In this document: positions 1-64,000 of the stretch, piece by piece | Layout: each line of letters starts with the position of its first letter | How positions within the stretch are numbered: the first letter of the stretch is position 1 | Assembly: GCA_965218435.1 (NCBI GenBank) | Contig: CBDCKW010000009.1 | Coordinates: 416,001 to 480,000 of the forward strand | Reading direction: 5' to 3' | Source: Truepera sp. | GTDB taxonomy: Bacteria; Deinococcota; Deinococci; Deinococcales; Trueperaceae | Length of the DNA: 64,000 nt | Program-made: the position numbers and the translations under genes | The notes under the pieces: generated by a model | Database searches by the model: none | What the model was told of the DNA's origin: nothing | What the model saw: the letters and a program-made list of their open reading frames with translations, nothing else

Positions 1-90
1 GCTGACCGACGCGCATATTCTGTAATGAGAGTTGGCGCTGTGCGCTATCTCGAGCGTGAGCTAACTCGTTAACAAGGAATATGTGGATAC

Positions 91-810
91 TTAAACTTTG
101 CTCGAGTCGGGCATCCGGCCCCGCTGCACCGCCTCGGCGACCGTTTGCGGCAGCCCCCACGCGATGATGTCAAACGCGACGGCGGCAAAGTCGTACTCGA
201 CCTTATCCATCGTGACCTTGAGCCCCGCTTCGGAAAACTTCAGGAGCGCATAATCTGCGCCCGGTTCACCGTTGAGCGACAAGCCGACCGACCCCGGATT
301 GACGACCCAGCCGCTGCTGAGTTGCCGGTAAAACGGGACGTGCGAGTTGCCGACGGCCAAAACCTTACAGCGTTGCGACGCTAACAGCTTGCCGAGGGCG
401 TCACTCGTCCCGCTCAAACCAACTCTAGCCGGAACGTCGAGCGTACCGTGAAGGGCGCGGAGGCGGCCCACCGGGGTGCTGAGGCGGAGTTGTGTGGGGA
501 GTGAACGTAAAAAAGCGACGTGTTGCGGCTCGATGACCGAGCGTGTCCAGGTTAGGATTTCGTCGGCGACGCCCGCTCTGGGCCGGTCACTGCGTGCAAA
601 GTCAAACGCGACCTGTTCGTCGGCTGCCCCAAGAGCACAGAGCACGCCTTCTTGCCTGATAAGCTCGAGCGTCTCGTTGGGTGACGGCCCGTAGCCAAGC
701 AGGTCACCTAAACAGACGATACTCTCTGCGCCCTGACGTTTAAGCTCTGCGATGACGGCCTCGAGCGCCAGCACATTGGCGTGAACATCGCTGATCAGCC
801 CTAGCACCAC
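91..810 (-). CDS. Calcineurin-like metallophosphoesterase family protein (degenerate active-site motifs)
   Basis: DVHAN, GDLLGYG and NPGSVG motifs. The usual GNHD is GAAD and GHTH is GNSH. Confidence 0.85.
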   Translation of the reverse strand: MVLGLISDVHANVLALEAVIAELKRQGAESIVCLGDLLGYGPSPNETLELIRQEGVLCALGAADEQVAFDFARSDRPRAGVADEILTWTRSVIEPQHVAFLRSLPTQLRLSTPVGRLRALHGTLDVPARVGLSGTSDALGKLLASQRCKVLAVGNSHVPFYRQLSSGWVVNPGSVGLSLNGEPGADYALLKFSEAGLKVTMDKVEYDFAAVAFDIIAWGLPQTVAEAVQRGRMPDSSKV

Positions 811-1141
811 AGCTGTTCAAGCCTTCGCTGCCTGGTTCTTGTTACGGTTGTTCGCGGCTGCAGCACTCCAAAAGTGTAGCACCGCGCCCCGGTACCCGGA
901 TAGCAAGAATCTCTCAACTTGTGGCAGAAGGTTACGGATACCTTTGCTGAACGATATGGTTTCTAACAATATGGTTTCTGACAATGCTCGGCCAGGTTGA
1001 CCTTTGCTTTTGTTGTCATGTTTATAGGTAGGTAAGAGACGTCTTCGCCCATAAGCCGCTGACTTCTGTAAGCTTAATCCCAACTTCTTTTCTGCGGCCC
1101 GCTGCGGACGCTGCCAGCTGAACTTAAAAGGCCGACAGCAG

Positions 1142-2398
1142 CTAGCCTTCGGCTTCTAACCCGGTTGTAACACCCTCTTCGAGTGTCCCCTCGTGCCTGA
1201 GGCCCGGTAAAAACGCGGCCAACACGCCCATTGCCAGCGTCAGCAGCGCCGCAAACGCAAGCAGCGCCCGAATCGAGAGTAGGTCGGCCAGCCCGCCGAC
1301 GCCCATCCCTAGCACAATCGAGCCTTCGATCCCGACAAAATACGCGCCGATCACCCGGCCCCGCAACTCTGCCGGGGTTTTACGCTGGAACAGCAGCCGA
1401 ATCGCAATAATCGCCGGAGCGTTAAAAAAGCCGATGATGGTGAAAAATAAGACGGCCAAGGTCACCGTATTCGTAAAGGTATAAAAAAGTGCCGCGAGTC
1501 CGAGGCTCCCGATACTTATCGCCATCCAGTTGCGTTCCGACAGCCGGTTGCCAAAGCTCGCCATCACAAAGCTGCCGACGACAAAGCCCACCGAGGTCAG
1601 CGCCTCTTGAATCCCGAAGGCGGTTTCGGTCGAGCCCAACACCGTAATAGTGAAGGGTAGCGTCAGGGTGTTTAAGATACCCGAGGTGAAGCCGATACCT
1701 AAGCCTATCGTCAGCACGGCCCGCAGTACCCGGTGTGTAAAGAGATAGTCGAGTCCTTTACGCATATTGCGCGAGACCATCGTAAAGGTCGTCTTTTCGG
1801 TGTTGCCCAGCTTGACGACTGTGATACCCATCAAGCAAACTCCGGCAAAAACAAAGGTCAAAGCGTCGAGCAAAAAGACCCAACCGAGTTCAAACTGCGC
1901 GGCTAACAGGCCCGCAGCAGCGTAACCGACGGCGGTCGAACCGACCGTGCTGATGGACATCAGCGAGTTGGCGGCGGCGAGTTCTTCGTCCGTGGCGAGT
2001 TCGGGTAAGACGCTTTCATACGCGGGCGAGTAAAATTGACGGGCACAGCTCGAGAACCCCACCAGCAGGTAGAGCCAGACCAGCCCGAAGGGGATGATCA
2101 GGGGAATCAGGGCGATAAACCCAGCCTGCACAAAACTGCTCAGCACCAAGATGCGTTTGCGGTCGTAACGGTCGGCGATGACCCCGCCGAAAAGTCCGAA
2201 AATGAGGCTCGGCAGCGAGGTCGCCATCAGCATCAGCCCGACGCTGAGCGCGGAACCCGTCAACCGGTAGACGAGAATTCCGGCGGTCAGGGCGGTCAGC
2301 GCGTCGCCGATGGTCGAGACGAGCTGACCGGTCCACATGAGGGTAAACGAACGGTTTCTAAAAACAGCGAACGGTGAAAGCTGCGTAGGTTGTGACAT
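1142..2398 (-). CDS. MFS transporter (DHA3/macrolide-efflux-like), paralog 1
   Basis: About 12 hydrophobic segments and GVIADRYDRK MFS motif A. Start moved to ATG 2398 (MSQPTQLSPF), which follows a GAGGA SD and matches the N-terminus of paralog 2. Confidence 0.88.
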   Translation of the reverse strand: MSQPTQLSPFAVFRNRSFTLMWTGQLVSTIGDALTALTAGILVYRLTGSALSVGLMLMATSLPSLIFGLFGGVIADRYDRKRILVLSSFVQAGFIALIPLIIPFGLVWLYLLVGFSSCARQFYSPAYESVLPELATDEELAAANSLMSISTVGSTAVGYAAAGLLAAQFELGWVFLLDALTFVFAGVCLMGITVVKLGNTEKTTFTMVSRNMRKGLDYLFTHRVLRAVLTIGLGIGFTSGILNTLTLPFTITVLGSTETAFGIQEALTSVGFVVGSFVMASFGNRLSERNWMAISIGSLGLAALFYTFTNTVTLAVLFFTIIGFFNAPAIIAIRLLFQRKTPAELRGRVIGAYFVGIEGSIVLGMGVGGLADLLSIRALLAFAALLTLAMGVLAAFLPGLRHEGTLEEGVTTGLEAEG

Positions 2399-2688
2399 GT
2401 GCGTCCTCGAGCGTCGTACTCGGGTTCGGCGTAGGGGCTTATGACCTACCGAAGCAGTACAACGGGATGGGATAAACACACGATACCATAGTTGCGAAAC
2501 AAAGTGAGGCGTAGATGTGTGAAGTTCACTGCTTTTTCAGACAATGTACTTATAGTTTCAAGCAACTCGAGCCAGGTGCCGAACACAACACCGAACAAGC
2601 CGAACGCGCTCGCAATAAGGAGAAGCGTGCGCCGCGTGACTAAAAGCAGCTTACGGTTGGGCGGTATGTCTACTTTGGCGCAATCTCC

Positions 2689-2883
2689 TCAAGTCCGCTG
2701 AAAGCTCGAGCAGCCCAGGGTAACCGGTGAGTGGCGTAACCTATACGGGAGGAGGGCGGGAGCGACGCCCCCCTGCTCACGAACGGCTTCGATCAGCGCC
2801 ACCTCCCGCAGCGCTATGGTGTCGGCTACCGGCTTAAAAAGCCAGGTGTGAGTCAGTGCTCTTTTTGCTTCCGCTCGAGTCAT
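2689..2883 (-). CDS. Possible small hypothetical protein (64 aa, MTRAEAKRAL...)
   Basis: ATG at 2883 preceded by a purine-rich AAGGGAAA. No recognisable domain. Confidence 0.25.
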   Translation of the reverse strand: MTRAEAKRALTHTWLFKPVADTIALREVALIEAVREQGGVAPALLPYRLRHSPVTLGCSSFQRT

Positions 2884-3061
2884 ATCCGTTTCCCTTCTGC
2901 TGAGAATCATCAGCCAAGCCACGCTATTTGGTGAACAGGAAGGTTGCTCGCTGCTCCTGAACGTCACGCGGTTTAAGACCTTCCGTTTAAGAACGCCCGT
3001 TGCAGCTCTAGGGTCTAGCGTGTCCACAGCACCTCTCCATTAAGTCGCCCGAACCTCAGCC

Positions 3062-4315
3062 TTACAAAGCGCCACTGGTCACAGGTTTGCTTTCTCCTGC
3101 CTCCGCCCTGAGTCCAGGTAGCACCGCCGCCACGAAACCGAGCAGCAGCGTCAAAAGCGCCGACACGATAATCAGCGTGCGAATACCGAGCAGGTCGCCG
3201 AGACCCCCGGCGAGCAAGCCGAGCACCATCACGGCGTCAACGCCCACGTAGTACGCGCCCAGCACCCGCCCGCGCAGCTTAGGCGGCGTTTTACGCTGAA
3301 ACACCGTCTTGATGGTGATAACAGCGGGTGCATTGAACAGACCGATAAGCCCTGCTAGTGCAACCGTCAGGATGACCGATTGACTCAGCGCATAAACCAG
3401 CGCCGCGCCGCCCATCCCCAACAGACAGAGCGAAATCCAGGCACGTTCTTTAAGCCGCGCTGCAAAGCTCGCCATCACCACACTGCCGAGTACGAAGCCC
3501 AACGACATCATGCCCTCTTGCACGCCGAAGACAAACTCCGAACCACCAGGAAGTTCGGACAGCACAAAAGGCAAAAAGAGCGCGTTGCCCATACCCAAAG
3601 CAAAGAAGATAGCCAAACTCAGGCCGAAGATAGCGCGGAGCAGCGGCGTCCCGAAGAGGTGTGCCAGACCGGAGCGAACATCGCCCAGCACCGTGCGAAC
3701 CCCCTCGTCGTGGTCGCTGGCGTGGTGCGGTACTGTGACGCCCAGAAGAAACGCCCCACCTATTACAAACGTCAGCGCGTCGAGCCAGAAGACTATGTTT
3801 AAGCTCAGCGACGAAGCGAGCAGGCCCGCCGCCGCGAAACCGAGTACCGATGAGGCGGTTGCACTAATGGACATAAACGAATTGGCGGCTTCCAACGCGT
3901 CGTCGTCGGCAATATCGGGCAGCACGCTGTCGTGGGCGGGCATAAAAAATTGCTGGACGGTGCTGGAAAGTGCCACCAAAATGTAAAGCCACACGATGCC
4001 GAACGGCAGCAACAAAGGAATCAGCGCGACAAGTCCCGCTTGCAAAAAGCTGGCGATAACCAGAATCTTCTTACGGTCCCAGCGGTCAACGTACACACCC
4101 GCCACCAGCCCGAACAGCAGACTCGGCAGCGACGTTGCCGCCAGCATCAACCCGACGCTTAAAACCGAACCGGTGAGGCGGTAGACCAGAATTCCGGCGG
4201 CGAGTTGGGTGAGCGAGTCGCCGAACGTCGAGACGAGCCGCCCGAACCACATGAGCGAGAACGAGCGGTTTTTGAAGACGGCGAAAGGTGAGGGCGGACG
4301 AGTGGGTTGGGTCAT
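3062..4315 (-). CDS. MFS transporter (DHA3/macrolide-efflux-like), paralog 2
   Basis: GVYVDRWDRK motif A, about 12 TM segments, and clear full-length similarity to 1142..2398. Confidence 0.9.
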   Translation of the reverse strand: MTQPTRPPSPFAVFKNRSFSLMWFGRLVSTFGDSLTQLAAGILVYRLTGSVLSVGLMLAATSLPSLLFGLVAGVYVDRWDRKKILVIASFLQAGLVALIPLLLPFGIVWLYILVALSSTVQQFFMPAHDSVLPDIADDDALEAANSFMSISATASSVLGFAAAGLLASSLSLNIVFWLDALTFVIGGAFLLGVTVPHHASDHDEGVRTVLGDVRSGLAHLFGTPLLRAIFGLSLAIFFALGMGNALFLPFVLSELPGGSEFVFGVQEGMMSLGFVLGSVVMASFAARLKERAWISLCLLGMGGAALVYALSQSVILTVALAGLIGLFNAPAVITIKTVFQRKTPPKLRGRVLGAYYVGVDAVMVLGLLAGGLGDLLGIRTLIIVSALLTLLLGFVAAVLPGLRAEAGESKPVTSGAL

Positions 4316-5529
4316 GGGGCACTTCCTTCACCAGGATTAGTTTGCGATTCAGCCGTCCCTGAGCTAAAAGCACCCTCGGCACCTTCTAAGAAATTGGATA
4401 GCAACCTCTCGGAAAAACCGAGAAGGATAGCAAGGCCCAACGTCAGCAAAAGTCCATTTTCGGTACTGGTGCCATTTGAGGAGGTTGTACCAGATGATGC
4501 CAAAGCCGCGCCGTCCCTACCTTGGACATCAGGTGTGCTAGGAGTAACTGAAGTAGACGATTCAACCGTGTAAGCCTGAGCAATTACGTTCTCCCACCCA
4601 AATTTGTCAAAAGCATCGCCTAAAACATTGATCTGCGCTAAGAAGACAATCAGCAAAATACCTGTCCAAGCAGCTAACGCACCTGTTACTGGAGCAAGAT
4701 AAAAACTCGTCCAAAACGCTCCATAGTCAGTAGGGAACGCTTGTCGGTTTCTCACCGAACGCACAAGGCGACTCAGGAGGCCACCTACAGCACCGGCAAA
4801 GAGAATAATCGCCGTACCAGGCAGAATCGCCACAATAACGATGATGAACAGTAACGACACCGCCATTAGCCAAGCCGCTTTGTTGTGCCAAGTGACGAGC
4901 CTTGTATATCCGGTATCGAGATAGTCGTACCTGACCCGCAAAGCGTCCTGAAGGAGATTTTTATATCTAACAAACTCTCTAGCGGTTATATTCATATCTG
5001 GAAGATTTAGCGCATCGATTGCTGTTGCAATACCTCGAGCTTCGGCTGTAGAAATATTTTGGAGGCTGTTCTTAATAGTGACCAGTTGAGCAGCTACCTG
5101 CTCACTCTCGTAGAACTCGACTAACCGGCGTTCAACCTCGTGAACACGTCGCCAGCCAGCTATCTCGCCGCCTCTACTCCACAGAAAAAAGTTTAGACCG
5201 AAAGCCCAGGTTTCCACGCCCTTACGTGCTTCTCTAAGGGACTCTCTTAATCCATCAATCTGCGCTCTCTGAAAATCGTTAGGTGAGCTAACTGCACTGT
5301 CAAGGTGGTTTTCAACACCTGCAATTTGTGTCAGAAGCTTTCTATGTGTGGGTGACGCGACATTGTGCCAACGACTGATCAACCAAAAGAATGTATAGAT
5401 GAGTATGACAGCGAAAGCCACGGCGAATTCGGGCTGGTCAAAGGGATTAGAAATTCCAAGCGCACTCCAGATATTCATCCTCTGTAGCTCCTGTCCGACG
5501 CTTTCCCACACGTTGCGTAATACTTGCAT
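4312..5529 (-). CDS. Hypothetical multi-pass membrane protein
   Basis: 405-aa ORF with an N-terminal TM, a helical soluble region and several C-terminal TMs ending in GFSER. Overlaps the MFS start by ATGA. AT-richer than neighbours. Confidence 0.8.
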   Translation of the reverse strand: MQVLRNVWESVGQELQRMNIWSALGISNPFDQPEFAVAFAVILIYTFFWLISRWHNVASPTHRKLLTQIAGVENHLDSAVSSPNDFQRAQIDGLRESLREARKGVETWAFGLNFFLWSRGGEIAGWRRVHEVERRLVEFYESEQVAAQLVTIKNSLQNISTAEARGIATAIDALNLPDMNITAREFVRYKNLLQDALRVRYDYLDTGYTRLVTWHNKAAWLMAVSLLFIIVIVAILPGTAIILFAGAVGGLLSRLVRSVRNRQAFPTDYGAFWTSFYLAPVTGALAAWTGILLIVFLAQINVLGDAFDKFGWENVIAQAYTVESSTSVTPSTPDVQGRDGAALASSGTTSSNGTSTENGLLLTLGLAILLGFSERLLSNFLEGAEGAFSSGTAESQTNPGEGSAP

Positions 5530-5665
5530 GATGGTTTCGGCATATCCCTTTCTCGTCCCTCTTTCTTGGACTGTCGGCGGTATAGCTATGAGTGCAACCG
5601 TATGTTTGATTTCCCGCCGCTACGAGTGAGCGAAGACCAAAACGTTTTTAGCGAGAAATCAAAAC

Positions 5666-5687
5666 AAAAGCCGGGAATGACCCGGCT
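5666..5687 (-). terminator. Intrinsic terminator after peptide array 1
   Basis: Minus strand AGCCGGG-TCATT-CCCGGCT-TTT. Confidence 0.7.
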
Positions 5688-5713
5688 GAAAAATATAAAT
5701 TTGGGTCGTAAAT

Positions 5714-5773
5714 CTAGACTTTGCGGATGGCTTCTACAACTTGCTTCGAGCTAGGGGTTTCTTTGTTACGCAT
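5714..5773 (-). CDS. Micro-ORF, 19 aa MRNKETPSSKQVVEAIRKV
   Basis: GGAGGTG SD just upstream of ATG. Homologous to three other 60-nt ORFs in the window. Confidence 0.7.
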   Translation of the reverse strand: MRNKETPSSKQVVEAIRKV

Positions 5774-5851
5774 AGTATCACCTCCTTTACATTTGGGAAT
5801 GGGCCTCGAGCCGAAAATTCAGCTCAAAAACAGCTGGTTCGGGTCGTAAAT

Positions 5852-5887
5852 TTAGTGGCCTCTATAGAATTCAGGTTGGGGTTTCAT
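5852..5887 (-). CDS. Micro-ORF, 11 aa MKPQPEFYRGH
   Basis: GGAGGTG SD upstream. Followed by the same TTACGACCC motif as sister ORFs. Confidence 0.55.
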   Translation of the reverse strand: MKPQPEFYRGH

Positions 5888-5963
5888 CGCGCTTCACCTC
5901 CTTCGCGTTTGGAAATGGGTTCGAGCCGGGGGACTCGAGCCTTTAGAGCGTTCGGGCTGCGTT

Positions 5964-6023
5964 CTATATTTTGCGGAAGACGCTCACAATCAGCTTCGAG
6001 CTAGGGGTTTCTTTAATTTTCAT
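5964..6023 (-). CDS. Micro-ORF, 19 aa MKIKETPSSKLIVSVFRKI
   Basis: GGGAGG SD upstream. First ORF after the TAGACT promoter. Homologous to 10842..10901. Confidence 0.7.
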   Translation of the reverse strand: MKIKETPSSKLIVSVFRKI

Positions 6024-6055
6024 TTTCTGCCCTCCCTTCTTGCTGAACTGACGGC

Positions 6056-6102
6056 AGTCTACAAAAGGGGGTGTGATGTTAGCGTGATGTTGCCGTGATG
6101 TT
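6056..6102 (-). promoter_or_regulatory. Promoter of peptide array 1 with three 11-bp-periodic direct repeats (SARP-box-like)
   Basis: GTGATGTT at 6073, 6084 and 6095. Minus-strand -10 TAGACT at 6056-6061, 11 nt from the proximal repeat. Confidence 0.65.
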
Positions 6103-6126
6103 GGGTTGCACACCCAAACTTAAGTC

Positions 6127-6172
6127 GCGTCACGCCTGCGTCACGCTCACATCACGGGCTGTTTTTTATGCT
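6127..6172 (+). promoter_or_regulatory. Divergent promoter of the lipoprotein gene with three 11-bp-periodic repeats
   Basis: TCACG at 6130, 6141 and 6152. -10 TATGCT at 6167-6172, again 11 nt after ATCAC. Confidence 0.6.
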
Positions 6173-6213
6173 CACCCTCGAAAAGATCACCTTTTCAACA
6201 CATCTGTAGGAGG

Positions 6214-6687
6214 ATGAGCATGAATACAAGAGCGGGTTGGGTTAGGCGGACGGGACAGGGTATGGCGGCGCTACTTTTGCTGCTGGTGCTGGGGGCGTGC
6301 GAACAGCTTGGGTCAGCGCCGGACGTTGAGCTTTCACCGGCTGCTGTGACGCTGAACAGGCCGATCTATGTAGCACCGGCGTTTAACGCTACCGCCGCCG
6401 TAACCTTCACGAGCTACCGGCGCGACCAGGCTGGCGTTACCTACGCACAGGGAACCTGGAAGATCAATAATACTTACAGCAATCTCTACACCTTTATGCG
6501 CTTTACCGGCGGTGACGGGAAATGGTATTACACCCCAAATGTAGCTCCGAGAACGAACCCCGGTGCGGGAACATGGACGGCTCGCGGGCCTGCCAGAACC
6601 TACTATTGGCAAGTTTGTGGTTGGATTTCAACGAGCAAAGGTTGGACTTCATCGTGTCCTGGAAATCCGACACGCATCTCGCTCTAG
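6214..6687 (+). CDS. Hypothetical lipoprotein
   Basis: AGGAGG SD (start 6214 or 6220). Signal peptide with LGAC lipobox. Aromatic/Thr-rich body with two C-terminal Cys. Confidence 0.8.
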   Translation: MSMNTRAGWVRRTGQGMAALLLLLVLGACEQLGSAPDVELSPAAVTLNRPIYVAPAFNATAAVTFTSYRRDQAGVTYAQGTWKINNTYSNLYTFMRFTGGDGKWYYTPNVAPRTNPGAGTWTARGPARTYYWQVCGWISTSKGWTSSCPGNPTRISL

Positions 6688-7042
6688 GCTGACAAGCGAA
6701 CTCACGCCAATCCTTTCAGATTCCTGCGGTTCGATCATCACCCTTCGCCCCGGCTGATTAAAGCGTCGGCCCAACCTAAGCGTGCGCTCTCCAGGGGCGC
6801 ACGCTCATTTGTTTCACTTTTCTGTGATACCCGGTTGCCGCACGCCTCCGGTAAGAGCGCCGAGGTGCAGTTTCCGGCAGCCGCCGAGCTGCTTTTTGGC
6901 GAAATGCATTTTTGCGACAGATACATACTTTTTCTGAAACGCTGCAAAGCGTAATACGCACCTATCAGAAAAATATGCACTATGGAGCCACCGGGTTAGA
7001 CTTCGCACGTTCACCCGACTCTAATTTTTGGTATGCTGGCGA

Positions 7043-10000
7043 ATGCTGCCTCAACTCACGCTGTTCGGCGAGGTTTTGCTCGAGACGCCCACCGGAAGCT
7101 ACACCCTCAGAAGTGGCAAGGGGGCGGCGCTGCTCGTCTATCTGGCGTACCGGGGCGGGTGGGTTCGGCGCGAATCGCTGCTGGCGCTGTTCTGGCCTGA
7201 AACACCGGAAAAGCAGGCGCGGGCGAACCTGCGGCAGCTGTTGGTCAAGCTGCGCCGGTTGCCCTATCTGACGGGGCTCGAGGTCACGGACTCGAGCGTC
7301 CGTTGGCCCGTCGCCACCGACGTTGCGGCGTTCGGAGCGGCGCTGGCGGCGGACGACTTCGCCGCCGCCGCCAAGCTTTACGCGGGGCCGCTGTCAGCCG
7401 ACTTCGACCCTGCCGGTTCCGGCAGCTTCGGCGACTGGCTTGTCGCGGAGCGCGATGGGCTTTTTTTTGCCTTTCGGAGTGCGGCGCTTTCAAGAGCGCG
7501 GGAGTTGCGGCGGCGCGGCGCGGTCGAGGAGCTTGCGGCGGTGCTGGGCGAGTTGTTACGCCACGATCCCTTCGATGAAGACGTGTTGTGCGAACGGCTG
7601 AGCGCCCTCATGGAGGCCGGTCGTTACCGTCAGGCGCTCGCCGCCTACGAAGCGTTTCGGGCGCGGCTCCGGCGTGAGCTGGACGCGGCCCCCGGCAAGG
7701 CGACGCGTGAGCTGGCCGCGCAGGTGCGCGCTGCCGAAGAGCAGAAAGCGTCTGGTCCGTCCGAGCCCTCACCGACGTTCGGCAAACGAGCCACCGACGT
7801 TCCGGCTACAGCGCCCCTGCTTCCGGATTTAGACGTCCCGGAACCGGTCGCCCCCGTTTTGTCTGCGCCGAGTTTGACGCTCCGGGCCTCGAGCGCGTTT
7901 GTGGGCCGCCGTCGAGAGCGGGATGTGGTGCAGAAGTGTCTTGCAGACCCGGCCTGCCGCCTGCTTACGTTAGTCGGGCCGGGGGGCGTCGGCAAGACGC
8001 GGCTGGCCGTTGAGCTGAGCGCCGTCACCGAAGGCTTTCCTGACGGCGTGGTGATGGTACCGCTCGAGGCCGTGTCCGACGTGCAGCTGCTCGCACCGAC
8101 CGTCGCGGCCTGTCTGGGGCTCTCTTTAGACGCGCCCGAAACCCCCGAACAACAAGTTATCGCCCACCTGAGCGGGCGGACATGCCTGCTCATCCTCGAC
8201 AACTTCGAGCAGTTACTGGAGGGTAAGGCGTTTTTGCTCACGTTACTGGCGCGCGCCCCCGGCGTCAAGCTGCTGCTGACCACGCGCGAGCGGCTGGGCG
8301 TTCCGGAGGAGGTGCCCCTCGAGCTGCGCGGTCTTTCGCTCGAAGGTGAAGGTAGCCGACCCGCCGACGCCGTGGCCCTCTTTTTGCACGGTGCCCGCCG
8401 GGTCGGGGTGACCTTGCGGCGTGAGTCCGACCTGCAACACGCCGCCGACATCTGTGCGCTCGTCGAAGGGGTACCGCTGGCGCTCGAGCTGACGAGCGCG
8501 TGGCTCCGGCTCCTCACCCCCGCGGAGGTGAAAACGGAGCTGAGCGCGGGCCTCGACCTGCTCGTCGCGCCGGACACCGAACTTCCCGAACGCCACCGGA
8601 ACATGCGGCGGGTGTTAGCCCGTTCGTGGGCACGTCTGGAGGTGGACGAACAGCGCACCCTGGCCCGCCTGTCGGTTTTTCGGGGCGGTTTTACGTATAC
8701 GGCGGCGAAGGCCGTCACCGGCATGTCGCTGGGCGTGCTGCTGGCGCTCGTTCACAAATCGCTGCTCTACCGGGCGGCGGACGGGCGTTTTACGCTGCAC
8801 GAGTTGGTCCGGCAATACGCCGACGAACAGCTCACGGCGGAGGGTGTACTCGAGCAAGTCAGCGCCGAGCACGCCCGTTACTATCTGGGGCTGCTGGGAA
8901 CGCTCGAGATGTGGAGCGACCACGAAGCGGCCTCGCTCGCCGTACTCGACGCCGAGCTGAACAACCTCCGCGCCGCGTGGCGGTGGGCCGTCCCGAGTGG
9001 GCGCTTACCGGAGTTCTGGGTGCCGAACGACGCGGTGATCTTTTTCGACCGGCGAATGCGGTTTTTGGAAGGGCTCGAGTTTTTCGAGGCAGTTTCGGGT
9101 TGTTTTGACCTGGCAGACCCGGAGTACCGGGAGACGCTCGCAAACCTGCGAATCGACCGGGCGTGGTTGCTGTTTCGTTTGGGACGCTACGCCGAGGCTG
9201 AAGCGCTCGCCGAAGATAGTCTCGACGCGGCGCTGAGTACAAAAACCCGGATGAAAGCCTACAACACGCTCGGCATCATCACCCGGCAACAGGGCCGTTA
9301 TCTGCTGGCTGTCCAGTATATCGAAGGGGCGCTGGCGCTGGCCCGTGAACTCGGCGAGGTGACGCGCATTGCAGCGTACCTTAACAACCTGGGGGCGACG
9401 TGTATCACGTTGGGTGAATATGACCGTGCGGAAGAGGCTTCACGAGCTGCTCTCAACCTGCACCGGGCTGCTGACGATACTTATGGCGTCGTGATGACCT
9501 TGCTCGATCTGGGCAGTATCCATATCTACGGTACTCAACCTGCTTACGCGCGCGCCCTAGAGGTTGTCGAAGAGGCGCTCAAGCTAGCCCACGAGCAGGA
9601 ATTTGCCGATCTCACCTCAGTGCTTCTAATTACGAAGGCGCGAGCGCTCTACCGGCTAGGTGATACGGTGCAGGCTGAACTTGTTTGCCACAAAATCATG
9701 AGCCTTACCACCAAACCGGGGCATACCTGGGACGAAGCGCAGGTTTTTAACCTACTGGGCTACATCGCTACACAAAGAGGCGAGCAGCTTAAGGCGAGGC
9801 AGTATCTGGTCAAAAGTTTTTTGCTGGCTTGGCAGCACCGAGAAATACCTACAATACTTGAAGATATGCTGGCCTTAGCCGAGCTTGAGTTCTCCGAAAA
9901 TGCCCACGAACGAGCCCTTCAACTGCTCGTCGGGGTGATGAGACACCCTGCCGCGTCAGCGGTAAACCGCTGTGATGCCGAGCGGTTTCTTCGGCAGTCG

Positions 10001-10105
10001 GGAATACATCAGCACCTGCTGCAAACCGATAGTGTGCCGCTCGAGCGCTGGGTTCCCACTTTTTTTGGCCTCGAGGGTGAAATAACTGAAAGAGAAATGA
10101 ACTAG
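7043..10105 (+). CDS. SARP/AfsR-like STAND transcriptional activator (wHTH-BTAD-NB-ARC-TPR)
   Basis: N-terminal LLVYLA...RESLLALFWPE, BTAD region, Walker A GPGGVGKT, Walker B LLILDNFE, GVPLALEL, C-terminal TPRs. Likely leaderless start at ATG 7043 after TATGCT. Confidence 0.92.
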   Translation: MLPQLTLFGEVLLETPTGSYTLRSGKGAALLVYLAYRGGWVRRESLLALFWPETPEKQARANLRQLLVKLRRLPYLTGLEVTDSSVRWPVATDVAAFGAALAADDFAAAAKLYAGPLSADFDPAGSGSFGDWLVAERDGLFFAFRSAALSRARELRRRGAVEELAAVLGELLRHDPFDEDVLCERLSALMEAGRYRQALAAYEAFRARLRRELDAAPGKATRELAAQVRAAEEQKASGPSEPSPTFGKRATDVPATAPLLPDLDVPEPVAPVLSAPSLTLRASSAFVGRRRERDVVQKCLADPACRLLTLVGPGGVGKTRLAVELSAVTEGFPDGVVMVPLEAVSDVQLLAPTVAACLGLSLDAPETPEQQVIAHLSGRTCLLILDNFEQLLEGKAFLLTLLARAPGVKLLLTTRERLGVPEEVPLELRGLSLEGEGSRPADAVALFLHGARRVGVTLRRESDLQHAADICALVEGVPLALELTSAWLRLLTPAEVKTELSAGLDLLVAPDTELPERHRNMRRVLARSWARLEVDEQRTLARLSVFRGGFTYTAAKAVTGMSLGVLLALVHKSLLYRAADGRFTLHELVRQYADEQLTAEGVLEQVSAEHARYYLGLLGTLEMWSDHEAASLAVLDAELNNLRAAWRWAVPSGRLPEFWVPNDAVIFFDRRMRFLEGLEFFEAVSGCFDLADPEYRETLANLRIDRAWLLFRLGRYAEAEALAEDSLDAALSTKTRMKAYNTLGIITRQQGRYLLAVQYIEGALALARELGEVTRIAAYLNNLGATCITLGEYDRAEEASRAALNLHRAADDTYGVVMTLLDLGSIHIYGTQPAYARALEVVEEALKLAHEQEFADLTSVLLITKARALYRLGDTVQAELVCHKIMSLTTKPGHTWDEAQVFNLLGYIATQRGEQLKARQYLVKSFLLAWQHREIPTILEDMLALAELEFSENAHERALQLLVGVMRHPAASAVNRCDAERFLRQSGIHQHLLQTDSVPLERWVPTFFGLEGEITEREMN

Positions 10106-10551
10106 GGGCCTCGAGCCGAAACCGGTAGGATGATTGTGCCGTCATCATCCTTGGGTAACGGGGACCTATCTGCTGGCTCTGACTGCAATCTATCTTTGTG
10201 AGCAGGTTCCCAAAAATTAGGGAGAGTGCTGTCATCTTTGTCGCTGCTATAGATGTAGAGCTGATAGCCTCTGTAAGTAGCCTGAAGACCCCATTCATCT
10301 TTGCGATTGACTGAACTGGGTTTATCAGGCAAGTTCGGATCAGGGTCAGTTACAGGGGGCAGAATCTTCCAACAACTCAATCTTTCTTGCAAGTCTTTAT
10401 CTGCCCACCTGTTTATCAGAGGAATGTAGCTCGTAATTTTATGTAATGAGCAGATATAGACGGGCTGAAAACTCACGCCGTCAAAAGAAGCTTCAAGACA
10501 CTTTTCCGTATCCGTATCGAAACGTAAATGCATGGTATCCATCTTTAGCAA
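10102..10551 (-). CDS. Hypothetical protein (149 aa)
   Basis: AT-rich ORF with GGAGAGG upstream. Convergent 4-nt overlap with the regulator stop. No domain recognised. Confidence 0.55.
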   Translation of the reverse strand: MLKMDTMHLRFDTDTEKCLEASFDGVSFQPVYICSLHKITSYIPLINRWADKDLQERLSCWKILPPVTDPDPNLPDKPSSVNRKDEWGLQATYRGYQLYIYSSDKDDSTLPNFWEPAHKDRLQSEPADRSPLPKDDDGTIILPVSARGP

Positions 10552-10661
10552 CCCTCTCCAAGTCGTTAAACAGTTGAGCGGACTATAGCAGAGCCTGGGA
10601 CGAAAAGAAATTCTAAAAAAGTAACGAGTGGTTTAGCTTCTCGAGCACGCCTCTAAAGCTT

Positions 10662-10684
10662 AAAAAGCCGAAAATGACCCAGCT
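10662..10684 (-). terminator. Intrinsic terminator after peptide array 2
   Basis: Minus strand AGCTGGG-TCATT-TTCGGCT-TTTT. Homologous to 5666-5687 with G-U-compatible substitutions. Confidence 0.6.
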
Positions 10685-10710
10685 GAAAAATATAAGTTTG
10701 GGTCGTAATT

Positions 10711-10770
10711 TCAGTGGACTCTAATACCGTTTACAACTTGCCCCGAGCTAGGGGTTTCTTGTTTACGCAT
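10711..10770 (-). CDS. Micro-ORF, 19 aa MRKQETPSSGQVVNGIRVH
   Basis: GGAGGTG SD upstream. Homologous to 5714..5773. Confidence 0.7.
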   Translation of the reverse strand: MRKQETPSSGQVVNGIRVH

Positions 10771-10841
10771 ATCGTCACCTCCTTCATGCTTTTGAAGAGG
10801 GCTCGAGCCGGAGGACTCGAGCCTTTGGTTCAGGTTACGTT

Positions 10842-10901
10842 TTAGCCTCTGCGGAAGTTGCTCACAATCAGCTTCGAGCTGGGGGTTTCTTTGGTTTTCA
10901 T
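10842..10901 (-). CDS. Micro-ORF, 19 aa MKTKETPSSKLIVSNFRRG
   Basis: GGGAGG SD upstream. Homologous to 5964..6023. Confidence 0.7.
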   Translation of the reverse strand: MKTKETPSSKLIVSNFRRG

Positions 10902-10933
10902 TCTGCGCCCTCCCTTCTTTCTGAACTGAGGGC

Positions 10934-10969
10934 AGTCTACAAAAGGGGGCGTGATGTTGGCGTGATGTT
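10934..10969 (-). promoter_or_regulatory. Promoter of peptide array 2 with two 11-bp-periodic repeats
   Basis: GTGATGTT at 10951 and 10962. -10 TAGACT at 10934-10939 with the same 11-nt spacer as array 1. Confidence 0.65.
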
Positions 10970-11145
10970 GAGTTTTATCTGTCTGGGGACGTAAAAAGTT
11001 GCTTGAGAAGTTAGTCTCTGTAGCTAAAACTCGGCTCTCAGCTAAAGGTCGATAGATAGAACACCCCGGCGTACGGGCTTTTTGGGGGCTCGAGTTCGCC
11101 GCTCTCTCACTATCAGTTACAGGATTCGGGGGTGGGGCTCGAGGG

Positions 11146-11712
11146 TTCAAACTTAACCACCACGGACTCGAAGTCGGTGGGTTGAAGAGCTAGCTGGAAG
11201 CCGGAGGTCACTCTAAAGAGATGTTCTCCTCGCCGCTTTGCTTGTGAGCATCGTAGTGGTTGTTGATGTACTCGTCGATCATCTCATCGGTCACGTTCCC
11301 ACTCGTGGCGCTAAAGTAGCCTCTCGCCCAAAAGTGACGTCCCCAATACCTTTTCCTCAACTCTGGAAACTCCTGTTGCACTTTCCTTGAACTCCGCCCC
11401 TTCGCCCGTTTGATAAATTCGCTCACGGCTAGGTGTGGTGGAATCGACACAAACAGGTGGATGTGGTCACTCGACACCACCCCATTCAGAATCTTGACCC
11501 CTGGCTCTTCAGCTACCTGAGCAATAATTGTCCGTACTCGCCGCTGCAACTCACCCCTCAGCACTCTATAGCGGTACTTCGTGATCCAGACCAAGTGATA
11601 GCGGTGGTGGTACAGCGTATGACTTCCCTTGGTATAGCGTTCCATCACTGCAATTTACACGCTGAAGCGTCGCCCGTCTCGAAGACGGGGGTTTGAATCC
11701 ATTTAGAGGACT
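11146..11712 (-). mobile_element. IS200/IS605-family insertion sequence, tnpA only
   Basis: Y1 transposase flanked by two related subterminal hairpins, each preceded by TTCAA on the minus strand. TTGAT lies just outside the left end. Boundaries approximate. Confidence 0.8.
11208..11648 (-). CDS. tnpA: IS200/IS605 Y1 (HUH) transposase
   Basis: YHLVWITKYR, DHIHL (HUH), FWARGYF, and catalytic Tyr in EYINN. Confidence 0.95.
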   Translation of the reverse strand: MMERYTKGSHTLYHHRYHLVWITKYRYRVLRGELQRRVRTIIAQVAEEPGVKILNGVVSSDHIHLFVSIPPHLAVSEFIKRAKGRSSRKVQQEFPELRKRYWGRHFWARGYFSATSGNVTDEMIDEYINNHYDAHKQSGEENISLE

Positions 11713-11828
11713 ATCAATAAAGTTTATAGAGCTGGGCGCTGCAACTCACTATCGCAGCGCCTCGCTCTATCAAAACAGCTCGCCCTAGCAAGCCGATGGA
11801 CATGTCTTCTCTAAAAATCCGGTCTCGT

Positions 11829-12851
11829 CTAGCTCAAATAATGGGTCAGCAGCGCCAAAGACGCCTCGACATCATTTTTGGCGACCATCTCGGTCACGGT
11901 ATGCACGTAACGTGACGGAATAGAGAGCGTCAGGCTGGCAACGCCGCCCCGTGAACGCTGTATCGTACCCGCGTCGGTGCCGCCTAAGGGCAACAGTTCA
12001 AACTGATACGGCACGCCGTTTTCTTCAGCAAGGGCGATAAACTCGTCTAACAGCCAACGCGTACTGATCGAGGCCGAATCCATTACCTTGAGCGCGACGC
12101 CGCCGCCGAGCTGTGTGACCCGCTGCTCACTCGGCGTGCCCGGAATGTCAACCGCCAGCGTGGTGTCGAGCGCGACGCCGATGTCGGGCTCGACGGCGAA
12201 CGCAGCCGTCTGTGCGCCGCGTAAACCGACCTCTTCTTGAACGCTGAAGACGCCGTACACGTCGTGTGCCGGATTTTTGAGCGCCTTTAACAGCTCGACT
12301 AAAATAAAGCAGTTGACCCTATCGTCCATCGCTTTACCGCTGACGACCTCACCCAAATCTACAAACGGTTGCCGGAGTGTCACCGGGTCGCCGAGCCGCA
12401 CCTTTTCTTTTACGGTGTCGGACTCGAGACCGGTATCGACGATAAACTCGGGTAGTTTCGGTACCTTTTCGCGTTCGTCGGGGTTAGAGATGTGGATAGG
12501 TTTGACGCCGGGGTTCATCACCCCGATGAGGTCGCCGCTACTTGTATGAACCGTGACCTGCCGCGCGAACAAGTTACGCGTATCGAAACCGCCGAGGTTT
12601 TGCACGCGTAAAAAACCGTCGTCATCTATAAAGCGCACGTAAAAACCGATCTCGTCCATGTGCGCCGAGAGCATCACCCGCTTTGCCCCTTCTTTTGAAC
12701 CCTTTTTATGCGCGATCAGGTTGCCCAGCGTGTCGGTCTCCAAGCTGTCTACAACGCCCTCTAACTCGCCGCTGATCAGCTCACGAATCGCCTCTTCACG
12801 GCCCGGAACCCCGGCCCCTTCGGAAAGCCGCTGTAAAAGTTCGTAGTCCAC
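11829..12851 (-). CDS. M42 family metallo-aminopeptidase
   Basis: AHMDEIG, KAMDDR, QEEVGLRGA, GGTDAG and RYVHT motifs. Confidence 0.93.
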   Translation of the reverse strand: MDYELLQRLSEGAGVPGREEAIRELISGELEGVVDSLETDTLGNLIAHKKGSKEGAKRVMLSAHMDEIGFYVRFIDDDGFLRVQNLGGFDTRNLFARQVTVHTSSGDLIGVMNPGVKPIHISNPDEREKVPKLPEFIVDTGLESDTVKEKVRLGDPVTLRQPFVDLGEVVSGKAMDDRVNCFILVELLKALKNPAHDVYGVFSVQEEVGLRGAQTAAFAVEPDIGVALDTTLAVDIPGTPSEQRVTQLGGGVALKVMDSASISTRWLLDEFIALAEENGVPYQFELLPLGGTDAGTIQRSRGGVASLTLSIPSRYVHTVTEMVAKNDVEASLALLTHYLS

Positions 12852-12854
12852 CGC

Positions 12855-13619
12855 TTACCTGCCTTTCAGAAATGTTGCTGAACTCTGAACGCTCTCAACC
12901 GGGTTTTTGGGATTGTCGTGCTCGACAATGAACCACTCCGCCCCGGCAGCTTCAGCAGCGGGGAGCAGGGTGTCCCACTCGAGAGTACCCGAGCCGACAT
13001 CGGCCCAACCGTCTTCATCTTCGTTTTCGCCGTCGGGTGCGATGTCTTTAACATGCACGCGTGTGACGCGGCCTGAAAAAGTCTGGAGCAGGTCAAGCGG
13101 GTCTTGGCCGCCTTTAACGACCCAGGCGAGGTCGAGCTCGAGCCCGAGTGCTTCGCCCGCGCCCTCGACGAGCCACTCGAGCGCCGGTCTCCCGTCAATC
13201 AGCCTCAGCTCGAAGTCGTGGTTGTGGTAGAGCAGCTTCATGTTGCTGTTCTGGGCTGCCTTGGCAAGTTCACCAAGACGCACGCCTAAATCTTGCCAAC
13301 CTTCGGCGGTGTCCGAACGGTCGCCGGGGTCGAGCCACGGCACGACGAGCGTATCGTTGCCGACAGCTTGGTTAAACGCGACGACGCCTTCCATATCGGA
13401 CTCGAGGTCGGTTAGGGCGGTGTGACTCGAGGCCACCACCAACCCGTGTTTATCCAGCATGGCCTGAAGTTCGTCGGCGCTGACGCCCTGCGTGCCGACG
13501 GTTTCGATGCCGTCGTAACCAGCTGCGGCAACCTCACCTAAAATCTCGTCTAACGGCGCGCTAAGTTTGCGTAAGCTGTACATCTGAACGGCTAATTTGG
13601 GTTGTGCGGTATCAGTCAT
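12855..13619 (-). CDS. Sugar phosphate isomerase/epimerase (xylose-isomerase-like TIM barrel)
   Basis: YHNHDFE, ELDLAW, VHVKD and VEHD motifs. Confidence 0.9.
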   Translation of the reverse strand: MTDTAQPKLAVQMYSLRKLSAPLDEILGEVAAAGYDGIETVGTQGVSADELQAMLDKHGLVVASSHTALTDLESDMEGVVAFNQAVGNDTLVVPWLDPGDRSDTAEGWQDLGVRLGELAKAAQNSNMKLLYHNHDFELRLIDGRPALEWLVEGAGEALGLELDLAWVVKGGQDPLDLLQTFSGRVTRVHVKDIAPDGENEDEDGWADVGSGTLEWDTLLPAAEAAGAEWFIVEHDNPKNPVESVQSSATFLKGR

Positions 13620-14715
13620 CTAAAATCCCTTCGATCAGGCCCAGCGGCAAGGGCGCGGGGCGTTCGGTGCGGCTGGCGAGTGTCAAGGTCTTTTCGGCTT
13701 CAGCGGCCTCTAAAATGCTCTGCATAATATCCAGGACATGATACGCCAAGCTCCCGCTCGCCCGGTGGGGTCGTCCGGTGGCGAGGGCCTGCGCTATATC
13801 GGCAACGCCCAAACCACGGCTGTTTTCGGTGTAGCCGTGCGTCAGGGGCAGCGTCGTCCAGGTGTCCGCGCCGCCGCGTTTAATCCTGACCGGCCCGCCG
13901 AAGGTGTTAGGGTCAGGAACGCTCAACGTGCCTTCGGTACCGTAAACCTCGAGCCTCGGCAACTCCGACGCCCACACATCAAACGAGGTCATCAGCGTTC
14001 CGACTGCGCCCGACTCGAAACTTAAGAGGGCGCTGATATGCGTCGGCGTTGTGACCGGAACCTTCGTCCCAAAGTTGGGTTGACTCGTGACCATGCGCTC
14101 GCTAAAGGTCGTTTTGGCGGTGCTCGAGACCTTCTGCACCGGCCCCAACAGGTTCACCAGCGCCGTCAGATAGTACGGCCCGATGTCGAAGAGCGGCCCC
14201 GCCCCCGGCATATAAAAAAAGGCCGGGTCGGGGTGCCACATCTCCATCCCGCGGCTCAGCATAAAGGCAGTTGCGCCCACCGGCTCGCCGATCCAGCCGT
14301 CATCAATGAGTTTGCGGCAGGTCTGTAAGCCCGCGCCTAAAAAGGTGTCGGGGGCACAACCGACGCGCAGGTTTTGCTGCTCAGCCAAGTCTAAAATCGG
14401 TTTAGCGTCTTCACGAACCGTCCCGAGCGGTTTTTCGCTGTAGACCGACTTACCCGCGGCCAAAATGTCTTGGCTGACGCCAGCGTGAGCGTTCGGAACA
14501 GTCAGGTTGATGATGAGTTCGACCTCGGGGTCGGCGAGTAACGCGTCAACACTGAGGGCTTTTTCGACGCCGAACTCGGCGGCCCTAGCCTCGGCGCGGC
14601 TGAGTTCTAAGTCGGCGATGGCCGCGACTCTAAAAGCGCGAAAGAATTTGGCGGCGCTTAGGTACTGAGAACTGACGTTACCTGCGCCGATAATACCGAT
14701 AGGGAGCGGTTGCAT
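13612..14715 (-). CDS. Gfo/Idh/MocA family oxidoreductase
   Basis: IIGAGNV Rossmann motif, YSEKP, APDTFLG, DIGPYY. Confidence 0.92.
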   Translation of the reverse strand: MQPLPIGIIGAGNVSSQYLSAAKFFRAFRVAAIADLELSRAEARAAEFGVEKALSVDALLADPEVELIINLTVPNAHAGVSQDILAAGKSVYSEKPLGTVREDAKPILDLAEQQNLRVGCAPDTFLGAGLQTCRKLIDDGWIGEPVGATAFMLSRGMEMWHPDPAFFYMPGAGPLFDIGPYYLTALVNLLGPVQKVSSTAKTTFSERMVTSQPNFGTKVPVTTPTHISALLSFESGAVGTLMTSFDVWASELPRLEVYGTEGTLSVPDPNTFGGPVRIKRGGADTWTTLPLTHGYTENSRGLGVADIAQALATGRPHRASGSLAYHVLDIMQSILEAAEAEKTLTLASRTERPAPLPLGLIEGILDD

Positions 14716-15094
14716 AGATAGGTGACCTCCTCCAGATGAGGTTTACGGGAGCCTAACAGATTGCCGTGAGTGAGACAAGCGTCCCGCGCCCTACGCTCAG
14801 CCGGGTCACGCCTCTAGGTAGGGTCGTGTAGAGACGCGCATGTAGGTTTGACCCCTATTTATCCCTTCCGGATTCGTGGTGCTATAAGGACGCTGCACCT
14901 AGACCGGAGGCTCGAGCAGCGGGGTTAGCGGGGTGAAGATGCCAGTAAAAATACGACACTAAGGATATACACACCGAGAGTATACACATTAAGAACACAG
15001 CACTGAGGAGCTAAGCTCCAGCGTTTGGTTTGACTTAACACCCCCAAACCTCAGTAGCCCGAAATTCAACCTTTAATCTACTTTAGGAGACGCG

Positions 15095-15991
15095 ATGCCA
15101 GACGACCAGTACAAATTCCAAGACCCCACCGATCAGTATCCACAACCGCCTTTTGCCGAACAAAAGCAACCGGAGCCGGGGCTAAGTAGCGAGATGGACC
15201 CTAAACCCGACCACGGCGAAACGAGCTACCGGGGTACCGGCCGCCTAGCCGGACGTAAAGCACTTGTAACCGGCGCGGATAGCGGGATTGGCCGTGCGGT
15301 TGCGATCGCCTTCGCCCGCGAAGGTGCCGACGTGGTGCTTTCGTATCTGCCGTCCGAAGAAAAAGACGCTCGAGAGGTCGCTGAACTCGTCGAAGATGCT
15401 GGACAAAAAGCCGTGCTTATGCCTGGTGACCTCAAAGAGCAAGCGTACTGTGTTGAGCTGGTCGAGCGCACGGTGGCTGAACTTGGCGGCCTAGATATTT
15501 TGGTTAATAACGCCGGAAAACAGCAGGCAGTAGAGAGCATCGCCGAGCTGAGTGACGAGCAGTTTGACGAGACCTTTAAGACGAACGTGTATTCACTCTT
15601 CTGGACGTGTAAGGCGGCCCTCCCACATATGCCTGCGGGCAGTTCAATTATCAACACCTCGTCTATTCAGGCGTATCAGCCGTCGCCTATCTTGCTCGAC
15701 TACGCCACCACCAAGGCGTCTATCAATACCTTTAGCAAGGCGCTCGCACAGCAGGTTGGGGAAAAGGGCATACGGGTCAACGTCGTCGCTCCCGGCCCGG
15801 TCTGGACGCCTTTACAAGCCAGTGGCGGTCAACCGACCGAGGCGCTTAAAGAGTTCGGCGGACAAACGCCGCTGGGCCGCCCCGCGCAACCCGCCGAACT
15901 TGCCCCGGCGTACGTGTACCTGGCTAGCGCCGAATCGGGTTACGTCACCGGCGAAACGCTCTCGGTCAACGGCGGGATGGTTGCGCCGTAG
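15095..15991 (+). CDS. SDR oxidoreductase (YghA/YdaD general-stress type)
   Basis: TGADSGIG, NNAG, YATTK, and N-terminal PDHGETSY extension. Confidence 0.93.
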   Translation: MPDDQYKFQDPTDQYPQPPFAEQKQPEPGLSSEMDPKPDHGETSYRGTGRLAGRKALVTGADSGIGRAVAIAFAREGADVVLSYLPSEEKDAREVAELVEDAGQKAVLMPGDLKEQAYCVELVERTVAELGGLDILVNNAGKQQAVESIAELSDEQFDETFKTNVYSLFWTCKAALPHMPAGSSIINTSSIQAYQPSPILLDYATTKASINTFSKALAQQVGEKGIRVNVVAPGPVWTPLQASGGQPTEALKEFGGQTPLGRPAQPAELAPAYVYLASAESGYVTGETLSVNGGMVAP

Positions 15992-16020
15992 GTCGAAGAA
16001 CTAGCGTGCTTAACATAGCT

Positions 16021-16053
16021 GCCGAGCGCCCGGTTCTCGTGTGGGCGCTCGGC
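16021..16053 (+). terminator. Stem-loop after SDR gene
   Basis: GCCGAGCGCCC ... GGGCGCTCGGC 11-bp inverted repeat. Weak U-tail. Confidence 0.55.
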
Positions 16054-16249
16054 TCTGGTAGGTCGGCCCTCGCCTACAGGTTAGCGTTTTAGAAGCTCGA
16101 GTCCTAGACCCTTTACCACGTTTCGCTCAGCCGGCGTTTTCATGGTTACCAGAGGCAAGCTTTGTTTTAACGAGTGTGTCGGCAACTGACGGTGCCCGCC
16201 AAACGTCTTTCTAACCGCAATACCCGTCTTCTCCTTTACACTAGCTTTA

Positions 16250-17737
16250 GTGAAACGCGCTGCAAAACTTACCGGTTGTACGCTACTTACCGGTTGTACG
16301 CTGGTGTTCTGGTTTTCGTTCTGGTTTAGTGCGCTGGCACAGGGCTTTAACGAAGACGCGGTGGTCAACTTCGGGTTTGCCGGTGAACTGGTGGCGAACA
16401 CGTGGAACCCGCTCCACGTCACGCTCCGCGACGCGCCACCTGCTGAGCTGGTGCTCGAGTTAGACGTCGGCACCCTGCGGGGTGGGCCGGTGGCGTTTCG
16501 TTATACCGCTGAACTCGCCGGGGGCCGAGGCGTTTACACCTTTGAAGACGACGTGTACCTTCCGGCGTGGCGGGCGTTCAGCTGGCTGATCAGAACGCCG
16601 GACGAGGTGCTGGCGAGCGGTACGCTGCCGCGTTATCTAGCTGACACTACTCCGCTCAACCTCGTTCAGGGCCGCGAAGCAGGTGCAGGTACCCAGTTTT
16701 TTGAAGACGGTGCCAGGGTCGTTGACGTTACCGGTGCCGACCTGCCCGAACGTGCTGCAGCCTATAGCGGCGTCGAGAGCGTGCTGCTGCTCCCTCAAAC
16801 TGCGCCGCCGACACCCGCTGCGTTGGCCGCCGCTGCAACTGCAGGGAGCACCGTTATGTTGGGTGGTCGGCTGGGCGCAGCCTACAACGATATCTCGGCG
16901 CTGGTTCCGCTAGCGAACACGCCGCTGGGTATAGGAACGCTCAGCCGCTTGGTTGAGGTGAACCGAACCTCAGTGCAAAGGGCGCTGCAAACCCAAGTGC
17001 TTGCGCCTGACACGCTCGCTGCTACGCTGACAAGTGACGACTTGACCCGCGCCCCCACCGGTCAGAGTTCGGCGTGGCTGGCGCTACGCGTCGGCGCGTA
17101 CGCCCTGGTCTTGCTGCTTTTACTCCGCTTTGGCGGCGGGCCGGGTGTGGTGGCGGCGCTGCTCCTCGCCGGTCTCTTGTCGCTTGCGGCGTGGCGTACC
17201 CGTCCGGTTGAACCGCTTCTGTTGCGCGACCGGAGCCTGGTGCTGAGCCGCGGCGCATTAGGTCTCCGCACCAACCTTCACTATTTGTTCAGCTTTCCAG
17301 GGGGTGCCGCAGACGTGCCTTATGCGGCGCACCCGCTGCCGGTGACCGGCGTCTCGGGGTATGGGTCGGGGCCGGAGAGCACAGGGGTCACCCTGCCCAC
17401 CTACGGCAGTGTGCTGCTCGTCGGGAAGCCGCACTTAGAGCCCACCGTTCTACGGTGGGACGGTGAGGCTGTGGTGAACAGCGGCCCCGACCCTTTGACC
17501 GACGTCTTTGTAACGTGGGGCGGCAACGCTGCTAGCGGAACAGCGCCGCAGATCGGCACAGTCTCGAGGAGTGGTCAGCAGGGCGTCTTAGAGCCGGGTG
17601 AAACGCTCCCCATCAAACCCGGCAGCCTGACACTCCCGGAGGTTTATAAAGACTTGGGGCCAGAGCTACCCCCCGGCAGTGTGCTGGCGAGAGACGGCGG
17701 GACGGTCTATGTTTTGTTGCCCGAACCTATGAACTAG
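16250..17737 (+). CDS. Hypothetical exported/membrane protein
   Basis: 495-aa ORF with signal peptide (SALAQ) and two central TM segments. TACACT 7 nt before GTG. Confidence 0.8.
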   Translation: MKRAAKLTGCTLLTGCTLVFWFSFWFSALAQGFNEDAVVNFGFAGELVANTWNPLHVTLRDAPPAELVLELDVGTLRGGPVAFRYTAELAGGRGVYTFEDDVYLPAWRAFSWLIRTPDEVLASGTLPRYLADTTPLNLVQGREAGAGTQFFEDGARVVDVTGADLPERAAAYSGVESVLLLPQTAPPTPAALAAAATAGSTVMLGGRLGAAYNDISALVPLANTPLGIGTLSRLVEVNRTSVQRALQTQVLAPDTLAATLTSDDLTRAPTGQSSAWLALRVGAYALVLLLLLRFGGGPGVVAALLLAGLLSLAAWRTRPVEPLLLRDRSLVLSRGALGLRTNLHYLFSFPGGAADVPYAAHPLPVTGVSGYGSGPESTGVTLPTYGSVLLVGKPHLEPTVLRWDGEAVVNSGPDPLTDVFVTWGGNAASGTAPQIGTVSRSGQQGVLEPGETLPIKPGSLTLPEVYKDLGPELPPGSVLARDGGTVYVLLPEPMN

Positions 17738-17748
17738 CTTGAGACAAA

Positions 17749-18168
17749 TCAGAGTACCTGCTGAAAGTGATGCGACGCGATCACAAAGCCCTCACGCAGA
17801 TAAAATTTATGAGCCCTAAACCGCTGTACGCCCGAGTCCAGATGCAGCTGCGCACACCCCGCCTCTCTCGCTAAGTCCTTGAGATAATCCAGCAGCGCCT
17901 TGCTGTAACCTTTAGACCGCGCCGTTTCGCTCGTTACTAAGTCATAAACGTGCATGTATTTGCCATATGCCAACGCTTCACTCAGCCAGAACCCAGCCAC
18001 GGCGACAACCTGGCCCTCATCCTCGACATAGGCGAGCTGATAGTCTTGCGTTTCTAAACGTTTGAGTTGGGGTAAAAAGTCGGCCTCTTCTAAATGCGTC
18101 CGCAACTCCCTCATGACCGGAAAACAGGCGAGTTTTTCGGCGTCGGTTTGGGCGAGTTTGATGTTCAT
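17749..18168 (-). CDS. GNAT family N-acetyltransferase
   Basis: DLVT...RSKG acetyl-CoA motif, LDSGVQRFRAHKFY. Confidence 0.92.
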   Translation of the reverse strand: MNIKLAQTDAEKLACFPVMRELRTHLEEADFLPQLKRLETQDYQLAYVEDEGQVVAVAGFWLSEALAYGKYMHVYDLVTSETARSKGYSKALLDYLKDLAREAGCAQLHLDSGVQRFRAHKFYLREGFVIASHHFQQVL

Positions 18169-18241
18169 CCGACAACTCTAACGTGAGCTGTAGTTATCTG
18201 CCAGTTTTTTGCGCAGGGGTAGCTAAGTGCTAGGCTGACAC

Positions 18242-18874
18242 ATGATCTTACCGCCCGAAGAGCCGCATTTCGGACCCTGGCAGGCTGTACCGATAGAGGC
18301 GTTTGTTCGGTCGGTCCGAGCAAAGCTTCCCAACGATAGGCCGGGTATCGTAGCGGTTGACGGACGCAGCGCAGGTGGGAAAACTACGCTAGCGGAGCGT
18401 ATCAACAAGGCAGTTTCCGGTTCAGCCACTGTTCACACCGACGATATTGCGTGGCATCACTCGTTTTTCGGTTGGTCAGAGCTGCTCTTGCAAGAGGTGT
18501 TAGAGCCGGTACGAGCGGGTCGGGGTGTCTCATACAGACCCTCGGCTTGGATTGAAAGAGGCCGAGAGGGAGAGGTTGAGGTGCCACCGGATTGCTCTTT
18601 GCTGATTCTCGAGGGTGTCGGTGCGGGCCGCCGGGAACTAGCGTACGCCGTTGATGTGGCGGTGTGGGTTCAGTCGGATAGGGACAAAGCTCGAGTACGG
18701 GGAATTGCCCGTGATGGCGGCGACGCGGCGGCTACCGCGTTTTGGGACGAGTGGATGACGGCGGAACTGATTTTCCTAGCTGAGCAGAGACCTTGGGAAA
18801 GAGCTGACTTCATCATTTGCGGTACACCCGAACTGGGGCACAATCCTACCGCAGAAGTCGTTGTCGCGCTTTAG
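18242..18874 (+). CDS. Uridine-kinase-like P-loop protein
   Basis: AVDGRSAGGKTT, VHTDD, LILEGVG. Confidence 0.8.
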   Translation: MILPPEEPHFGPWQAVPIEAFVRSVRAKLPNDRPGIVAVDGRSAGGKTTLAERINKAVSGSATVHTDDIAWHHSFFGWSELLLQEVLEPVRAGRGVSYRPSAWIERGREGEVEVPPDCSLLILEGVGAGRRELAYAVDVAVWVQSDRDKARVRGIARDGGDAAATAFWDEWMTAELIFLAEQRPWERADFIICGTPELGHNPTAEVVVAL

Positions 18875-19902
18875 AAACCCCCGTGTTCCTCAACAAACGC
18901 CATCACTTCGTCGTAAAAACCCATGAAGTTGGCGCAGCCGTGCTTGGTCACGACGATTGCGCCGCAAGCATTGCCCATCCGGGCGCTTTTGTAAGCGTTC
19001 CAGCCCATAAGTTGACCATAGATAAAGCCGCTGGCAAACGCGTCCCCGGCTCCTAAAACGTTGTAAACCTCAACCGGAAACCCCGGGACATCTTGCTTTG
19101 TGCCGTCTCTCCCATAGATACTGACGCCCGCCGAACCGCGTTTAACTAAAAGCGTTTCAGGGCCGTTCGGGACGGCCAAAATCGCCTTGATATTCGCTTC
19201 TATGTCGCCGCGAATCACCGGCGCAGAGATTTGCTGCTGGATGATCTCGAGGTCACTGGGGTCGGTCAACATCGCCGCGTTGATCTCTTCTTCAGTGCCG
19301 AACGCCACGTCAACGAGTGGCAACAGCGCACGGATGTTGACGCCAAAAGCTCTCGGGTCGTGCCACTGGTCGGCGCGAAAATCGAGGTCGAGAAAGACTT
19401 GTTTCCCTGCGGCCTGGGCGCGTTCGGCGGCAAAAAAGGTGGCGCTGCGCCCCGGTTCTTGGGCCAAGCCGGTGCCGGAAAGCTCGAGCGCCCGACTCGC
19501 TTCAATAGGAGCCGCTAACACATCGTCAATCGTGAGCTGAATGTCGGCGGCGTTGTCACGGTAGTAGACCAGCGGAAACGTGTTAGGGGGCTGAATCCCT
19601 AACACGACCGCGCTGCTCCGGTGACCTGGTTTACGCGGGATAAACTCGGTGGCGACGCCCTCCTGCTCTAAAAAATGCAGGATAAAGTCGCCCACTTTGT
19701 CTTCACCGACGCCGGTTAAAAGCGCGGTTTGGAGACCCAACCGTTTGACGCCAACTGCGATATTTAAGGGGCTACCGCCGACATACGCGGCGAAACTCCC
19801 GATCTCTTCAAAGGGTGCGCCTACGTCGTTCGCGTAAAGGTCAATCGAAGACCGGCCCATCGTGATGAGGTCAAACGTCGGCTCAGGCATAGGTTTAGAC
19901 AT
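18871..19902 (-). CDS. iolC: 5-dehydro-2-deoxygluconokinase
   Basis: PfkB fold with GRSSIDLY, YVGGSPLNIAVG and GAGDAF. iol context. Confidence 0.92.
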   Translation of the reverse strand: MSKPMPEPTFDLITMGRSSIDLYANDVGAPFEEIGSFAAYVGGSPLNIAVGVKRLGLQTALLTGVGEDKVGDFILHFLEQEGVATEFIPRKPGHRSSAVVLGIQPPNTFPLVYYRDNAADIQLTIDDVLAAPIEASRALELSGTGLAQEPGRSATFFAAERAQAAGKQVFLDLDFRADQWHDPRAFGVNIRALLPLVDVAFGTEEEINAAMLTDPSDLEIIQQQISAPVIRGDIEANIKAILAVPNGPETLLVKRGSAGVSIYGRDGTKQDVPGFPVEVYNVLGAGDAFASGFIYGQLMGWNAYKSARMGNACGAIVVTKHGCANFMGFYDEVMAFVEEHGGF

Positions 19903-19934
19903 GGGCTTAGTTTAGCTGTCTCAGAACGTCCCAG

Positions 19935-20696
19935 TTAGAACTTTACGGTAAGTCCGTCGCTAGCGGTTTCAAACTCAGGGGTTAAGCCTTCTGCCAGTTT
20001 ATCCAAAAACGCCTGCCCCAAGTGCGTGAGGACGAGGCGTTTAGGGCCAGACTTATCAGCTTCAAGCTCGGTGAAGTGGTCTTTAAGGGTTTCGTAATCG
20101 AGGTGCTGCGGTGTCGCCTGGTCAAACGTATAAGCGTCGCAGATGAACAGATCAGCCTCCTGAGCGAGGCTCGGTAGCGCGTCCGTCCAAACCGTATCGC
20201 CTGAATACGCGAGAACTTTGCCGCCAAACTCCAAACGCAAACCGGTGCAGACCAGTGTGGGCGCGTGCTTGACGAGGCACGAGGTCACGCGGATACCCAA
20301 AACGTCGGTGGTTTTGTCGGGGGGCAGCTCGAGCACCGTCAGCTCAAACGGCAGTTCTAACGGCGTACCGGGGAAAAGGGCTTCGGTCAGCTTAGGGATG
20401 TGCGCTTTAAGGCCGGGGGGACCGGCAATGGTCAGGGGCGCGGTGCGTTTGGTGATCAGGGCGGCCTCGAGCAGCAAAAAGGGCAGTCCGCCCACGTGGT
20501 CACCATGCAGATGCGTGATAAAAATCAGCGGAATTTCGTTGACGTCAACGCCGAAGTGTTTGGTCGCCGTCATCGAGGTTGCACCAAAATCTATTAAAAA
20601 GCGTGTCTGGGCCGACACGACAGAAAAGCAGGTGTTAAACCGGCCGCCGCTGCCAAACGCGTCGCCGCACCCCAGAAAGGTCAACTCGGAGGTCAT
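19935..20696 (-). CDS. MBL-fold metallo-hydrolase (RNase Z-like)
   Basis: THLHGDH, YSGDT. Start moved to ATG 20696 (MTSELTFLG), 6 nt after TACTCT. Confidence 0.88.
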   Translation of the reverse strand: MTSELTFLGCGDAFGSGGRFNTCFSVVSAQTRFLIDFGATSMTATKHFGVDVNEIPLIFITHLHGDHVGGLPFLLLEAALITKRTAPLTIAGPPGLKAHIPKLTEALFPGTPLELPFELTVLELPPDKTTDVLGIRVTSCLVKHAPTLVCTGLRLEFGGKVLAYSGDTVWTDALPSLAQEADLFICDAYTFDQATPQHLDYETLKDHFTELEADKSGPKRLVLTHLGQAFLDKLAEGLTPEFETASDGLTVKF

Positions 20697-20819
20697 AGGC
20701 TCAGAGTACCCCGGTACTTCTGGAATGTTTGGGTTAAAGGTCAGATAGTGGTTTAACTCATTCAGCCGATTTGTCTCTCGCTGGCTCAGGGAGACGGGTT
20801 CTCTAAAGTACATTAAGTC

Positions 20820-21134
20820 GTGTACAAACGTTGGCTTTTTCCACTGCTGGCGGTCACCTTAGGTACTTTTGCGCTGCTGCCCTTCTTGCACCGCTCCGAG
20901 GCGGGTCTCAGTACCGAAGAAATCGGAAAATGCCGTGTTCAAGCCAAGTTATTCTTCGACGGGCTCGAGCATTTATTTATCAGCCGGTTGGTAATGTCCA
21001 AGCTGAACGACTCGACCTACTATGTGAGAGCCTATTCGCGTTTGGGACTGCCCTATGACGGCGCTGTGATGCGGGTGCTCGAGCCCTACGACGAAGCTAA
21101 ATACGCCAACAAGAAGTACATCGAAAACCAGTAG
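20820..21134 (+). CDS. Small hypothetical membrane-anchored protein
   Basis: N-terminal hydrophobic helix. TACATT 5 nt before GTG. Confidence 0.55.
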   Translation: MYKRWLFPLLAVTLGTFALLPFLHRSEAGLSTEEIGKCRVQAKLFFDGLEHLFISRLVMSKLNDSTYYVRAYSRLGLPYDGAVMRVLEPYDEAKYANKKYIENQ

Positions 21135-21224
21135 AACTGCGAGGGCAGCGTGGCCCGGATAGGCTTTCGTCACGCTGCCCCTTAGAACGTCCGGCTCTAC
21201 TGTGAAAGCTTTGCCAAACTGTAA

Positions 21225-21719
21225 TTAAACGAGTTGGAGTACGGTTGCTATAACCTCCTCGAGCTCAGCACTCGTATCGATCTCGTAGTCTGCAGCTTTT
21301 CGCAAAAGCGGCTCGACAGTTTCTACCAAATCCAGGACTCGAGCCACTTCTTCGGGACGTTTACCGTAAGCGTTGGTTGTTCTCGTCGCCAACCTCTGCA
21401 CGATAACTTCAGCGGGCGCACTCAGCAGGACAACATGGTCGAACTGCGGCATAAACTTTCCCATGTTCGCCGCACACCCGCTTAAGAAGAGCACCTCGGT
21501 GTCTTCGGTCGCTAAAAGGTTTTGCACCTGGTCTTCTCGCCACATCCAATCTCTACCCGGTTCTACGGGTGTTCCTGGACTCGAGTCGCCGCCCACCTCG
21601 ACCCACTCGGAGAACTCGTCACTGTCGGCGTCTACGGCCTTGTAGCCGCGCACTGCCAGTTCGCTGGTGACTGTCGAGGTGCCGGTTCCGGACATGCCTG
21701 TTAGAAGTATCCGCTTCAT
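21225..21719 (-). CDS. AAA/shikimate-kinase-like P-loop protein (Walker A Lys replaced)
   Basis: MKRILLTGMSGTGTS. AAGGAG SD before ATG 21719. Confidence 0.8.
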   Translation of the reverse strand: MKRILLTGMSGTGTSTVTSELAVRGYKAVDADSDEFSEWVEVGGDSSPGTPVEPGRDWMWREDQVQNLLATEDTEVLFLSGCAANMGKFMPQFDHVVLLSAPAEVIVQRLATRTTNAYGKRPEEVARVLDLVETVEPLLRKAADYEIDTSAELEEVIATVLQLV

Positions 21720-21754
21720 ACCGTCAGCTCCTTTCCCCTGCACTCACTACCTTT

Positions 21755-23236
21755 TTAGAACGTCCGGCTCCACTCCTTCGGCCACCGCTCGACCACAACC
21801 TTGGTTTCGGTATAGAACTCGACGCCGTGCCGCCCCTGCGCGTGCAAATCACCAAAAAACGACTCGCCCCACCCCGAAAACGGAAAAAACGCCATCGGCG
21901 CAGCGACGCCTAAGTTGATACCGACGTTGCCCGCCCGCACGCTGTACCGAAACTGCCGCGCAGCCGCACCCGACGAGGTAAATAAACACGCCTGATTGCC
22001 GAACTTGCGGGCGTTCACGATTTCAATCGCCTCTTCAATATTAGCTGCGTGCATCATGGACAAGACTGGGCCGAAGATTTCAGTCTGCGCGAACTCACTC
22101 CCCGGTGCGACGTTGCCCATCACCGTGGGGTGTAAAAAGTAGCCGTCCTTAAAACCGTCTACGTCTTCGCGCCCGCCCGTAAGCATCTCCGCACCTTGCT
22201 TGACGCCTGCGTCCACGAGGCTTTGAATCCGCGCTTTGCTCTCGGCGCTGATCACCGGTCCCATCGCCACGCCGTCGTCTAGACCGTACCCGACCTTACG
22301 AGAGTCAGCGTCAGCGGTGATGCGCTCCGTAAACTCACCTTTGGCGTCACCCACGGTAATAGCCACCGACGTTGCCAAGCAGCGCTGACCCGCGCAGCCA
22401 AACGCCGAATCTGCCAGAATGCGCGTTGTCATCTCCATATCGGCGTCGGGTAAGACGACCGCCGGATTTTTCGCGCCGCCCTGACACTGGGCGCGTTTGC
22501 CGTTCGCGGTGGCGCGGCTGTAGATGTATTTGGCGACCGGGGTTGACCCGACGAACGAGACGGCCCGGATGTCGGGGTGGTCTAAGATAGCGTCTACAGT
22601 CTCTTTACCGCCGTTGACAAGCCCCAGCACGCCTTCGGGAAAACCAGCTTCTTCTGCGAGGTGAAACATCAGCTGCGTCGTCATCGGGACTTTTTCGCTG
22701 GGTTTTAAGAGAAAGCAGTTACCGGCGGCGACGGCGTAGGGCATAAACCATAGCGGAATCATGCCGGGAAAGTTAAACGGGGTGATGGCCGCGACGACGC
22801 CCAAAGGCTGCCGGAACATATGCTCGTCGATGCCCCGCGCGATGTCCTCGTTGTTATAGCCCTGAATCATCGTCGGCATGCCGCACGCGACTTCGATATT
22901 TTCGATGCCGCGCTGCATCTCGGCGTAAGACTCTTTGAAGGTTTTGCCGCACTCGTTGGTGATGGTCCGGGCGAGCGAATCGAGGTTGGCCTCGAGCAAA
23001 CTTTTAAGCTTAAACAGCGGTTGGATGCGCTCCGTAACCGGCGTCATCCGCCAAGTCTTAAAGGCTTCTAAACCCGCCCTAACCGCCTGGTCTACCTCAT
23101 CTTTGGTGCTCTGCGGCGCGGTGGCGATCACCTCAGCGGTAGCCGGGTTGCGCACGTCAAACGTCTCCGAGTTGCGCGGGCGCTCCCAGCTGCCGCCGAT
23201 ATAGTTGAGGAGTTCTTGCTTGTCAGCTACGGTCAT
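21755..23236 (-). CDS. iolA: CoA-acylating (methyl)malonate-semialdehyde dehydrogenase
   Basis: ALDH motifs ITPFNFP, GGAKN, AGQRC and EIFGP. iol context. Confidence 0.93.
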   Translation of the reverse strand: MTVADKQELLNYIGGSWERPRNSETFDVRNPATAEVIATAPQSTKDEVDQAVRAGLEAFKTWRMTPVTERIQPLFKLKSLLEANLDSLARTITNECGKTFKESYAEMQRGIENIEVACGMPTMIQGYNNEDIARGIDEHMFRQPLGVVAAITPFNFPGMIPLWFMPYAVAAGNCFLLKPSEKVPMTTQLMFHLAEEAGFPEGVLGLVNGGKETVDAILDHPDIRAVSFVGSTPVAKYIYSRATANGKRAQCQGGAKNPAVVLPDADMEMTTRILADSAFGCAGQRCLATSVAITVGDAKGEFTERITADADSRKVGYGLDDGVAMGPVISAESKARIQSLVDAGVKQGAEMLTGGREDVDGFKDGYFLHPTVMGNVAPGSEFAQTEIFGPVLSMMHAANIEEAIEIVNARKFGNQACLFTSSGAAARQFRYSVRAGNVGINLGVAAPMAFFPFSGWGESFFGDLHAQGRHGVEFYTETKVVVERWPKEWSRTF

Positions 23237-24141
23237 AATCTTCTCCCTGTGCCTTGTAGCGGCAATGTCAGCCGGTCCTCAGAACCTTCCCAAGACCCGC
23301 GTACCCACGCGAGTTGCGGCTCGTCTTTGGCGATCCACGAGGGCGTTTCCCCGGCTAAAAAGTTGAGATAGTAGGCGTCGTAACCGGGCGCGGTCACCAC
23401 CGGATGATAGCCCCGGCGGACTAATACTGCGTCGCCCTGCCCGACCAAAAGCCGCTCGTCCAGGCTGCGGTCGTCCGTGTAGAGGCGCTGCATGGCCCAA
23501 CCGTCCTCGGGGTGCATACGGTAATAATAAACCTCTTCTAAGTCAACTTCATCGGGCGGGTTCTGCACGTCATGTTTGTGCGGCGGGTACGAACTCCAAT
23601 TGCCTGACGGCGTGTAGACTTCGACGCACAGGAGATGTTCGGCGTCGTCCGGGTCGAGGATATGTGAAATCTGCCGAGTGGCGTTGTGACCGCCGCGGAT
23701 TTCAACCTTGATGTCCTCCGGGGTGATGAGGCGGGCAGGGAGTTTGCCCTCGGCAGGCGCGGACCCGGTAGCCAGCTCGAGCCTCCCCTCGGCCTGCACG
23801 CTGTAACTCGTATCCGGTGGCAAGTAGACGCTGTACGGCAGCCCAGCAAACACCCCGCGCCGCCCCCGAATCTGCCACGTCTCACCGCCAGCTTTTACGG
23901 TGGCGTCGCCACCTAAAAAGACCAAACAGAGTTCGTTGCCCTCACTGTTCGCCTCATGTGCTTGGCCTGCTGCCAGCGCGTAAACCTGAAACCCTAATAG
24001 CTTCCAACCTGCCCTCTGAGGCGTGATGTCCGTTTGCAACGCGTTATTCGTATCGGCGTGAACGATGTGCTCGGTGTTATCCACAGGCTTGTCCACAGCT
24101 TTATCCGGGTTATCCACAGTGTTATCAACACCTTTATCCAC
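23233..24141 (-). CDS. iolB: 5-deoxy-glucuronate isomerase
   Basis: GNWSSYPPHKHD, LEEVYYY, GYHP. Confidence 0.93.
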   Translation of the reverse strand: MDKGVDNTVDNPDKAVDKPVDNTEHIVHADTNNALQTDITPQRAGWKLLGFQVYALAAGQAHEANSEGNELCLVFLGGDATVKAGGETWQIRGRRGVFAGLPYSVYLPPDTSYSVQAEGRLELATGSAPAEGKLPARLITPEDIKVEIRGGHNATRQISHILDPDDAEHLLCVEVYTPSGNWSSYPPHKHDVQNPPDEVDLEEVYYYRMHPEDGWAMQRLYTDDRSLDERLLVGQGDAVLVRRGYHPVVTAPGYDAYYLNFLAGETPSWIAKDEPQLAWVRGSWEGSEDRLTLPLQGTGRRL

Positions 24142-24142
24142 A
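24077..24142 (+). repeat. Cluster of co-oriented DnaA-box-like 9-mers
   Basis: TTATCCACA at 24077, 24110 and 24134. TTGTCCACA at 24089. TTATCAACA at 24122. Degenerate TTATCCGGG at 24101. Confidence 0.8.
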
Positions 24143-24143
24143 G

Positions 24144-25085
24144 CTATAGCCCCAATCCTTTTAGAAACGTTCGGTTGCGCGTGGCACTCTCTTCCGGCGT
24201 ACCGAGCCCCGGCAGCATATCTTGCTCGACGGTCAGCCAGCCTTCATAACCGAGTCCGTTGAGTTTCTCGAGCACGTCGCCAAAGTCAACGCAGCCCTTG
24301 CCCAATTCGCAAAAAATCCCCCGTTCTAAAGCCCTTTTATAGTCCCATCCTTCCCGACGTGCCTGGGCTGCTAAGGTCGGCTCGAGGTCTTTAAGGTGAA
24401 CGTACTTAATGCGGTTTCGGAAGCGTTCCAATCCCTCTAAAACCGTTTCCGGGTTGCTCGAGCCGCTCCCGTAAAGATAATGCCCGGTGTCGAACACCAA
24501 GCCTACCAACTCAGGGTCGGTGAGGGCTAAAAAGCGGGCAATCTCTTCAGGCGTTTCGACAAATCCGGCGCAGTGGTGGTGAAAAACGGTTTGGAGTCCG
24601 GTTTCTTCGAGCACAGCTCTTGCTACAGCGTTTGCCTTCTCCGCGAAGGTCTGCATCTCGGCGTCTGAAAGCTTCATCTCTGACGTGACGCGTCCAGCAT
24701 TCTGAAATCGCAGCGGGTCGCGGCTGTGAACGTCGGCTAGAACAAGGTACGGTTGCCAGTTCAGGTCACCTACGTCCGCCACGCTCTTTAAGAGGTGTGC
24801 GACAGTGAGGGCGCGGTGTTTGCCTTCGGCTAATGCAGCAGAGTCGGCAAGAGCAACGTCTACATATGCGCCCAACATGGTGAGGCCCCTGACCTCCAAC
24901 TCTCGCCGTAAAACGCCCGCGTCCGTCGGCATAAAGCCGTAATCCCCGAGTTCAGTACCCGTATACCTCGCCGCCACGAGTTCGTCTAACATCTGCGTGT
25001 AGGGGATACGTTCAGCCTCCGTGCCGGTGCCTTCGATGGTGCCCCACGAACAAGGGGCGTTACCGAGTTTGAACCGCGTCACCAT
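24144..25085 (-). CDS. iolE: Myo-inosose-2 dehydratase (IolE-like TIM barrel)
   Basis: NAPCSWG, GTELG, FHHH, DTGH, HLKD, VEQD. Confidence 0.8.
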   Translation of the reverse strand: MVTRFKLGNAPCSWGTIEGTGTEAERIPYTQMLDELVAARYTGTELGDYGFMPTDAGVLRRELEVRGLTMLGAYVDVALADSAALAEGKHRALTVAHLLKSVADVGDLNWQPYLVLADVHSRDPLRFQNAGRVTSEMKLSDAEMQTFAEKANAVARAVLEETGLQTVFHHHCAGFVETPEEIARFLALTDPELVGLVFDTGHYLYGSGSSNPETVLEGLERFRNRIKYVHLKDLEPTLAAQARREGWDYKRALERGIFCELGKGCVDFGDVLEKLNGLGYEGWLTVEQDMLPGLGTPEESATRNRTFLKGLGL

Positions 25086-25882
25086 ACGTCCTCATTTGAG
25101 ACCGGAAACCCTTGTGAGCGCCGCTCAGCGTCTAAAACGAGACTGTAAGCCCGCCGTAAACTGCTCTCCGCGTCACCGGTAGGGACAAACTCGTGACTAA
25201 TAAAGCCGTTGTAGCCGCTTTCGGCAATAGCTTGAAACACCGCCGGATAATTGATTTCCTGTGCGCTATTTAGCTCATGGCGTCCGGGATTGCCCGCTGT
25301 GTGAATATGCCCGAACGCGCCGTGATGGTTTTGAATCGTCCGGATGAGGTCGCCCTCCATAATCTGCATGTGGTAGATGTCGTAAAGCAGTTTGACGTTT
25401 GCCGAGCCCGTGAGTTCTAAAACGTCAACGCCCCAAGCTGTGTGGTCGCCCGCATAGTCCGGATGGTCAACGCGGCTGTTGAGCAGCTCGAGCAAAAGCG
25501 TCATCCCCACACCTTCCGCGAGCGGTGCGAGGCGGCGCAGTCCTTCCGCCGTAATCTCGGCGCTCTCCTCGTCACTCTGCTCGTTCCGGTTGCCGCTAAA
25601 ACAGATGAGGTTGGGAATCTGCCAGCGTTCAGCAAGCCGTAAAGCTGCTTCGGTCTCCTGAACGATGCCGTCGTGATAGTCGCGGTGATTTAAGCCCCGT
25701 TCCAAACTCTCGTGTGCTCGGTGCGTCGTAATGTCTAAGCCCATCGCACGGGCTACCGGAAAGAGAGTTTCGTCAAGCAGTTCTACGCCGTCGTAGCCGA
25801 TTTCGGCGGCGCGGCGCAGGAGCGTTTCGGGGTCGGTTTTGGGGGTATAAAAACTCCACCAGGTGAATGATTGTTTGAGCAT
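25079..25882 (-). CDS. Hydroxypyruvate isomerase family TIM-barrel protein
   Basis: ELLNSRVDH, YDIYHMQIMEG, HTAGNPGRHE. Confidence 0.88.
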   Translation of the reverse strand: MLKQSFTWWSFYTPKTDPETLLRRAAEIGYDGVELLDETLFPVARAMGLDITTHRAHESLERGLNHRDYHDGIVQETEAALRLAERWQIPNLICFSGNRNEQSDEESAEITAEGLRRLAPLAEGVGMTLLLELLNSRVDHPDYAGDHTAWGVDVLELTGSANVKLLYDIYHMQIMEGDLIRTIQNHHGAFGHIHTAGNPGRHELNSAQEINYPAVFQAIAESGYNGFISHEFVPTGDAESSLRRAYSLVLDAERRSQGFPVSNEDVW

Positions 25883-25910
25883 TAGAGGCTAACTACCTGA
25901 GATAAAGTTA

Positions 25911-26507
25911 TCACGTTTCACCATACGCCGACGATAGAAAGGTCCAGCTTGGGAACGTCTCTTCGAGGTAAGGAAGATGTTGATTCCAGCGTTCAGCTGA
26001 ACAAGTTTTTATGGGTAAAAGGGTCGGGCGCATCTGCTCGAGCCGATACCCCCAGCTAAACCTGGCGATAGTTTCAACCGTGCGCGTTCTGCCGACATCG
26101 GGACAAATCGCAAGAAACGTTTCAGCTAGCCAGGTTTCATCAGAACGGGGCGGATTGGGGCCGGGAGCGTCGAACATGGTGGGTTTCTCACCGAACGGCG
26201 TAAATGGCAGCTCGAGGCCGTGCTGATTCGGCGTCTGGTCTATCGCCGTCCGCGTTTCTCCAGAGAGCGTATCGTTGACCGTAATGAGCTGAATCCAACC
26301 CATCGTCGCGTAGTAACCGGGGCCTTCATACTCAATCTCAGCCTCGCAAACAGGAAAACCTTTGATGAGTTCCAAGTCAAAGGGTAAATTGAGCAGACCG
26401 AAACCCCAAGCTTGCGGGTTCGTATTCGCTTCGTAGTGGACAACCACGCGTCCTGAAAAACCGCGCAAGCTAAACGGCATCGTTAAAGCTGGGCCTTCTG
26501 AAAACAT
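25911..26507 (-). CDS. Hypothetical protein inserted in the iol cluster
   Basis: ORF of about 200 aa with protein-like composition. Start uncertain (26540/26507/26480). Confidence 0.7.
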   Translation of the reverse strand: MFSEGPALTMPFSLRGFSGRVVVHYEANTNPQAWGFGLLNLPFDLELIKGFPVCEAEIEYEGPGYYATMGWIQLITVNDTLSGETRTAIDQTPNQHGLELPFTPFGEKPTMFDAPGPNPPRSDETWLAETFLAICPDVGRTRTVETIARFSWGYRLEQMRPTLLPIKTCSAERWNQHLPYLEETFPSWTFLSSAYGET

Positions 26508-26549
26508 CTTAGTTCTCGAGCCCCCAACTTTGCACTGCACCGAACCCGT

Positions 26550-27557
26550 TCACAACGTAATCTCCGAAACCTCAACCGGACGGTTTTCTTTAAGGCTTTT
26601 CGTTGCTGCTAAGGCTAATCGGAGAGCTTCAAGCGCATCCTCAGCTCCCGGCGTCGGTGCTTGACCTGCTTTTACGGCGTCTACAAACGCTTGCACCTCG
26701 GCGCGGTAGGCGTCCCGGAAACGCTCGAGAAAATAGTACACGTAATCGCCCTGAATCCCGGCCTCACCGTATTTCCACACCGGCGTCGCCCGCTCCGCTT
26801 CGGTGACGAGTTTGCCGCGTTCACCGTGAACCTCGACGCGGAGGTCGTAGCCGTGGACGGTACGGCGGCTGTTTTGAATCACGCCGATTGCGCCTGAAGT
26901 GAACTCGAGGGTCAAAATACTCGTGTCAACGTCGCCGTGCGCCTCCATGTACGGAGCCACGAGCACCCGCCCGAGTGCCGTCACCCGCGTCACGTCGCCC
27001 AGCATAAAGCGGGCGATGTCAAGGTCGTGGATGACCGAATCAATAAACATCCCGCCTGAAGTCTCAACGTAGCTTTCCGGCGGCGGGGTCGGGTCGGACG
27101 ACTGCGAGCGGAACATCTCGGGGCGGCCCAGCTCACCGGCGTGAATGGCCCGCGCCACCTCCCGAAAACCCGCGTCGAAGCGGCGGTTGAAGCCGATTTG
27201 GAAGGGGACGCCCGCCGCGTTGACGGCGTTTAGCGCGTCCTGCGTCGTCTTAAGCTCGAGCGCGACGGGTTTCTCGCAAAAAATGGCTTTGCCCGCCTCA
27301 GCTGCCGCCGTAATCTGCTCCGCGTGAAGCGTCGTCGGTGAGGCGATAAGTACGGCGTCTACACCCGGATAGGCCAGCAGTTCGTCAGCGTTTTGTAAAG
27401 CGACGGCCCCGCCGTAAGCCGCCTTTTGCGCCGCGTCCGGATTCGCGTCCATCACCGCGACGAGGTGTGCCCCGTCAATACTGCCTGCCAAATTACGGGC
27501 GTGAAGTGCGCCGATACGCCCTGCGCCGATTACGCCAAAGCCTAAAGAATGTGTCAA
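26550..27557 (-). CDS. iolG: Inositol 2-dehydrogenase
   Basis: GAGRIG, CEKP, GFNRRFD, SGGMFID..IHD. Confidence 0.9.
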   Translation of the reverse strand: MTHSLGFGVIGAGRIGALHARNLAGSIDGAHLVAVMDANPDAAQKAAYGGAVALQNADELLAYPGVDAVLIASPTTLHAEQITAAAEAGKAIFCEKPVALELKTTQDALNAVNAAGVPFQIGFNRRFDAGFREVARAIHAGELGRPEMFRSQSSDPTPPPESYVETSGGMFIDSVIHDLDIARFMLGDVTRVTALGRVLVAPYMEAHGDVDTSILTLEFTSGAIGVIQNSRRTVHGYDLRVEVHGERGKLVTEAERATPVWKYGEAGIQGDYVYYFLERFRDAYRAEVQAFVDAVKAGQAPTPGAEDALEALRLALAATKSLKENRPVEVSEITL

Positions 27558-27569
27558 CGTCTATATCCT

Positions 27570-29447
27570 TTACTTAAATACGGTCTGCTTTTTCTTGTCT
27601 TGTTCGTACTGACGGCGCTTTTCTCTTACACTCTCGGACTCTGACACCTCTGCCACCGGAACGTCCCACCAGCCGCCGAACGCGTAACCGCCGACGCGTT
27701 TTTCAGGATTGACCTCTACGACGACGACGTTCACGCCCTTACGCGACTTGGCCTCTTGTAACGCCTGCTGAAAGTCGGTTTCGGTGCGGGTATAGACGGC
27801 GTGTGCCCCCATCGCAGCGGCGTGAGCGCGGTAGTCCACTGGGATGTAAGGGCCGTCTAACAGGTTTTGAGCGTTGCGAGAACGCAGCTCGAGCCCGAAG
27901 TGCGGCGTCCCCGTCGAGCGTTGCAAGCCGTGAATACTCTGGTAGCCGTGGTTGTCCACTAGAACAATGGTAAGGTCTAGCGCCTCAGCAACTGCCGTGA
28001 CGATTTCGGAGTTCAGCATCAGGTACGAACCGTCACCGATCATCACTATGACGTCACGCTCCGGTTCAGCTAGTTTGACGCCGAGCCCTGCCGGAATCTC
28101 GTAGCCCATACACGAGTAGCCGTACTCGACGTGGTAACCGCGCGGGTCGCGGGTCCGCCAGAGTTTGTGCAAATCACCGGGCATACTGCCAGCGGCGCAG
28201 ATCATGGCGGCATCTTTGCCCATGACTTCATTGACCATGCCGATCACTGCACCTTGCGCCAAATCTTCAGGGTCGTCCACCGTAAAAATCTCGTTTACGG
28301 TACCGTCCCATGTTTGTTTGAGTTCGGTGATCTTTTTACGATAGCTTTCAGTGGTGCCTGTGTAGCTTTGCAGGCTTGAGGAGAGGGACTCGAGCCCCCG
28401 TTTTGCGTCTCCCACAAGTGGCAACGCAAAAAGCTTATGCGCGTCTAACGGTGACACATTGAGCCCGATAAAGGTTGCCTCCGGCCCAAAGGTCGTTTTC
28501 GAGCCGGTCGTAAAGTCGGCGAGCCGAGTACCGATAGCGAGCACTACGTCGGCCTCAACCGCTAATTGATTCGCGGCGCTTCCGCCCGTCGCCCCGACTG
28601 CGCCAACGTTCATGGGATGGTTCCAGGGGACGCCGCCCTTGCCCGCTTGCGTCTCTCCTATAGGAATGCCGTACCGCTCGGCAAAGTTGGCTAGGGCTTC
28701 GCTCGAGCCGCTATATTTGACGCCGCCGCCCATCACGATAAAAGGGCGTTCGGCATTTTTGAGAAGTTCTGCTGCTTGTTCAACCAGCTCAGGTTCGACC
28801 GGCGGACGGCGTACCCGCCACACTCGTTTGGCGAACATGCTCTCAGGCCACTCGAAAGCTTCAGCCTGCACGTCTTCAGGTAGAGAAATCGTCACCGCGC
28901 CGGTTTCGGCGGGGTCGGTCAAAACGCGCATGGCTTCGGGTAGTGCGCTGAGGAGCTGTTCAGGGCGTGAGATGCGGGTATAAAACCTCGAGACCGGCCG
29001 GAAGATGTCGTTGATGCTCAGGTCGTGTTCAGTAGGGTGCTCGAGCCCCTGTAACACCGGGTCGGGGATTCGGTTAGCAAAAAAGTCCGAGGGTAGTAAG
29101 AGCACCGGCAAACGGTTAATGGTGGCGAGCGCCGCGCCGGTGACCATGTTCGAGCTGCCGGGGCCGACGGACGCGGTACAGGCGAAGGTTGACAACCGGT
29201 TCTTGTGCCGAGCGTAGGCGGCGGCGAGATGGACTTGTCCCTGTTCATTTTGCGGGCGGTAAAAGGGCATCACGCTTGGGTCGGTGTCAGCCAGAGCTTG
29301 CCCCAGCCCCGCGACGTTGCCGTGACCGAAGATGCCCCAGGTTCCGGCGATGAGGCGCTGCTCTGCGCCGTCTCGCTCTGAATACTGCACGCTTAAAAAC
29401 CTGACGAGCGCCTGCGCAACCGTCAAACGGATAGATGGTTGGGTCAT
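27570..29447 (-). CDS. iolD: 3D-(3,5/4)-trihydroxycyclohexane-1,2-dione hydrolase (TPP-dependent)
   Basis: GIFGHGNV, EYGYSCMGYE, GDGSYLM, WWDVPV. Confidence 0.96.
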   Translation of the reverse strand: MTQPSIRLTVAQALVRFLSVQYSERDGAEQRLIAGTWGIFGHGNVAGLGQALADTDPSVMPFYRPQNEQGQVHLAAAYARHKNRLSTFACTASVGPGSSNMVTGAALATINRLPVLLLPSDFFANRIPDPVLQGLEHPTEHDLSINDIFRPVSRFYTRISRPEQLLSALPEAMRVLTDPAETGAVTISLPEDVQAEAFEWPESMFAKRVWRVRRPPVEPELVEQAAELLKNAERPFIVMGGGVKYSGSSEALANFAERYGIPIGETQAGKGGVPWNHPMNVGAVGATGGSAANQLAVEADVVLAIGTRLADFTTGSKTTFGPEATFIGLNVSPLDAHKLFALPLVGDAKRGLESLSSSLQSYTGTTESYRKKITELKQTWDGTVNEIFTVDDPEDLAQGAVIGMVNEVMGKDAAMICAAGSMPGDLHKLWRTRDPRGYHVEYGYSCMGYEIPAGLGVKLAEPERDVIVMIGDGSYLMLNSEIVTAVAEALDLTIVLVDNHGYQSIHGLQRSTGTPHFGLELRSRNAQNLLDGPYIPVDYRAHAAAMGAHAVYTRTETDFQQALQEAKSRKGVNVVVVEVNPEKRVGGYAFGGWWDVPVAEVSESESVREKRRQYEQDKKKQTVFK

Positions 29448-30457
29448 GCTGGAACCTTCTCTGAAAACGTTGTAACTTGAACGGTTTGGTTGTTCGTAAG
29501 CGCGTACTGCGCAGCCAACGCCAATTTAAGAGTCTTTGTAGCGTCTTCTGCGTTGGGAGAAACGGGGCGGTTTTCAAGTAGACATAAAGCGAACGCCCTG
29601 AGTTCAGCCGTATAAGCCGCCAAAAACCGCTCTTCAAAGTTCTGCGGGCCGCGCGTGATTGCGCCTTCGGCAGTGTAGCGGGTCAGATGTAGGGGCGAGG
29701 TCATCTCGAGCTGTAATCTACCCCTTTCACCGAGTATGTCCGCGCGAATCTCATAGCCGTAAACGGTGTAGAGGCCCAGCTCGAGCGTTCCCAACACGCC
29801 GTTTTCAAACCGGACGGTAGCGACGGCGCTGTCGAACAGGCCGTACTCCGCTAATTCCGGCATCCTCTGAACCGAACCCGTCGCGTGAACCTCAGCGACT
29901 TCACCGACCAAAAAACGCATCGTGTCGAGGTCGTGAATCCCTAAGTCGAGCATCAACCCACCGGACGTTTTAAGAAACTCGAGCGGCGGCGGCGCAGGGT
30001 CCCTGGACACGCCCCTGAATGTCAGCAGCTGACCGAGTTCACCTGCTGTAATGGCCCGCTTTGCCTCGATATACGCCGGGTCAAAACGGCGCTGAAAGCC
30101 TACCTGACACTGGACTTGTGCTTTTTGAACGGCCTGAAGCACATCTTGTGCTTCCGTCAGCGTTGCCGTGAGAGGCTTTTCAACAAAGATATGCTTGCCA
30201 GCTTCCGCCGCTTTTTGAATCAGCGCCGCGTGGGTCGGTGTCGGCGCGGTGATGAGTACAGCGTCTAGTTCAGGGTCGGCGAGGGTTTCCTCGAGCGTTT
30301 TTACGGCGACGCCTAAAGTTTCAGCGAGACGCGCCGCGTTTTCTGCTACGGGGTCGCAGACGGCGCGAAGCTCGAGCTCCGGCACCGCTCTCAGCGCCTT
30401 GGCGTGCGTCTGCGCCATCCGTCCGGCCCCGACAAGTGCAGCACTGACTTTACGCAT
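29444..30457 (-). CDS. Second inositol dehydrogenase (Gfo/Idh/MocA)
   Basis: [29 protein letters not shown]. Confidence 0.88.
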
Positions 30458-31277
30458 GGGACTCGGTTACGTCTTGCTCATTATCCCGTTCAAACTCCCT
30501 GATTTCGGCCTCGAGGTCAGACAGTTCTTGCCCGCCCGCCATCATCTCCAACACCTCTTCACGGCTCACGTCGGACTTGCGGAAGGTGCCGTAGCTCTGC
30601 CCGCGCTTTAAGATGGTAAAGGCGTCGGCCACCGGATAGGCGTGATGGACGTTGTGCGTGATAAAAATGACGGCGAGTCCCTTCGCCTTAGCCTGCGCGA
30701 TGTAGCGCAGCACCACGCCCGCTTGTTTGACGCCTAACGCCGAGGTCGGTTCGTCTAAGATCAAAACTTTGGCCCCGAAGTAAACCGCTCGAGCAATCGC
30801 CACACACTGCCGCTCCCCACCCGACATTGTACCGACCGCCTGACCGGGGTCGCGTACGTCAATCTCCATCTTGCGCAGCTCTTCACGTACCGTTTCCTCA
30901 GCCTTGCTCAGGTCAAAACGCCTGAGCGGTCCCCAGCCTTTTGTGGGTTCACGGCCCATAAAAAAGTTGCGGGTGACGCTCATCAGCGGTTGAATCGCCA
31001 GATGTTGATGTACCGTCGCAATCCCTGCGTCGAGTGCATCTTTGGGTGAATGAAAATGGACGGTACGCCCCTCAACCGAAATCTGCCCGCTGCTGGGTTC
31101 ATGGACCCCAGAAAGTGTTTTGATGAGCGTAGATTTACCTGCGCCGTTATCGCCTAACAAGCACATGACTTCACCGGCGGCGACCTTCATCGAGATGTCT
31201 TGGAGCGCGATCACCGATCCGAAGAACTTCGACAGCTCGCTGACTTCGATAAGCGGGGCGTCAGGGGCGCGGGTCAT
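30450..31277 (-). CDS. Sugar (inositol) ABC transporter ATP-binding protein
   Basis: [19 protein letters not shown]. Confidence 0.93.
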
Positions 31278-32302
31278 TTGGCCTCCGTCGCACGTCTGCG
31301 AATAAAGTTGTTAAAGACAACGGCAATCAGCAGCATCGCGCCCAAAAAGACCTGAAACCAGTCGGTATTGACGCCGGTAAAAAAGATGCCTTGCTGCACC
31401 ATGCCGAAGATCAGCGCCCCGAACACTGCGCCGATGGCTGAACCGTAACCACCTGTGAGCAAACACCCGCCGATGACGGCGGCGATAATGGCCTCGAACT
31501 CTTTACCGGTGCCCCTAGTTACGTCAGCGGAGCCGAAATCAAGAACTTGGAGCGCGGCAAAGATCGTTGCAGAAACCGCTGTTCCCATAAAGAGGGCGAT
31601 GCGGACGCGGCTCACCGGCACGCCTGAGTTACGCGCCGCCTCGGGGTCGCCGCCGACGCCGAAAATCCAGTTGCCGGGGCGCGTTTTAGTCAGTATCCAG
31701 GTCGCCACCGCAGCTAATACTAGCCACCAGTAGACCGATACGGGGATGCCAAAGACGTTGCCGATAAAAAGCTGGGCAAGCGGGTCGGACTCTGCTACTG
31801 TTTTGAGACCTGAAACCTGCGTGCGTCCGGTGATGAGGCGGGTTGCGCCGATGGTCAGGCCGCGCAAGATAAAGAGCGACGCCAGCGTCACGATAAACGA
31901 GGGCAACCGGGTCCGGTTGACGATGACGCCGTTCAGTAGCCCCACGAGCAGCGCAAAGGCAAAGGCAAGCAAGATCGCGGCCCACACGGGCCAATTGTAG
32001 ATCGAGACGGGAATGGCGATGACCATTCCGGCTGCGCCGATCATCGAACCGATCGAGAGGTCGAACTCGCCGCCGATCATGAGTAAAGCGGCGGCCACCG
32101 CTAAGATGCCGAGTTGGGCGGAGACCTCGAGCCAACTCACCACGCCGCGAAAGTTGAGAAAACCCGAATTACCGGCGACCACGGCAAAAAAGATAAAGAC
32201 TAAAATAGCGCCTGCCACCGCGCCGAGTTCGGGGCGGCTCAGGAGTTTACGCCAGGAACTTACGGCCCGGACGCGTTCATCGGTTAGGGGCGTGGTACTC
32301 AA
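31274..32302 (-). CDS. Sugar (inositol) ABC transporter permease
   Basis: [26 protein letters not shown]. Confidence 0.93.
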
Positions 32303-32449
32303 ACTGGCTCCTTACGGTCTCAAGAGGTTCCCAGCGGGTCTCGAGCTGCATAAAAGACGGCTAAAGACATAAGTAAAGAAATACATAAGTAAAGCCTGTA
32401 GCTTTAAGTTTACCCGAAAGCCACAGGCTGAAACTGTCTTCCAACGTTA

Positions 32450-33397
32450 CTAGCGAATCCCTTTGGCGCTCAGCGCGATGACCTGCTCGGCATTTTCGGG
32501 TGTCACAAAGCCGGGGCCAGTCAAGATAATAGGGTCAGCCGGAAGCAGACCGTACTGAATGTAATTGGTCAAAAACACGATCGGCAGGTAACCTTGCAGA
32601 TACTGCTGCTGGTCAATGGCAAAGTTGATCTCTTTATCTACCAAAGCTTGCAAGATGGTCGGTGAGAGGTCAAAGATACCGACCTGCACGTTGCCGAGTT
32701 GCCCGCCTTCACGGAGCGCCTCGATGGTGGGTTCGCCGCCCAAAGGCCCGACGGCTAACACGCCCTGAATATCAGGGTTTTGGGTAAACGCCGCCGAGAC
32801 CGCGTTGCGCACTTCGGTTGGGTCACTTGAAACCGACAGCACGTTGACCGTCGCGCCGTCGCCGAGACCCTGTTTGAACCCGTCGCAGCGTTGGTCGAGC
32901 GCGACGTTACCGACTTCGTGGTTGACACAGATGGCGTTTTTGACGTTGGCTTCAGCCATCTGCTCACCTGCGCCAACCCCGGCTTCAAATTCTGTCTGCC
33001 CGACGTGCCGTAAAACGCCGAGGTCCTTAAACACGTCCGAACCCGAGTTCATAGACATTACCGGAATCCCGGCGTCTACCGCGGCGCGAACCGAATCGCC
33101 CAGCGCGTCGGCGTCAGGAATCGAGACGACCAGGCCGTCGGGTTGTGAGGCGACGGCTGCGTCTATAAGTTGCGCCATTCGGGGCATATCGAAGGTTTCG
33201 GGGGCGCGGTACTCGACCTGAATGCCCATATCTTTAGCGGCCTGCGTGACGCCGTTACTGACGACCGACCAAAACGGATCGGAGGCGCTGCCGTGCGTGA
33301 CGACGACAATACGGATGTCTCCGCGAGGTTTGACATCCTGAGCAAACGTAAAGGTAAAACCGGTGAGCAGGAGTAACGAAAAGGCCAAACGCTTCAT
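32450..33397 (-). CDS. Sugar (inositol) ABC transporter substrate-binding protein
   Basis: Signal peptide, [21 protein letters not shown]. Confidence 0.92.
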
Positions 33398-33783
33398 ACA
33401 GGCTCCTTTAGGGTGGGCGCTTCACTCCTATAAGACCGTTTTTAACCTTTAGGGCGAACCGCCGCACATTGAGATGTGACGAGAAAACTATACGGCCCGG
33501 TTTTGGGCGTGTCAACGGGTACGCCGCTTGAAAAAGGCTGAGCCTTGCCAAAGATAGGGCTAAGACTATGACAAAAGCAACGCCGTTTGAAAAAGCTTTC
33601 TAAATCGTGTGGAAACTGATTGAAGGCTCGAGTCAAACAAACCTTAACCGAAACTTGTTGCTGTAACGAGGCCGGGTTGGCCTAGAACTTAACAAAGTTC
33701 TCTGTCTACAGATTGTATTACAAACATGATCGCAACAAACGCGTTCGTAACATGCTCTTATAACGTAGTCGAGAGGAGAAAAG

Positions 33784-34686
33784 ATGAAAGCAGTACAGTT
33801 TGCCAAATACGGTGGCCCCGACGTGTTACAGCTGGTCGAGGTTGATGAACCCCACGCCGGTCAAGGTCAGGTAAGGATCAAGGTTCGCGCCGCTGGAGTC
33901 AACGGGCTCGACTGGAAAATCCGGGAAGGGTATATGCGCGAGGCGATGCCGCTCACGCTCCCGGCCGGAACCGGGATGGAAGCCGCTGGTGTCGTTGACG
34001 AAGTGGGCGAAGGTGTAACCGAGGTTGAGGTCGGTGACGCTGTCTTTGGCTACGGTTCCGCGACGTTGGCCGAGGTCGCGGTGCTCTCGAGCTGGGCAAA
34101 AAAACCTGCCGAGCTGCCCTTTGAAGAAGCTGCCGGTTATCCGGCTGCGGTTGAGACAGCCCTGCGGATTTTGGCTCAGGTTGGCGTGCAGCTGGGTGAG
34201 ACGTTGCTCGTAAGCGGCGCAAGCGGCGGTGTAGGTTCGGCCGTCGTTCAGTTTGCCCGCGAGCGCGGGATTAAGGTCATCGGCACAGCCAGCGAACGCA
34301 ATCACGACTATTTGCAAAAACTCGGTGCGGTACCTACGACCTACGGACCCGGTCTGCTCGAGCGGGTCCGCGCCTTGGCCCCGGATGGGGTTGACGCGGC
34401 CCTAGATATCGCCGGGTCCGGCGTCATTCCCGAGCTGATCGAACTCACCGGCGAACCCGCGAAGGTTTTGTCTATCGCCGACTTTAGTGCGCCCGAGTAT
34501 GGGGCACAGGTTTCGGACACGTTTAGCAATGCCGCGGACGCTTTTGCAGAGGCGGCGCGGCTCTTCTCCGAGGGTGCGTTTCAGCTGCCGGTCGAGAAGA
34601 CTTTTCCGCTCGAGCAAGCAGGTGAGGCGCAAGCTGAAAACGCGGCTGGGCACACCGTCGGCAAGCTCGTCGTTACAGTGTCTTAG
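33784..34686 (+). CDS. NADP-dependent oxidoreductase (quinone oxidoreductase/MDR family)
   Basis: YGGPDVL, GASGGVG, GKLVV. GAGGAG SD. Confidence 0.92.
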   Translation: MKAVQFAKYGGPDVLQLVEVDEPHAGQGQVRIKVRAAGVNGLDWKIREGYMREAMPLTLPAGTGMEAAGVVDEVGEGVTEVEVGDAVFGYGSATLAEVAVLSSWAKKPAELPFEEAAGYPAAVETALRILAQVGVQLGETLLVSGASGGVGSAVVQFARERGIKVIGTASERNHDYLQKLGAVPTTYGPGLLERVRALAPDGVDAALDIAGSGVIPELIELTGEPAKVLSIADFSAPEYGAQVSDTFSNAADAFAEAARLFSEGAFQLPVEKTFPLEQAGEAQAENAAGHTVGKLVVTVS

Positions 34687-34690
34687 AGAC

Positions 34691-34906
34691 TTGGCTGTAA
34701 GCTCAAACGGGGAGACTACGCCCCAAAGCCGACCGGCAAAACCGGTGCGGACCCGTGAAGGGATTGTTGCCGCCGCGCTGACGATTTCGCAAGCTGAAGG
34801 GTTGGGCAAAGTGACGATGCGCCGCAATGCGGCGCTCGACAGAGGTTCTCCTCGGCGGTGTTTTAAGCACCCACCAATACTAAAAGGCGGCGTTAAAAGG
34901 CAGTGA
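34691..34906 (+). pseudogene. Truncated TetR-family regulator (N-terminal HTH fragment)
   Basis: RPAKPVRTREGIVAAALTISQAEGLGKVTMRR resembles TetR helices 1-2, then similarity is lost and the frame stops. Confidence 0.65.
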
Positions 34907-35130
34907 TGAGCGTGCCCTATAGCGCAGCTTAGTTTTAGTATCTCAAACCCTACTTACAGCACTGCCACGAGAAATTGCAACTAGTACCAGTACTACTGTG
35001 AAATTACTGTAGAACCATGATGAAATGTGTGTGCCGGTCAGCAAAACCTATCGGGAGAGCGTTGTTCCCCGAGCTTCGTACTCGCTGACTATATCTGCCA
35101 AAAACCAAAAAATGTGCGTATGCTAACAGG

Positions 35131-36456
35131 ATGACCGGCAAGCTAACCGACCCCACCACCCTTACGCTGACGCAGCTCGCCCGCGCGTTCCGGACCGGTC
35201 AACTGCGTCCGAGCACGGTGACCGAGGCGTATCTGGCGAAGCTCGAGCCCGGTCCCGTTTACCGCTTAGTTACCGCTAAGCGGGCGCGGGCACAAGCGGC
35301 GAAGGCCGACGCTCTTTTTGACGCCGGTACCGACTTGGGGCCGCTGCAGGGTGTCCCGCTGGCGCTTAAAGACCTGATGGATACCAAGGGCGACGTAACC
35401 GCGGCGGGCTCTAAGCTGTTCTTAAACCGTGCGACTGCAACGCAAGATTGTCCTGCGGCAGCGCGTTTAGACGCGGCGGGCGCAGTGTTTTTGGGTAAAA
35501 CCAACATGACCGAACTGGCCTTTTCGGGGCTCGGCTTAAACCCACACTTTGGCACCCCGGCAAACGTCTTTGACGCCGTGCGCGTTCCCGGTGGGTCGTC
35601 GTCGGGTGCAGGCGTGGCGGTGGCGTCGGGGTTGGCGTGCGCGGCCATCGGGTCGGATACCGGCGGTTCGGTACGGATTCCGGCGGCGTTTAACGGCCTC
35701 GTTGGGCTTAAAACCACGGACGGGGCTGTCCCACTCGAGGGATGTGTCCCACTTTCAACCACGCTCGATACGCTCGGGCCACTGACCCGCACCGCCGAAG
35801 ACGCGTGGCACGTGTGGTGGGCGCTGGTAGGCGTGGCTCCGGCCCCCTTTATGCCGACCGGCGTAACCGGTTTGCGCGTGCTCGCCCCAACAACGGTGTT
35901 GCAAGAGGATTTAGACGCTGAGGTTGCGGCGGCTTTTGCCGGGGTCTGTGAGCAGCTTACGGAACTCGGGGTAGAGCTCGAGACCCGCCCTCTACCCGTG
36001 TTAAACGAGCTGAACGGACTTTACAGGCGTTTTGGGAGCTTTGCGGCGCTCGAGGCGCTGGCCCTGTACGAAGACCTGCTAGGCCCCGGTAGCGAGGTTG
36101 ACCCGCGCGTCGCCACCCGTATTTTGGCCGGACGGAGCCGCAGCGCCGCGGACTATATCCGGCTGGGGTTTGAACGGACGCGGCTGCAAAGTGTTTTCTG
36201 GGCGGCGTGCGCCGGATTTGACGTCGTGCTTGCGCCGACGGTGGCGGTGCTCCCACCTAAGCTGACCGACCTGCAGACCGATGAAGCGTACTTTACGGCG
36301 AACAGCGCGGTGCTGCGTAACACCGCAATTTTTAATCTCTTGGGTGTTCCGGCGCTCAGCGTGCCGTGTGCGCCGATGATCGGCGTAATGGTCGCGGCGC
36401 GGCCGGGACAAGAAGCGTTGGTGCTGTCGGTCGCAGCGGCGCTTGAGGCCGGTTAG
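35131..36456 (+). CDS. Amidase signature family protein
   Basis: ALKDL, GGSSSG, GSDTGGSVRIPA. Confidence 0.93.
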   Translation: MTGKLTDPTTLTLTQLARAFRTGQLRPSTVTEAYLAKLEPGPVYRLVTAKRARAQAAKADALFDAGTDLGPLQGVPLALKDLMDTKGDVTAAGSKLFLNRATATQDCPAAARLDAAGAVFLGKTNMTELAFSGLGLNPHFGTPANVFDAVRVPGGSSSGAGVAVASGLACAAIGSDTGGSVRIPAAFNGLVGLKTTDGAVPLEGCVPLSTTLDTLGPLTRTAEDAWHVWWALVGVAPAPFMPTGVTGLRVLAPTTVLQEDLDAEVAAAFAGVCEQLTELGVELETRPLPVLNELNGLYRRFGSFAALEALALYEDLLGPGSEVDPRVATRILAGRSRSAADYIRLGFERTRLQSVFWAACAGFDVVLAPTVAVLPPKLTDLQTDEAYFTANSAVLRNTAIFNLLGVPALSVPCAPMIGVMVAARPGQEALVLSVAAALEAG

Positions 36457-36605
36457 AGCCGGGTTGACGCTCGCTTTTACAACGGTTTGGACGCGTGAGA
36501 GGCGCTACACTAAGTTACTGACTGCGGCATTCTTTAGTTCAAACTTCTTTGCCGTAAAACGTTGATAAACACCCCAACCGACTGAGTTTGTGAGACTGCC
36601 AGCCC

Positions 36606-37148
36606 CTAATACGTTTTTGTACTGTCAAAAATCTGCGTCGCCTGACCCGGTGGGGTAACAAAAAATTGGAGCGCAAGTTCGTAGCGTGGCCCCTGAAAAT
36701 ACGTAAGCGTCAGCGGATACTCGCCTTTGTCCAGCGTCATACTCGCCGTTTTTAGCACCGGGTCGTGTTCAAAGTCGTTGCTAACAACTAGCGCCGAACC
36801 GATGTAGAGCTTGGAGCCGTCGTCTGAGTTGAGCCCGAAGGTATACGTTCCGGCAGTCTCGATTCGCAACACGCCTTGATACTGCAACCCGAACCACTCG
36901 AGGCGGTCAGTTACTCCAGGAAAACCCTCCTCAAAGTCGCGCCGCGCGATATCTAAAGTGGTGGTGTAGAGCGTACCTACCGGCTCGAGCGCCGTAAAGT
37001 CGGGCAGTTTGGACGTTCCTTCGGGGACAAAGTAGAGTTGACCGACGAGCGCGTCCTCTACTACCTCTGAGGTACCAAAGTTTGCTTTGGTAGCGCAGCC
37101 TGTCAGACCTAGCAGCAAGCACAGCGTGGCCAGCAGTGTATTTTTCAC
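36606..37148 (-). CDS. PA14-domain lipoprotein
   Basis: LTGC lipobox, YTFGLNSDDGSKLYI, YFQGP. Confidence 0.88.
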   Translation of the reverse strand: MKNTLLATLCLLLGLTGCATKANFGTSEVVEDALVGQLYFVPEGTSKLPDFTALEPVGTLYTTTLDIARRDFEEGFPGVTDRLEWFGLQYQGVLRIETAGTYTFGLNSDDGSKLYIGSALVVSNDFEHDPVLKTASMTLDKGEYPLTLTYFQGPRYELALQFFVTPPGQATQIFDSTKTY

Positions 37149-37424
37149 CCGGTGTTTCCTCCGACACAGTTTTTTCCGGCCTTAGCTACCCCTAACCTGA
37201 CCAGCCAAGGTAACCTCTGTAACCGTTTAGCCAACAGCCTCCGGAGGTTACGGTGTTATCGCTTTGAAACTTCCTCGCGCGTATCGTCAGCCGTAAACCT
37301 GTGCCTGTAACTAAGCTCGAGCCCTGCAGCCCAAACGCGTGTAGTGCCAGTTTGCCCTACAATCAGGCGCGTGGCTGTGGTTTATCTCTCATCAACCAAA
37401 GTTAGGTTCCGCACGAAGTTAGCA

Positions 37425-38135
37425 CTAGAGAGGCTCGCTCGCGGCGGTTGAGCCTTCGACCCACTGCTGACCTTCGGGGGTGGCCTCGAGCTTCCATACC
37501 GGTAACAGCTCTTTAAGCCGGTCTATAGCAGCGTGCGTGGCTAACAGCGCCGCTTGGCGGCGTTTAGACGACACCACGATGATAATAGACGCCTCGCCCG
37601 GTAACAGCTTGCCGAGGCGGTGACCAAAGACGATTCGGCCCAGCTCAAACTGAGTGCGCAATTCGGTAGCGGCGCGCTGCATCTGCGTGACGATCATTGC
37701 CTCGTAGCCCTGATACTCGATGAACGATACGTTTTGGCCAGCGTTGGGTGACCGCACCGTGCCGAGAAAACTGCTTACAGCGCCGTATTCCGGACGGCTC
37801 ACTCGCGCCGTGCACGCAGCGATATCAAGCGGGGTTTCAGTTACAAAAAAATGGTCGGCTTCACCGTCCGCTTCCCCACCTTGTTCCCATATGCCCGAGC
37901 CGCCTGCTACCGGTGGGAAAAAAGCCAGCGTGTCGCCTGCTCCGAGGACTTCGTCCGGGGCCGCGTAGACCTCGTTACGGGCGGCGAGCGCCCCCTTAAG
38001 CTTAAGTGTAGGGTGCTCAGCTTCAAGCCTAGCAGCCGCGTCTCTGACGGTCGCTCCGTCAGGCAGCTCGAGCTTGACGGTTTTGTGCCCAACTTGATCG
38101 CGGTACGTTGCAAAAAAAAGAACTTCTAAGGTCAT
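37425..38135 (-). CDS. moaE: Molybdopterin synthase MoaD-MoaE fusion
   Basis: N-terminal ubiquitin-like domain ending PPVAGG, then MoaE motifs FLGTVR, HRLG and PVWK. Leaderless start at ATG 38135. Confidence 0.92.
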   Translation of the reverse strand: MTLEVLFFATYRDQVGHKTVKLELPDGATVRDAAARLEAEHPTLKLKGALAARNEVYAAPDEVLGAGDTLAFFPPVAGGSGIWEQGGEADGEADHFFVTETPLDIAACTARVSRPEYGAVSSFLGTVRSPNAGQNVSFIEYQGYEAMIVTQMQRAATELRTQFELGRIVFGHRLGKLLPGEASIIIVVSSKRRQAALLATHAAIDRLKELLPVWKLEATPEGQQWVEGSTAASEPL

Positions 38136-38147
38136 CAAGTAAGCGTA

Positions 38148-39089
38148 TCAGTTAGGTTCGCGGGTTGTGGCGGTGAGCGTTTCAGTGACGCCGCGGGCGA
38201 TCATCAAGGTTTCCGGGTAACGCATCCGTATCGGCCCGAGTAAGAGCAGTCCGGCGCGACCCCCGCCGAACTCGAGCTGCGCCGACACGAGCGCAAGCGA
38301 CTCTTCGACGATCAGGGCGAGCGCCTCGGCTGCGGTCGCCGGGGTTTCCACACGTTCTAAAACCTGCCGTACAAAGCTCGGATCAGCCGATTCGGGTTCG
38401 CTAAAGAGGTGTTTGAGCCCGCCGGAAAAGACGCGCGGGGCGCTGACTTGGGGCCACGCCTCGGCGAGTGCCAGATAGGTACGGGCAACCTCACGCCCGG
38501 CACGTCCGGCGATGTCTAAGAGCGCCTGCGGCACCTCGCGGACCGGCAGCGTCAACCGGCGGAGGCTGCTTTCAGCCTCGAGTAGATCGCCGTCGGCGGG
38601 GGTAGGGGAGAGCTCGAGGGCGAGCTGCCGGACGAGGCCGTTCTCGAGCACTACGACCGCCAAGGTGCGGCGGCTCGAGAGCGCCGACAGGTGAACTTCT
38701 AAAATCTGCAATTCGTCATCGGTCGGCAAACTCACGACGACCGCGTAACCTGAAAGTTCAGCGGTCACGCTGGCCACGCGTTCTAACAGTCCTTCGCCGT
38801 GAGCGCCGCGAAAACTTTGTAGCAATAAGGTGCGCTGCGCGTCGGGGAGAACCCCGGGAGGTAGAAACTTACGGGCGTAGCGGTGATAGCCTCGTTCACT
38901 CGGTACCCGCCCCGCCGAGGTGTGGGGTTGTCGCAAGTAGCCTGCAGCCTCGAGCACCGAGAACTCGTTACGAACCGTGGCGCTGCTGACCCGTAACTGT
39001 TCGGCAATAACGGCCGACGATACGGGTTTCGCGGAACTGATATGACGTTCGGCTACCAATTCTAAAATCTGCTCGGTGCGGGCGTTCAC
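38148..39089 (-). CDS. hrcA: Heat-inducible transcription repressor
   Basis: SSATVRNE, QPHTSAGRVPS, GPIRMRY. Confidence 0.93.
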   Translation of the reverse strand: MNARTEQILELVAERHISSAKPVSSAVIAEQLRVSSATVRNEFSVLEAAGYLRQPHTSAGRVPSERGYHRYARKFLPPGVLPDAQRTLLLQSFRGAHGEGLLERVASVTAELSGYAVVVSLPTDDELQILEVHLSALSSRRTLAVVVLENGLVRQLALELSPTPADGDLLEAESSLRRLTLPVREVPQALLDIAGRAGREVARTYLALAEAWPQVSAPRVFSGGLKHLFSEPESADPSFVRQVLERVETPATAAEALALIVEESLALVSAQLEFGGGRAGLLLLGPIRMRYPETLMIARGVTETLTATTREPN

Positions 39090-39177
39090 CCTGAGCAGTC
39101 TACCATCTAGGCTCCTACACGAGCGTTTATGTGAAGAAAGTAAACTTTGTGCTAGACGCCGTTCGGCTTAAAGTGCG

Positions 39178-39345
39178 CTAGCAGCAGAGCTGAGCGGTCA
39201 TAGCGCCGCTTCGCTCGAGCTCACCTTCCGGGTCAAGCGTAAGCGTCACTGTACACGACGCCAGCAGCACAACTAGCAGCACAGTCAGCAGTAGAGTGTG
39301 AGGCTCAAGCCCTGCGCCGAAACGAACGGTGCTGAAGTGAACCAT
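39178..39345 (-). CDS. Possible very small lipoprotein or lipoprotein remnant
   Basis: Hydrophobic stretch ending in an LASC lipobox in a short ORF. Start uncertain. Confidence 0.25.
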   Translation of the reverse strand: MVHFSTVRFGAGLEPHTLLLTVLLVVLLASCTVTLTLDPEGELERSGAMTAQLCC

Positions 39346-39405
39346 CCCGCTCATCCTGACGCGTAGACGACGGGTGAGTCGCGAGCTGCTCAAGGGTCAC
39401 TGAAG

Positions 39406-40632
39406 TTAGGAAGGCTCCAGAAAATCCAACACGCCCAGCGTCAAGGTCTCGACGGCGACGCCTAAACTCTGCTCATCGAGGTCAAACCGTGGGTGATGGT
39501 GCGGTTTGTCGGCCCCTAATGCTTCGTTACGGCCCCCGACAAAAAAGTAGCATCCAGGAGCTTGCGCGAGCCAGCACGCCATATCGTCACCGCCCATCGT
39601 CCGAGCACTCTCCAGCACGTTTTCCGCGCCGACTACCTGCTGCGCGACGCGGTGGACCCTAACTGTCATCGCCGCGTCGTTGATGACCGCCGGGGACGTG
39701 TCTATCCAACGAAACGTTGCGGTGCCACGCGCAGCCTCGGCTTCAGCACGGCACAAAGTTTCAATACGGCCTTTAAGATACTCCCGCGTCTCCGGCAAAA
39801 ACGTGCGGAGCGTCCCTTTAAGTTCAGCCTTCTCAGGGATAATGTTATACGCCGTACCGCTGTGAAAACTTGTCATACTCACCACGGCGCTGTCTTGCGG
39901 GTCGGTCTCGCGCGAAACGAGGGTTTGTAACGTCCCAACGAGCCGCGCTGCGATGACGATAGGGTCTACGCAGTTTTGCGGTTTGGCCGCGTGCCCGCCC
40001 GATCCGTGAATGACAACCTGAAACGAATCTGTTGCCGCCATCGAAGGCCCCGGGCGCAGCGCCACCGTCCCGACCGGATAGTCCGACGAGAGGTGAAGGC
40101 CGATGGTTGCGTCCGGCGCGAGACCCTCGAGAGCACCTTCAGCGAGCATCACCGCCGCGCCGCCGACCGTCTCTTCAGCAGGTTGAAACACAAAGACGAC
40201 GCGGCCTGAAAGTTCAATCCGGCGTTCGCTCAAAATTTTGGCGACCGACAAGAGCACCGCTGCGTGCCCGTCGTGACCGCACGCGTGCATCTTGCCCGCG
40301 ATTTGCGAGCGGTAAGGCGCGTCTTTTTCGTCGTGAATAGGGAGCGCGTCAATGTCGGCCCGCGCCAACACCGTGCGGCCCGGTCTCGAGCCCTCTAATA
40401 CCGCGACTACACCCGTTTTAGCAATCCCGCGCCGCACCTTTAACCCGAGCGCCTCGAGCTTATCCGCGATAATACGGGCCGTCCTTACCTCTTCAAAGGC
40501 AGTCTCGGGGTGCATATGAAAATCGCGGCGCTGCACCACGGTTTCGTCAAAGACGGCGAGGGCCGCGTCGTGAATCTCGAGCATAGTTTTTGTGTCCAGG
40601 TTTGTGCCTAGATTTGTGTTTAGCGTGCTCAT
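39406..40632 (-). CDS. M20D family amidohydrolase
   Basis: RADIDAL, MHACGHDGH, FQPAEE, HHPRFD. Confidence 0.93.
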   Translation of the reverse strand: MSTLNTNLGTNLDTKTMLEIHDAALAVFDETVVQRRDFHMHPETAFEEVRTARIIADKLEALGLKVRRGIAKTGVVAVLEGSRPGRTVLARADIDALPIHDEKDAPYRSQIAGKMHACGHDGHAAVLLSVAKILSERRIELSGRVVFVFQPAEETVGGAAVMLAEGALEGLAPDATIGLHLSSDYPVGTVALRPGPSMAATDSFQVVIHGSGGHAAKPQNCVDPIVIAARLVGTLQTLVSRETDPQDSAVVSMTSFHSGTAYNIIPEKAELKGTLRTFLPETREYLKGRIETLCRAEAEAARGTATFRWIDTSPAVINDAAMTVRVHRVAQQVVGAENVLESARTMGGDDMACWLAQAPGCYFFVGGRNEALGADKPHHHPRFDLDEQSLGVAVETLTLGVLDFLEPS

Positions 40633-41105
40633 CTGTCCTCCGGGTGTGGGTAACGTCCCAAGCTCAAGATAACGCGAAACTCGTTTTCGGTCAGCGGCGT
40701 CACGCTCAAACGGTTGCCCCGTTGCAAAATTTTTAAGCTCCGCAGCTCAGGCTGTTCCCTCAGCTCAGATAAGGGGACGAATTGCGGTAGCGCCGCGACG
40801 CCCCGAACTTTGACGGCGTCCCAGCGCGGCGCGTCTTGGGTAGCTTTGGCGTCGTAACAAGGGCTCTGTGCGTCGAACTGTGTCGGATCGGGATAGGCTT
40901 CATAGACGACCTCGGCAAGCCCGGCAACACCTGCGGGGTGGGTGCTCGAGTGATACACCAAAACAGCGTCACCCACGCGCATCGTCCGCATAAAATTGCG
41001 TGCCTGATAGTTGCGGACACCTTCCCAAAGGGTCGTGCGGGCGGGCGCGGCGAGCAGATCACTGAAACTGAAAACGTCCGGTTCGGTTTTTAAGAGCCAC
41101 GCCAC
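40629..41105 (-). CDS. EVE domain protein
   Basis: WLLKTEP, WEGVRNYQARN, YHSS, RLSV. Confidence 0.93.
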   Translation of the reverse strand: MAWLLKTEPDVFSFSDLLAAPARTTLWEGVRNYQARNFMRTMRVGDAVLVYHSSTHPAGVAGLAEVVYEAYPDPTQFDAQSPCYDAKATQDAPRWDAVKVRGVAALPQFVPLSELREQPELRSLKILQRGNRLSVTPLTENEFRVILSLGRYPHPEDR

Positions 41106-41112
41106 CGCCCCG

Positions 41113-41850
41113 CTAGTCTCCGGTGTTGGGCACAGGAATAGGTTTGACGGCAGGGGGCTCGTAATGAAAGACCTGAAGGAAAAACTGCATCACCGGGCCG
41201 ATCAAGAGGGCAAACAGCACCGTACCGAGCCCGACAGAGCCGCCCAGCAAAAACCCCAAAATGAGTACCGAGAGCTCGAGGACGCCCCTTGTGAGCCGGA
41301 TGCTCCGCCCCAGCTTAAGGGCGCTCCCGAGTACTAGGTCGTCGCGTGGCCCTGCCCCAAACCGCGCTGTAATATAAAGCCCAATTGCTAACCCAGTCAG
41401 CACAACACCCGCGACAAAAAGTACAATGCCCCAAACCCAAGCCCCTGTGGGAACCTCCGGCAGCCAACTCTGCGCTTGAAAAAAGTCAATCCAGGGACCG
41501 ACCAAGAGCATATTAAGCGCCGTCCCTAAACCGGGCCGCTGGTGCAGTACAAAAAAGCTAAAGATGATTAAGAGCAGCCCGACAAGCTGGGTAACGCGCC
41601 CAAAGGGTAAACCGGTGCGTTCGCTCAGGCCCTCGTGCAGCGCCGACCAGGGGTCTAAGCCGATGTGGGCGCGGAGCATCAGCGAGATGGCCAAGCCGAA
41701 GACCATCAGGCCGAGGTTGAGCTGAAACAGTCTGCGCCAAAATGAAGCGGTCGTAAGGGGGAAGGCAAAGCGGGGCACGCAGGCCAGTCTAAAGCGGCGT
41801 TTAGGTTTCGGGCGTTGCAGCGGTAACGCTCGAGAGGTTCGCCACTCCAA
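41113..41850 (-). CDS. YczE/YyaS/YitT family membrane protein
   Basis: GLDPW, GLGT, GAGPRD and GLGT duplicated motifs. Confidence 0.88.
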   Translation of the reverse strand: MEWRTSRALPLQRPKPKRRFRLACVPRFAFPLTTASFWRRLFQLNLGLMVFGLAISLMLRAHIGLDPWSALHEGLSERTGLPFGRVTQLVGLLLIIFSFFVLHQRPGLGTALNMLLVGPWIDFFQAQSWLPEVPTGAWVWGIVLFVAGVVLTGLAIGLYITARFGAGPRDDLVLGSALKLGRSIRLTRGVLELSVLILGFLLGGSVGLGTVLFALLIGPVMQFFLQVFHYEPPAVKPIPVPNTGD

Positions 41851-42061
41851 AGCCAGCTAGAGTAAACCTTAAGAAACTTAATGAATATGAGACCTTAAGC
41901 TTCGCTTAAGCTTCTAAATCTATCTTGACCCCACTAGCAGGGCACATTACCTAAATGCCTGATGAGGGCGGATGAGAGAAGGCGCGTTGGACGAGGCTAT
42001 AGCGGTGGGGTCAGAGCAGTGTCGGGTCGGCTTAACGTTCTTGTCTTAAAGGAGCAAAATT

Positions 42062-43284
42062 GTGAAACGGTTTGGACTAATGGCAGGGGTTTTGACAGTA
42101 GGGGGTACTTTTTTCGGCGTGTAGTCAGGCACCTGCAGAGGTCAAGGGGGGGACTCGAGCCTCAGTTTGGTAAAAGTGGCTATGATTCGGCTACAGAGGT
42201 CGCTACAAACGCAGCCCACCCTTATATTTTTGCTGTAGGAGATTACGGCTCTGTTAAAGAGGGCGAGCAAGGCAGGAGTTTCTTACGCAGTTTCAACCGG
42301 GATGGTAGCTTGAGGTGGCAGCGCCTTATACCGGAGTTTGCTGGGTCTTCGTATATTCAAGACGTTGTTACCGATGCAACCGGAAACGTCTATTTTGCTT
42401 ACAACGGTGATACCGATCCTGCCCCATTTGCCTATGTATATGAAAATCACCTTGCTAAGTTTGATAAAAGCGGAAGGCAAATCTGGAACAAAATACTAAA
42501 CGATGATGTCGTGGGTCCGCTCGTACTAGACAGCAAAGGAAACATCTACGCGGCTACCAATGGCTTTGCGTCAAATCTCTACAAGTATGCTCCTAGTGGC
42601 AAAATTATCTGGGAAAGCGGTGTTCAAACTGATTTTTCTGTTACTCAACTGGCAGTTTCAGACAAAGACGAGCTGTTCGTCATGGGTGACGATTACAGCC
42701 ATTACAACTCGAGCACGGGTCAAGGCTATATTCGCCGCGTACTTCGGAAGCATGATTCTGGATACAGGCTCAAATTCGAGCGTAGCTTCGCGAGAGACTC
42801 AGGTGTTTACGGCATGGCGGTCGGGGGAAGTTCTGTCTACGTTGCTTACGGAGATGAAGGTTCTCCGGGCGTTCCTATAAATGTCAAAAGATATAACACT
42901 TCGGGCAAGCTACTGCTAAAACGTGCCCTCACCACAGGCGTTAAGGATTACACCGGAGTCAGAGGGGTAGGTGCGGACGAAGCTGGCAACCTCTATCTCG
43001 CGGGCTTCATCTACAGCGACAATCCCAAAAGCACCAACCCTTATGACACCTACGAAGATAACGTCTTTGTAAGCAAATTCTCGCCTTCACTTCGTCACGC
43101 ATGGACGTATAACCCTAAGCTCCTTGGAAATAATGAGGCGGCATTTGGGGTAGCCTCCAGAACACCTGACGAAATTTATGCGGTAGGTAGAAGTGACGGC
43201 AAGATTAACGGCAGAAATAACGGTGGTGATGACGCTTTTCTCCTCCGTCTCAATAGCAAAGGCCAAAAGGTCTGGGAACGCTAA
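42062..43284 (+). pseudogene. Beta-propeller (SBBP-repeat-like) lipoprotein with signal peptide out of frame
   Basis: AAGGAG SD plus GTG 42062 gives MKRFGLMAGVLTVG. The lipobox FSAC and the propeller body are reached only by removing one G from each of G5 (42101) and G7 (42146). Repeats include DATGNVY, DSKGNIY and DEAGNLY. Confidence 0.7.
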
Positions 43285-43299
43285 CCCTCTACTTTAAGC

Positions 43300-43328
43300 A
43301 AAAAGCTCCGGTTTGCGCCGGAGCTTTT
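43300..43328. terminator. Bidirectional intrinsic terminator
   Basis: AAAAAGCTCCGG-TTTGCG-CCGGAGCTTTT between convergent genes. Confidence 0.85.
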
Positions 43329-43329
43329 C

Positions 43330-44859
43330 TTATTCCCACTCAATCGTCCCTGGCGGCTTACTGGTGATGTCATAGACCACCCGGTTCACTTCCGGCACAC
43401 TGTTAACAATCCGGTTAGAGACGATGGCTAAAAAGTCGTGCGGCAGGCGCGTCCAGTCGGCGGTCATCCCGTCAACCGAAGACACAGCCCGGAGCGCGAC
43501 GGTGTTGGCGTAGGTGCGCTGGTCGCCCATCACGCCGACGGACATGATAGGCGTCAGGACGGCTAAGGCTTGCCAGGTGTCGTCGTAAAGCCCGAACTCG
43601 CACAGGGCCGAGATGAAGATATCGTCCACACGGCGTAACACCTCGAGCCGCTCCGGGGTCACCTCACCGAGGCAGCGAATGGCGAGCCCCGGCCCCGGAA
43701 ACGGATGACGGCCCGCCAACGCCGGGGGCAAGCCTAACAGCGCCGCGAGTTCGCGCACTTCGTCTTTGAACAACGTACGAAAGGGCTCGAGCAACCGAAA
43801 CTGCATTTCAACCGGTAAGCCGCCGACGTTGTGGTGCGATTTGATGTTCGCCGCGCCGTGCCCGCCCGCTGATTCGATGACGTCCGGGTAGAGCGTGCCC
43901 TGCGCCAAAAAGCGGATCGGACCCTCCGCTTGTTTGCGTTTAACCACCTCGTCAAACACCTCGATAAACTCGCGCCCGATAATTTTACGTTTTTGTTCGG
44001 GGTCGTCTACGCCGATCAGCGCCTCTAAAAATGTCTCCGAGGCGTTGACGACCGTCAGGTTCATACCGACGCCGCGCAGGGCTTTTTCGACCTCTTGGGC
44101 TTCGCCGGTACGGAGTAAGCCGTGATCTACAAAGACGGCCTTGAGCCTCTCGCCGAGCGCCCGGTTGAGTAACAGGCCGAGGGTGCTCGAGTCCACCCCG
44201 CCCGAAATCGCCAACAAGACTCGTTCATCTTTGACCTTCGCTTTGACCTCACGGGTGAGGGACTCGAGGATGTGTTCGGGCGTCCAGTCGCGGGTGATAC
44301 TGGTGCGCCTGACAAAGTTTTCTAAGAGCGTCCGGCCTTTAGGCGTGTGCTGCACTTCCGGGTGAAACTGCATACAGTACACGCCCCGCGCGGAGCTCTC
44401 CATCGCGGCAATTTCCGTATCTTGCGTGCTGGCGACGACTTCAAACCCCGGCGGCAAACGCATCACCGAGTCGCCGTGACTCATCCACGCGACAAAATCC
44501 CCCTCGACCCCGCTGAACAGCTCACCCCGGTAGCCCGACAAGAGCGCCTTGCCGTACTCACGGACGCGGCTCGCGGTGACCTTGCCGCCCGCCGCCTGCG
44601 CGACGAGTTGCATCCCGTAGCAGATGGCAAAAATCGGCAGACGCGCCTCTAGCAAGCCCTCGGGAAGACCCGGTGCGCCCTCGTCGTAGACGCTGCCGGG
44701 ACCACCTGAAAGGACGACGCCCCGAGGATTTTGGGCCAAAATATCGTTTAGCGTCGCGTCAGCCTCTAAAATAACGGAAAAGACATTGAGTTCACGGAGC
44801 CGCCGCGCGATCAGGCGCGTGTACTGAGAGCCGTAGTCGAGGACGACGATACTAGCCAT
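43330..44859 (-). CDS. guaA: GMP synthase (glutamine-hydrolysing)
   Basis: [40 protein letters not shown]. Confidence 0.97.
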
Positions 44860-44904
44860 AGGGTCCTTTCGCGTGGTCGGCGTGTTGCGCAGCGTTCGTC
44901 CAAA

Positions 44905-46380
44905 TCACGCGTTGATAAGTTGAAGTGCGAGCAGTACCAATAAGGCGATACCGAGCAGCGTTAACAGGAGCACCCGCCGCCCGCCTCGGTAGAGCGTCGG
45001 GTCGGGGGCGCGGTCGTCAATGTCGTCAACGACCTCAAAATCGGGTTCGTCGTCGGCTGTGTTCGGCGCTGTGTCCGAACCGAACGCACGCATACGGACG
45101 TTCGGCCCGGTCTGCGTTGGTTGTGGGGCAGAACCAGGCGACTCAGCCGCCGGTATCACGCGCACAGCGGGAAGCCGAGTTGCAGCCGTGGCTGGCGATA
45201 TGGCAGGTGATGTGGCCGGTGCAGAGTCGGACTCTGAAGCTGACGCCGTAGACACTTTAGCTGCTTTAGGTGCTGGATTAGAGGTAGCGGTTTCAGCGGT
45301 TGCCTGGGTAGTTGGCGCTTTGGATGACGGCTGCGCGTTGCCGTGCTGAGCCTTGTAGGTAGCCAAACGTGCCCGGTAAGCTGCGGTGGCGTCGAGCTGT
45401 TTGAGCGATTCTTTGGGGGGTGGAGCCTTAGCCGACCCTGACTGCGTGTTGACCGGCGTTGGTAACGGGGATACAGGGGGGCTCGAGGTGGGCTCTTGTG
45501 AGGTGGCTTCCGGTTGGGGCGCGGCTTGAGGAGAGGTCTCTCGAGTGGACAAGACCCGCGCTTGTTGTCGCCGGTACTCCTCCAATTTAATCGTTTTGGG
45601 CGGCAGCGTCAGCTCGCTCAGGTTGTCTGCCTGAGCGCCCGTACCTTCAGCCGCATCGTCCGCGTAGCCGCCACGGTCATCGGTGCTGTAATCGGCGTAC
45701 TGTTCAAACGCCGAGGTGTCGCGGTGAGCTTGCCGGTTGGGTCTTGGGGCGGCGTTGCCGAACGGATAACGTTCCAAAGCTGCGCACACCTCGCGGGCGT
45801 GTGGGCGTTCTTTAGGGTCGGCGCTTAAACAACGGTCGAGTAGGTCGCGCAGATCACCCGGAAGCGGCCCGGAAAGGTGCTTGATTGTCCTGGCCCACGA
45901 AAAGATGTCTCCGGAGAACGACGCACCGCCGATCCGTTCCGGGGCGCTGAACTCGCTCGGGCGTACGGGCCACGGCACCCCGTAGCCTTCCAAGACAAAC
46001 CGTCCCGACGCTCCCGCTTCGCGGTCAAAAAAGACGCGTTCGGGCGACAGGTCACCGTGAATGACCCCGGCTCTGGCCGCGTCGTCTAAGGCCGCCGCCG
46101 TTTCGCGTAACAGCGCCTCGACCTGCTTGGGTTCGACCGCGCCTTTAAGCCGCCTAAACTCGCCCGAAAAGGCGCTCACGACCTCCCCGGCGGTGCCGGT
46201 AAACGTTGTGCTCAAAACCGGGGGAATAAAGTTCGAACGCAACTCTCCCTCGCGGCTCGTCGGCTCGCCCATAAAGCTATATAAACGCACCGGCAGACCG
46301 TTGACCGCGTCACGTCCGGCAAACGTCTGTACACCGCCCTGCTCACCGAGCAGCTCATGGGATTGATAACGTTTAGCCAT
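44905..46380 (-). CDS. Ser/Thr-kinase-like (pseudokinase) protein with low-complexity linker and C-terminal membrane anchor
   Basis: IHGDLSPE, APE, GDIFS and ERP subdomain remnants. Pro/Ala/Thr/Ser-rich tail. Terminal TM. Confidence 0.78.
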   Translation of the reverse strand: MAKRYQSHELLGEQGGVQTFAGRDAVNGLPVRLYSFMGEPTSREGELRSNFIPPVLSTTFTGTAGEVVSAFSGEFRRLKGAVEPKQVEALLRETAAALDDAARAGVIHGDLSPERVFFDREAGASGRFVLEGYGVPWPVRPSEFSAPERIGGASFSGDIFSWARTIKHLSGPLPGDLRDLLDRCLSADPKERPHAREVCAALERYPFGNAAPRPNRQAHRDTSAFEQYADYSTDDRGGYADDAAEGTGAQADNLSELTLPPKTIKLEEYRRQQARVLSTRETSPQAAPQPEATSQEPTSSPPVSPLPTPVNTQSGSAKAPPPKESLKQLDATAAYRARLATYKAQHGNAQPSSKAPTTQATAETATSNPAPKAAKVSTASASESDSAPATSPAISPATAATRLPAVRVIPAAESPGSAPQPTQTGPNVRMRAFGSDTAPNTADDEPDFEVVDDIDDRAPDPTLYRGGRRVLLLTLLGIALLVLLALQLINA

Positions 46381-46725
46381 GTTTCATCTCAGAAAATCGG
46401 CTGCCGAAAAACGGGAGTAGATACTGTCCACAGCTTACGCACCGGCATGTTACATACTCGCAGCTCACCCGCCTAGTATAGCCCCAACTCGGGCCACTTC
46501 AGAAGCGACGCGGCGCTCGGCTGGTTGCTCAGGCCACCACAGCTGCTACCACAGCTCCAAAGACAGACAACAGACAAAGGCGCTAAGCTCCAAGCTGTTC
46601 TAAAACGTTCACCTCAAACGCAGTGGGTATCTCTAAATGGTGATATGTTTTTCTCACTTCAACCGTTTAGCCAAGCAGGTGTTGCAGACCCTTGTGGGGG
46701 CGGGTTGAAAGGGTTAGCGTACCTT

Positions 46726-47790
46726 ATGGCAGGTTTAGAAACACCCTCTGAAAAAGCGTTACTTGACGCGCTCCGTACCGTCAACGATCCTGAGCTGCAC
46801 CGCGACCTGGTAAGCCTCGGGATGATTAAAGACCTGAGTATCAGCGGCGGCGAAGTGACGCTGACCGTCAACCTCACTACGCCCGCTTGCCCGATGAAAG
46901 CGCAGATCGAACGTGACGTGCGCACCGCCCTAGCTCGCGTTCCTGACGTCCACAAGGTCAATTTATCGTTTGACGCGCAAGTTCGGGCGTCAGCGCAAAA
47001 AGAGCTGCCCGGCGTGAAAAACGTCATCGCCGTAGGGTCGGGTAAAGGCGGCGTCGGGAAGTCTACGGTGGCGGCGAACTTGGCGGCGAGTTTGGCGTTA
47101 GAAGGGGCCGATGTCGGCCTCTTGGACGCCGACATCTACGGGCCGAGCCAAGCCAAGATGTTCGCCGTCGAAGGCAAACGCCTGATGGCCGACGACGAAA
47201 AACGTATCTTGCCGCTGCGTAACTACGGCGTCAAAGTGATTTCGATTGCCAACCTGGTTGAAGACGGTCAAGCCCTCACCTGGCGTGGCCCGATTTTGCA
47301 CGGCACGCTGACGCAGATGCTCAAACAGACTGTTTGGGGCGAGCTCGACTATCTGATCGTAGATTTGCCCCCCGGTACCGGCGACGTGCAGCTTTCGCTC
47401 GCACAACTCGTCCCGCTGACGGGCGCAGTGATGGTGACGACGCCGCAAGACGTGGCCCTCTTAGACGTGCGCCGCGCCTACACGATGCTCCGCAAAACGC
47501 ACGTGCCGGTGTTGGGCATTATCGAAAACATGTCGTACTACGAACTACCGGACGGCTCCCGCGATTACATCTTCGGTGAGGGTGGCGCGGCCAAATTTGC
47601 CGACGCCGAGCGGCTCGCGCTCCTCGGGCAGATTCCGGTTACGCGGGCGATGCGCGAAGCGGGGGACGCTGGCGAACCGCTCGTGGTGTCGTCACCCGAC
47701 TCGCCGGACGCACAGGCACTGCGCAAAGCAGCCCGCGTGTTAGCTGGTCAAATCAGTATTCAGAATCTCAACGCGTTGCCGGTGCTTTAA
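46726..47790 (+). CDS. mrp: Mrp/ApbC (NBP35) Fe-S carrier ATPase
   Basis: DPEL...LTTPACP domain, GKGGVGKS, DADIYGPS, DLPPGTGD. Start at ATG 46726, 5 nt after TAGCGT. Confidence 0.93.
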   Translation: MAGLETPSEKALLDALRTVNDPELHRDLVSLGMIKDLSISGGEVTLTVNLTTPACPMKAQIERDVRTALARVPDVHKVNLSFDAQVRASAQKELPGVKNVIAVGSGKGGVGKSTVAANLAASLALEGADVGLLDADIYGPSQAKMFAVEGKRLMADDEKRILPLRNYGVKVISIANLVEDGQALTWRGPILHGTLTQMLKQTVWGELDYLIVDLPPGTGDVQLSLAQLVPLTGAVMVTTPQDVALLDVRRAYTMLRKTHVPVLGIIENMSYYELPDGSRDYIFGEGGAAKFADAERLALLGQIPVTRAMREAGDAGEPLVVSSPDSPDAQALRKAARVLAGQISIQNLNALPVL

Positions 47791-47871
47791 CAGATTGAAC
47801 AAAGGGAAAGGGGCTCGAGCCCTCTCCCCCTAAAACCTCGCTTACACCCTATACATTTTGCTATACTTCAG

Positions 47872-48174
47872 GGGCGTTGAGCGGGAAGAGTAGCTTGCGA
47901 ACGTCTTACCAGAGAGCTTAGGTGACGCGCTGAGAGCCTAAGCAAGAAACGAGCAGGTGAACGTCGCCCGTGAGCAGGGGAAGAAAGGCTTTGTAAGCTG
48001 ATTAGACCTCCCGGTGGCTGCCTGTCGCAGCCTGAAAGAAGTGCTTAGCTGTATCAGTTGGTCATAGCAGTAAGTCATAGCCGCTACTGATACCTCTAAG
48101 AAATGCGGTGGTACCGCGGGGATCGCCTCGTCCGCAGTGTTCGGCTTAATAGCCACGTGTGGAGGAGGTTTTTT
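47872..48174 (+). promoter_or_regulatory. Valine T-box riboswitch
   Basis: AGTA box, AGAGAG bulge, GCTGAG loop, specifier GTC at 47963, and T-box GGTGGTACCGCG at 48107. Terminator CCTCGTCCGCA/TGTGGAGGAGG plus T6. Extended -10 TGcTATACT upstream. Confidence 0.88.
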
Positions 48175-48175
48175 A

Positions 48176-48904
48176 GTGACAGTTGCTAGTGAGTTTGACG
48201 AAGTGTACCGACTCGAGCACACCCAGCACTTTACGCCCGAGAGAACGGGGCTCGAGGTTGACACGCTCGTTCAAGCTCTCGGCTTGATCCCTTCTGAACG
48301 CGTTTTAGACCTCGGCTGTGGTTGGGGGCGGCACCTAGCTGAGTTGAAGCAGCGCGGATTTACGAACCTTATTGGGGTAGACGTGCAGGGCGCGTTTTTA
48401 GAACCGCTCGAGGGTGTCGTGATGCTCGAGCGTGACGTGACGGGGCTCGAGGTTGACGCTGAATTCGACACAAAGTTTGACGCCGTGTACTGCGCCTTTA
48501 ACGCACTTTTCTCCCATGCTGACGCTGCCCAAGAAGTTTTTCAAGCTGTGGCCAAAGCCCTCAGACCCGGTGGGCGTTTTTTGCTCGATACGCAAAACCG
48601 TGAACGGTTGGTTCAAACAGAGAACACCCGTTCATGGCGGGGTGGTGGAGAGCTACCTTGGCTTTTGGAGGAAAGCCGATTTGACCTTTTAATCGGCAGC
48701 CAAACCATCTTCCAACGGCGTGTCTTTTTAGACGGTCACACTGAAGAGCGTACCCTGACGCGCTACCACTACACCTTTACCGAGCTCATAAAACTTGCCG
48801 AAGCTGCCGGACTCGTTTTCACTACCGTTTACGGCGACTGGCAACTTGGCCCTTATACGGCCCAAAGTCCTCGCATGATGCTCGTTACAAGAAAGGAAGC
48901 ATAA
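48176..48904 (+). CDS. Class I SAM-dependent methyltransferase
   Basis: VLDLGCGWGRH, LRPGGRFLLD. Start GTG 48176 after GGAGGAGG. Confidence 0.9.
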   Translation: MTVASEFDEVYRLEHTQHFTPERTGLEVDTLVQALGLIPSERVLDLGCGWGRHLAELKQRGFTNLIGVDVQGAFLEPLEGVVMLERDVTGLEVDAEFDTKFDAVYCAFNALFSHADAAQEVFQAVAKALRPGGRFLLDTQNRERLVQTENTRSWRGGGELPWLLEESRFDLLIGSQTIFQRRVFLDGHTEERTLTRYHYTFTELIKLAEAAGLVFTTVYGDWQLGPYTAQSPRMMLVTRKEA

Positions 48905-48905
48905 C

Positions 48906-51515
48906 GTGAAAGAACTCGCCAAACAGTACGACCCGCTGAGTATCGAAGGAAAATGGGTAAGGCGCTGGGCGGAAACGCCTTTTACGGCCGACGCGACGAG
49001 TAACAAACCGCCCTTCTGTATCGTCATCCCGCCGCCGAACGTGACAGGCAACTTGCACCTCGGGCACGCTTTTGACAATACGCTCATTGACACGCTGATT
49101 CGTTTCAAGCGGATGAACGGGTTTGAGGCGCTGTTTCAACCCGGTACCGACCATGCAGGGATTTCGACGCAAGTGCAGGTCGAGCGGGCGTTACGCGCCG
49201 AGGGTAAGACCAAAGAAGACTTGGGCCGCGAGGCGTTTTTAGAGCGGATGTGGGCCTGGAAAGAGCAGTACGGCGGCATTATCTTGTCACAGCTGCAGCG
49301 TCTAGGGATTTCGGCCGATTGGAGCCGGACGCGCTTTACGCTTGACGACGGCCTCTCAAAAGCGGTACGGCAACAGTTCGCCCTGCTCTACCACCGGGGG
49401 TTGGTGTACCGGGGCGAACGCATCGTCAATTGGGACCCGGTCACTCAGACGACCCTGAGTGACCTCGAGGTGGACCGCGAAGACCGCCCCGGCAAACTCT
49501 ATACTTTAGCGTATGAACTAGAGAGCGGCGGCGCGTTGCAGATTGCCACCGTGCGCCCTGAAACCATCTTTGCCGACGTTGCTTTGGCCGTTCACCCGGA
49601 CGATACGCGCTTTACCCACCTGCACGGCCAACAGGTCAGGGTTCCGCTGACTGAGCGTTGGATACCCATCATTACCGACGAAGCCGTCGAGATGGACTTC
49701 GGTACCGGAGCCTTGAAGATTACACCCGCGCACGACCCGACCGACTTTGAAATCGGCGAGCGTCACGGCCTGCCGCACCCGATTGTGATTGACCTAAACG
49801 CCAAGCTGACGGGTGAGCTGGTACCCGCAGCGTTCCGGGGACTCGATAGATTTGAAGCCAGAGCCTCAGTCGTTGCCGCCCTGCAAGACGCGGGCAACCT
49901 CGTCAGCACGCAAGATTACACGGTTCCTCTTGGGTTATCCGAGCGTACCGGGGTCCCGGTCGAGCCGATTTTGTCAACGCAGTGGTTTTTTAAGATGGGC
50001 GAGATTGCGCCGCAGGTGTTGGCGGCGCTCGAGGCCGGTGAGATGCACCTCATCCCCGAACGCTACACCAAAGTCAACCGCGACTGGTTGCAAAACTTGC
50101 GCGACTGGAACATCTCTCGTCAGCTCTGGTGGGGCCATCAGATTCCGGCGTGGTATGACGCCGACGGCAACGTCTATGTACCCGACCCGGAGACGCCCGA
50201 GCTCGACCCACCCGACGACCCACGTTATGCAGGTAAAGTATTGACGCAAGACCCGGACGTGTTCGACACCTGGTTTTCGTCGAACCTCTGGCCCTTTTCC
50301 ACGCTCGGTTGGCCCGATACCGAAGACCCGTTTCTTAAGAAGTTCTTTCCGACCTCGGCGCTCATCACGGGTTACGACATCATCTTTTTCTGGGTGACGA
50401 AGATGCAGCTCGCGTCTTACGCCCTGCTGGACGAAAAACCCTTTACCGACATCGTGCTGCACGGGTTGGTGTTAGACGAGCACGGACAGAAGATGTCGAA
50501 GTCTAAAGGTAACGGGATTGATCCCTTGACCGTCATGGACGCCTTCGGTGCGGACGCCCTAAGGTTTGCGATGGCCTACACCTCAACCGGTGGGCAAGAC
50601 ATCCGCTGGGACGACCGGCGCGTCGAGATGGGGCGCAACTTTACCAACAAACTCTGGAATGCGGCGCGGTTTGTGATGATGAACCTCTCGGACGGTATGC
50701 CGGACACACAAAACGTTGTCCCTGAAACTCTGGCTGACCGCTGGATTTTGAGCCGGCTGCAACGGGCAATCGGGGAGGTCACGCGGCACTTAGACGCGTT
50801 TGATCTAGGCGCAGCGACGCGGGCCGCCTACGACTTTGTTTGGTCGGAGTTTTGCGACTGGTACTTGGAGGCGGCCAAACCTGAGCTGCGTGAAGGGAAC
50901 GCGGCGACGAAGGCGGTGCTGGCCCTGGCCCTCACCGATATCTTGAAACTCTTGCACCCGCTCGTGCCGTTTATCACTTCGGAACTTTACGAGGCCCTCG
51001 AGTTTGACACGCAGCTGGGGTGGGCGAGCTGGCCGCAGGTTGATAAGGAGCTACTAGACGCTGACGCCGAACGCGACTTTATACGGTTACAAAACGCGGT
51101 GACAGGTGTGCGCAACCTCCGCGCTGAGGCGAACGTGCCGCCGTCACAAGAGATTTCGGTGTCGGTTAGTGGCGCGGGTGCGGAAGCTTTGCAGGCAAAC
51201 CCGGCGGTGTTTAAGGCGTTGACGCGGGCCAACGTGTTAGAAGCTCCGGTCGAGGGCGCGTCACTATCGCAAGTCGTGCCGGAACTCGAGCTCACTCTTC
51301 CCTTAACCGGCCTGGTAGATATCGGCGAGTGGCGGGCGCGGCAAGAAAAACGTCTAAAAGAGTTGAAGGCAAACCGGGACAAGAGCGCCAAAAAGCTCTC
51401 GAACGCCAAGTTCGTCCAAAATGCCCCGGCTGAAGTCGTTGAAGAAGAGAAGCGCCGTCTAGCTGAGGCTGAAGGCTTGATTGGGGGGCTCGAGGCCAGT
51501 TTGAGCGCACTTTAG
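48906..51515 (+). CDS. valS: Valine--tRNA ligase
   Basis: PPPNVTGNLHLGH, DWNISRQLWWGH, KMSKS, C-terminal coiled coil. Confidence 0.97.
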   Translation: MKELAKQYDPLSIEGKWVRRWAETPFTADATSNKPPFCIVIPPPNVTGNLHLGHAFDNTLIDTLIRFKRMNGFEALFQPGTDHAGISTQVQVERALRAEGKTKEDLGREAFLERMWAWKEQYGGIILSQLQRLGISADWSRTRFTLDDGLSKAVRQQFALLYHRGLVYRGERIVNWDPVTQTTLSDLEVDREDRPGKLYTLAYELESGGALQIATVRPETIFADVALAVHPDDTRFTHLHGQQVRVPLTERWIPIITDEAVEMDFGTGALKITPAHDPTDFEIGERHGLPHPIVIDLNAKLTGELVPAAFRGLDRFEARASVVAALQDAGNLVSTQDYTVPLGLSERTGVPVEPILSTQWFFKMGEIAPQVLAALEAGEMHLIPERYTKVNRDWLQNLRDWNISRQLWWGHQIPAWYDADGNVYVPDPETPELDPPDDPRYAGKVLTQDPDVFDTWFSSNLWPFSTLGWPDTEDPFLKKFFPTSALITGYDIIFFWVTKMQLASYALLDEKPFTDIVLHGLVLDEHGQKMSKSKGNGIDPLTVMDAFGADALRFAMAYTSTGGQDIRWDDRRVEMGRNFTNKLWNAARFVMMNLSDGMPDTQNVVPETLADRWILSRLQRAIGEVTRHLDAFDLGAATRAAYDFVWSEFCDWYLEAAKPELREGNAATKAVLALALTDILKLLHPLVPFITSELYEALEFDTQLGWASWPQVDKELLDADAERDFIRLQNAVTGVRNLRAEANVPPSQEISVSVSGAGAEALQANPAVFKALTRANVLEAPVEGASLSQVVPELELTLPLTGLVDIGEWRARQEKRLKELKANRDKSAKKLSNAKFVQNAPAEVVEEEKRRLAEAEGLIGGLEASLSAL

Positions 51516-51667
51516 AAAGGACGTTTAAGCCTCCTTGCTGAGATGAAATTGCTGAGGTGAGAACCAAAGGGGCACTCAAGCTCTTCGCTAAAGGAGCGTG
51601 CGGCTTAGATTGAGGTTTGCTCTAACACCTTGTGATTCTCCTTAAGCTCGGACTCAAAAGATGTTAT

Positions 51668-51912
51668 AACCTCGAGTGCTAGTTGGTTATGAGATATCTA
51701 GAAGACTCAAAAAGTTCACCGATTGCGTCATAGACGTTGTTTCCAGCTCACTCAGAAGGGTTGAGAAAGTAACCACGAGCGGCAAGCAGCCTTGAAGATT
51801 CACCGAAAGTATGTGTTCGGGTAGGTCAGCGGTCATGGTTGAAATACCATTTTGCGTCACAGACGCACTTCCTCGGTTGCAACGGGTCGTTTGTCTACTA
51901 GCACTCGAGGTT
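51668..51912. other. 245-bp intergenic element bounded by perfect 16-bp inverted repeats (MITE or structured ncRNA)
   Basis: AACCTCGAGTGCTAGT (51668-51683) and ACTAGCACTCGAGGTT (51897-51912). Internal repeat TTGCGTCAYAGACG at 51723 and 51852. Confidence 0.6.
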
Positions 51913-51972
51913 TATAGGGTGTATAGCTGAGGACCCTTGCCGGGCATGTGTTTCGTTACGACCACAAAGACT

Positions 51973-52000
51973 AAAAAGCCCCACCCGTAGGTGAGGCTTT
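51973..52000 (-). terminator. Intrinsic terminator of the S8 protease operon
   Basis: AAAAAGCCCCACC-CGTA-GGTGAGGCTTT. Confidence 0.75.
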
Positions 52001-52019
52001 CGCGGCTCGGTTTAGAGCT

Positions 52020-54599
52020 TTATTCGGTTGGTGGGTTCAGGTAACTCGTCAGCATCAGCCCGTAGTCGCCGGTGGTGGCGTTTTCCGGGTTGAGGGAGTC
52101 CCAGGCGATAACGACGACGTAGTAGGTTCCGCCGGAGTTGCTGGTGTAGGTGGCGCGCGATTCGCGGCCGGTGTAGTCGTCGTTAAAGGCGACCTGCTGG
52201 CCGTCTTCGTTATAGATGCCTAAGAGCGTATCGGGCTTACCGCTCTTTTCGGTCTCAACGTCGGCGACGAGTGTTTGACCGGCCGCTACGTCAACCTTAA
52301 AGATGTCGGCGTCGTTTTCGCCTATGGCGGCGTTGAGGGCACTACCGAGCGGGACGCTCTGCGCACCGTCAAAGTTGACGTTTTGAATCGTGGTGCTGAC
52401 GGTTTCGGCGCTGCCGTTGGGCTCTTCTTCGTCACCGATAAAGGGCGCGATGTCGAGGTCGTAGAGGTTAAAGGGGCTGTTGGTCCCCGGCGCGCCACTT
52501 ACTTCAGAAACTTCGACGTAGACCACGCCGTCGTCCGGGGCCGTAAAGTTCACGAGCGGGTCGCTGCTAAAGGTTTGATTGTCGTCGTTTTCAGCCAGCA
52601 CCGAACCGTCTTCGGCGTAGACCGTTAGGGCTGCGTCAAAGTTGCCGAGGGCGGTCTCGAAGTTGACGCGGTAGGACTCACCGCCGGTTACGGGCAGCGC
52701 GTAGACGTCTACGTCGGTGTCGGCGTTCTCGTCGTAAAGGCTGGCGCGCAGCGTAAGGCTGTCTGCGCTAAGTTCCGCCGCGTTGCCGATCTTGCCGTTG
52801 GGCTCGAACGGATCGTCAAACGTATTGACGTCGAGGGCAACCTGCACGTTGGTCTTGTCGCCTGGAGAGATCGTCACGTCCGTTTCGGCGGTCGCGGCGG
52901 CAATACCGGTCGTGGCGGTGTGCGGTCCGCTGACCTGGAGCGTATAGTTGCCCGCTTCCATCTGCTGAAACAACCCGAGACCCAAGGGGATGAAGAGTGA
53001 GCCGTCGGAAGTTTGGGTGTACTCGACGGCGTTGTCACCTTTTTTAGGGATTAGGGTCAGGCCGACGGTGGGAATTTGCACCTTGGGGTTACTTTTGAGT
53101 ACGGCGCTGACCAAAACTGAACCGCCGTCTTTAACCGGGTTGGAGGCCACTTCTAGGGCACGTTTGACCGCTGCCGCCGAATCGACAATTCCCGCGCCTA
53201 AGGCGCTGCGGTCGTAGCCGCTGGGCTTAAAGGCAGTGTCGCGGAGGATGCTGGTGACTTGCGCGGCGCTTAAGACGCCTGTGATGTTGCCGCTCGCGTC
53301 GCGTTTGGCGCTGGCCTCGAGGACCAGCGCGGCAACCCCGGCGGTCGCGGGGCTCGAGAACGAGGTACCGCTGATATAGGTGTAGGCGTTTTCCGGCGCG
53401 TTAGGACCGCAAGAGCTGCCGTCGGGCGTGTTAAAAATGCAGCTGCGCGTCGTCGGTACCCAGATATTTTCACCGGGCGCGGCCACGTCAATATGCAGGC
53501 CACGGTTCGAAAAGCTGGTGCGTTCATCTTGCGGAGTCGTCGCCGCCACGTTGATCAGGCCGGGGGTCCACGCCGGGAACGACGGGCCTTCGGTCGGGGT
53601 ATTGCCCGCCGAAGTCACCAGTACGATACCCGAACTGAGCATCAGGTCCATCGTGTCTTTGATGGCCTGGCTGTAAAAGTCACCGCCCCAAGACATATTG
53701 AGCACGTGGACATAAGCGCCGGTCTCGGGGTCGGTACCGGGGGCACGGTCGTCGCCACCGGGTTTGAGATCGGGTCCGAGCACGGCGAAGATCGCCGAGT
53801 TGATAATCGCCGAATCGACGAGTCCGCCGTCTTCGGGTTCGCTGATCGCGAGCGGCACGATCGAAGCGCCGTAGGCCGTTCCGAGGCCGCCGAGTTCGTT
53901 GCTGACCGCGGCGGCAGTTCCGGCGACCGAGGTCCCGTGGTCGCCGATACCGTCGTGCGGCGTTTCGGGGGTGATCTGCGCGTCTGTAAAAGCTGCAGCG
54001 AATGATTCGCCACCGGCGAGCAGTTCATTCGCCTTAAAGCCGTCGAAACCCGGGTAAAACATGTTGTCTACCAGGTCGGGGTGGCGGTGGTCGATAAAGT
54101 CGTCGTGAATCCCGATGCGGATACCGTCGCCGGTAATCCCTTGGTCCCACGCCCCCAGCGAGTTCAGCTGGCGGTGCATCCACTGCACGTCAAAGTCCGG
54201 GTCGGGAACGCTGACCTGGTTGGGTCTCAGCGACGTTGTATTGACGCCCTTTGCGCCAGCGGGGTCCGCGAGCTTATGAACGTAGTTGGGTTCGGCGTAG
54301 CGGAGCCCCCGGAGGTGCTGTGCGCTGGCCTGCGCCTTGGCGACCGGCAGACCTTTGGGCAGCGTTACGAGCGCCGCGTCGATCTGCGTCCAGTCGGTTT
54401 TGAGGGTACCGCCGAGCTTGCGGGCGAGTTCAGCAGCGTCGGTTCCGTCACGGTAGCCGATCACAAGTTCGCCTTCGATAAAGCCGCGGCTGTCGATCTT
54501 GTAGTTGTAGTCGGGGGCGCTGGCCTGCGGTACCCGAACGTCGGTCTGGCAGGCGGCCAGCGTCAAAAGCAGTAGTGCGCCGGTAAAGTAACGTTTCAT
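52020..54599 (-). CDS. S8 subtilase lipoprotein with C-terminal PPC-like domains
   Basis: LAAC lipobox, triad motifs IHDD, HGTSVAG and GTSFSSP, and repeated DVDVY/NDD pre-peptidase-like modules. Confidence 0.92.
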   Translation of the reverse strand: MKRYFTGALLLLTLAACQTDVRVPQASAPDYNYKIDSRGFIEGELVIGYRDGTDAAELARKLGGTLKTDWTQIDAALVTLPKGLPVAKAQASAQHLRGLRYAEPNYVHKLADPAGAKGVNTTSLRPNQVSVPDPDFDVQWMHRQLNSLGAWDQGITGDGIRIGIHDDFIDHRHPDLVDNMFYPGFDGFKANELLAGGESFAAAFTDAQITPETPHDGIGDHGTSVAGTAAAVSNELGGLGTAYGASIVPLAISEPEDGGLVDSAIINSAIFAVLGPDLKPGGDDRAPGTDPETGAYVHVLNMSWGGDFYSQAIKDTMDLMLSSGIVLVTSAGNTPTEGPSFPAWTPGLINVAATTPQDERTSFSNRGLHIDVAAPGENIWVPTTRSCIFNTPDGSSCGPNAPENAYTYISGTSFSSPATAGVAALVLEASAKRDASGNITGVLSAAQVTSILRDTAFKPSGYDRSALGAGIVDSAAAVKRALEVASNPVKDGGSVLVSAVLKSNPKVQIPTVGLTLIPKKGDNAVEYTQTSDGSLFIPLGLGLFQQMEAGNYTLQVSGPHTATTGIAAATAETDVTISPGDKTNVQVALDVNTFDDPFEPNGKIGNAAELSADSLTLRASLYDENADTDVDVYALPVTGGESYRVNFETALGNFDAALTVYAEDGSVLAENDDNQTFSSDPLVNFTAPDDGVVYVEVSEVSGAPGTNSPFNLYDLDIAPFIGDEEEPNGSAETVSTTIQNVNFDGAQSVPLGSALNAAIGENDADIFKVDVAAGQTLVADVETEKSGKPDTLLGIYNEDGQQVAFNDDYTGRESRATYTSNSGGTYYVVVIAWDSLNPENATTGDYGLMLTSYLNPPTE

Positions 54600-54607
54600 C
54601 ACGACTC

Positions 54608-56257
54608 CTAAAAGCTGCCGTCGCCGGTTGAAAAGGTGTTGACGGGACCGTCGGAAACGCCGAAGCCCACCCCAAAAACGTCGAAGAAGTCCGCCCCGAC
54701 CGAGATGGCGTTCTCGCCCTCGACCTCGCCTTTACTATTGACCTTGCCATTACTCGTAATAGCGATAGGCTGCCAGTCATAGCCGTGGAAGGGTTGGAGC
54801 TTCTCGTTGACCGCCGTTCCGTCCAGGTTATGCGGGAGGCTCAGTTCAGTTGCGTCGCCGAGGTCGCCGCCGAGAAAAAGCCACTCGATAGGGCTGCCCT
54901 CGGCGTGTACCCGGTCGAGGACGGCTGCACCGATGTAGAGCAAGTTCTGGCGGTTGTCTACGGCAATGTCGTAAGTCGGAGAAACTGATACATTAACGGC
55001 GTCGTTGCCGGGGCTGAGCGCGTCAACCCCTAAGATCGGCAGCGGCGTAACGAAGGCATCTTTTGAGATGCTTACTGAGTCGCCGTAAAACGCTTCGACG
55101 CGGTACTTGGTCTTGACGCCGGCCTCGAGGCCGGCGCTGGCGTCGCGGTAGGCGTAGAGCGTGTTGTCTTTGTTTTTCGGGTCGAGAGACGCCTGCGCGG
55201 GGCTGATCTGCGCAATGGGTAAGAGAGTTCCGGCAGGCCGCCCGATCAGTTTGCGGTAGATGCGGAACCCGGTTGGGAGGATGTCGCCGTCGTACTCAAA
55301 GGTGAGGTCGGTCCAGATCAGACCTTCATCTAAGTAGCCCTGAGTTTTTACGCCCGTTTGGGCCGGGGCAAAGTCTTTAAGCGCGTTTAGATTACCTGCA
55401 CGCACGGCTTTCATCAGCTTACTACCGCTAAAACCGACGTTCGCACCTACCTGACTACCCGTACTGAGCGAACCAAAGACAGCAGTATCGCCGAACGTTA
55501 CGGCGAACGCGCCTAAGTTGGTAACGTCGCCGAGCTCGGCTTCGTCTGCCGGAGCGCCGACTTGGACGTAACGGACGACTTCGGTACGGTTGAAATTGCC
55601 GTCGTAGGCGACGATATGAACGCTCGTATCGCCTTCAAACCCGGCAGTTGAGACCGTAACCTCGGTCTCGCTACCGTCAAAACCGAAGGACGTGCCCGGT
55701 ACCGAGGCGTTAAGAAACCCCGAGGTGCCGCGCGACTGACCGAGGCCGACCGTGCCCAAACTGTAAAATTTGTTCGCGTTGGGACTGGCGACGCTGCCGC
55801 TAACCGTAAAGCTTAAGCTGCCGTCGTCGCCACCGGGGACGCTCGAGCCGTTTTCCAGGCTCACATTTAGCTCGGGTGAGACGGTGGGTAAAAAGGGATC
55901 GAACGCTTCGGCTTGGATGGTGCTGTACTTCGTTTCGGCGCGGTCGCCGACCCGCAGTCCCTCGACCGCCGAAGTTGCGTAACCGTCTTGGGTGAACGTC
56001 AGGTCGGCAAACCCCGTAGGGATACCGAAAAGGCGATAAAAGCCGTGTTCATTGGTGGTGGTGCTGACCTCGGTCCCGGCGAGCGTCACTACGGTACCGG
56101 CGACATCGGTTCCGGCCTTGCGGTTGACGACGTACCCCGAAACGCTGCCGGTACCCGGTTTCCAGGTCGTTGCGTCGAGCGGCGGCGCAGCGGTCTGCGA
56201 ACAGGCCGCGAGCAGCGCAAGAGCAGCTAAGGCAAAACTGCGCGGATAAAGCTTCAT
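54608..56257 (-). CDS. Lipoprotein with carboxypeptidase-regulatory-like (Ig/transthyretin) N-terminal domain
   Basis: LAAC lipobox, GSVSGYV...TTTNEHGFY. GGAGG SD. Co-oriented with the S8 gene. Confidence 0.85.
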   Translation of the reverse strand: MKLYPRSFALAALALLAACSQTAAPPLDATTWKPGTGSVSGYVVNRKAGTDVAGTVVTLAGTEVSTTTNEHGFYRLFGIPTGFADLTFTQDGYATSAVEGLRVGDRAETKYSTIQAEAFDPFLPTVSPELNVSLENGSSVPGGDDGSLSFTVSGSVASPNANKFYSLGTVGLGQSRGTSGFLNASVPGTSFGFDGSETEVTVSTAGFEGDTSVHIVAYDGNFNRTEVVRYVQVGAPADEAELGDVTNLGAFAVTFGDTAVFGSLSTGSQVGANVGFSGSKLMKAVRAGNLNALKDFAPAQTGVKTQGYLDEGLIWTDLTFEYDGDILPTGFRIYRKLIGRPAGTLLPIAQISPAQASLDPKNKDNTLYAYRDASAGLEAGVKTKYRVEAFYGDSVSISKDAFVTPLPILGVDALSPGNDAVNVSVSPTYDIAVDNRQNLLYIGAAVLDRVHAEGSPIEWLFLGGDLGDATELSLPHNLDGTAVNEKLQPFHGYDWQPIAITSNGKVNSKGEVEGENAISVGADFFDVFGVGFGVSDGPVNTFSTGDGSF

Positions 56258-56832
56258 AAAACCTCCGAAAAAGAACGCGCTAAACCCTGATTCAGCCAGT
56301 TAAACCTGTACAAGTTAATGGACGCCTCCCTCTATTTCTTCCCTTAGCCAAGCTTTTGTGAAGTGCTCGGTACAAGGCGCGTTACATTTAAGCATACGGA
56401 ACTCCTCACCGAAGAGGAAAAATACGCGTCCCGTCACAACGCCCCGCTGAAAGTCAAGAGTAAGCGTACCTTAAAATGCCCTCATGAAGCTACCCCGGCA
56501 TTGCCCCATGGTCTGCACCAGTACACTTCATGACCCGGTACACCGGCCAAGGGCTTATTCTCGCGTCGCTTTCGGTGTGAGTCCCGGCGAGATGACGCCT
56601 TACTTGGCGCTGTACTTGGTTGGGTACTTGGCCCTCTCGTCGCGGCGACCACAAAGCGCAAACGCTTCAAACGGCGGCCGTCCAAAAGCAGAGAAGCTGC
56701 TCGGCTCTACCAGAACGGTTTCATCCGAAGGTAAGATCGGTTTTCTCGAGCGGTCACCGCGTAACTTCTGTGCAATTTCTGTGTAATTTCTGCGCGTCAC
56801 TGTGTAGCCTTAGAAGTCTTCTAAAGGACTCC

Positions 56833-57366
56833 TTATTTTTGCCCGCTACCCGTATCCCAGGTCGCGGTTTCTAACAGTGTGTCAACGAGGGTCTCGAGTG
56901 CCCACAGGGTTGCCGGACCACTGTTGGCATCATTCGTGACTGTCTTGCGCGTCCCATTTTGTACGACGCTGGTGATCGCCGTGGCGTTGTCCAGAAACGG
57001 CGAAAGATAGCTCTTGTTGAAATTCATAAAATCTATTGCACCGATGTAACGCAAAAGCTGCCGGAATTGCCCGACGCTGATCTGTCCGGTGTGCTGCCCC
57101 ATATGCGGGGCGTTAAAGCTGCCGGTATAGCTGAAGCTGCCGTCGGCGCGGATGGTTACAGTGTACGCGGGGCATGACGTGAGGCAGCGGGTACGCTCGA
57201 GCCTTATCTCGGAAATGTCGGGGACAGCTTGCGGGTTGGCCTTTTCGAGGCCCGGATAGAGTTCGGTGCCGGGAGGAAGCTTGTCCGTTTGCGCCACTGC
57301 CAAGGGAATCAGGCTCGCCAAGCTGCCACAACACGCCAGTAGCCGGAAAATTTTCGGGTAGGTCAT
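56833..57366 (-). CDS. Exported protein, DUF6438-like
   Basis: Signal peptide and IRLERTRCLTSCPAYTVTIRADG motif. Confidence 0.75.
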   Translation of the reverse strand: MTYPKIFRLLACCGSLASLIPLAVAQTDKLPPGTELYPGLEKANPQAVPDISEIRLERTRCLTSCPAYTVTIRADGSFSYTGSFNAPHMGQHTGQISVGQFRQLLRYIGAIDFMNFNKSYLSPFLDNATAITSVVQNGTRKTVTNDANSGPATLWALETLVDTLLETATWDTGSGQK

Positions 57367-57399
57367 GTTCTGACTATGCAAGCTATTTGTGAGAGTTGG

Positions 57400-57444
57400 C
57401 TACGGGCTTAAACGCTATGGGCTTAAACGCTAGGGGTTTAGACG
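57400..57444. repeat. 15-bp tandem repeat x3
   Basis: CTACGGGCTTAAACG CTATGGGCTTAAACG CTAGGGGTTTAGACG. Confidence 0.8.
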
Positions 57445-57514
57445 TGGTGTGTCGGTTTTGGAAGCTGAAGGGCTGCTACCGACGCGCAGGTAGCACGTAA
57501 CCTCACGAACAACC

Positions 57515-57928
57515 TCACGCGAACAGTTTAGTGACGAACGCCCATAACGGTGGCCCGAGTACCCACACCCCAACGATAACCGAGAACAGCGCCGCGACGA
57601 GCACGGCTCCGGCTCCGGCGTCTTTGGCATATTTGGCGAGCGGGTGCAGCTCCGGTGAGGCGAGGTCTACGGTGGCCTCGAGCCCGCTGTTTAGCAGCTC
57701 CAACGACAACACGAGGGCGCACATGATCAGAACCGGGACGACGCCCGTTTGCACCACGAAGGTAAGCATCAGGGTAAAAACGCCGACGGTAGTCTCGAGC
57801 CGAAAGTTGCCGCTAACTTGCCACACTGCAACGATGCCTGCGAAGGCGACCCGAAAAGCTGCGCGGAGCCGTTTTACTGAGAGAGCAGCGCCACGATGCG
57901 CGTTTGGTTGGCGCGGAAGGTGGCCCAT
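57515..57928 (-). CDS. dgkA: Diacylglycerol/undecaprenol kinase
   Basis: ELLNSGLEATVD, AKDAGAGAVL. GGAGG SD before ATG 57928. Confidence 0.9.
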   Translation of the reverse strand: MGHLPRQPNAHRGAALSVKRLRAAFRVAFAGIVAVWQVSGNFRLETTVGVFTLMLTFVVQTGVVPVLIMCALVLSLELLNSGLEATVDLASPELHPLAKYAKDAGAGAVLVAALFSVIVGVWVLGPPLWAFVTKLFA

Positions 57929-58305
57929 TCGTCCTCCGTAGGATGGTCGTAACCGAGCAGATGGGTCAGCCCGTGCGCGGCGAGGGTGGCGACTTCGGTC
58001 TCGAGCGTGTGCCCGGCGGCGTCCGCTTGGCGCTGCGCGGTGTCTAAGCTGATCACCACGTCGCCTAAGTGCGGCACGTCGGGAAACCCCTCGTCGCCGA
58101 GTTCAAACAGGGGAAACGACAGCACATCGGTCGGGCTGTCTACACCCAAATGCTCACGGTTAAGTTCGTGAATCTCTTCGTCGTCAACGAGCACAACCGT
58201 GAGCTGTTTATCCTCGACGCCGAGTTCGGTGCTCAGCGTCCTTAAGGCGCTTTTGAGGGCGTTACGGGAGGGGTAACGCTGGGCTTCGCCGAGAATCTCG
58301 ATCAT
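57874..58305 (-). CDS. ybeY: rRNA maturation endoribonuclease
   Basis: PTDVLSF, LGDVVIS, HGLTHLLGYDH. Confidence 0.95.
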   Translation of the reverse strand: MIEILGEAQRYPSRNALKSALRTLSTELGVEDKQLTVVLVDDEEIHELNREHLGVDSPTDVLSFPLFELGDEGFPDVPHLGDVVISLDTAQRQADAAGHTLETEVATLAAHGLTHLLGYDHPTEDEWATFRANQTRIVALLSQ

Positions 58306-60283
58306 GTTTCAACCTCTGTATCTCCTCGGATGAGGGGTAAGCCACGCGGCGGTGAAGCACTGCCGTCAGCATCCGTTCGAAGGTGTTGGCGATTACCTCT
58401 AAGTCGTGAAAGTTCAGCGGGCTGTCGGCGAGTTGGTCGTCTTGCAGCCGCGCTTCAAACAGCCGGTCGATCATCGCCCGGATGCTCCCTTGCGTCGGGT
58501 CGGCGAGTGTTCTTGACGCCGACTCGACCGCGTCGGCGAGCATCAGCACGGCAGTTTCTTTCGTTCGGGGCCGAGGACCGGCGTAGCGAAAACTCAGTTC
58601 TTTCACGCTCTCGGAGCCCTCGAGCGCCCGTTTGTAAAAGTAGGCCAACACGGTGGTGCCGTGATGCTCTTGGACAAACGGCTCTAACGCGGCGGGCAAG
58701 CCGTACTCACGTAAAAGTTCCGCGCCGTCGCGGACGTGACTGGTAATAATTAAATACGACAGGTGCGGCGACACACGGTCGTGCGGGTTTTCCCCGGCAA
58801 ACTGATTCTCAGTGAAAAACTGCGGGCGTTTGAGTTTGCCGACGTCGTGGTAGAGCGCGCCGACGCGGGCCAACAGCGCGTCGCCGCCGATGTTGCTAAC
58901 CGCTTGGTCGACTAAGTTTGAGATAATCAGGCTGTGCTGATACGTGCCGGGCGCTTCTAATAGCAGCTTTTGTAACAGCGGATTCGACGGGCTCATCAGC
59001 TCTAACAGGCGAAACTCGGTTAAAAACCCGAAGTTGCTCTCGGCTAAAGGCAACGCCGCCAGTGCCAATATCCCACTCACGAGGCCGCCGCCTAAAATCC
59101 AGCTGCCTCCAGCCAGGGTCCCCATCGTTTCAAAACTCAGGGTTTCAAAGCCGCCGCTGAGCGCAGTAAATACGCCGAAACTCACGAGTCCCGTCACGCC
59201 GCCCAAAAGTCCAGCGACTAAGAGCGACGCCCGTGCGCCGAAACTTCTTGCCAGTAAGAGCGAGATAAGGCTCCCGCTCAGCACGACGAGCAGCGTAATA
59301 AGACCCGTCGCCGGGGTTAAAAAGGCGGTGATCACGGCCAGCCACACTGCCAGCACAAACGCCAGCCGTTCGCCGAAAAGCACGGCACCTAACAGCGGCA
59401 AAAAGGCGACGAAAAGCAGATGGCTGTCGGCGAGCAGCGCCAAACGCTGCGCGACGAGAGCCAGCGCCCACAACACGACCAAAAACGACATCTGCCCGAC
59501 GGTCGTACTCCGGCGGAGCGCGTAGTAAAAGTACAGCAGCGGCGCACTTAACAGGAGCGCCAACACCGTGCAGACGAGCCACAAGCGGACGCCCCGCCCT
59601 ATTCGCTCACTTGTTGAGTTATAGAGCCCGGTGTCCTCGAGCACGTTCAGACTGTTTTGTGTTAAGGGCTTGCCCTGCGCGACGATGACCTCACCGGCTG
59701 CGAGCGAGCGTAGCACCGGGATAACGCTCTCAGCTGCCGCCTCCCGCGCTGCTTCGGTCAGCCGGACGTTGGGTTCGGCGCTGGCGAGGAGGGTTTGCGT
59801 CAGCGTACGAGAGACACGGGGACGCTGCCCCTCGGGGGCGAGCGCAGCGGCCTCTTGCAGCAAAGTTTCTAAAGAGGGTGCCGTGACCCCCTCGGGGCGG
59901 TTATACGCCGTTTGCAAAAACCGTTTGACGCTCTGCGGGAGCCTGCTGCTGGCGACCTCCTCGAGCACCAAGTCTCGCAGCTCGGGTACTGAACTGTAGA
60001 TCGTTCCGACCTGACTCCGGGCTGCCTGCCGTTCCCGCGCCGTCGCTACTTCGTCTACCGCTGAAATCTGCTGCGGGGCTAAAAACGTCCGGGGGCTCAG
60101 CTGTCCGGCCCGGAGCGCCTCCGCCGGATAGAGCCCGTAAACACTGTAAAAAAGACAGGTCAGGGTTACGCAAAAAAGTGCGGCGGTTAAACCGAAACGC
60201 CGTTTTGACAGCTCGCGCCGCCGCCGGGGACCGAAGCGCAGCTCGAGCTTAGCGTTAGGTCTAAGGTCCCTGGAAGGTGTCAT
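58262..60283 (-). CDS. 7TM-HD phosphohydrolase (PgpH/YqfF-like)
   Basis: Extracellular domain, 7 TMs, APGTYQHS, YHDVGK, EHHGT, LADAVE. Confidence 0.92.
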   Translation of the reverse strand: MTPSRDLRPNAKLELRFGPRRRRELSKRRFGLTAALFCVTLTCLFYSVYGLYPAEALRAGQLSPRTFLAPQQISAVDEVATARERQAARSQVGTIYSSVPELRDLVLEEVASSRLPQSVKRFLQTAYNRPEGVTAPSLETLLQEAAALAPEGQRPRVSRTLTQTLLASAEPNVRLTEAAREAAAESVIPVLRSLAAGEVIVAQGKPLTQNSLNVLEDTGLYNSTSERIGRGVRLWLVCTVLALLLSAPLLYFYYALRRSTTVGQMSFLVVLWALALVAQRLALLADSHLLFVAFLPLLGAVLFGERLAFVLAVWLAVITAFLTPATGLITLLVVLSGSLISLLLARSFGARASLLVAGLLGGVTGLVSFGVFTALSGGFETLSFETMGTLAGGSWILGGGLVSGILALAALPLAESNFGFLTEFRLLELMSPSNPLLQKLLLEAPGTYQHSLIISNLVDQAVSNIGGDALLARVGALYHDVGKLKRPQFFTENQFAGENPHDRVSPHLSYLIITSHVRDGAELLREYGLPAALEPFVQEHHGTTVLAYFYKRALEGSESVKELSFRYAGPRPRTKETAVLMLADAVESASRTLADPTQGSIRAMIDRLFEARLQDDQLADSPLNFHDLEVIANTFERMLTAVLHRRVAYPSSEEIQRLKHDRDSRRSPALPLP

Positions 60284-61205
60284 ACGCTTTGACGATCCGC
60301 GCGACGAGTGGATGCCGCACCACGTCGCTTTCGTTAAAGTAGATAAAGTCAATACCTTCGATGTCTTTTAAGATGCGCTCACCGACCTTGAGGCCACTGG
60401 TGATATTTTGCGGCAGATCGGTCTGCGTAATGTCGCCGGTCACAACCACTCGGCTGTTAAAGCCCATCCGTGTTAAAAACATCTTCATCTGTTCGGGCGT
60501 GGTGTTTTGCGCCTCGTCCAAAATGATAAACGCGTCGTTGAGGGTGCGGCCCCGCATAAATGCCAGAGGCGCAACCTCGATGGTGCCGTTTTGAAAGAGT
60601 AGCTCGCCCTTGTCACCGTCTAACATGTCGTAGAGCGCGTCGTACAGGGGGCGCAAGTAAGGGTCAATTTTGGCCTGTAAATCGCCGGGTAAAAAGCCGA
60701 GCCTTTCCCCGGCTTCGACGGCGGGACGCGTCAAGACGATGCGTTTGACCCGTTTGTCTTTCAGTGCCTGCACCGCCATGGCGACCGCCAGATAGGTTTT
60801 GCCCGTTCCGGCCGGGCCTATTCCAAAGGTGATCTCACTATGTTCGATGGCTGAGACGTAGCGGCGTTGCCCCGCTGTTTTCGGGCGGGCGCGGCGTGGG
60901 AGACGTTCGGCTGCGCCTTGCGTGGACGGTTCGCTCGGAGCCGGGTTGCTCAGGGCTTCAGGGCTCAGATGGGTGAGTTCGGTTAAACTGAGCGTTTCGC
61001 CCCGCCGGATGCTACCCAAGAGTGAGGTAAAGGTGCGCTCCGCCTCGGCGACCGCGTGGTCATCGCCGGACAAGCGGAGTTCGTCCCCCCGGGCGACGAC
61101 TTTGGCGCTCAGTTTGTGCCGTAACATTTTGAGATTTTCATCGTTTTGCCCGAAGAGCAACATAGCTTCGGCGGGCGAGCGTAACTTCAGGGTCGACGTC
61201 GCGAT
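60261..61205 (-). CDS. phoH: PhoH-like ATPase (canonical ATG at 61163; probable ATC start at 61205)
   Basis: GPAGTGKT, RPAVEAGE, MRGRTL, DEAQN, VVRHPLV. Confidence 0.93.
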   Translation of the reverse strand: MATSTLKLRSPAEAMLLFGQNDENLKMLRHKLSAKVVARGDELRLSGDDHAVAEAERTFTSLLGSIRRGETLSLTELTHLSPEALSNPAPSEPSTQGAAERLPRRARPKTAGQRRYVSAIEHSEITFGIGPAGTGKTYLAVAMAVQALKDKRVKRIVLTRPAVEAGERLGFLPGDLQAKIDPYLRPLYDALYDMLDGDKGELLFQNGTIEVAPLAFMRGRTLNDAFIILDEAQNTTPEQMKMFLTRMGFNSRVVVTGDITQTDLPQNITSGLKVGERILKDIEGIDFIYFNESDVVRHPLVARIVKAYDTFQGP

Positions 61206-61843
61206 AGACGGGTCCTCCTAGTTTGAGAAAGCGGCGGCGAGAGAATCTGGTGCCAGACAAAGCCGGTCATCAGTGTAGGCTTGTCAAACCGCATTTTGTA
61301 CGAGCTAAGTGTAGCGCCTTTTGCACCCTCGACACGTTGTACGCGTAGGGGTGGTGCAGGATTTTGGGCTGAAGCCGCTCGGCGCACCGGGTTACGCACT
61401 TCGCGTGCCGGTATAGTCTCTAAACTGATGGGTTTGGGGCGATAATCCTCGAGGCTCGCAGTTGCCGGATTTGCAGGTGCCGGACGCTGCTGATTTGAAC
61501 CCTGGGGGCGGGGTGTAGGGCTCGAGACGAGGGGCCGAGTTGCTTGGGGTCTCTTGCCGGGTTGAGGCCCGGTCCTGCCTCTACCACGCCCAGTTTCATT
61601 TTGCTGCGCTTCGCGGACGCGGCGCTGCGCCTCCTCGAGCCAACGTGGGACATCGGGGTTGGCGCTGGTTTCTCCCGGTCTAGTGCTGGTGTCGGCGCGG
61701 TTTGGACCTTGTGGTCCCTGCTGGGGTCCTCGTGGCTTCCCGATTGTAGGGGGTTGTTGCCCCCGCAGCCGCTGCACGATGCTGCCGAGCGCGGGCAGCA
61801 CAAAAAACAAGATGATTAAGATCAGCTCAAAGGGAAAATTCAA
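61187..61843 (-). CDS. Hypothetical membrane-anchored low-complexity protein (positional YqfB equivalent)
   Basis: N-terminal TM, Pro/Gln/Arg-rich body, C-terminal VWHQILSPP. Follows floA. Confidence 0.75.
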   Translation of the reverse strand: MNFPFELILIILFFVLPALGSIVQRLRGQQPPTIGKPRGPQQGPQGPNRADTSTRPGETSANPDVPRWLEEAQRRVREAQQNETGRGRGRTGPQPGKRPQATRPLVSSPTPRPQGSNQQRPAPANPATASLEDYRPKPISLETIPAREVRNPVRRAASAQNPAPPLRVQRVEGAKGATLSSYKMRFDKPTLMTGFVWHQILSPPLSQTRRTRLSRRRP

Positions 61844-61846
61844 CCT

Positions 61847-62821
61847 TTAGCTCCCGTCGCCGTTATCGGTCGCGCGGGCGATGTTGCCGCGCATCTGCGT
61901 GTCGGACTGCAGGTTTTGCAGGTTGTAGTAGTCCATCACCCCGAAGTTGCCGCTACGGAACGCTTCGGCGAGTGCGCGTGGCACCTCGGCTTCGGATTCA
62001 ACGACTTTCGCGCGCATCTCTTCGACCTTGGCGCGGTTTTCTTGCTCAGAGGCGACCGCCATCGCGCGGCGTTCTTCGGCTTTCGCTTGTGCGACGCTCT
62101 TGTCCGCTTCGGCTTGGTCGGTTTGCAAGATCGCGCCGATGTTTTTACCGACGTCCACGTCGGCGATATCGATGGACAAAATTTCAAAGGCGGTGCCTGA
62201 GTCGAGACCTTTAGAAAGCACGGTCTTAGAGATCACGTCGGGATTTTCCAACACGGTTTTGTGGCTCAACGATGACCCGATCGACGAAACGATGCCCTCG
62301 CCGACGCGGGCGATGATGGTCTCTTCACCCGCACCCCCGACGAGGCGCTCTAAGTTTGCCCGTACGGTGACGCGCGCCGTTGAAATCAGCTGGATGCCGT
62401 CTTTGGCGACTGCTACTACCGACGGCGTTTGAATAACACGCGGGTTAACCGACACTTTTACAGCGTCCAGCACGTCACGACCGGCGAGGTCAATCGCGGC
62501 GGCGCGGTCAAACGGGAGGCCGATTTTGGCTTTGTCGGCAGCGATCAGCGCGTCAACGACCCTATCAACATTACCCCCGGCGAGGAAGTGGGCCTCGAGC
62601 AAATCCTGCGTCACGTCAATCCCGGCTTTGTCGGCTTTAATCAGCGGCAAGATGATGCGGTTGGGCGGCACTCGGCGGAGCCGCATCGCGACGAGGCTCG
62701 TTAGGCTTACCCTTACCCCCGCAGAAATCGCGGAAATCCATAGGCCAATCGGCACAAACGAAAGTAAGATGATAAAAAAGACGATGACGATAGCGGCGAT
62801 AATCAGTACAGTAAAATCCAC
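61847..62821 (-). CDS. floA: Flotillin-like protein FloA (YqfA)
   Basis: [31 protein letters not shown]. Confidence 0.95.
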
Positions 62822-62910
62822 AAAAAAGCTCCTTTGGAGTTACGGCTAACCAGCTGCTGGGGTTTCCTTTAGCGTAGCTAGATGATACAAGATAGGGGTG
62901 CTAGAAGAGG

Positions 62911-64000
62911 TCAGGCGCTTAAGTCGCGCACGGTAACACGGTTGCCTTCGACACGGATAACTTCGATACGGCTGGTACGGGCGATATAACCTCCCTCGGT
63001 GACGACGTCAACGCGCTGCTCACCGATCTGCACCGTTCCGGCCGGCCGCAAATCAGTGAGCGCGGTACCGGTCTGACCGAGCAGTGCTTGCGGGGAACTC
63101 TGCGCAAAAAGCTGTTCTTCTGGCGGCGCAGACGAGAGCCGCGCCGCCAGCGTGAGGGGACGCATCAGCCTCGAGTTGGGCAAAAGCCAGAGCGCCAGGC
63201 CGAACAGCGCCGCGCCGATCAGCGTCGTGTAGCTGAGCATGGTCAGCGTATTGCCCTGAAAAATCCGGGCGATACCCCACGCTAAGGTAGCAAAGCCCAC
63301 TACCCCGGCGACGCCGAAACCGGGGATGACAAAGAGCTCGAGCGCCACTAACACTACGCCGCCCAAAATGAGCGCCACGTCAACGATTCCCGGCGGACTC
63401 GCCGCAAACGACCCGGCGAAAAACAGCAGCAGCGCGACGATCCCGACGCCGCCCGGAATCCCAAACCCCGGCGTAAAGATTTCAATCGCAACGCCGATAA
63501 CGCCGACCGCGAGCAGCACCGCAGCTAGCAGCGGATTGGTCAGGGCTCCGGCAAACCGCTCCCACGGGCTGGGCTCGAGCGTTTCTAAGGCCACATCGCC
63601 GTAACCGAGTCCGTCTAACGCCCCCCGCAAACTGTCGGCTTGTGAGTTAGCAATCTTGTACTCGACCGCTTGCGCGGCGGTGAGCGTGATAAGTTCTTTG
63701 TTCGTTGACAGCCCCGGAATCTCGGTACGCTCCGAGACCATCCCCTCCGCGACGCGGGCGTTACGGTTTCGCGCCTCGGCGACACTCCGAAACTGTCCGC
63801 GCCACGCCGAATTGATCTTCTCCGAGGCCGTCTCGCCGGTAATGCCGTTGATCGCCGTAGCTGCGCCGATGGTGCCGCCGGGGAGCATGGCAAGCTGTTC
63901 GGCGCTCATGGCAATCAGTGCCCCCGCGCTCAGCGCCTGATTTGCCACGGCAATGGTCGGGACGCCCGCATTCAAAATGCTGTTGGCAATCTCCTCGGCG
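62911..64000 (-). CDS. NfeD family membrane-bound serine protease (5' end outside window)
   Basis: ALSAGALI, EIFTPGFG, LTDLRPAG. Frame open to the window edge. Precedes floA. Confidence 0.92.
   Translation of the reverse strand, partial: AEEIANSILNAGVPTIAVANQALSAGALIAMSAEQLAMLPGGTIGAATAINGITGETASEKINSAWRGQFRSVAEARNRNARVAEGMVSERTEIPGLSTNKELITLTAAQAVEYKIANSQADSLRGALDGLGYGDVALETLEPSPWERFAGALTNPLLAAVLLAVGVIGVAIEIFTPGFGIPGGVGIVALLLFFAGSFAASPPGIVDVALILGGVVLVALELFVIPGFGVAGVVGFATLAWGIARIFQGNTLTMLSYTTLIGAALFGLALWLLPNSRLMRPLTLAARLSSAPPEEQLFAQSSPQALLGQTGTALTDLRPAGTVQIGEQRVDVVTEGGYIARTSRIEVIRVEGNRVTVRDLSA

Follow-up and report, generated by a model that had tools for sequence, protein, structure and literature searches.

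In Streptomyces coelicolor, the afsS target of the regulator AfsR encodes one 63-aa protein. RRNPP-type cassettes (ComR/ComS, Rgg/SHP, PlcR/PapR) associate signal-less micro-peptides with a receptor that is an HTH-TPR protein. Microcin C (mccA-mccC) derives from a micro-ORF antibiotic operon that encodes an MFS exporter and has a terminator just past its structural gene, and PSM-alpha, under AgrA, is encoded by a tandem micro-peptide operon. SARPs are typical cluster-situated activators of antibiotic genes (PMC10972967) and, as described in PMC10936776, their targets carry direct repeats 11 or 22 bp apart, the 3' repeat lying 8 bp from the -10 hexamer. In the account given in eLife 2020 (PMC7159879), FxSxx-COOH and related systems comprise a fast-diverging small protein whose C-terminal motif is fixed and whose gene adjoins that of an NTPase/TPR protein.

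The locus considered here lies in a 64,000-nt stretch of Truepera sp. DNA (the window, to which all positions refer). It is a rare accessory island of about 9.3 kb (about 2480-11830), with an AfsR-type large SARP and its apparent private regulon. The island is absent from the same-genus genome G005, where the flanking Metallophos_2 and M42 genes are 1.55 kb apart and the resident MFS gene is the sole gene between them. The first-pass annotation had placed an MFS pair downstream of the peptide genes. Its proximal member (3062-4315) belongs to the island, whereas the distal one (1142-2479) is a resident gene outside it, sharing 90% identity with its same-genus orthologue. Two duplicated minus-strand cassettes flank the large SARP gene and contain four 19-codon ORFs and an 11-codon copy.

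All five of these minus-strand ORFs are found where they had been proposed. Array 1 contains ORF A1 (5964..6023, 19 codons and TAG, MKIKETPSSKLIVSVFRKI), with its SD GGGAGGG at 6030-6036, and ORF B1 (5714..5773, 19 codons and TAG, MRNKETPSSKQVVEAIRKV). Array 2 contains ORF A2 (10842..10901, 19 codons and TAA, MKTKETPSSKLIVSNFRRG) and ORF B2 (10711..10770, 19 codons and TGA, MRKQETPSSGQVVNGIRVH). A family HMM built from nine members (those of the window and of related contigs) gives them 45.8, 45.4, 48.8 and 45.2 bits, respectively. ORF C (5852..5887, 11 codons, MKPQPEFYRGH), delimited by alignment and repeat analysis, has its SD and 3' end in common with the B copies but shows an internal deletion and carries the GAAACCCC motif in a different frame; it is probably a decayed B-type copy. 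The other features initially reported also hold: the strong SD takes the form GGAGG-N7-ATG in all four 19-codon ORFs, ETPSS is invariant in these with a single synonymous change (CCT/CCC), and [I/F/Y]-R-x-x-stop terminates all five ORFs, with TAG, TAA and TGA all in use.

The family is restricted to the regulator locus within the 4.8-Mb genome, rather than scattered along it, and was found in none of the 363 other genomes of the phylum. With up to two mismatches, the 15-mer GAAACCCCYAGCTCG has five matches in the window for 0.34 expected, an excess over chance: four are the 19-codon ORFs and the fifth, at 26400, has two mismatches. Over the whole 4.8-Mb genome, an 18-mer finds the same four ORF sites and one 2-mismatch site elsewhere (reversed-pattern control, 3).

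Orthologous cassettes on three contigs of a single metagenome (L098, L099 and L100) supply five further ORFs. The sample is a small one, with three related sources of which two belong to the same metagenome assembly. ORF C has no counterpart in L099 or L100. All nine ORFs have exactly 19 codons and an SD, GGAGG or GGAGGA, 7 nt 5' of the ATG, and codon 20 is a stop, with all three types represented. M1, E5, P7, S8, S9, V13 and R17 are invariant, while position 11 is Leu in ORF A and Gln in ORF B. Conserved residues use synonymous codons: AGA/AGG/CGC/CGT for Arg17, CCA/CCC/CCT for Pro7, GTA/GTG for Val13, CTG/TTG for Leu11 and AGC/AGT for Ser14 (conserved in 7 of the 9 copies). Since start, frame, length and stop are kept in the five further copies and synonymous changes occur at conserved residues, as real coding genes would require, the 19-codon ORFs can be regarded with little doubt as translated. 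The predicted peptides are hydrophilic (GRAVY -0.94 to +0.11), with a net charge of +2 to +4, and devoid of Cys and of any signal peptide; they do not resemble amphipathic helices or membrane-active peptides.

A cassette opens with two or three direct 11-bp repeats, followed after 7 nt by a -10 hexamer and a leader of about 30 nt. GGAGG-N7-ATG then introduces ORF A, which a hairpin separates from ORF B, and an intrinsic terminator closes the unit; each of the two ORFs has a strong SD before it. Identity between arrays 1 and 2 reaches 86% over 143 nt for the A unit, 80% over 79 nt for the B unit and 91% over 46 nt for the terminator region, which indicates that both derive from one duplicated cassette. 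The small inter-ORF stem, located by repeat search and folding at 5917..5940 in array 1 (GGCTCGAG...CTCGAACC, with alignment fold) and at 10799..10822 in array 2 (both on the minus strand), is kept in all four cassettes examined, with 0 compensatory pairs. A terminator scan identifies the intrinsic terminator of array 1 (5669..5687, minus strand, AGCCGGGTCATTCCCGGCT followed by TTTGTTTTG), whose hairpin is conserved in L098, L099 and L100. Direct reading and repeat match reveal a weaker terminator-like copy in array 2 (10666..10684, minus strand, AGCTGGGTCATTTTCGGCT and TTTTAAGC), for which the scan gave no call. In L100, only about 55 nt separate the terminator U-tract from the next gene start, and no -10-like hexamer is visible there by eye.

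Direct reading and repeat search place the activator boxes of array 1, three direct 11-mers (ACATCACGGCA / ACATCACGCTA / ACATCACACCC), at 6069..6101 on the minus strand, with the -10 hexamer TAGACT (6056..6061) 7 nt past the last one. The array 2 promoter (10934..10968, minus strand) has one 11-mer fewer, namely ACATCACGCCA / ACATCACGCCC, 7 nt and TAGACT. A third, divergent promoter (6127..6172, plus strand) consists of GCGTCACGCCT / GCGTCACGCTC / ACATCACGGGC, 7 nt and TATGCT; it is conserved in L099 and L100, before the lipoprotein orthologues. All three thus have two or three direct 11-bp repeats (box consensus ACATCACGCnn), 7 nt and a -10 hexamer. The pattern TCAC[GA]-N6-TCAC[GA]-N10-TANNNT occurs three times in 4.8 Mb, every time at the present locus, and its three-box version twice, both in the intergenic region between array 1 and the lipoprotein gene. 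Spacing is identical in all 10 box promoters of the window and of L098, L099 and L100, the boxes drifting from CATCACG to CATAACG. This layout fits the rule for SARP targets given in PMC10936776, the 8 bp being obtained when the heptamer is read as TCACGnn. The adjacent SARP is therefore very likely, on this sequence evidence, to control the box promoters directly. The proposal that the peptides are outputs of the regulator is well supported, as their ORFs stand behind promoters having the SARP architecture described in that source.

In a first crude survey, which covered 81 loci, box-driven micro-ORFs were not enriched (10/66 sites, for 8/43 and 5/55 in controls). An analogy within the family comes from another crude scan, of 20 paralogous large-SARP loci: a box, a -10 and SD-led ORFs of 8-60 aa occur at seven sites in 6 of the 20, with 2 and 3 sites in shifted-offset controls. 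Two of the seven small ORFs resemble lipoprotein signal peptides by eye.

The regulator (7028..10105, plus strand; likely start ATG 7043, 5 nt after TATGCT) combines, according to Pfam, wHTH-BTAD (BTAD 63.9 bits), NB-ARC (24.7 bits for a cut-off of 23.5) and TPR parts (TPR_12 58.4 bits). It is the best BTAD match of the genome, which holds one other above cut-off (34.7 bits) and one below. A weak colinear match links it to EmbR (E 0.03).

The lipoprotein gene (6214..6687, plus strand; likely start ATG 6220, 6 nt after AGGAGG) encodes the lipobox LVLGAC. The AF2 model of its product (pLDDT 78) is a beta-sandwich with weak ApaG/PDIP38-like matches (TM 0.4), and homologues form 3 clusters among 5.8 billion proteins. 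Downstream of array 2, a 149-aa protein (10102..10551, minus strand) has no Pfam family and a poor model (pLDDT 43); the L100 orthologue of its gene lies directly behind a box promoter, without micro-ORFs. The first gene past the array 1 terminator encodes a 405-aa membrane protein of no family (4312..5529, minus strand), replaced in L100 by a non-homologous 404-aa membrane protein. Its stop overlaps the start of the gene for the 417-aa MFS_3 transporter (3062..4315, minus strand; Pfam MFS_1/MFS_3). The MFS protein is the best conserved between the window and L100 (83%), followed by the regulator (70%), the lipoprotein (60%) and the 149-aa protein (41%).

The two parts of the peptides evolve differently: in codons 1-14 conservation exceeds that of the flanking DNA, whereas codons 15-19 diverge faster than the flanks. 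Between the window and L100, codons 1-14 of ORF A are 90-93% identical for 55-78% in the promoter, spacer and 3' flank. In the comparison of L100 with L099, identity is 90-93% in the flanking DNA but drops to 67% (A) and 53% (B) in codons 15-19; the 12 mismatches over these 30 nt have a binomial P of 1e-6 when the flanks serve as reference and of 8e-4 for a 15% baseline. In L099, three intact peptide ORFs lie beside a regulator reduced to its TPR end, without the SARP and NB-ARC parts. In L098 the cassette is single and about 8 kb of upstream sequence contains no regulator, the contig ending about 150 nt past the ORF. These two cases suggest that the peptides may not depend on the adjacent regulator, or that the variants may be decaying or assembly chimeras. 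At the second cassette position of L100, the box promoter is present without micro-ORFs, which indicates that cassettes are dispensable at this site.

The reading that we favour, with a probability of roughly 0.4 for the whole chain from SARP release to peptides, read-through and MFS export, is the following. A signal, with ATP, would cause the sensor part (NB-ARC and TPR) to free the SARP domain, which would bind the repeats overlapping the -35 region and recruit RNA polymerase, like AfsR at afsS. Activation would yield abundant cationic 19-mers with a conserved 14-residue head, MKTKETPSSK[L/Q][I/V]VS, and a hypervariable tail of fixed register, x-[F/I/Y]-R-x-x-COOH. Limited terminator read-through would provide the membrane protein and the MFS_3 exporter (array 1) and the product of the 149-aa gene (array 2), and the third box promoter would drive the divergent lipoprotein gene. 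The peptides would be what the module chiefly makes, and the island MFS_3 pump would most likely export them, a tentative step suggested by the gene neighbourhood. Their head could be a handling part and their tail could ensure strain-specific recognition, as signal or antagonist. The second BTAD protein of the genome counts against this chain, as do the hydrophilic nature of the peptides and their want of a signal peptide, the L098, L099 and L100 variants, and the first survey with its unenriched micro-ORFs.

A serious, if rather unlikely, rival is an autoinducing circuit in which the 19-mers or their C-terminal parts bind the TPR sensor, relieve its autoinhibition and so activate both their own promoters and the remaining genes of the island, in a STAND-based counterpart of the RRNPP, ComR/ComS and Rgg/SHP systems. 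With peptide genes on either side of the receptor gene and behind its presumed boxes, the locus has the wiring that positive feedback needs, and the tails are hypervariable, as in pherotypes. Arg17 and a hydrophobic residue stand at a constant distance from the free C-terminus in 9/9 copies, and such a fixed register would suit a TPR groove that recognises a C-terminal peptide. Within the regulator, the segment most diverged between the window and L100 is the C-terminal TPR part (51% identity for 74-82% elsewhere), but its dN/dS is 0.22 with dS saturated, and the strongly different tails of L100 and L099 go with a TPR part no more diverged than the rest (dN 0.145 vs 0.125). As described in PMC10936776, the SARP domain of AfsR is inhibited by its NOD and TPR and the activating signal is unknown. 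Such a circuit would however confront one receptor with four or five different tails per genome, on an island without export signal, processing protease or oligopeptide importer, and L099 retains its peptides beside a regulator lacking DNA-binding and NB-ARC parts.

The peptides could instead be intracellular effectors modulating a cell target, as proposed for AfsS, the MFS and membrane proteins being unrelated cargo. The locus shares the AfsR-to-afsS wiring, with a small-protein gene beside a large SARP and a box overlapping the -35 (PMC10936776), which argues for this, as do soluble, cationic peptides without export signal. It is nevertheless improbable: a tail evolving faster than the flanking DNA is unusual for the ligand of a conserved intracellular target, a lipoprotein is among the co-regulated products and membrane proteins are encoded downstream.

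The chances are poorer still for leader peptides whose translation, or stalling at R-x-x-stop, would control terminator read-through into the 149-aa gene and into the membrane-protein/MFS operon, whose MFS would be a pump for drugs or metabolites that this mechanism induces. Each cassette does lie between a promoter and same-strand downstream genes, with a terminator at its end, and in L100 the same promoter drives a 141-aa gene directly, without a cassette. The fixed ORF length and the Arg conserved near the stop resemble arrest peptides, and the MFS has sub-threshold NCBIfam matches to the Mef, Tet(V) and Tap efflux pumps, as well as EntS. However, no conserved antiterminator pairing was found in the cassettes (0 compensatory pairs in the alignment fold; folding z-scores of -2.5 and -0.2). 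Between the stop codon and the terminator stem there are 24-29 nt, whose sequence differs between the window and the metagenome contigs instead of being conserved. Furthermore, attenuation needs neither two tandem ORFs with optimal SD nor a conserved A/B pair, and fast-evolving tails are unexpected for a stalling motif.

Precursors of RiPP type, with the head as leader and the tail as core modified by enzymes encoded elsewhere before MFS export, had been listed as an alternative and are now very unlikely. The conserved N-terminus and variable C-terminus would fit, as would the usual activation of antibiotic gene clusters by SARPs (PMC10972967) and weak, far sub-threshold similarity of the regulator to NB-ARC/TPR proteins of RiPP systems (HaaT, 80 bits for a cut-off of 1125; FxSxx-COOH system TPR protein, 53 for 300). 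Yet Pfam and family searches found no recognisable modifying enzyme in the island, be it that of the window or that of L100. No remote enzyme gene is co-regulated, since the genome has its box promoters at this locus only, and a core without Cys and of about 5 residues would be very small. Lastly, that the repeats are non-coding, forming either a promoter/terminator cassette or a small RNA, and their ORFs incidental is hardly credible: GAAACCCCTAGCTCG is almost invariant in nucleotides across the four window copies and in another frame in ORF C, but the codon-level evidence, the strong SD at a fixed 7 nt in 9/9 copies and the lack of any Rfam match, conserved structure or covariation in the cassettes all oppose it.

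Compared with known systems, the locus shares with FxSxx-COOH systems, as presented in PMC7159879, a fast-diverging small protein with a motif at a fixed C-terminal distance, beside an NTPase/TPR protein; its motif is however [F/I/Y]-R-x-x instead of F-x-S-x-x, no zincin peptidase or radical SAM gene occurs within the island, and the TPR match is generic. Like microcin C, it has SD-led structural genes of very small size, with a terminator behind them and genes for accessory functions or export beyond it, and like PSM-alpha, tandem unannotated micro-ORFs under one dedicated activator, but it lacks an MccB-like or other modifying enzyme and its peptides do not look amphipathic or membrane-active. 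As in RRNPP-type cassettes, a tiny peptide gene adjoins a TPR transcription factor that apparently controls it, and the variable C-terminal part could determine specificity, whereas the receptor combines a STAND ATPase with DNA binding through a SARP domain, its peptides are cationic and hydrophilic, and processing and import genes are missing nearby. With AfsR-afsS, the locus has in common the domain order (DNA-binding/BTAD, NB-ARC, TPR), a small-protein target gene adjoining the regulator gene and, following PMC10936776, 11-bp direct repeats overlapping the -35, with a short and constant spacing to the -10. It differs in that the regulator is no AfsR orthologue (45 bits for a cut-off of 1430 with the NCBIfam AfsR model; best relatives at 30-45% identity), the organism does not belong to the Actinomycetota, the target genes encode peptides of 19 residues and form duplicated cassettes of tandem A and B units to either side of the regulator gene, and the regulon includes a lipoprotein gene.

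The five micro-ORFs claimed by the first-pass annotation are all present on the minus strand, A1, C and B1 in a first array (5714-6023) and A2 and B2 in a second one (10711-10901). The four 60-nt ORFs share a GGAGG-N7-ATG start and, as it had described, an invariant ETPSS and use three different stop codons, and the ORFs of the window end with a hydrophobic residue, an arginine, two further residues and the stop. The 15-mer GAAACCCCYAGCTCG is found five times in the window with at most two mismatches, against 0.34 expected. The possibility that such repeats are scattered genome-wide is not borne out, since in 4.8 Mb the motif occurs at these four places and at one other place with two mismatches. 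The feature is real, well beyond chance, and corresponds to a new family of 19-codon genes, overlooked by standard gene callers and located in a rare accessory island. ETPSS and K[ED][TS]P[ST]S[KR] were also looked for in all six frames of the genome, and no parent gene for the peptides came to light.

Arrays 1 and 2 are one duplicated cassette, whose A unit, B unit and terminator region share 86%, 80% and 91% identity, respectively. The intrinsic terminator of array 1 was found by a terminator scan; the copy of array 2 is weaker and was read by eye. ORF C, which has 11 codons, is most readily explained as a B copy that has decayed and lost an internal segment. The conserved GAAACCCC is read in another frame in this ORF, and no counterpart of it was found in the related contigs. 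Palindromes centred on CTCGAG (GGCTCGAGCC and variants) recur in intergenic hairpins at 5800-5945, 10799-10822, 11087-11101 and elsewhere, and also occur inside genes.

A linkage of such peptides to SARP-NB-ARC-TPR genes in other genomes of the phylum, envisaged along with the original claim, did not appear: the family was found in its own genome alone among 364 genomes searched by pattern and 128 searched by HMM. The strict SD-ATG-ETPSS pattern gave, in the 364 genomes of the phylum, four matches in the own genome and a chance-like one in another (G008), with one match for the reversed-pattern control. With the peptide HMM, only the own four copies score 45-49 bits in the 128 genomes of the family, the other matches reaching at most 20 bits and lying mostly inside long ORFs. 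A nucleotide search of the array in 60 relatives returned only matches of 20-34 nt (E ≥ 0.0015, five genomes), which were taken as noise, and the strict motif pattern had 0 matches in viral contigs. In the same way, the flanks of 73 distant regulator homologues carry no ETPSS-type micro-ORFs; one of them (L081) has an SD-led, chance-like ESPAA match of another length. Looking for paralogous micro-ORF pairs in 79 loci led to nothing convincing besides this locus, a pair being noted in L045. The family is rich in paralogues of the large SARP (as many as 23 matches in one genome, identity ≤ 45%, in a tally that takes in genome G339), and the same-genus genome has no orthologue of the regulator.

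A pattern scan of a metagenome collection pointed to four loci. One of them (L101) was rejected as a chance match inside a long ORF. Homologous cassettes are carried by the three others, the contigs L098, L099 and L100, all from one assembly. L100 is syntenic with the window, with 70% identity for the regulator, 83% for the MFS protein, 60% for the lipoprotein and 41% for the 149-aa protein. Furthermore, a collection of 5.8 billion proteins contains the neighbouring proteins of the locus; for the lipoprotein, three homologues came out of it, one of them encoded on a 3.87-Mb contig.

L100, L099 and L098 add five distinct ORFs (MKTKETPSSKLIVSMYRGR, MKTKETPSSKQVVSGIRIH, MKTKETPSSKLVVSVIRGR, MKTKEVPSSKLIVSIYRAG and MKTKETPSSKQVVSMFRGH), a sixth copy being identical in L098 and L099. 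All nine distinct ORFs from the window and these contigs have exactly 19 codons, with M1, E5, P7, S8, S9, V13 and R17 invariant throughout. The codons used for Arg17 are AGA, AGG, CGC and CGT; Pro7 has three codons, Val13, Leu11, Ser14 and Lys10 have two codons each where the residue is kept, and all three stop codons occur at codon 20. The codon-level analysis proposed with the original claim spoke for coding genes, frame and length being kept in the nine ORFs and R17 being kept through synonymous codons. Each of the three sources also retains the two types in tandem, Leu11 marking A and Gln11 marking B. Translation of the 19-codon ORFs is, from the sequence alone, very likely.

Codons 1-14 of the A ORFs (the head) are 90-93% identical between the window and L100, whereas the flanks are 55-78% identical, which indicates that the head is under purifying selection. 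The reverse is seen for codons 15-19 (the tail). Between L100 and L099, promoter, spacer and 3' flank are 90-93% identical, whereas the tail reaches 67% for A and 53% for B, with 12 mismatches in 30 nt (P ~1e-6 relative to the flanks; 8e-4 against a 15% baseline). This suggests that the tail, except for residue 16 and Arg17, outpaces the adjacent non-coding DNA, through either diversifying selection or exchange among copies. Between the same two contigs, the mature lipoprotein is 38% and the 149-aa protein 30% identical, and their genes cannot be aligned at the nucleotide level.

Further features, not listed by the first-pass annotation, are 11-bp direct repeats (ACATCACGCnn) directly upstream of the arrays. 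Array 1 has three of them and array 2 has two, and in both cases TAGACT comes 7 nt later. Another three repeats, in the opposite direction, precede the lipoprotein gene (6214..6687, plus strand), with TATGCT 7 nt behind them. Genome-wide, the pattern of two boxes and a -10 element occurs three times and the three-box pattern twice, always at this locus. The three promoters of the window and seven in L098, L099 and L100 all have two or three repeats at 11-bp phase, the last 11-mer ending 7 nt before TANNNT, a distance that becomes 8 nt when TCACGnn is taken as the heptamer. According to one account, SARP targets are direct repeats 11 or 22 bp apart, whose 3' repeat is separated from the -10 element by 8 bp, and AfsR has a 22-bp box overlapping the -35 element in the promoter of its small neighbouring gene, afsS (PMC10936776). 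The putative promoters of the locus have this published layout, the 8-bp figure fitting with the TCACGnn heptamer. Outside the window, two opposed pairs of ATCAC[GA]-type direct repeats with 11-bp spacing sit upstream of a response-regulator/histidine-kinase operon of the same genome (G000:C9:3884840-3884967); they are probably the response regulator's own sites, unrelated to the island.

The large gene located between the arrays (7028..10105, plus strand) encodes a regulator with BTAD, NB-ARC and TPR domains. BTAD (PF03704, residues 105-234) is recognised with an E-value of 2.7e-17 and 63.9 bits (cut-off 22.1), NB-ARC with 24.7 bits (cut-off 23.5) and TPR_12 with 58.4 bits (cut-off 30.1). The translation shows GPGGVGKT, which we take to be the Walker-A motif. 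No other protein of the genome matches BTAD as well as the regulator does, one lying above the cut-off (34.7 bits) and one below. An OmpR-type winged helix, looked for at the N-terminus as the putative DNA-binding domain, is hinted at by a weak colinear match of residues 20-229 to residues 31-255 of the SARP protein EmbR (E 0.03); Pfam Trans_reg_C gave no match at E ≤ 0.01, and there was no PDB match at E ≤ 0.001. Among PADLOC models, the regulator matches only a generic TPR (39 bits) and mad8 (14.9 bits), and the defence models gave zero matches to seven other proteins. Its start is probably ATG 7043, the point from which it aligns with the orthologue of L100. As a TATGCT hexamer lies 5 nt upstream of this ATG, the regulator mRNA would be leaderless; no activator boxes are visible upstream of the start. 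For AfsR-type regulators, the signal perceived by the NOD-TPR sensor half is described as unknown in the account mentioned for SARP targets (PMC10936776).

A genome of the same genus (G005) has only 1.55 kb, with a single MFS gene, between the Metallophos_2 and M42 peptidase genes that flank the locus. This near-empty interval indicates that the ~9.3 kb found between the flanking genes in the window is accessory. It holds a 112-aa ORF, an MFS gene, a 405-aa protein gene, array 1 and the lipoprotein gene, then the regulator, the 149-aa gene (10102..10551, minus strand), array 2 and an IS200-type transposase gene. The first-pass annotation had considered an MFS pair as a possible handler of the peptides. 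Of this pair, the proximal MFS gene (3062-4315, minus strand) belongs to the island, and the distal one (1142-2479, minus strand) is resident, its product being 90% identical to the MFS of the same-genus genome. Both encode MFS_3 paralogues, 56% identical, with different histories, and the proximal one alone is present in L100. The 149-aa protein has no Pfam family, Atlas leading to PF03640 at 0.87 only; its HMM gave weak matches only, in 6 of 363 other genomes, and its AF2 model is poor (pLDDT 43). The predicted fold of the lipoprotein is a generic beta-sandwich (best TM 0.42).

The content of the cassettes appears to be in flux. Those of the window are A-C-B and A-B. L100 has A-B at its first site; at its second one (3552-3730), there is only a box promoter with a decayed remnant, and this promoter directly drives a 141-aa gene. 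The remnant, TTG GTT ACA AAG TAG, lies in the place of a micro-ORF. A further, fourth box promoter of L100 (10969-11436) is followed by a 135-aa ORF, for which the window has no homologue. L099 carries a single A with a terminator before the 149-aa homologue and A-B at the other site. Its regulator (660-1649, minus strand) is cut to a 329-aa TPR-only frame, a ~2-kb deletion having removed its promoter and its SARP and NB-ARC parts, and the three micro-ORFs beside it are intact. In L098 (1-360), M42, one A cassette and the 404-aa-type gene are joined without a regulator between them. L098 and L099 could be assembly chimeras or else real deletion variants, which would have arisen when the two direct-repeat cassettes recombined. 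The IS200-type (Y1_Tnp) transposase gene (11208-11648, minus strand) is located directly upstream of array 2; the matching place in L100 and L098 lacks it, and there the box promoter directly adjoins the M42 peptidase gene. Behind the terminator of array 1, the first gene codes for a membrane protein of 405 aa (4312-5529, minus strand), whereas L100 has in the same place (8326-9540, plus strand) a non-homologous 404-aa protein with a signal peptide and multiple TM segments (BLASTP E 0.63). No family was found for either protein, Atlas giving only unnamed clusters for the 405-aa one. This gene looks like a swappable cassette.

The sequence supports an arrangement in which a putative promoter for a SARP-type activator is followed by a short leader, by two 19-codon genes with efficient initiation and by a terminator. 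The adjacent regulator would bind to the 11-bp repeats and, after release of its sensor half, drive a high peptide output. The membrane protein and the MFS encoded downstream would be supplied by partial read-through of the terminator, which in L100 stands only ~55 nt before the next gene start. The peptides are hydrophilic and cationic (net charge +2 to +4, GRAVY -0.94 to +0.11) and are therefore unlikely to be membrane-inserting toxins.

The reading ranked first, with a probability of roughly 0.4, is that they are exported recognition peptides that would be handled by the island MFS. It is favoured because this MFS is the best-conserved protein of the island, because the co-regulated products are envelope proteins, because the tails evolve like specificity determinants, and because box-driven small ORFs are found beside paralogous large SARPs. 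A crude scan of 20 such paralogous loci revealed box-driven small ORFs at seven sites in six loci, against two and three sites for shifted-offset controls; two of the seven look by eye like lipoprotein signal peptides. An earlier, noisier survey had found no enrichment of box-driven micro-ORFs (10 of 66 sites versus 8 of 43 and 5 of 55 for the controls). Repeats at 11-bp phase with a -10 hexamer and SD-led small ORFs are seen in L129 (7015-7210), L136 (~5207-5370, minus strand), L130, L131, L133 and L140. The small ORFs beside the paralogues include a 48-aa and a 29-aa one, both lipoprotein-signal-like with very short mature parts, and one of 18 aa.

The peptides may also be ligands of the TPR sensor in an autoinducing loop, a tentative reading with which the wiring fits, but a comparison of how the peptide tails and the C-terminal TPR part diverge gave an equivocal result. 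Both ideas meet in a peptide-sensing STAND switch, in which 19-mers exported by the MFS_3 protein would have their [F/I/Y]-R-x-x-COOH tails read by the TPR sensor, in a strain-specific autoinduction or kin-recognition loop whose outputs would be the hypervariable lipoprotein and membrane proteins; as a whole, this is rather doubtful. A signalling function seems attractive, if unproven. No hydrophobic signal segment is seen in the peptides by eye, and they could act as effectors inside the cell, which we regard as improbable. For a leader-peptide attenuator, a terminator is present, but a conserved alternative pairing coupled to the uORF was not found, and this explanation is decidedly unlikely. 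It is still less likely that the peptides are RiPP precursors, as a modifying enzyme is absent among the island genes of the window and L100. That the units are non-coding and the ORFs incidental is hardly credible, an RNA-level explanation finding no support: Rfam gave no match at E ≤ 1, and conserved structure is limited to a small inter-ORF hairpin and the terminator, with 0 compensatory pairs and folding z-scores of -2.5 and -0.2.

With this locus comes a family of real 19-codon genes that had gone unannotated, in which the head is conserved and the tail evolves fast. The island is also an unusually clean test system, with one large SARP, three easily recognised putative target promoters that the rest of the genome lacks, and a few 19-residue products open to chemical synthesis. 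This combination would allow direct tests of whether such regulators are controlled by peptides or merely produce them. If the peptide-sensing STAND switch proved true, the peptides would represent the first class of ligands known for a sensor of the AfsR type and, joined to the box-driven micro-ORFs beside paralogues, would point to a widespread and undescribed peptide signalling family outside Bacillota.

The literature searched describes neither a peptide family of this kind nor a large SARP controlled by peptides. The enzymes of microcin C, RiPP and FxSxx-COOH systems are absent here. In particular, the tails are [F/I/Y]-R-x-x and not F-x-S-x-x, the FxSxx_TPR model gives 53 bits for the regulator against a cut-off of 300, and the peptidase and radical SAM partners are lacking in the island. 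The likeness to RRNPP systems concerns the layout only, a peptide gene adjoining a TPR-containing regulator with box promoters, and control is inferred; a pro-peptide export or processing signal, a protease and an oligopeptide-permease family were not found among the island genes. The AfsR-afsS module is wired alike, with a large SARP and adjacent small genes, although the regulator is not an AfsR orthologue (45.3 bits with the NCBIfam equivalog model NF053617, whose cut-off is 1430). Even if the peptides turned out to be ordinary regulated products, the locus would still be a well-documented new example of AfsR-afsS logic outside actinomycetes.
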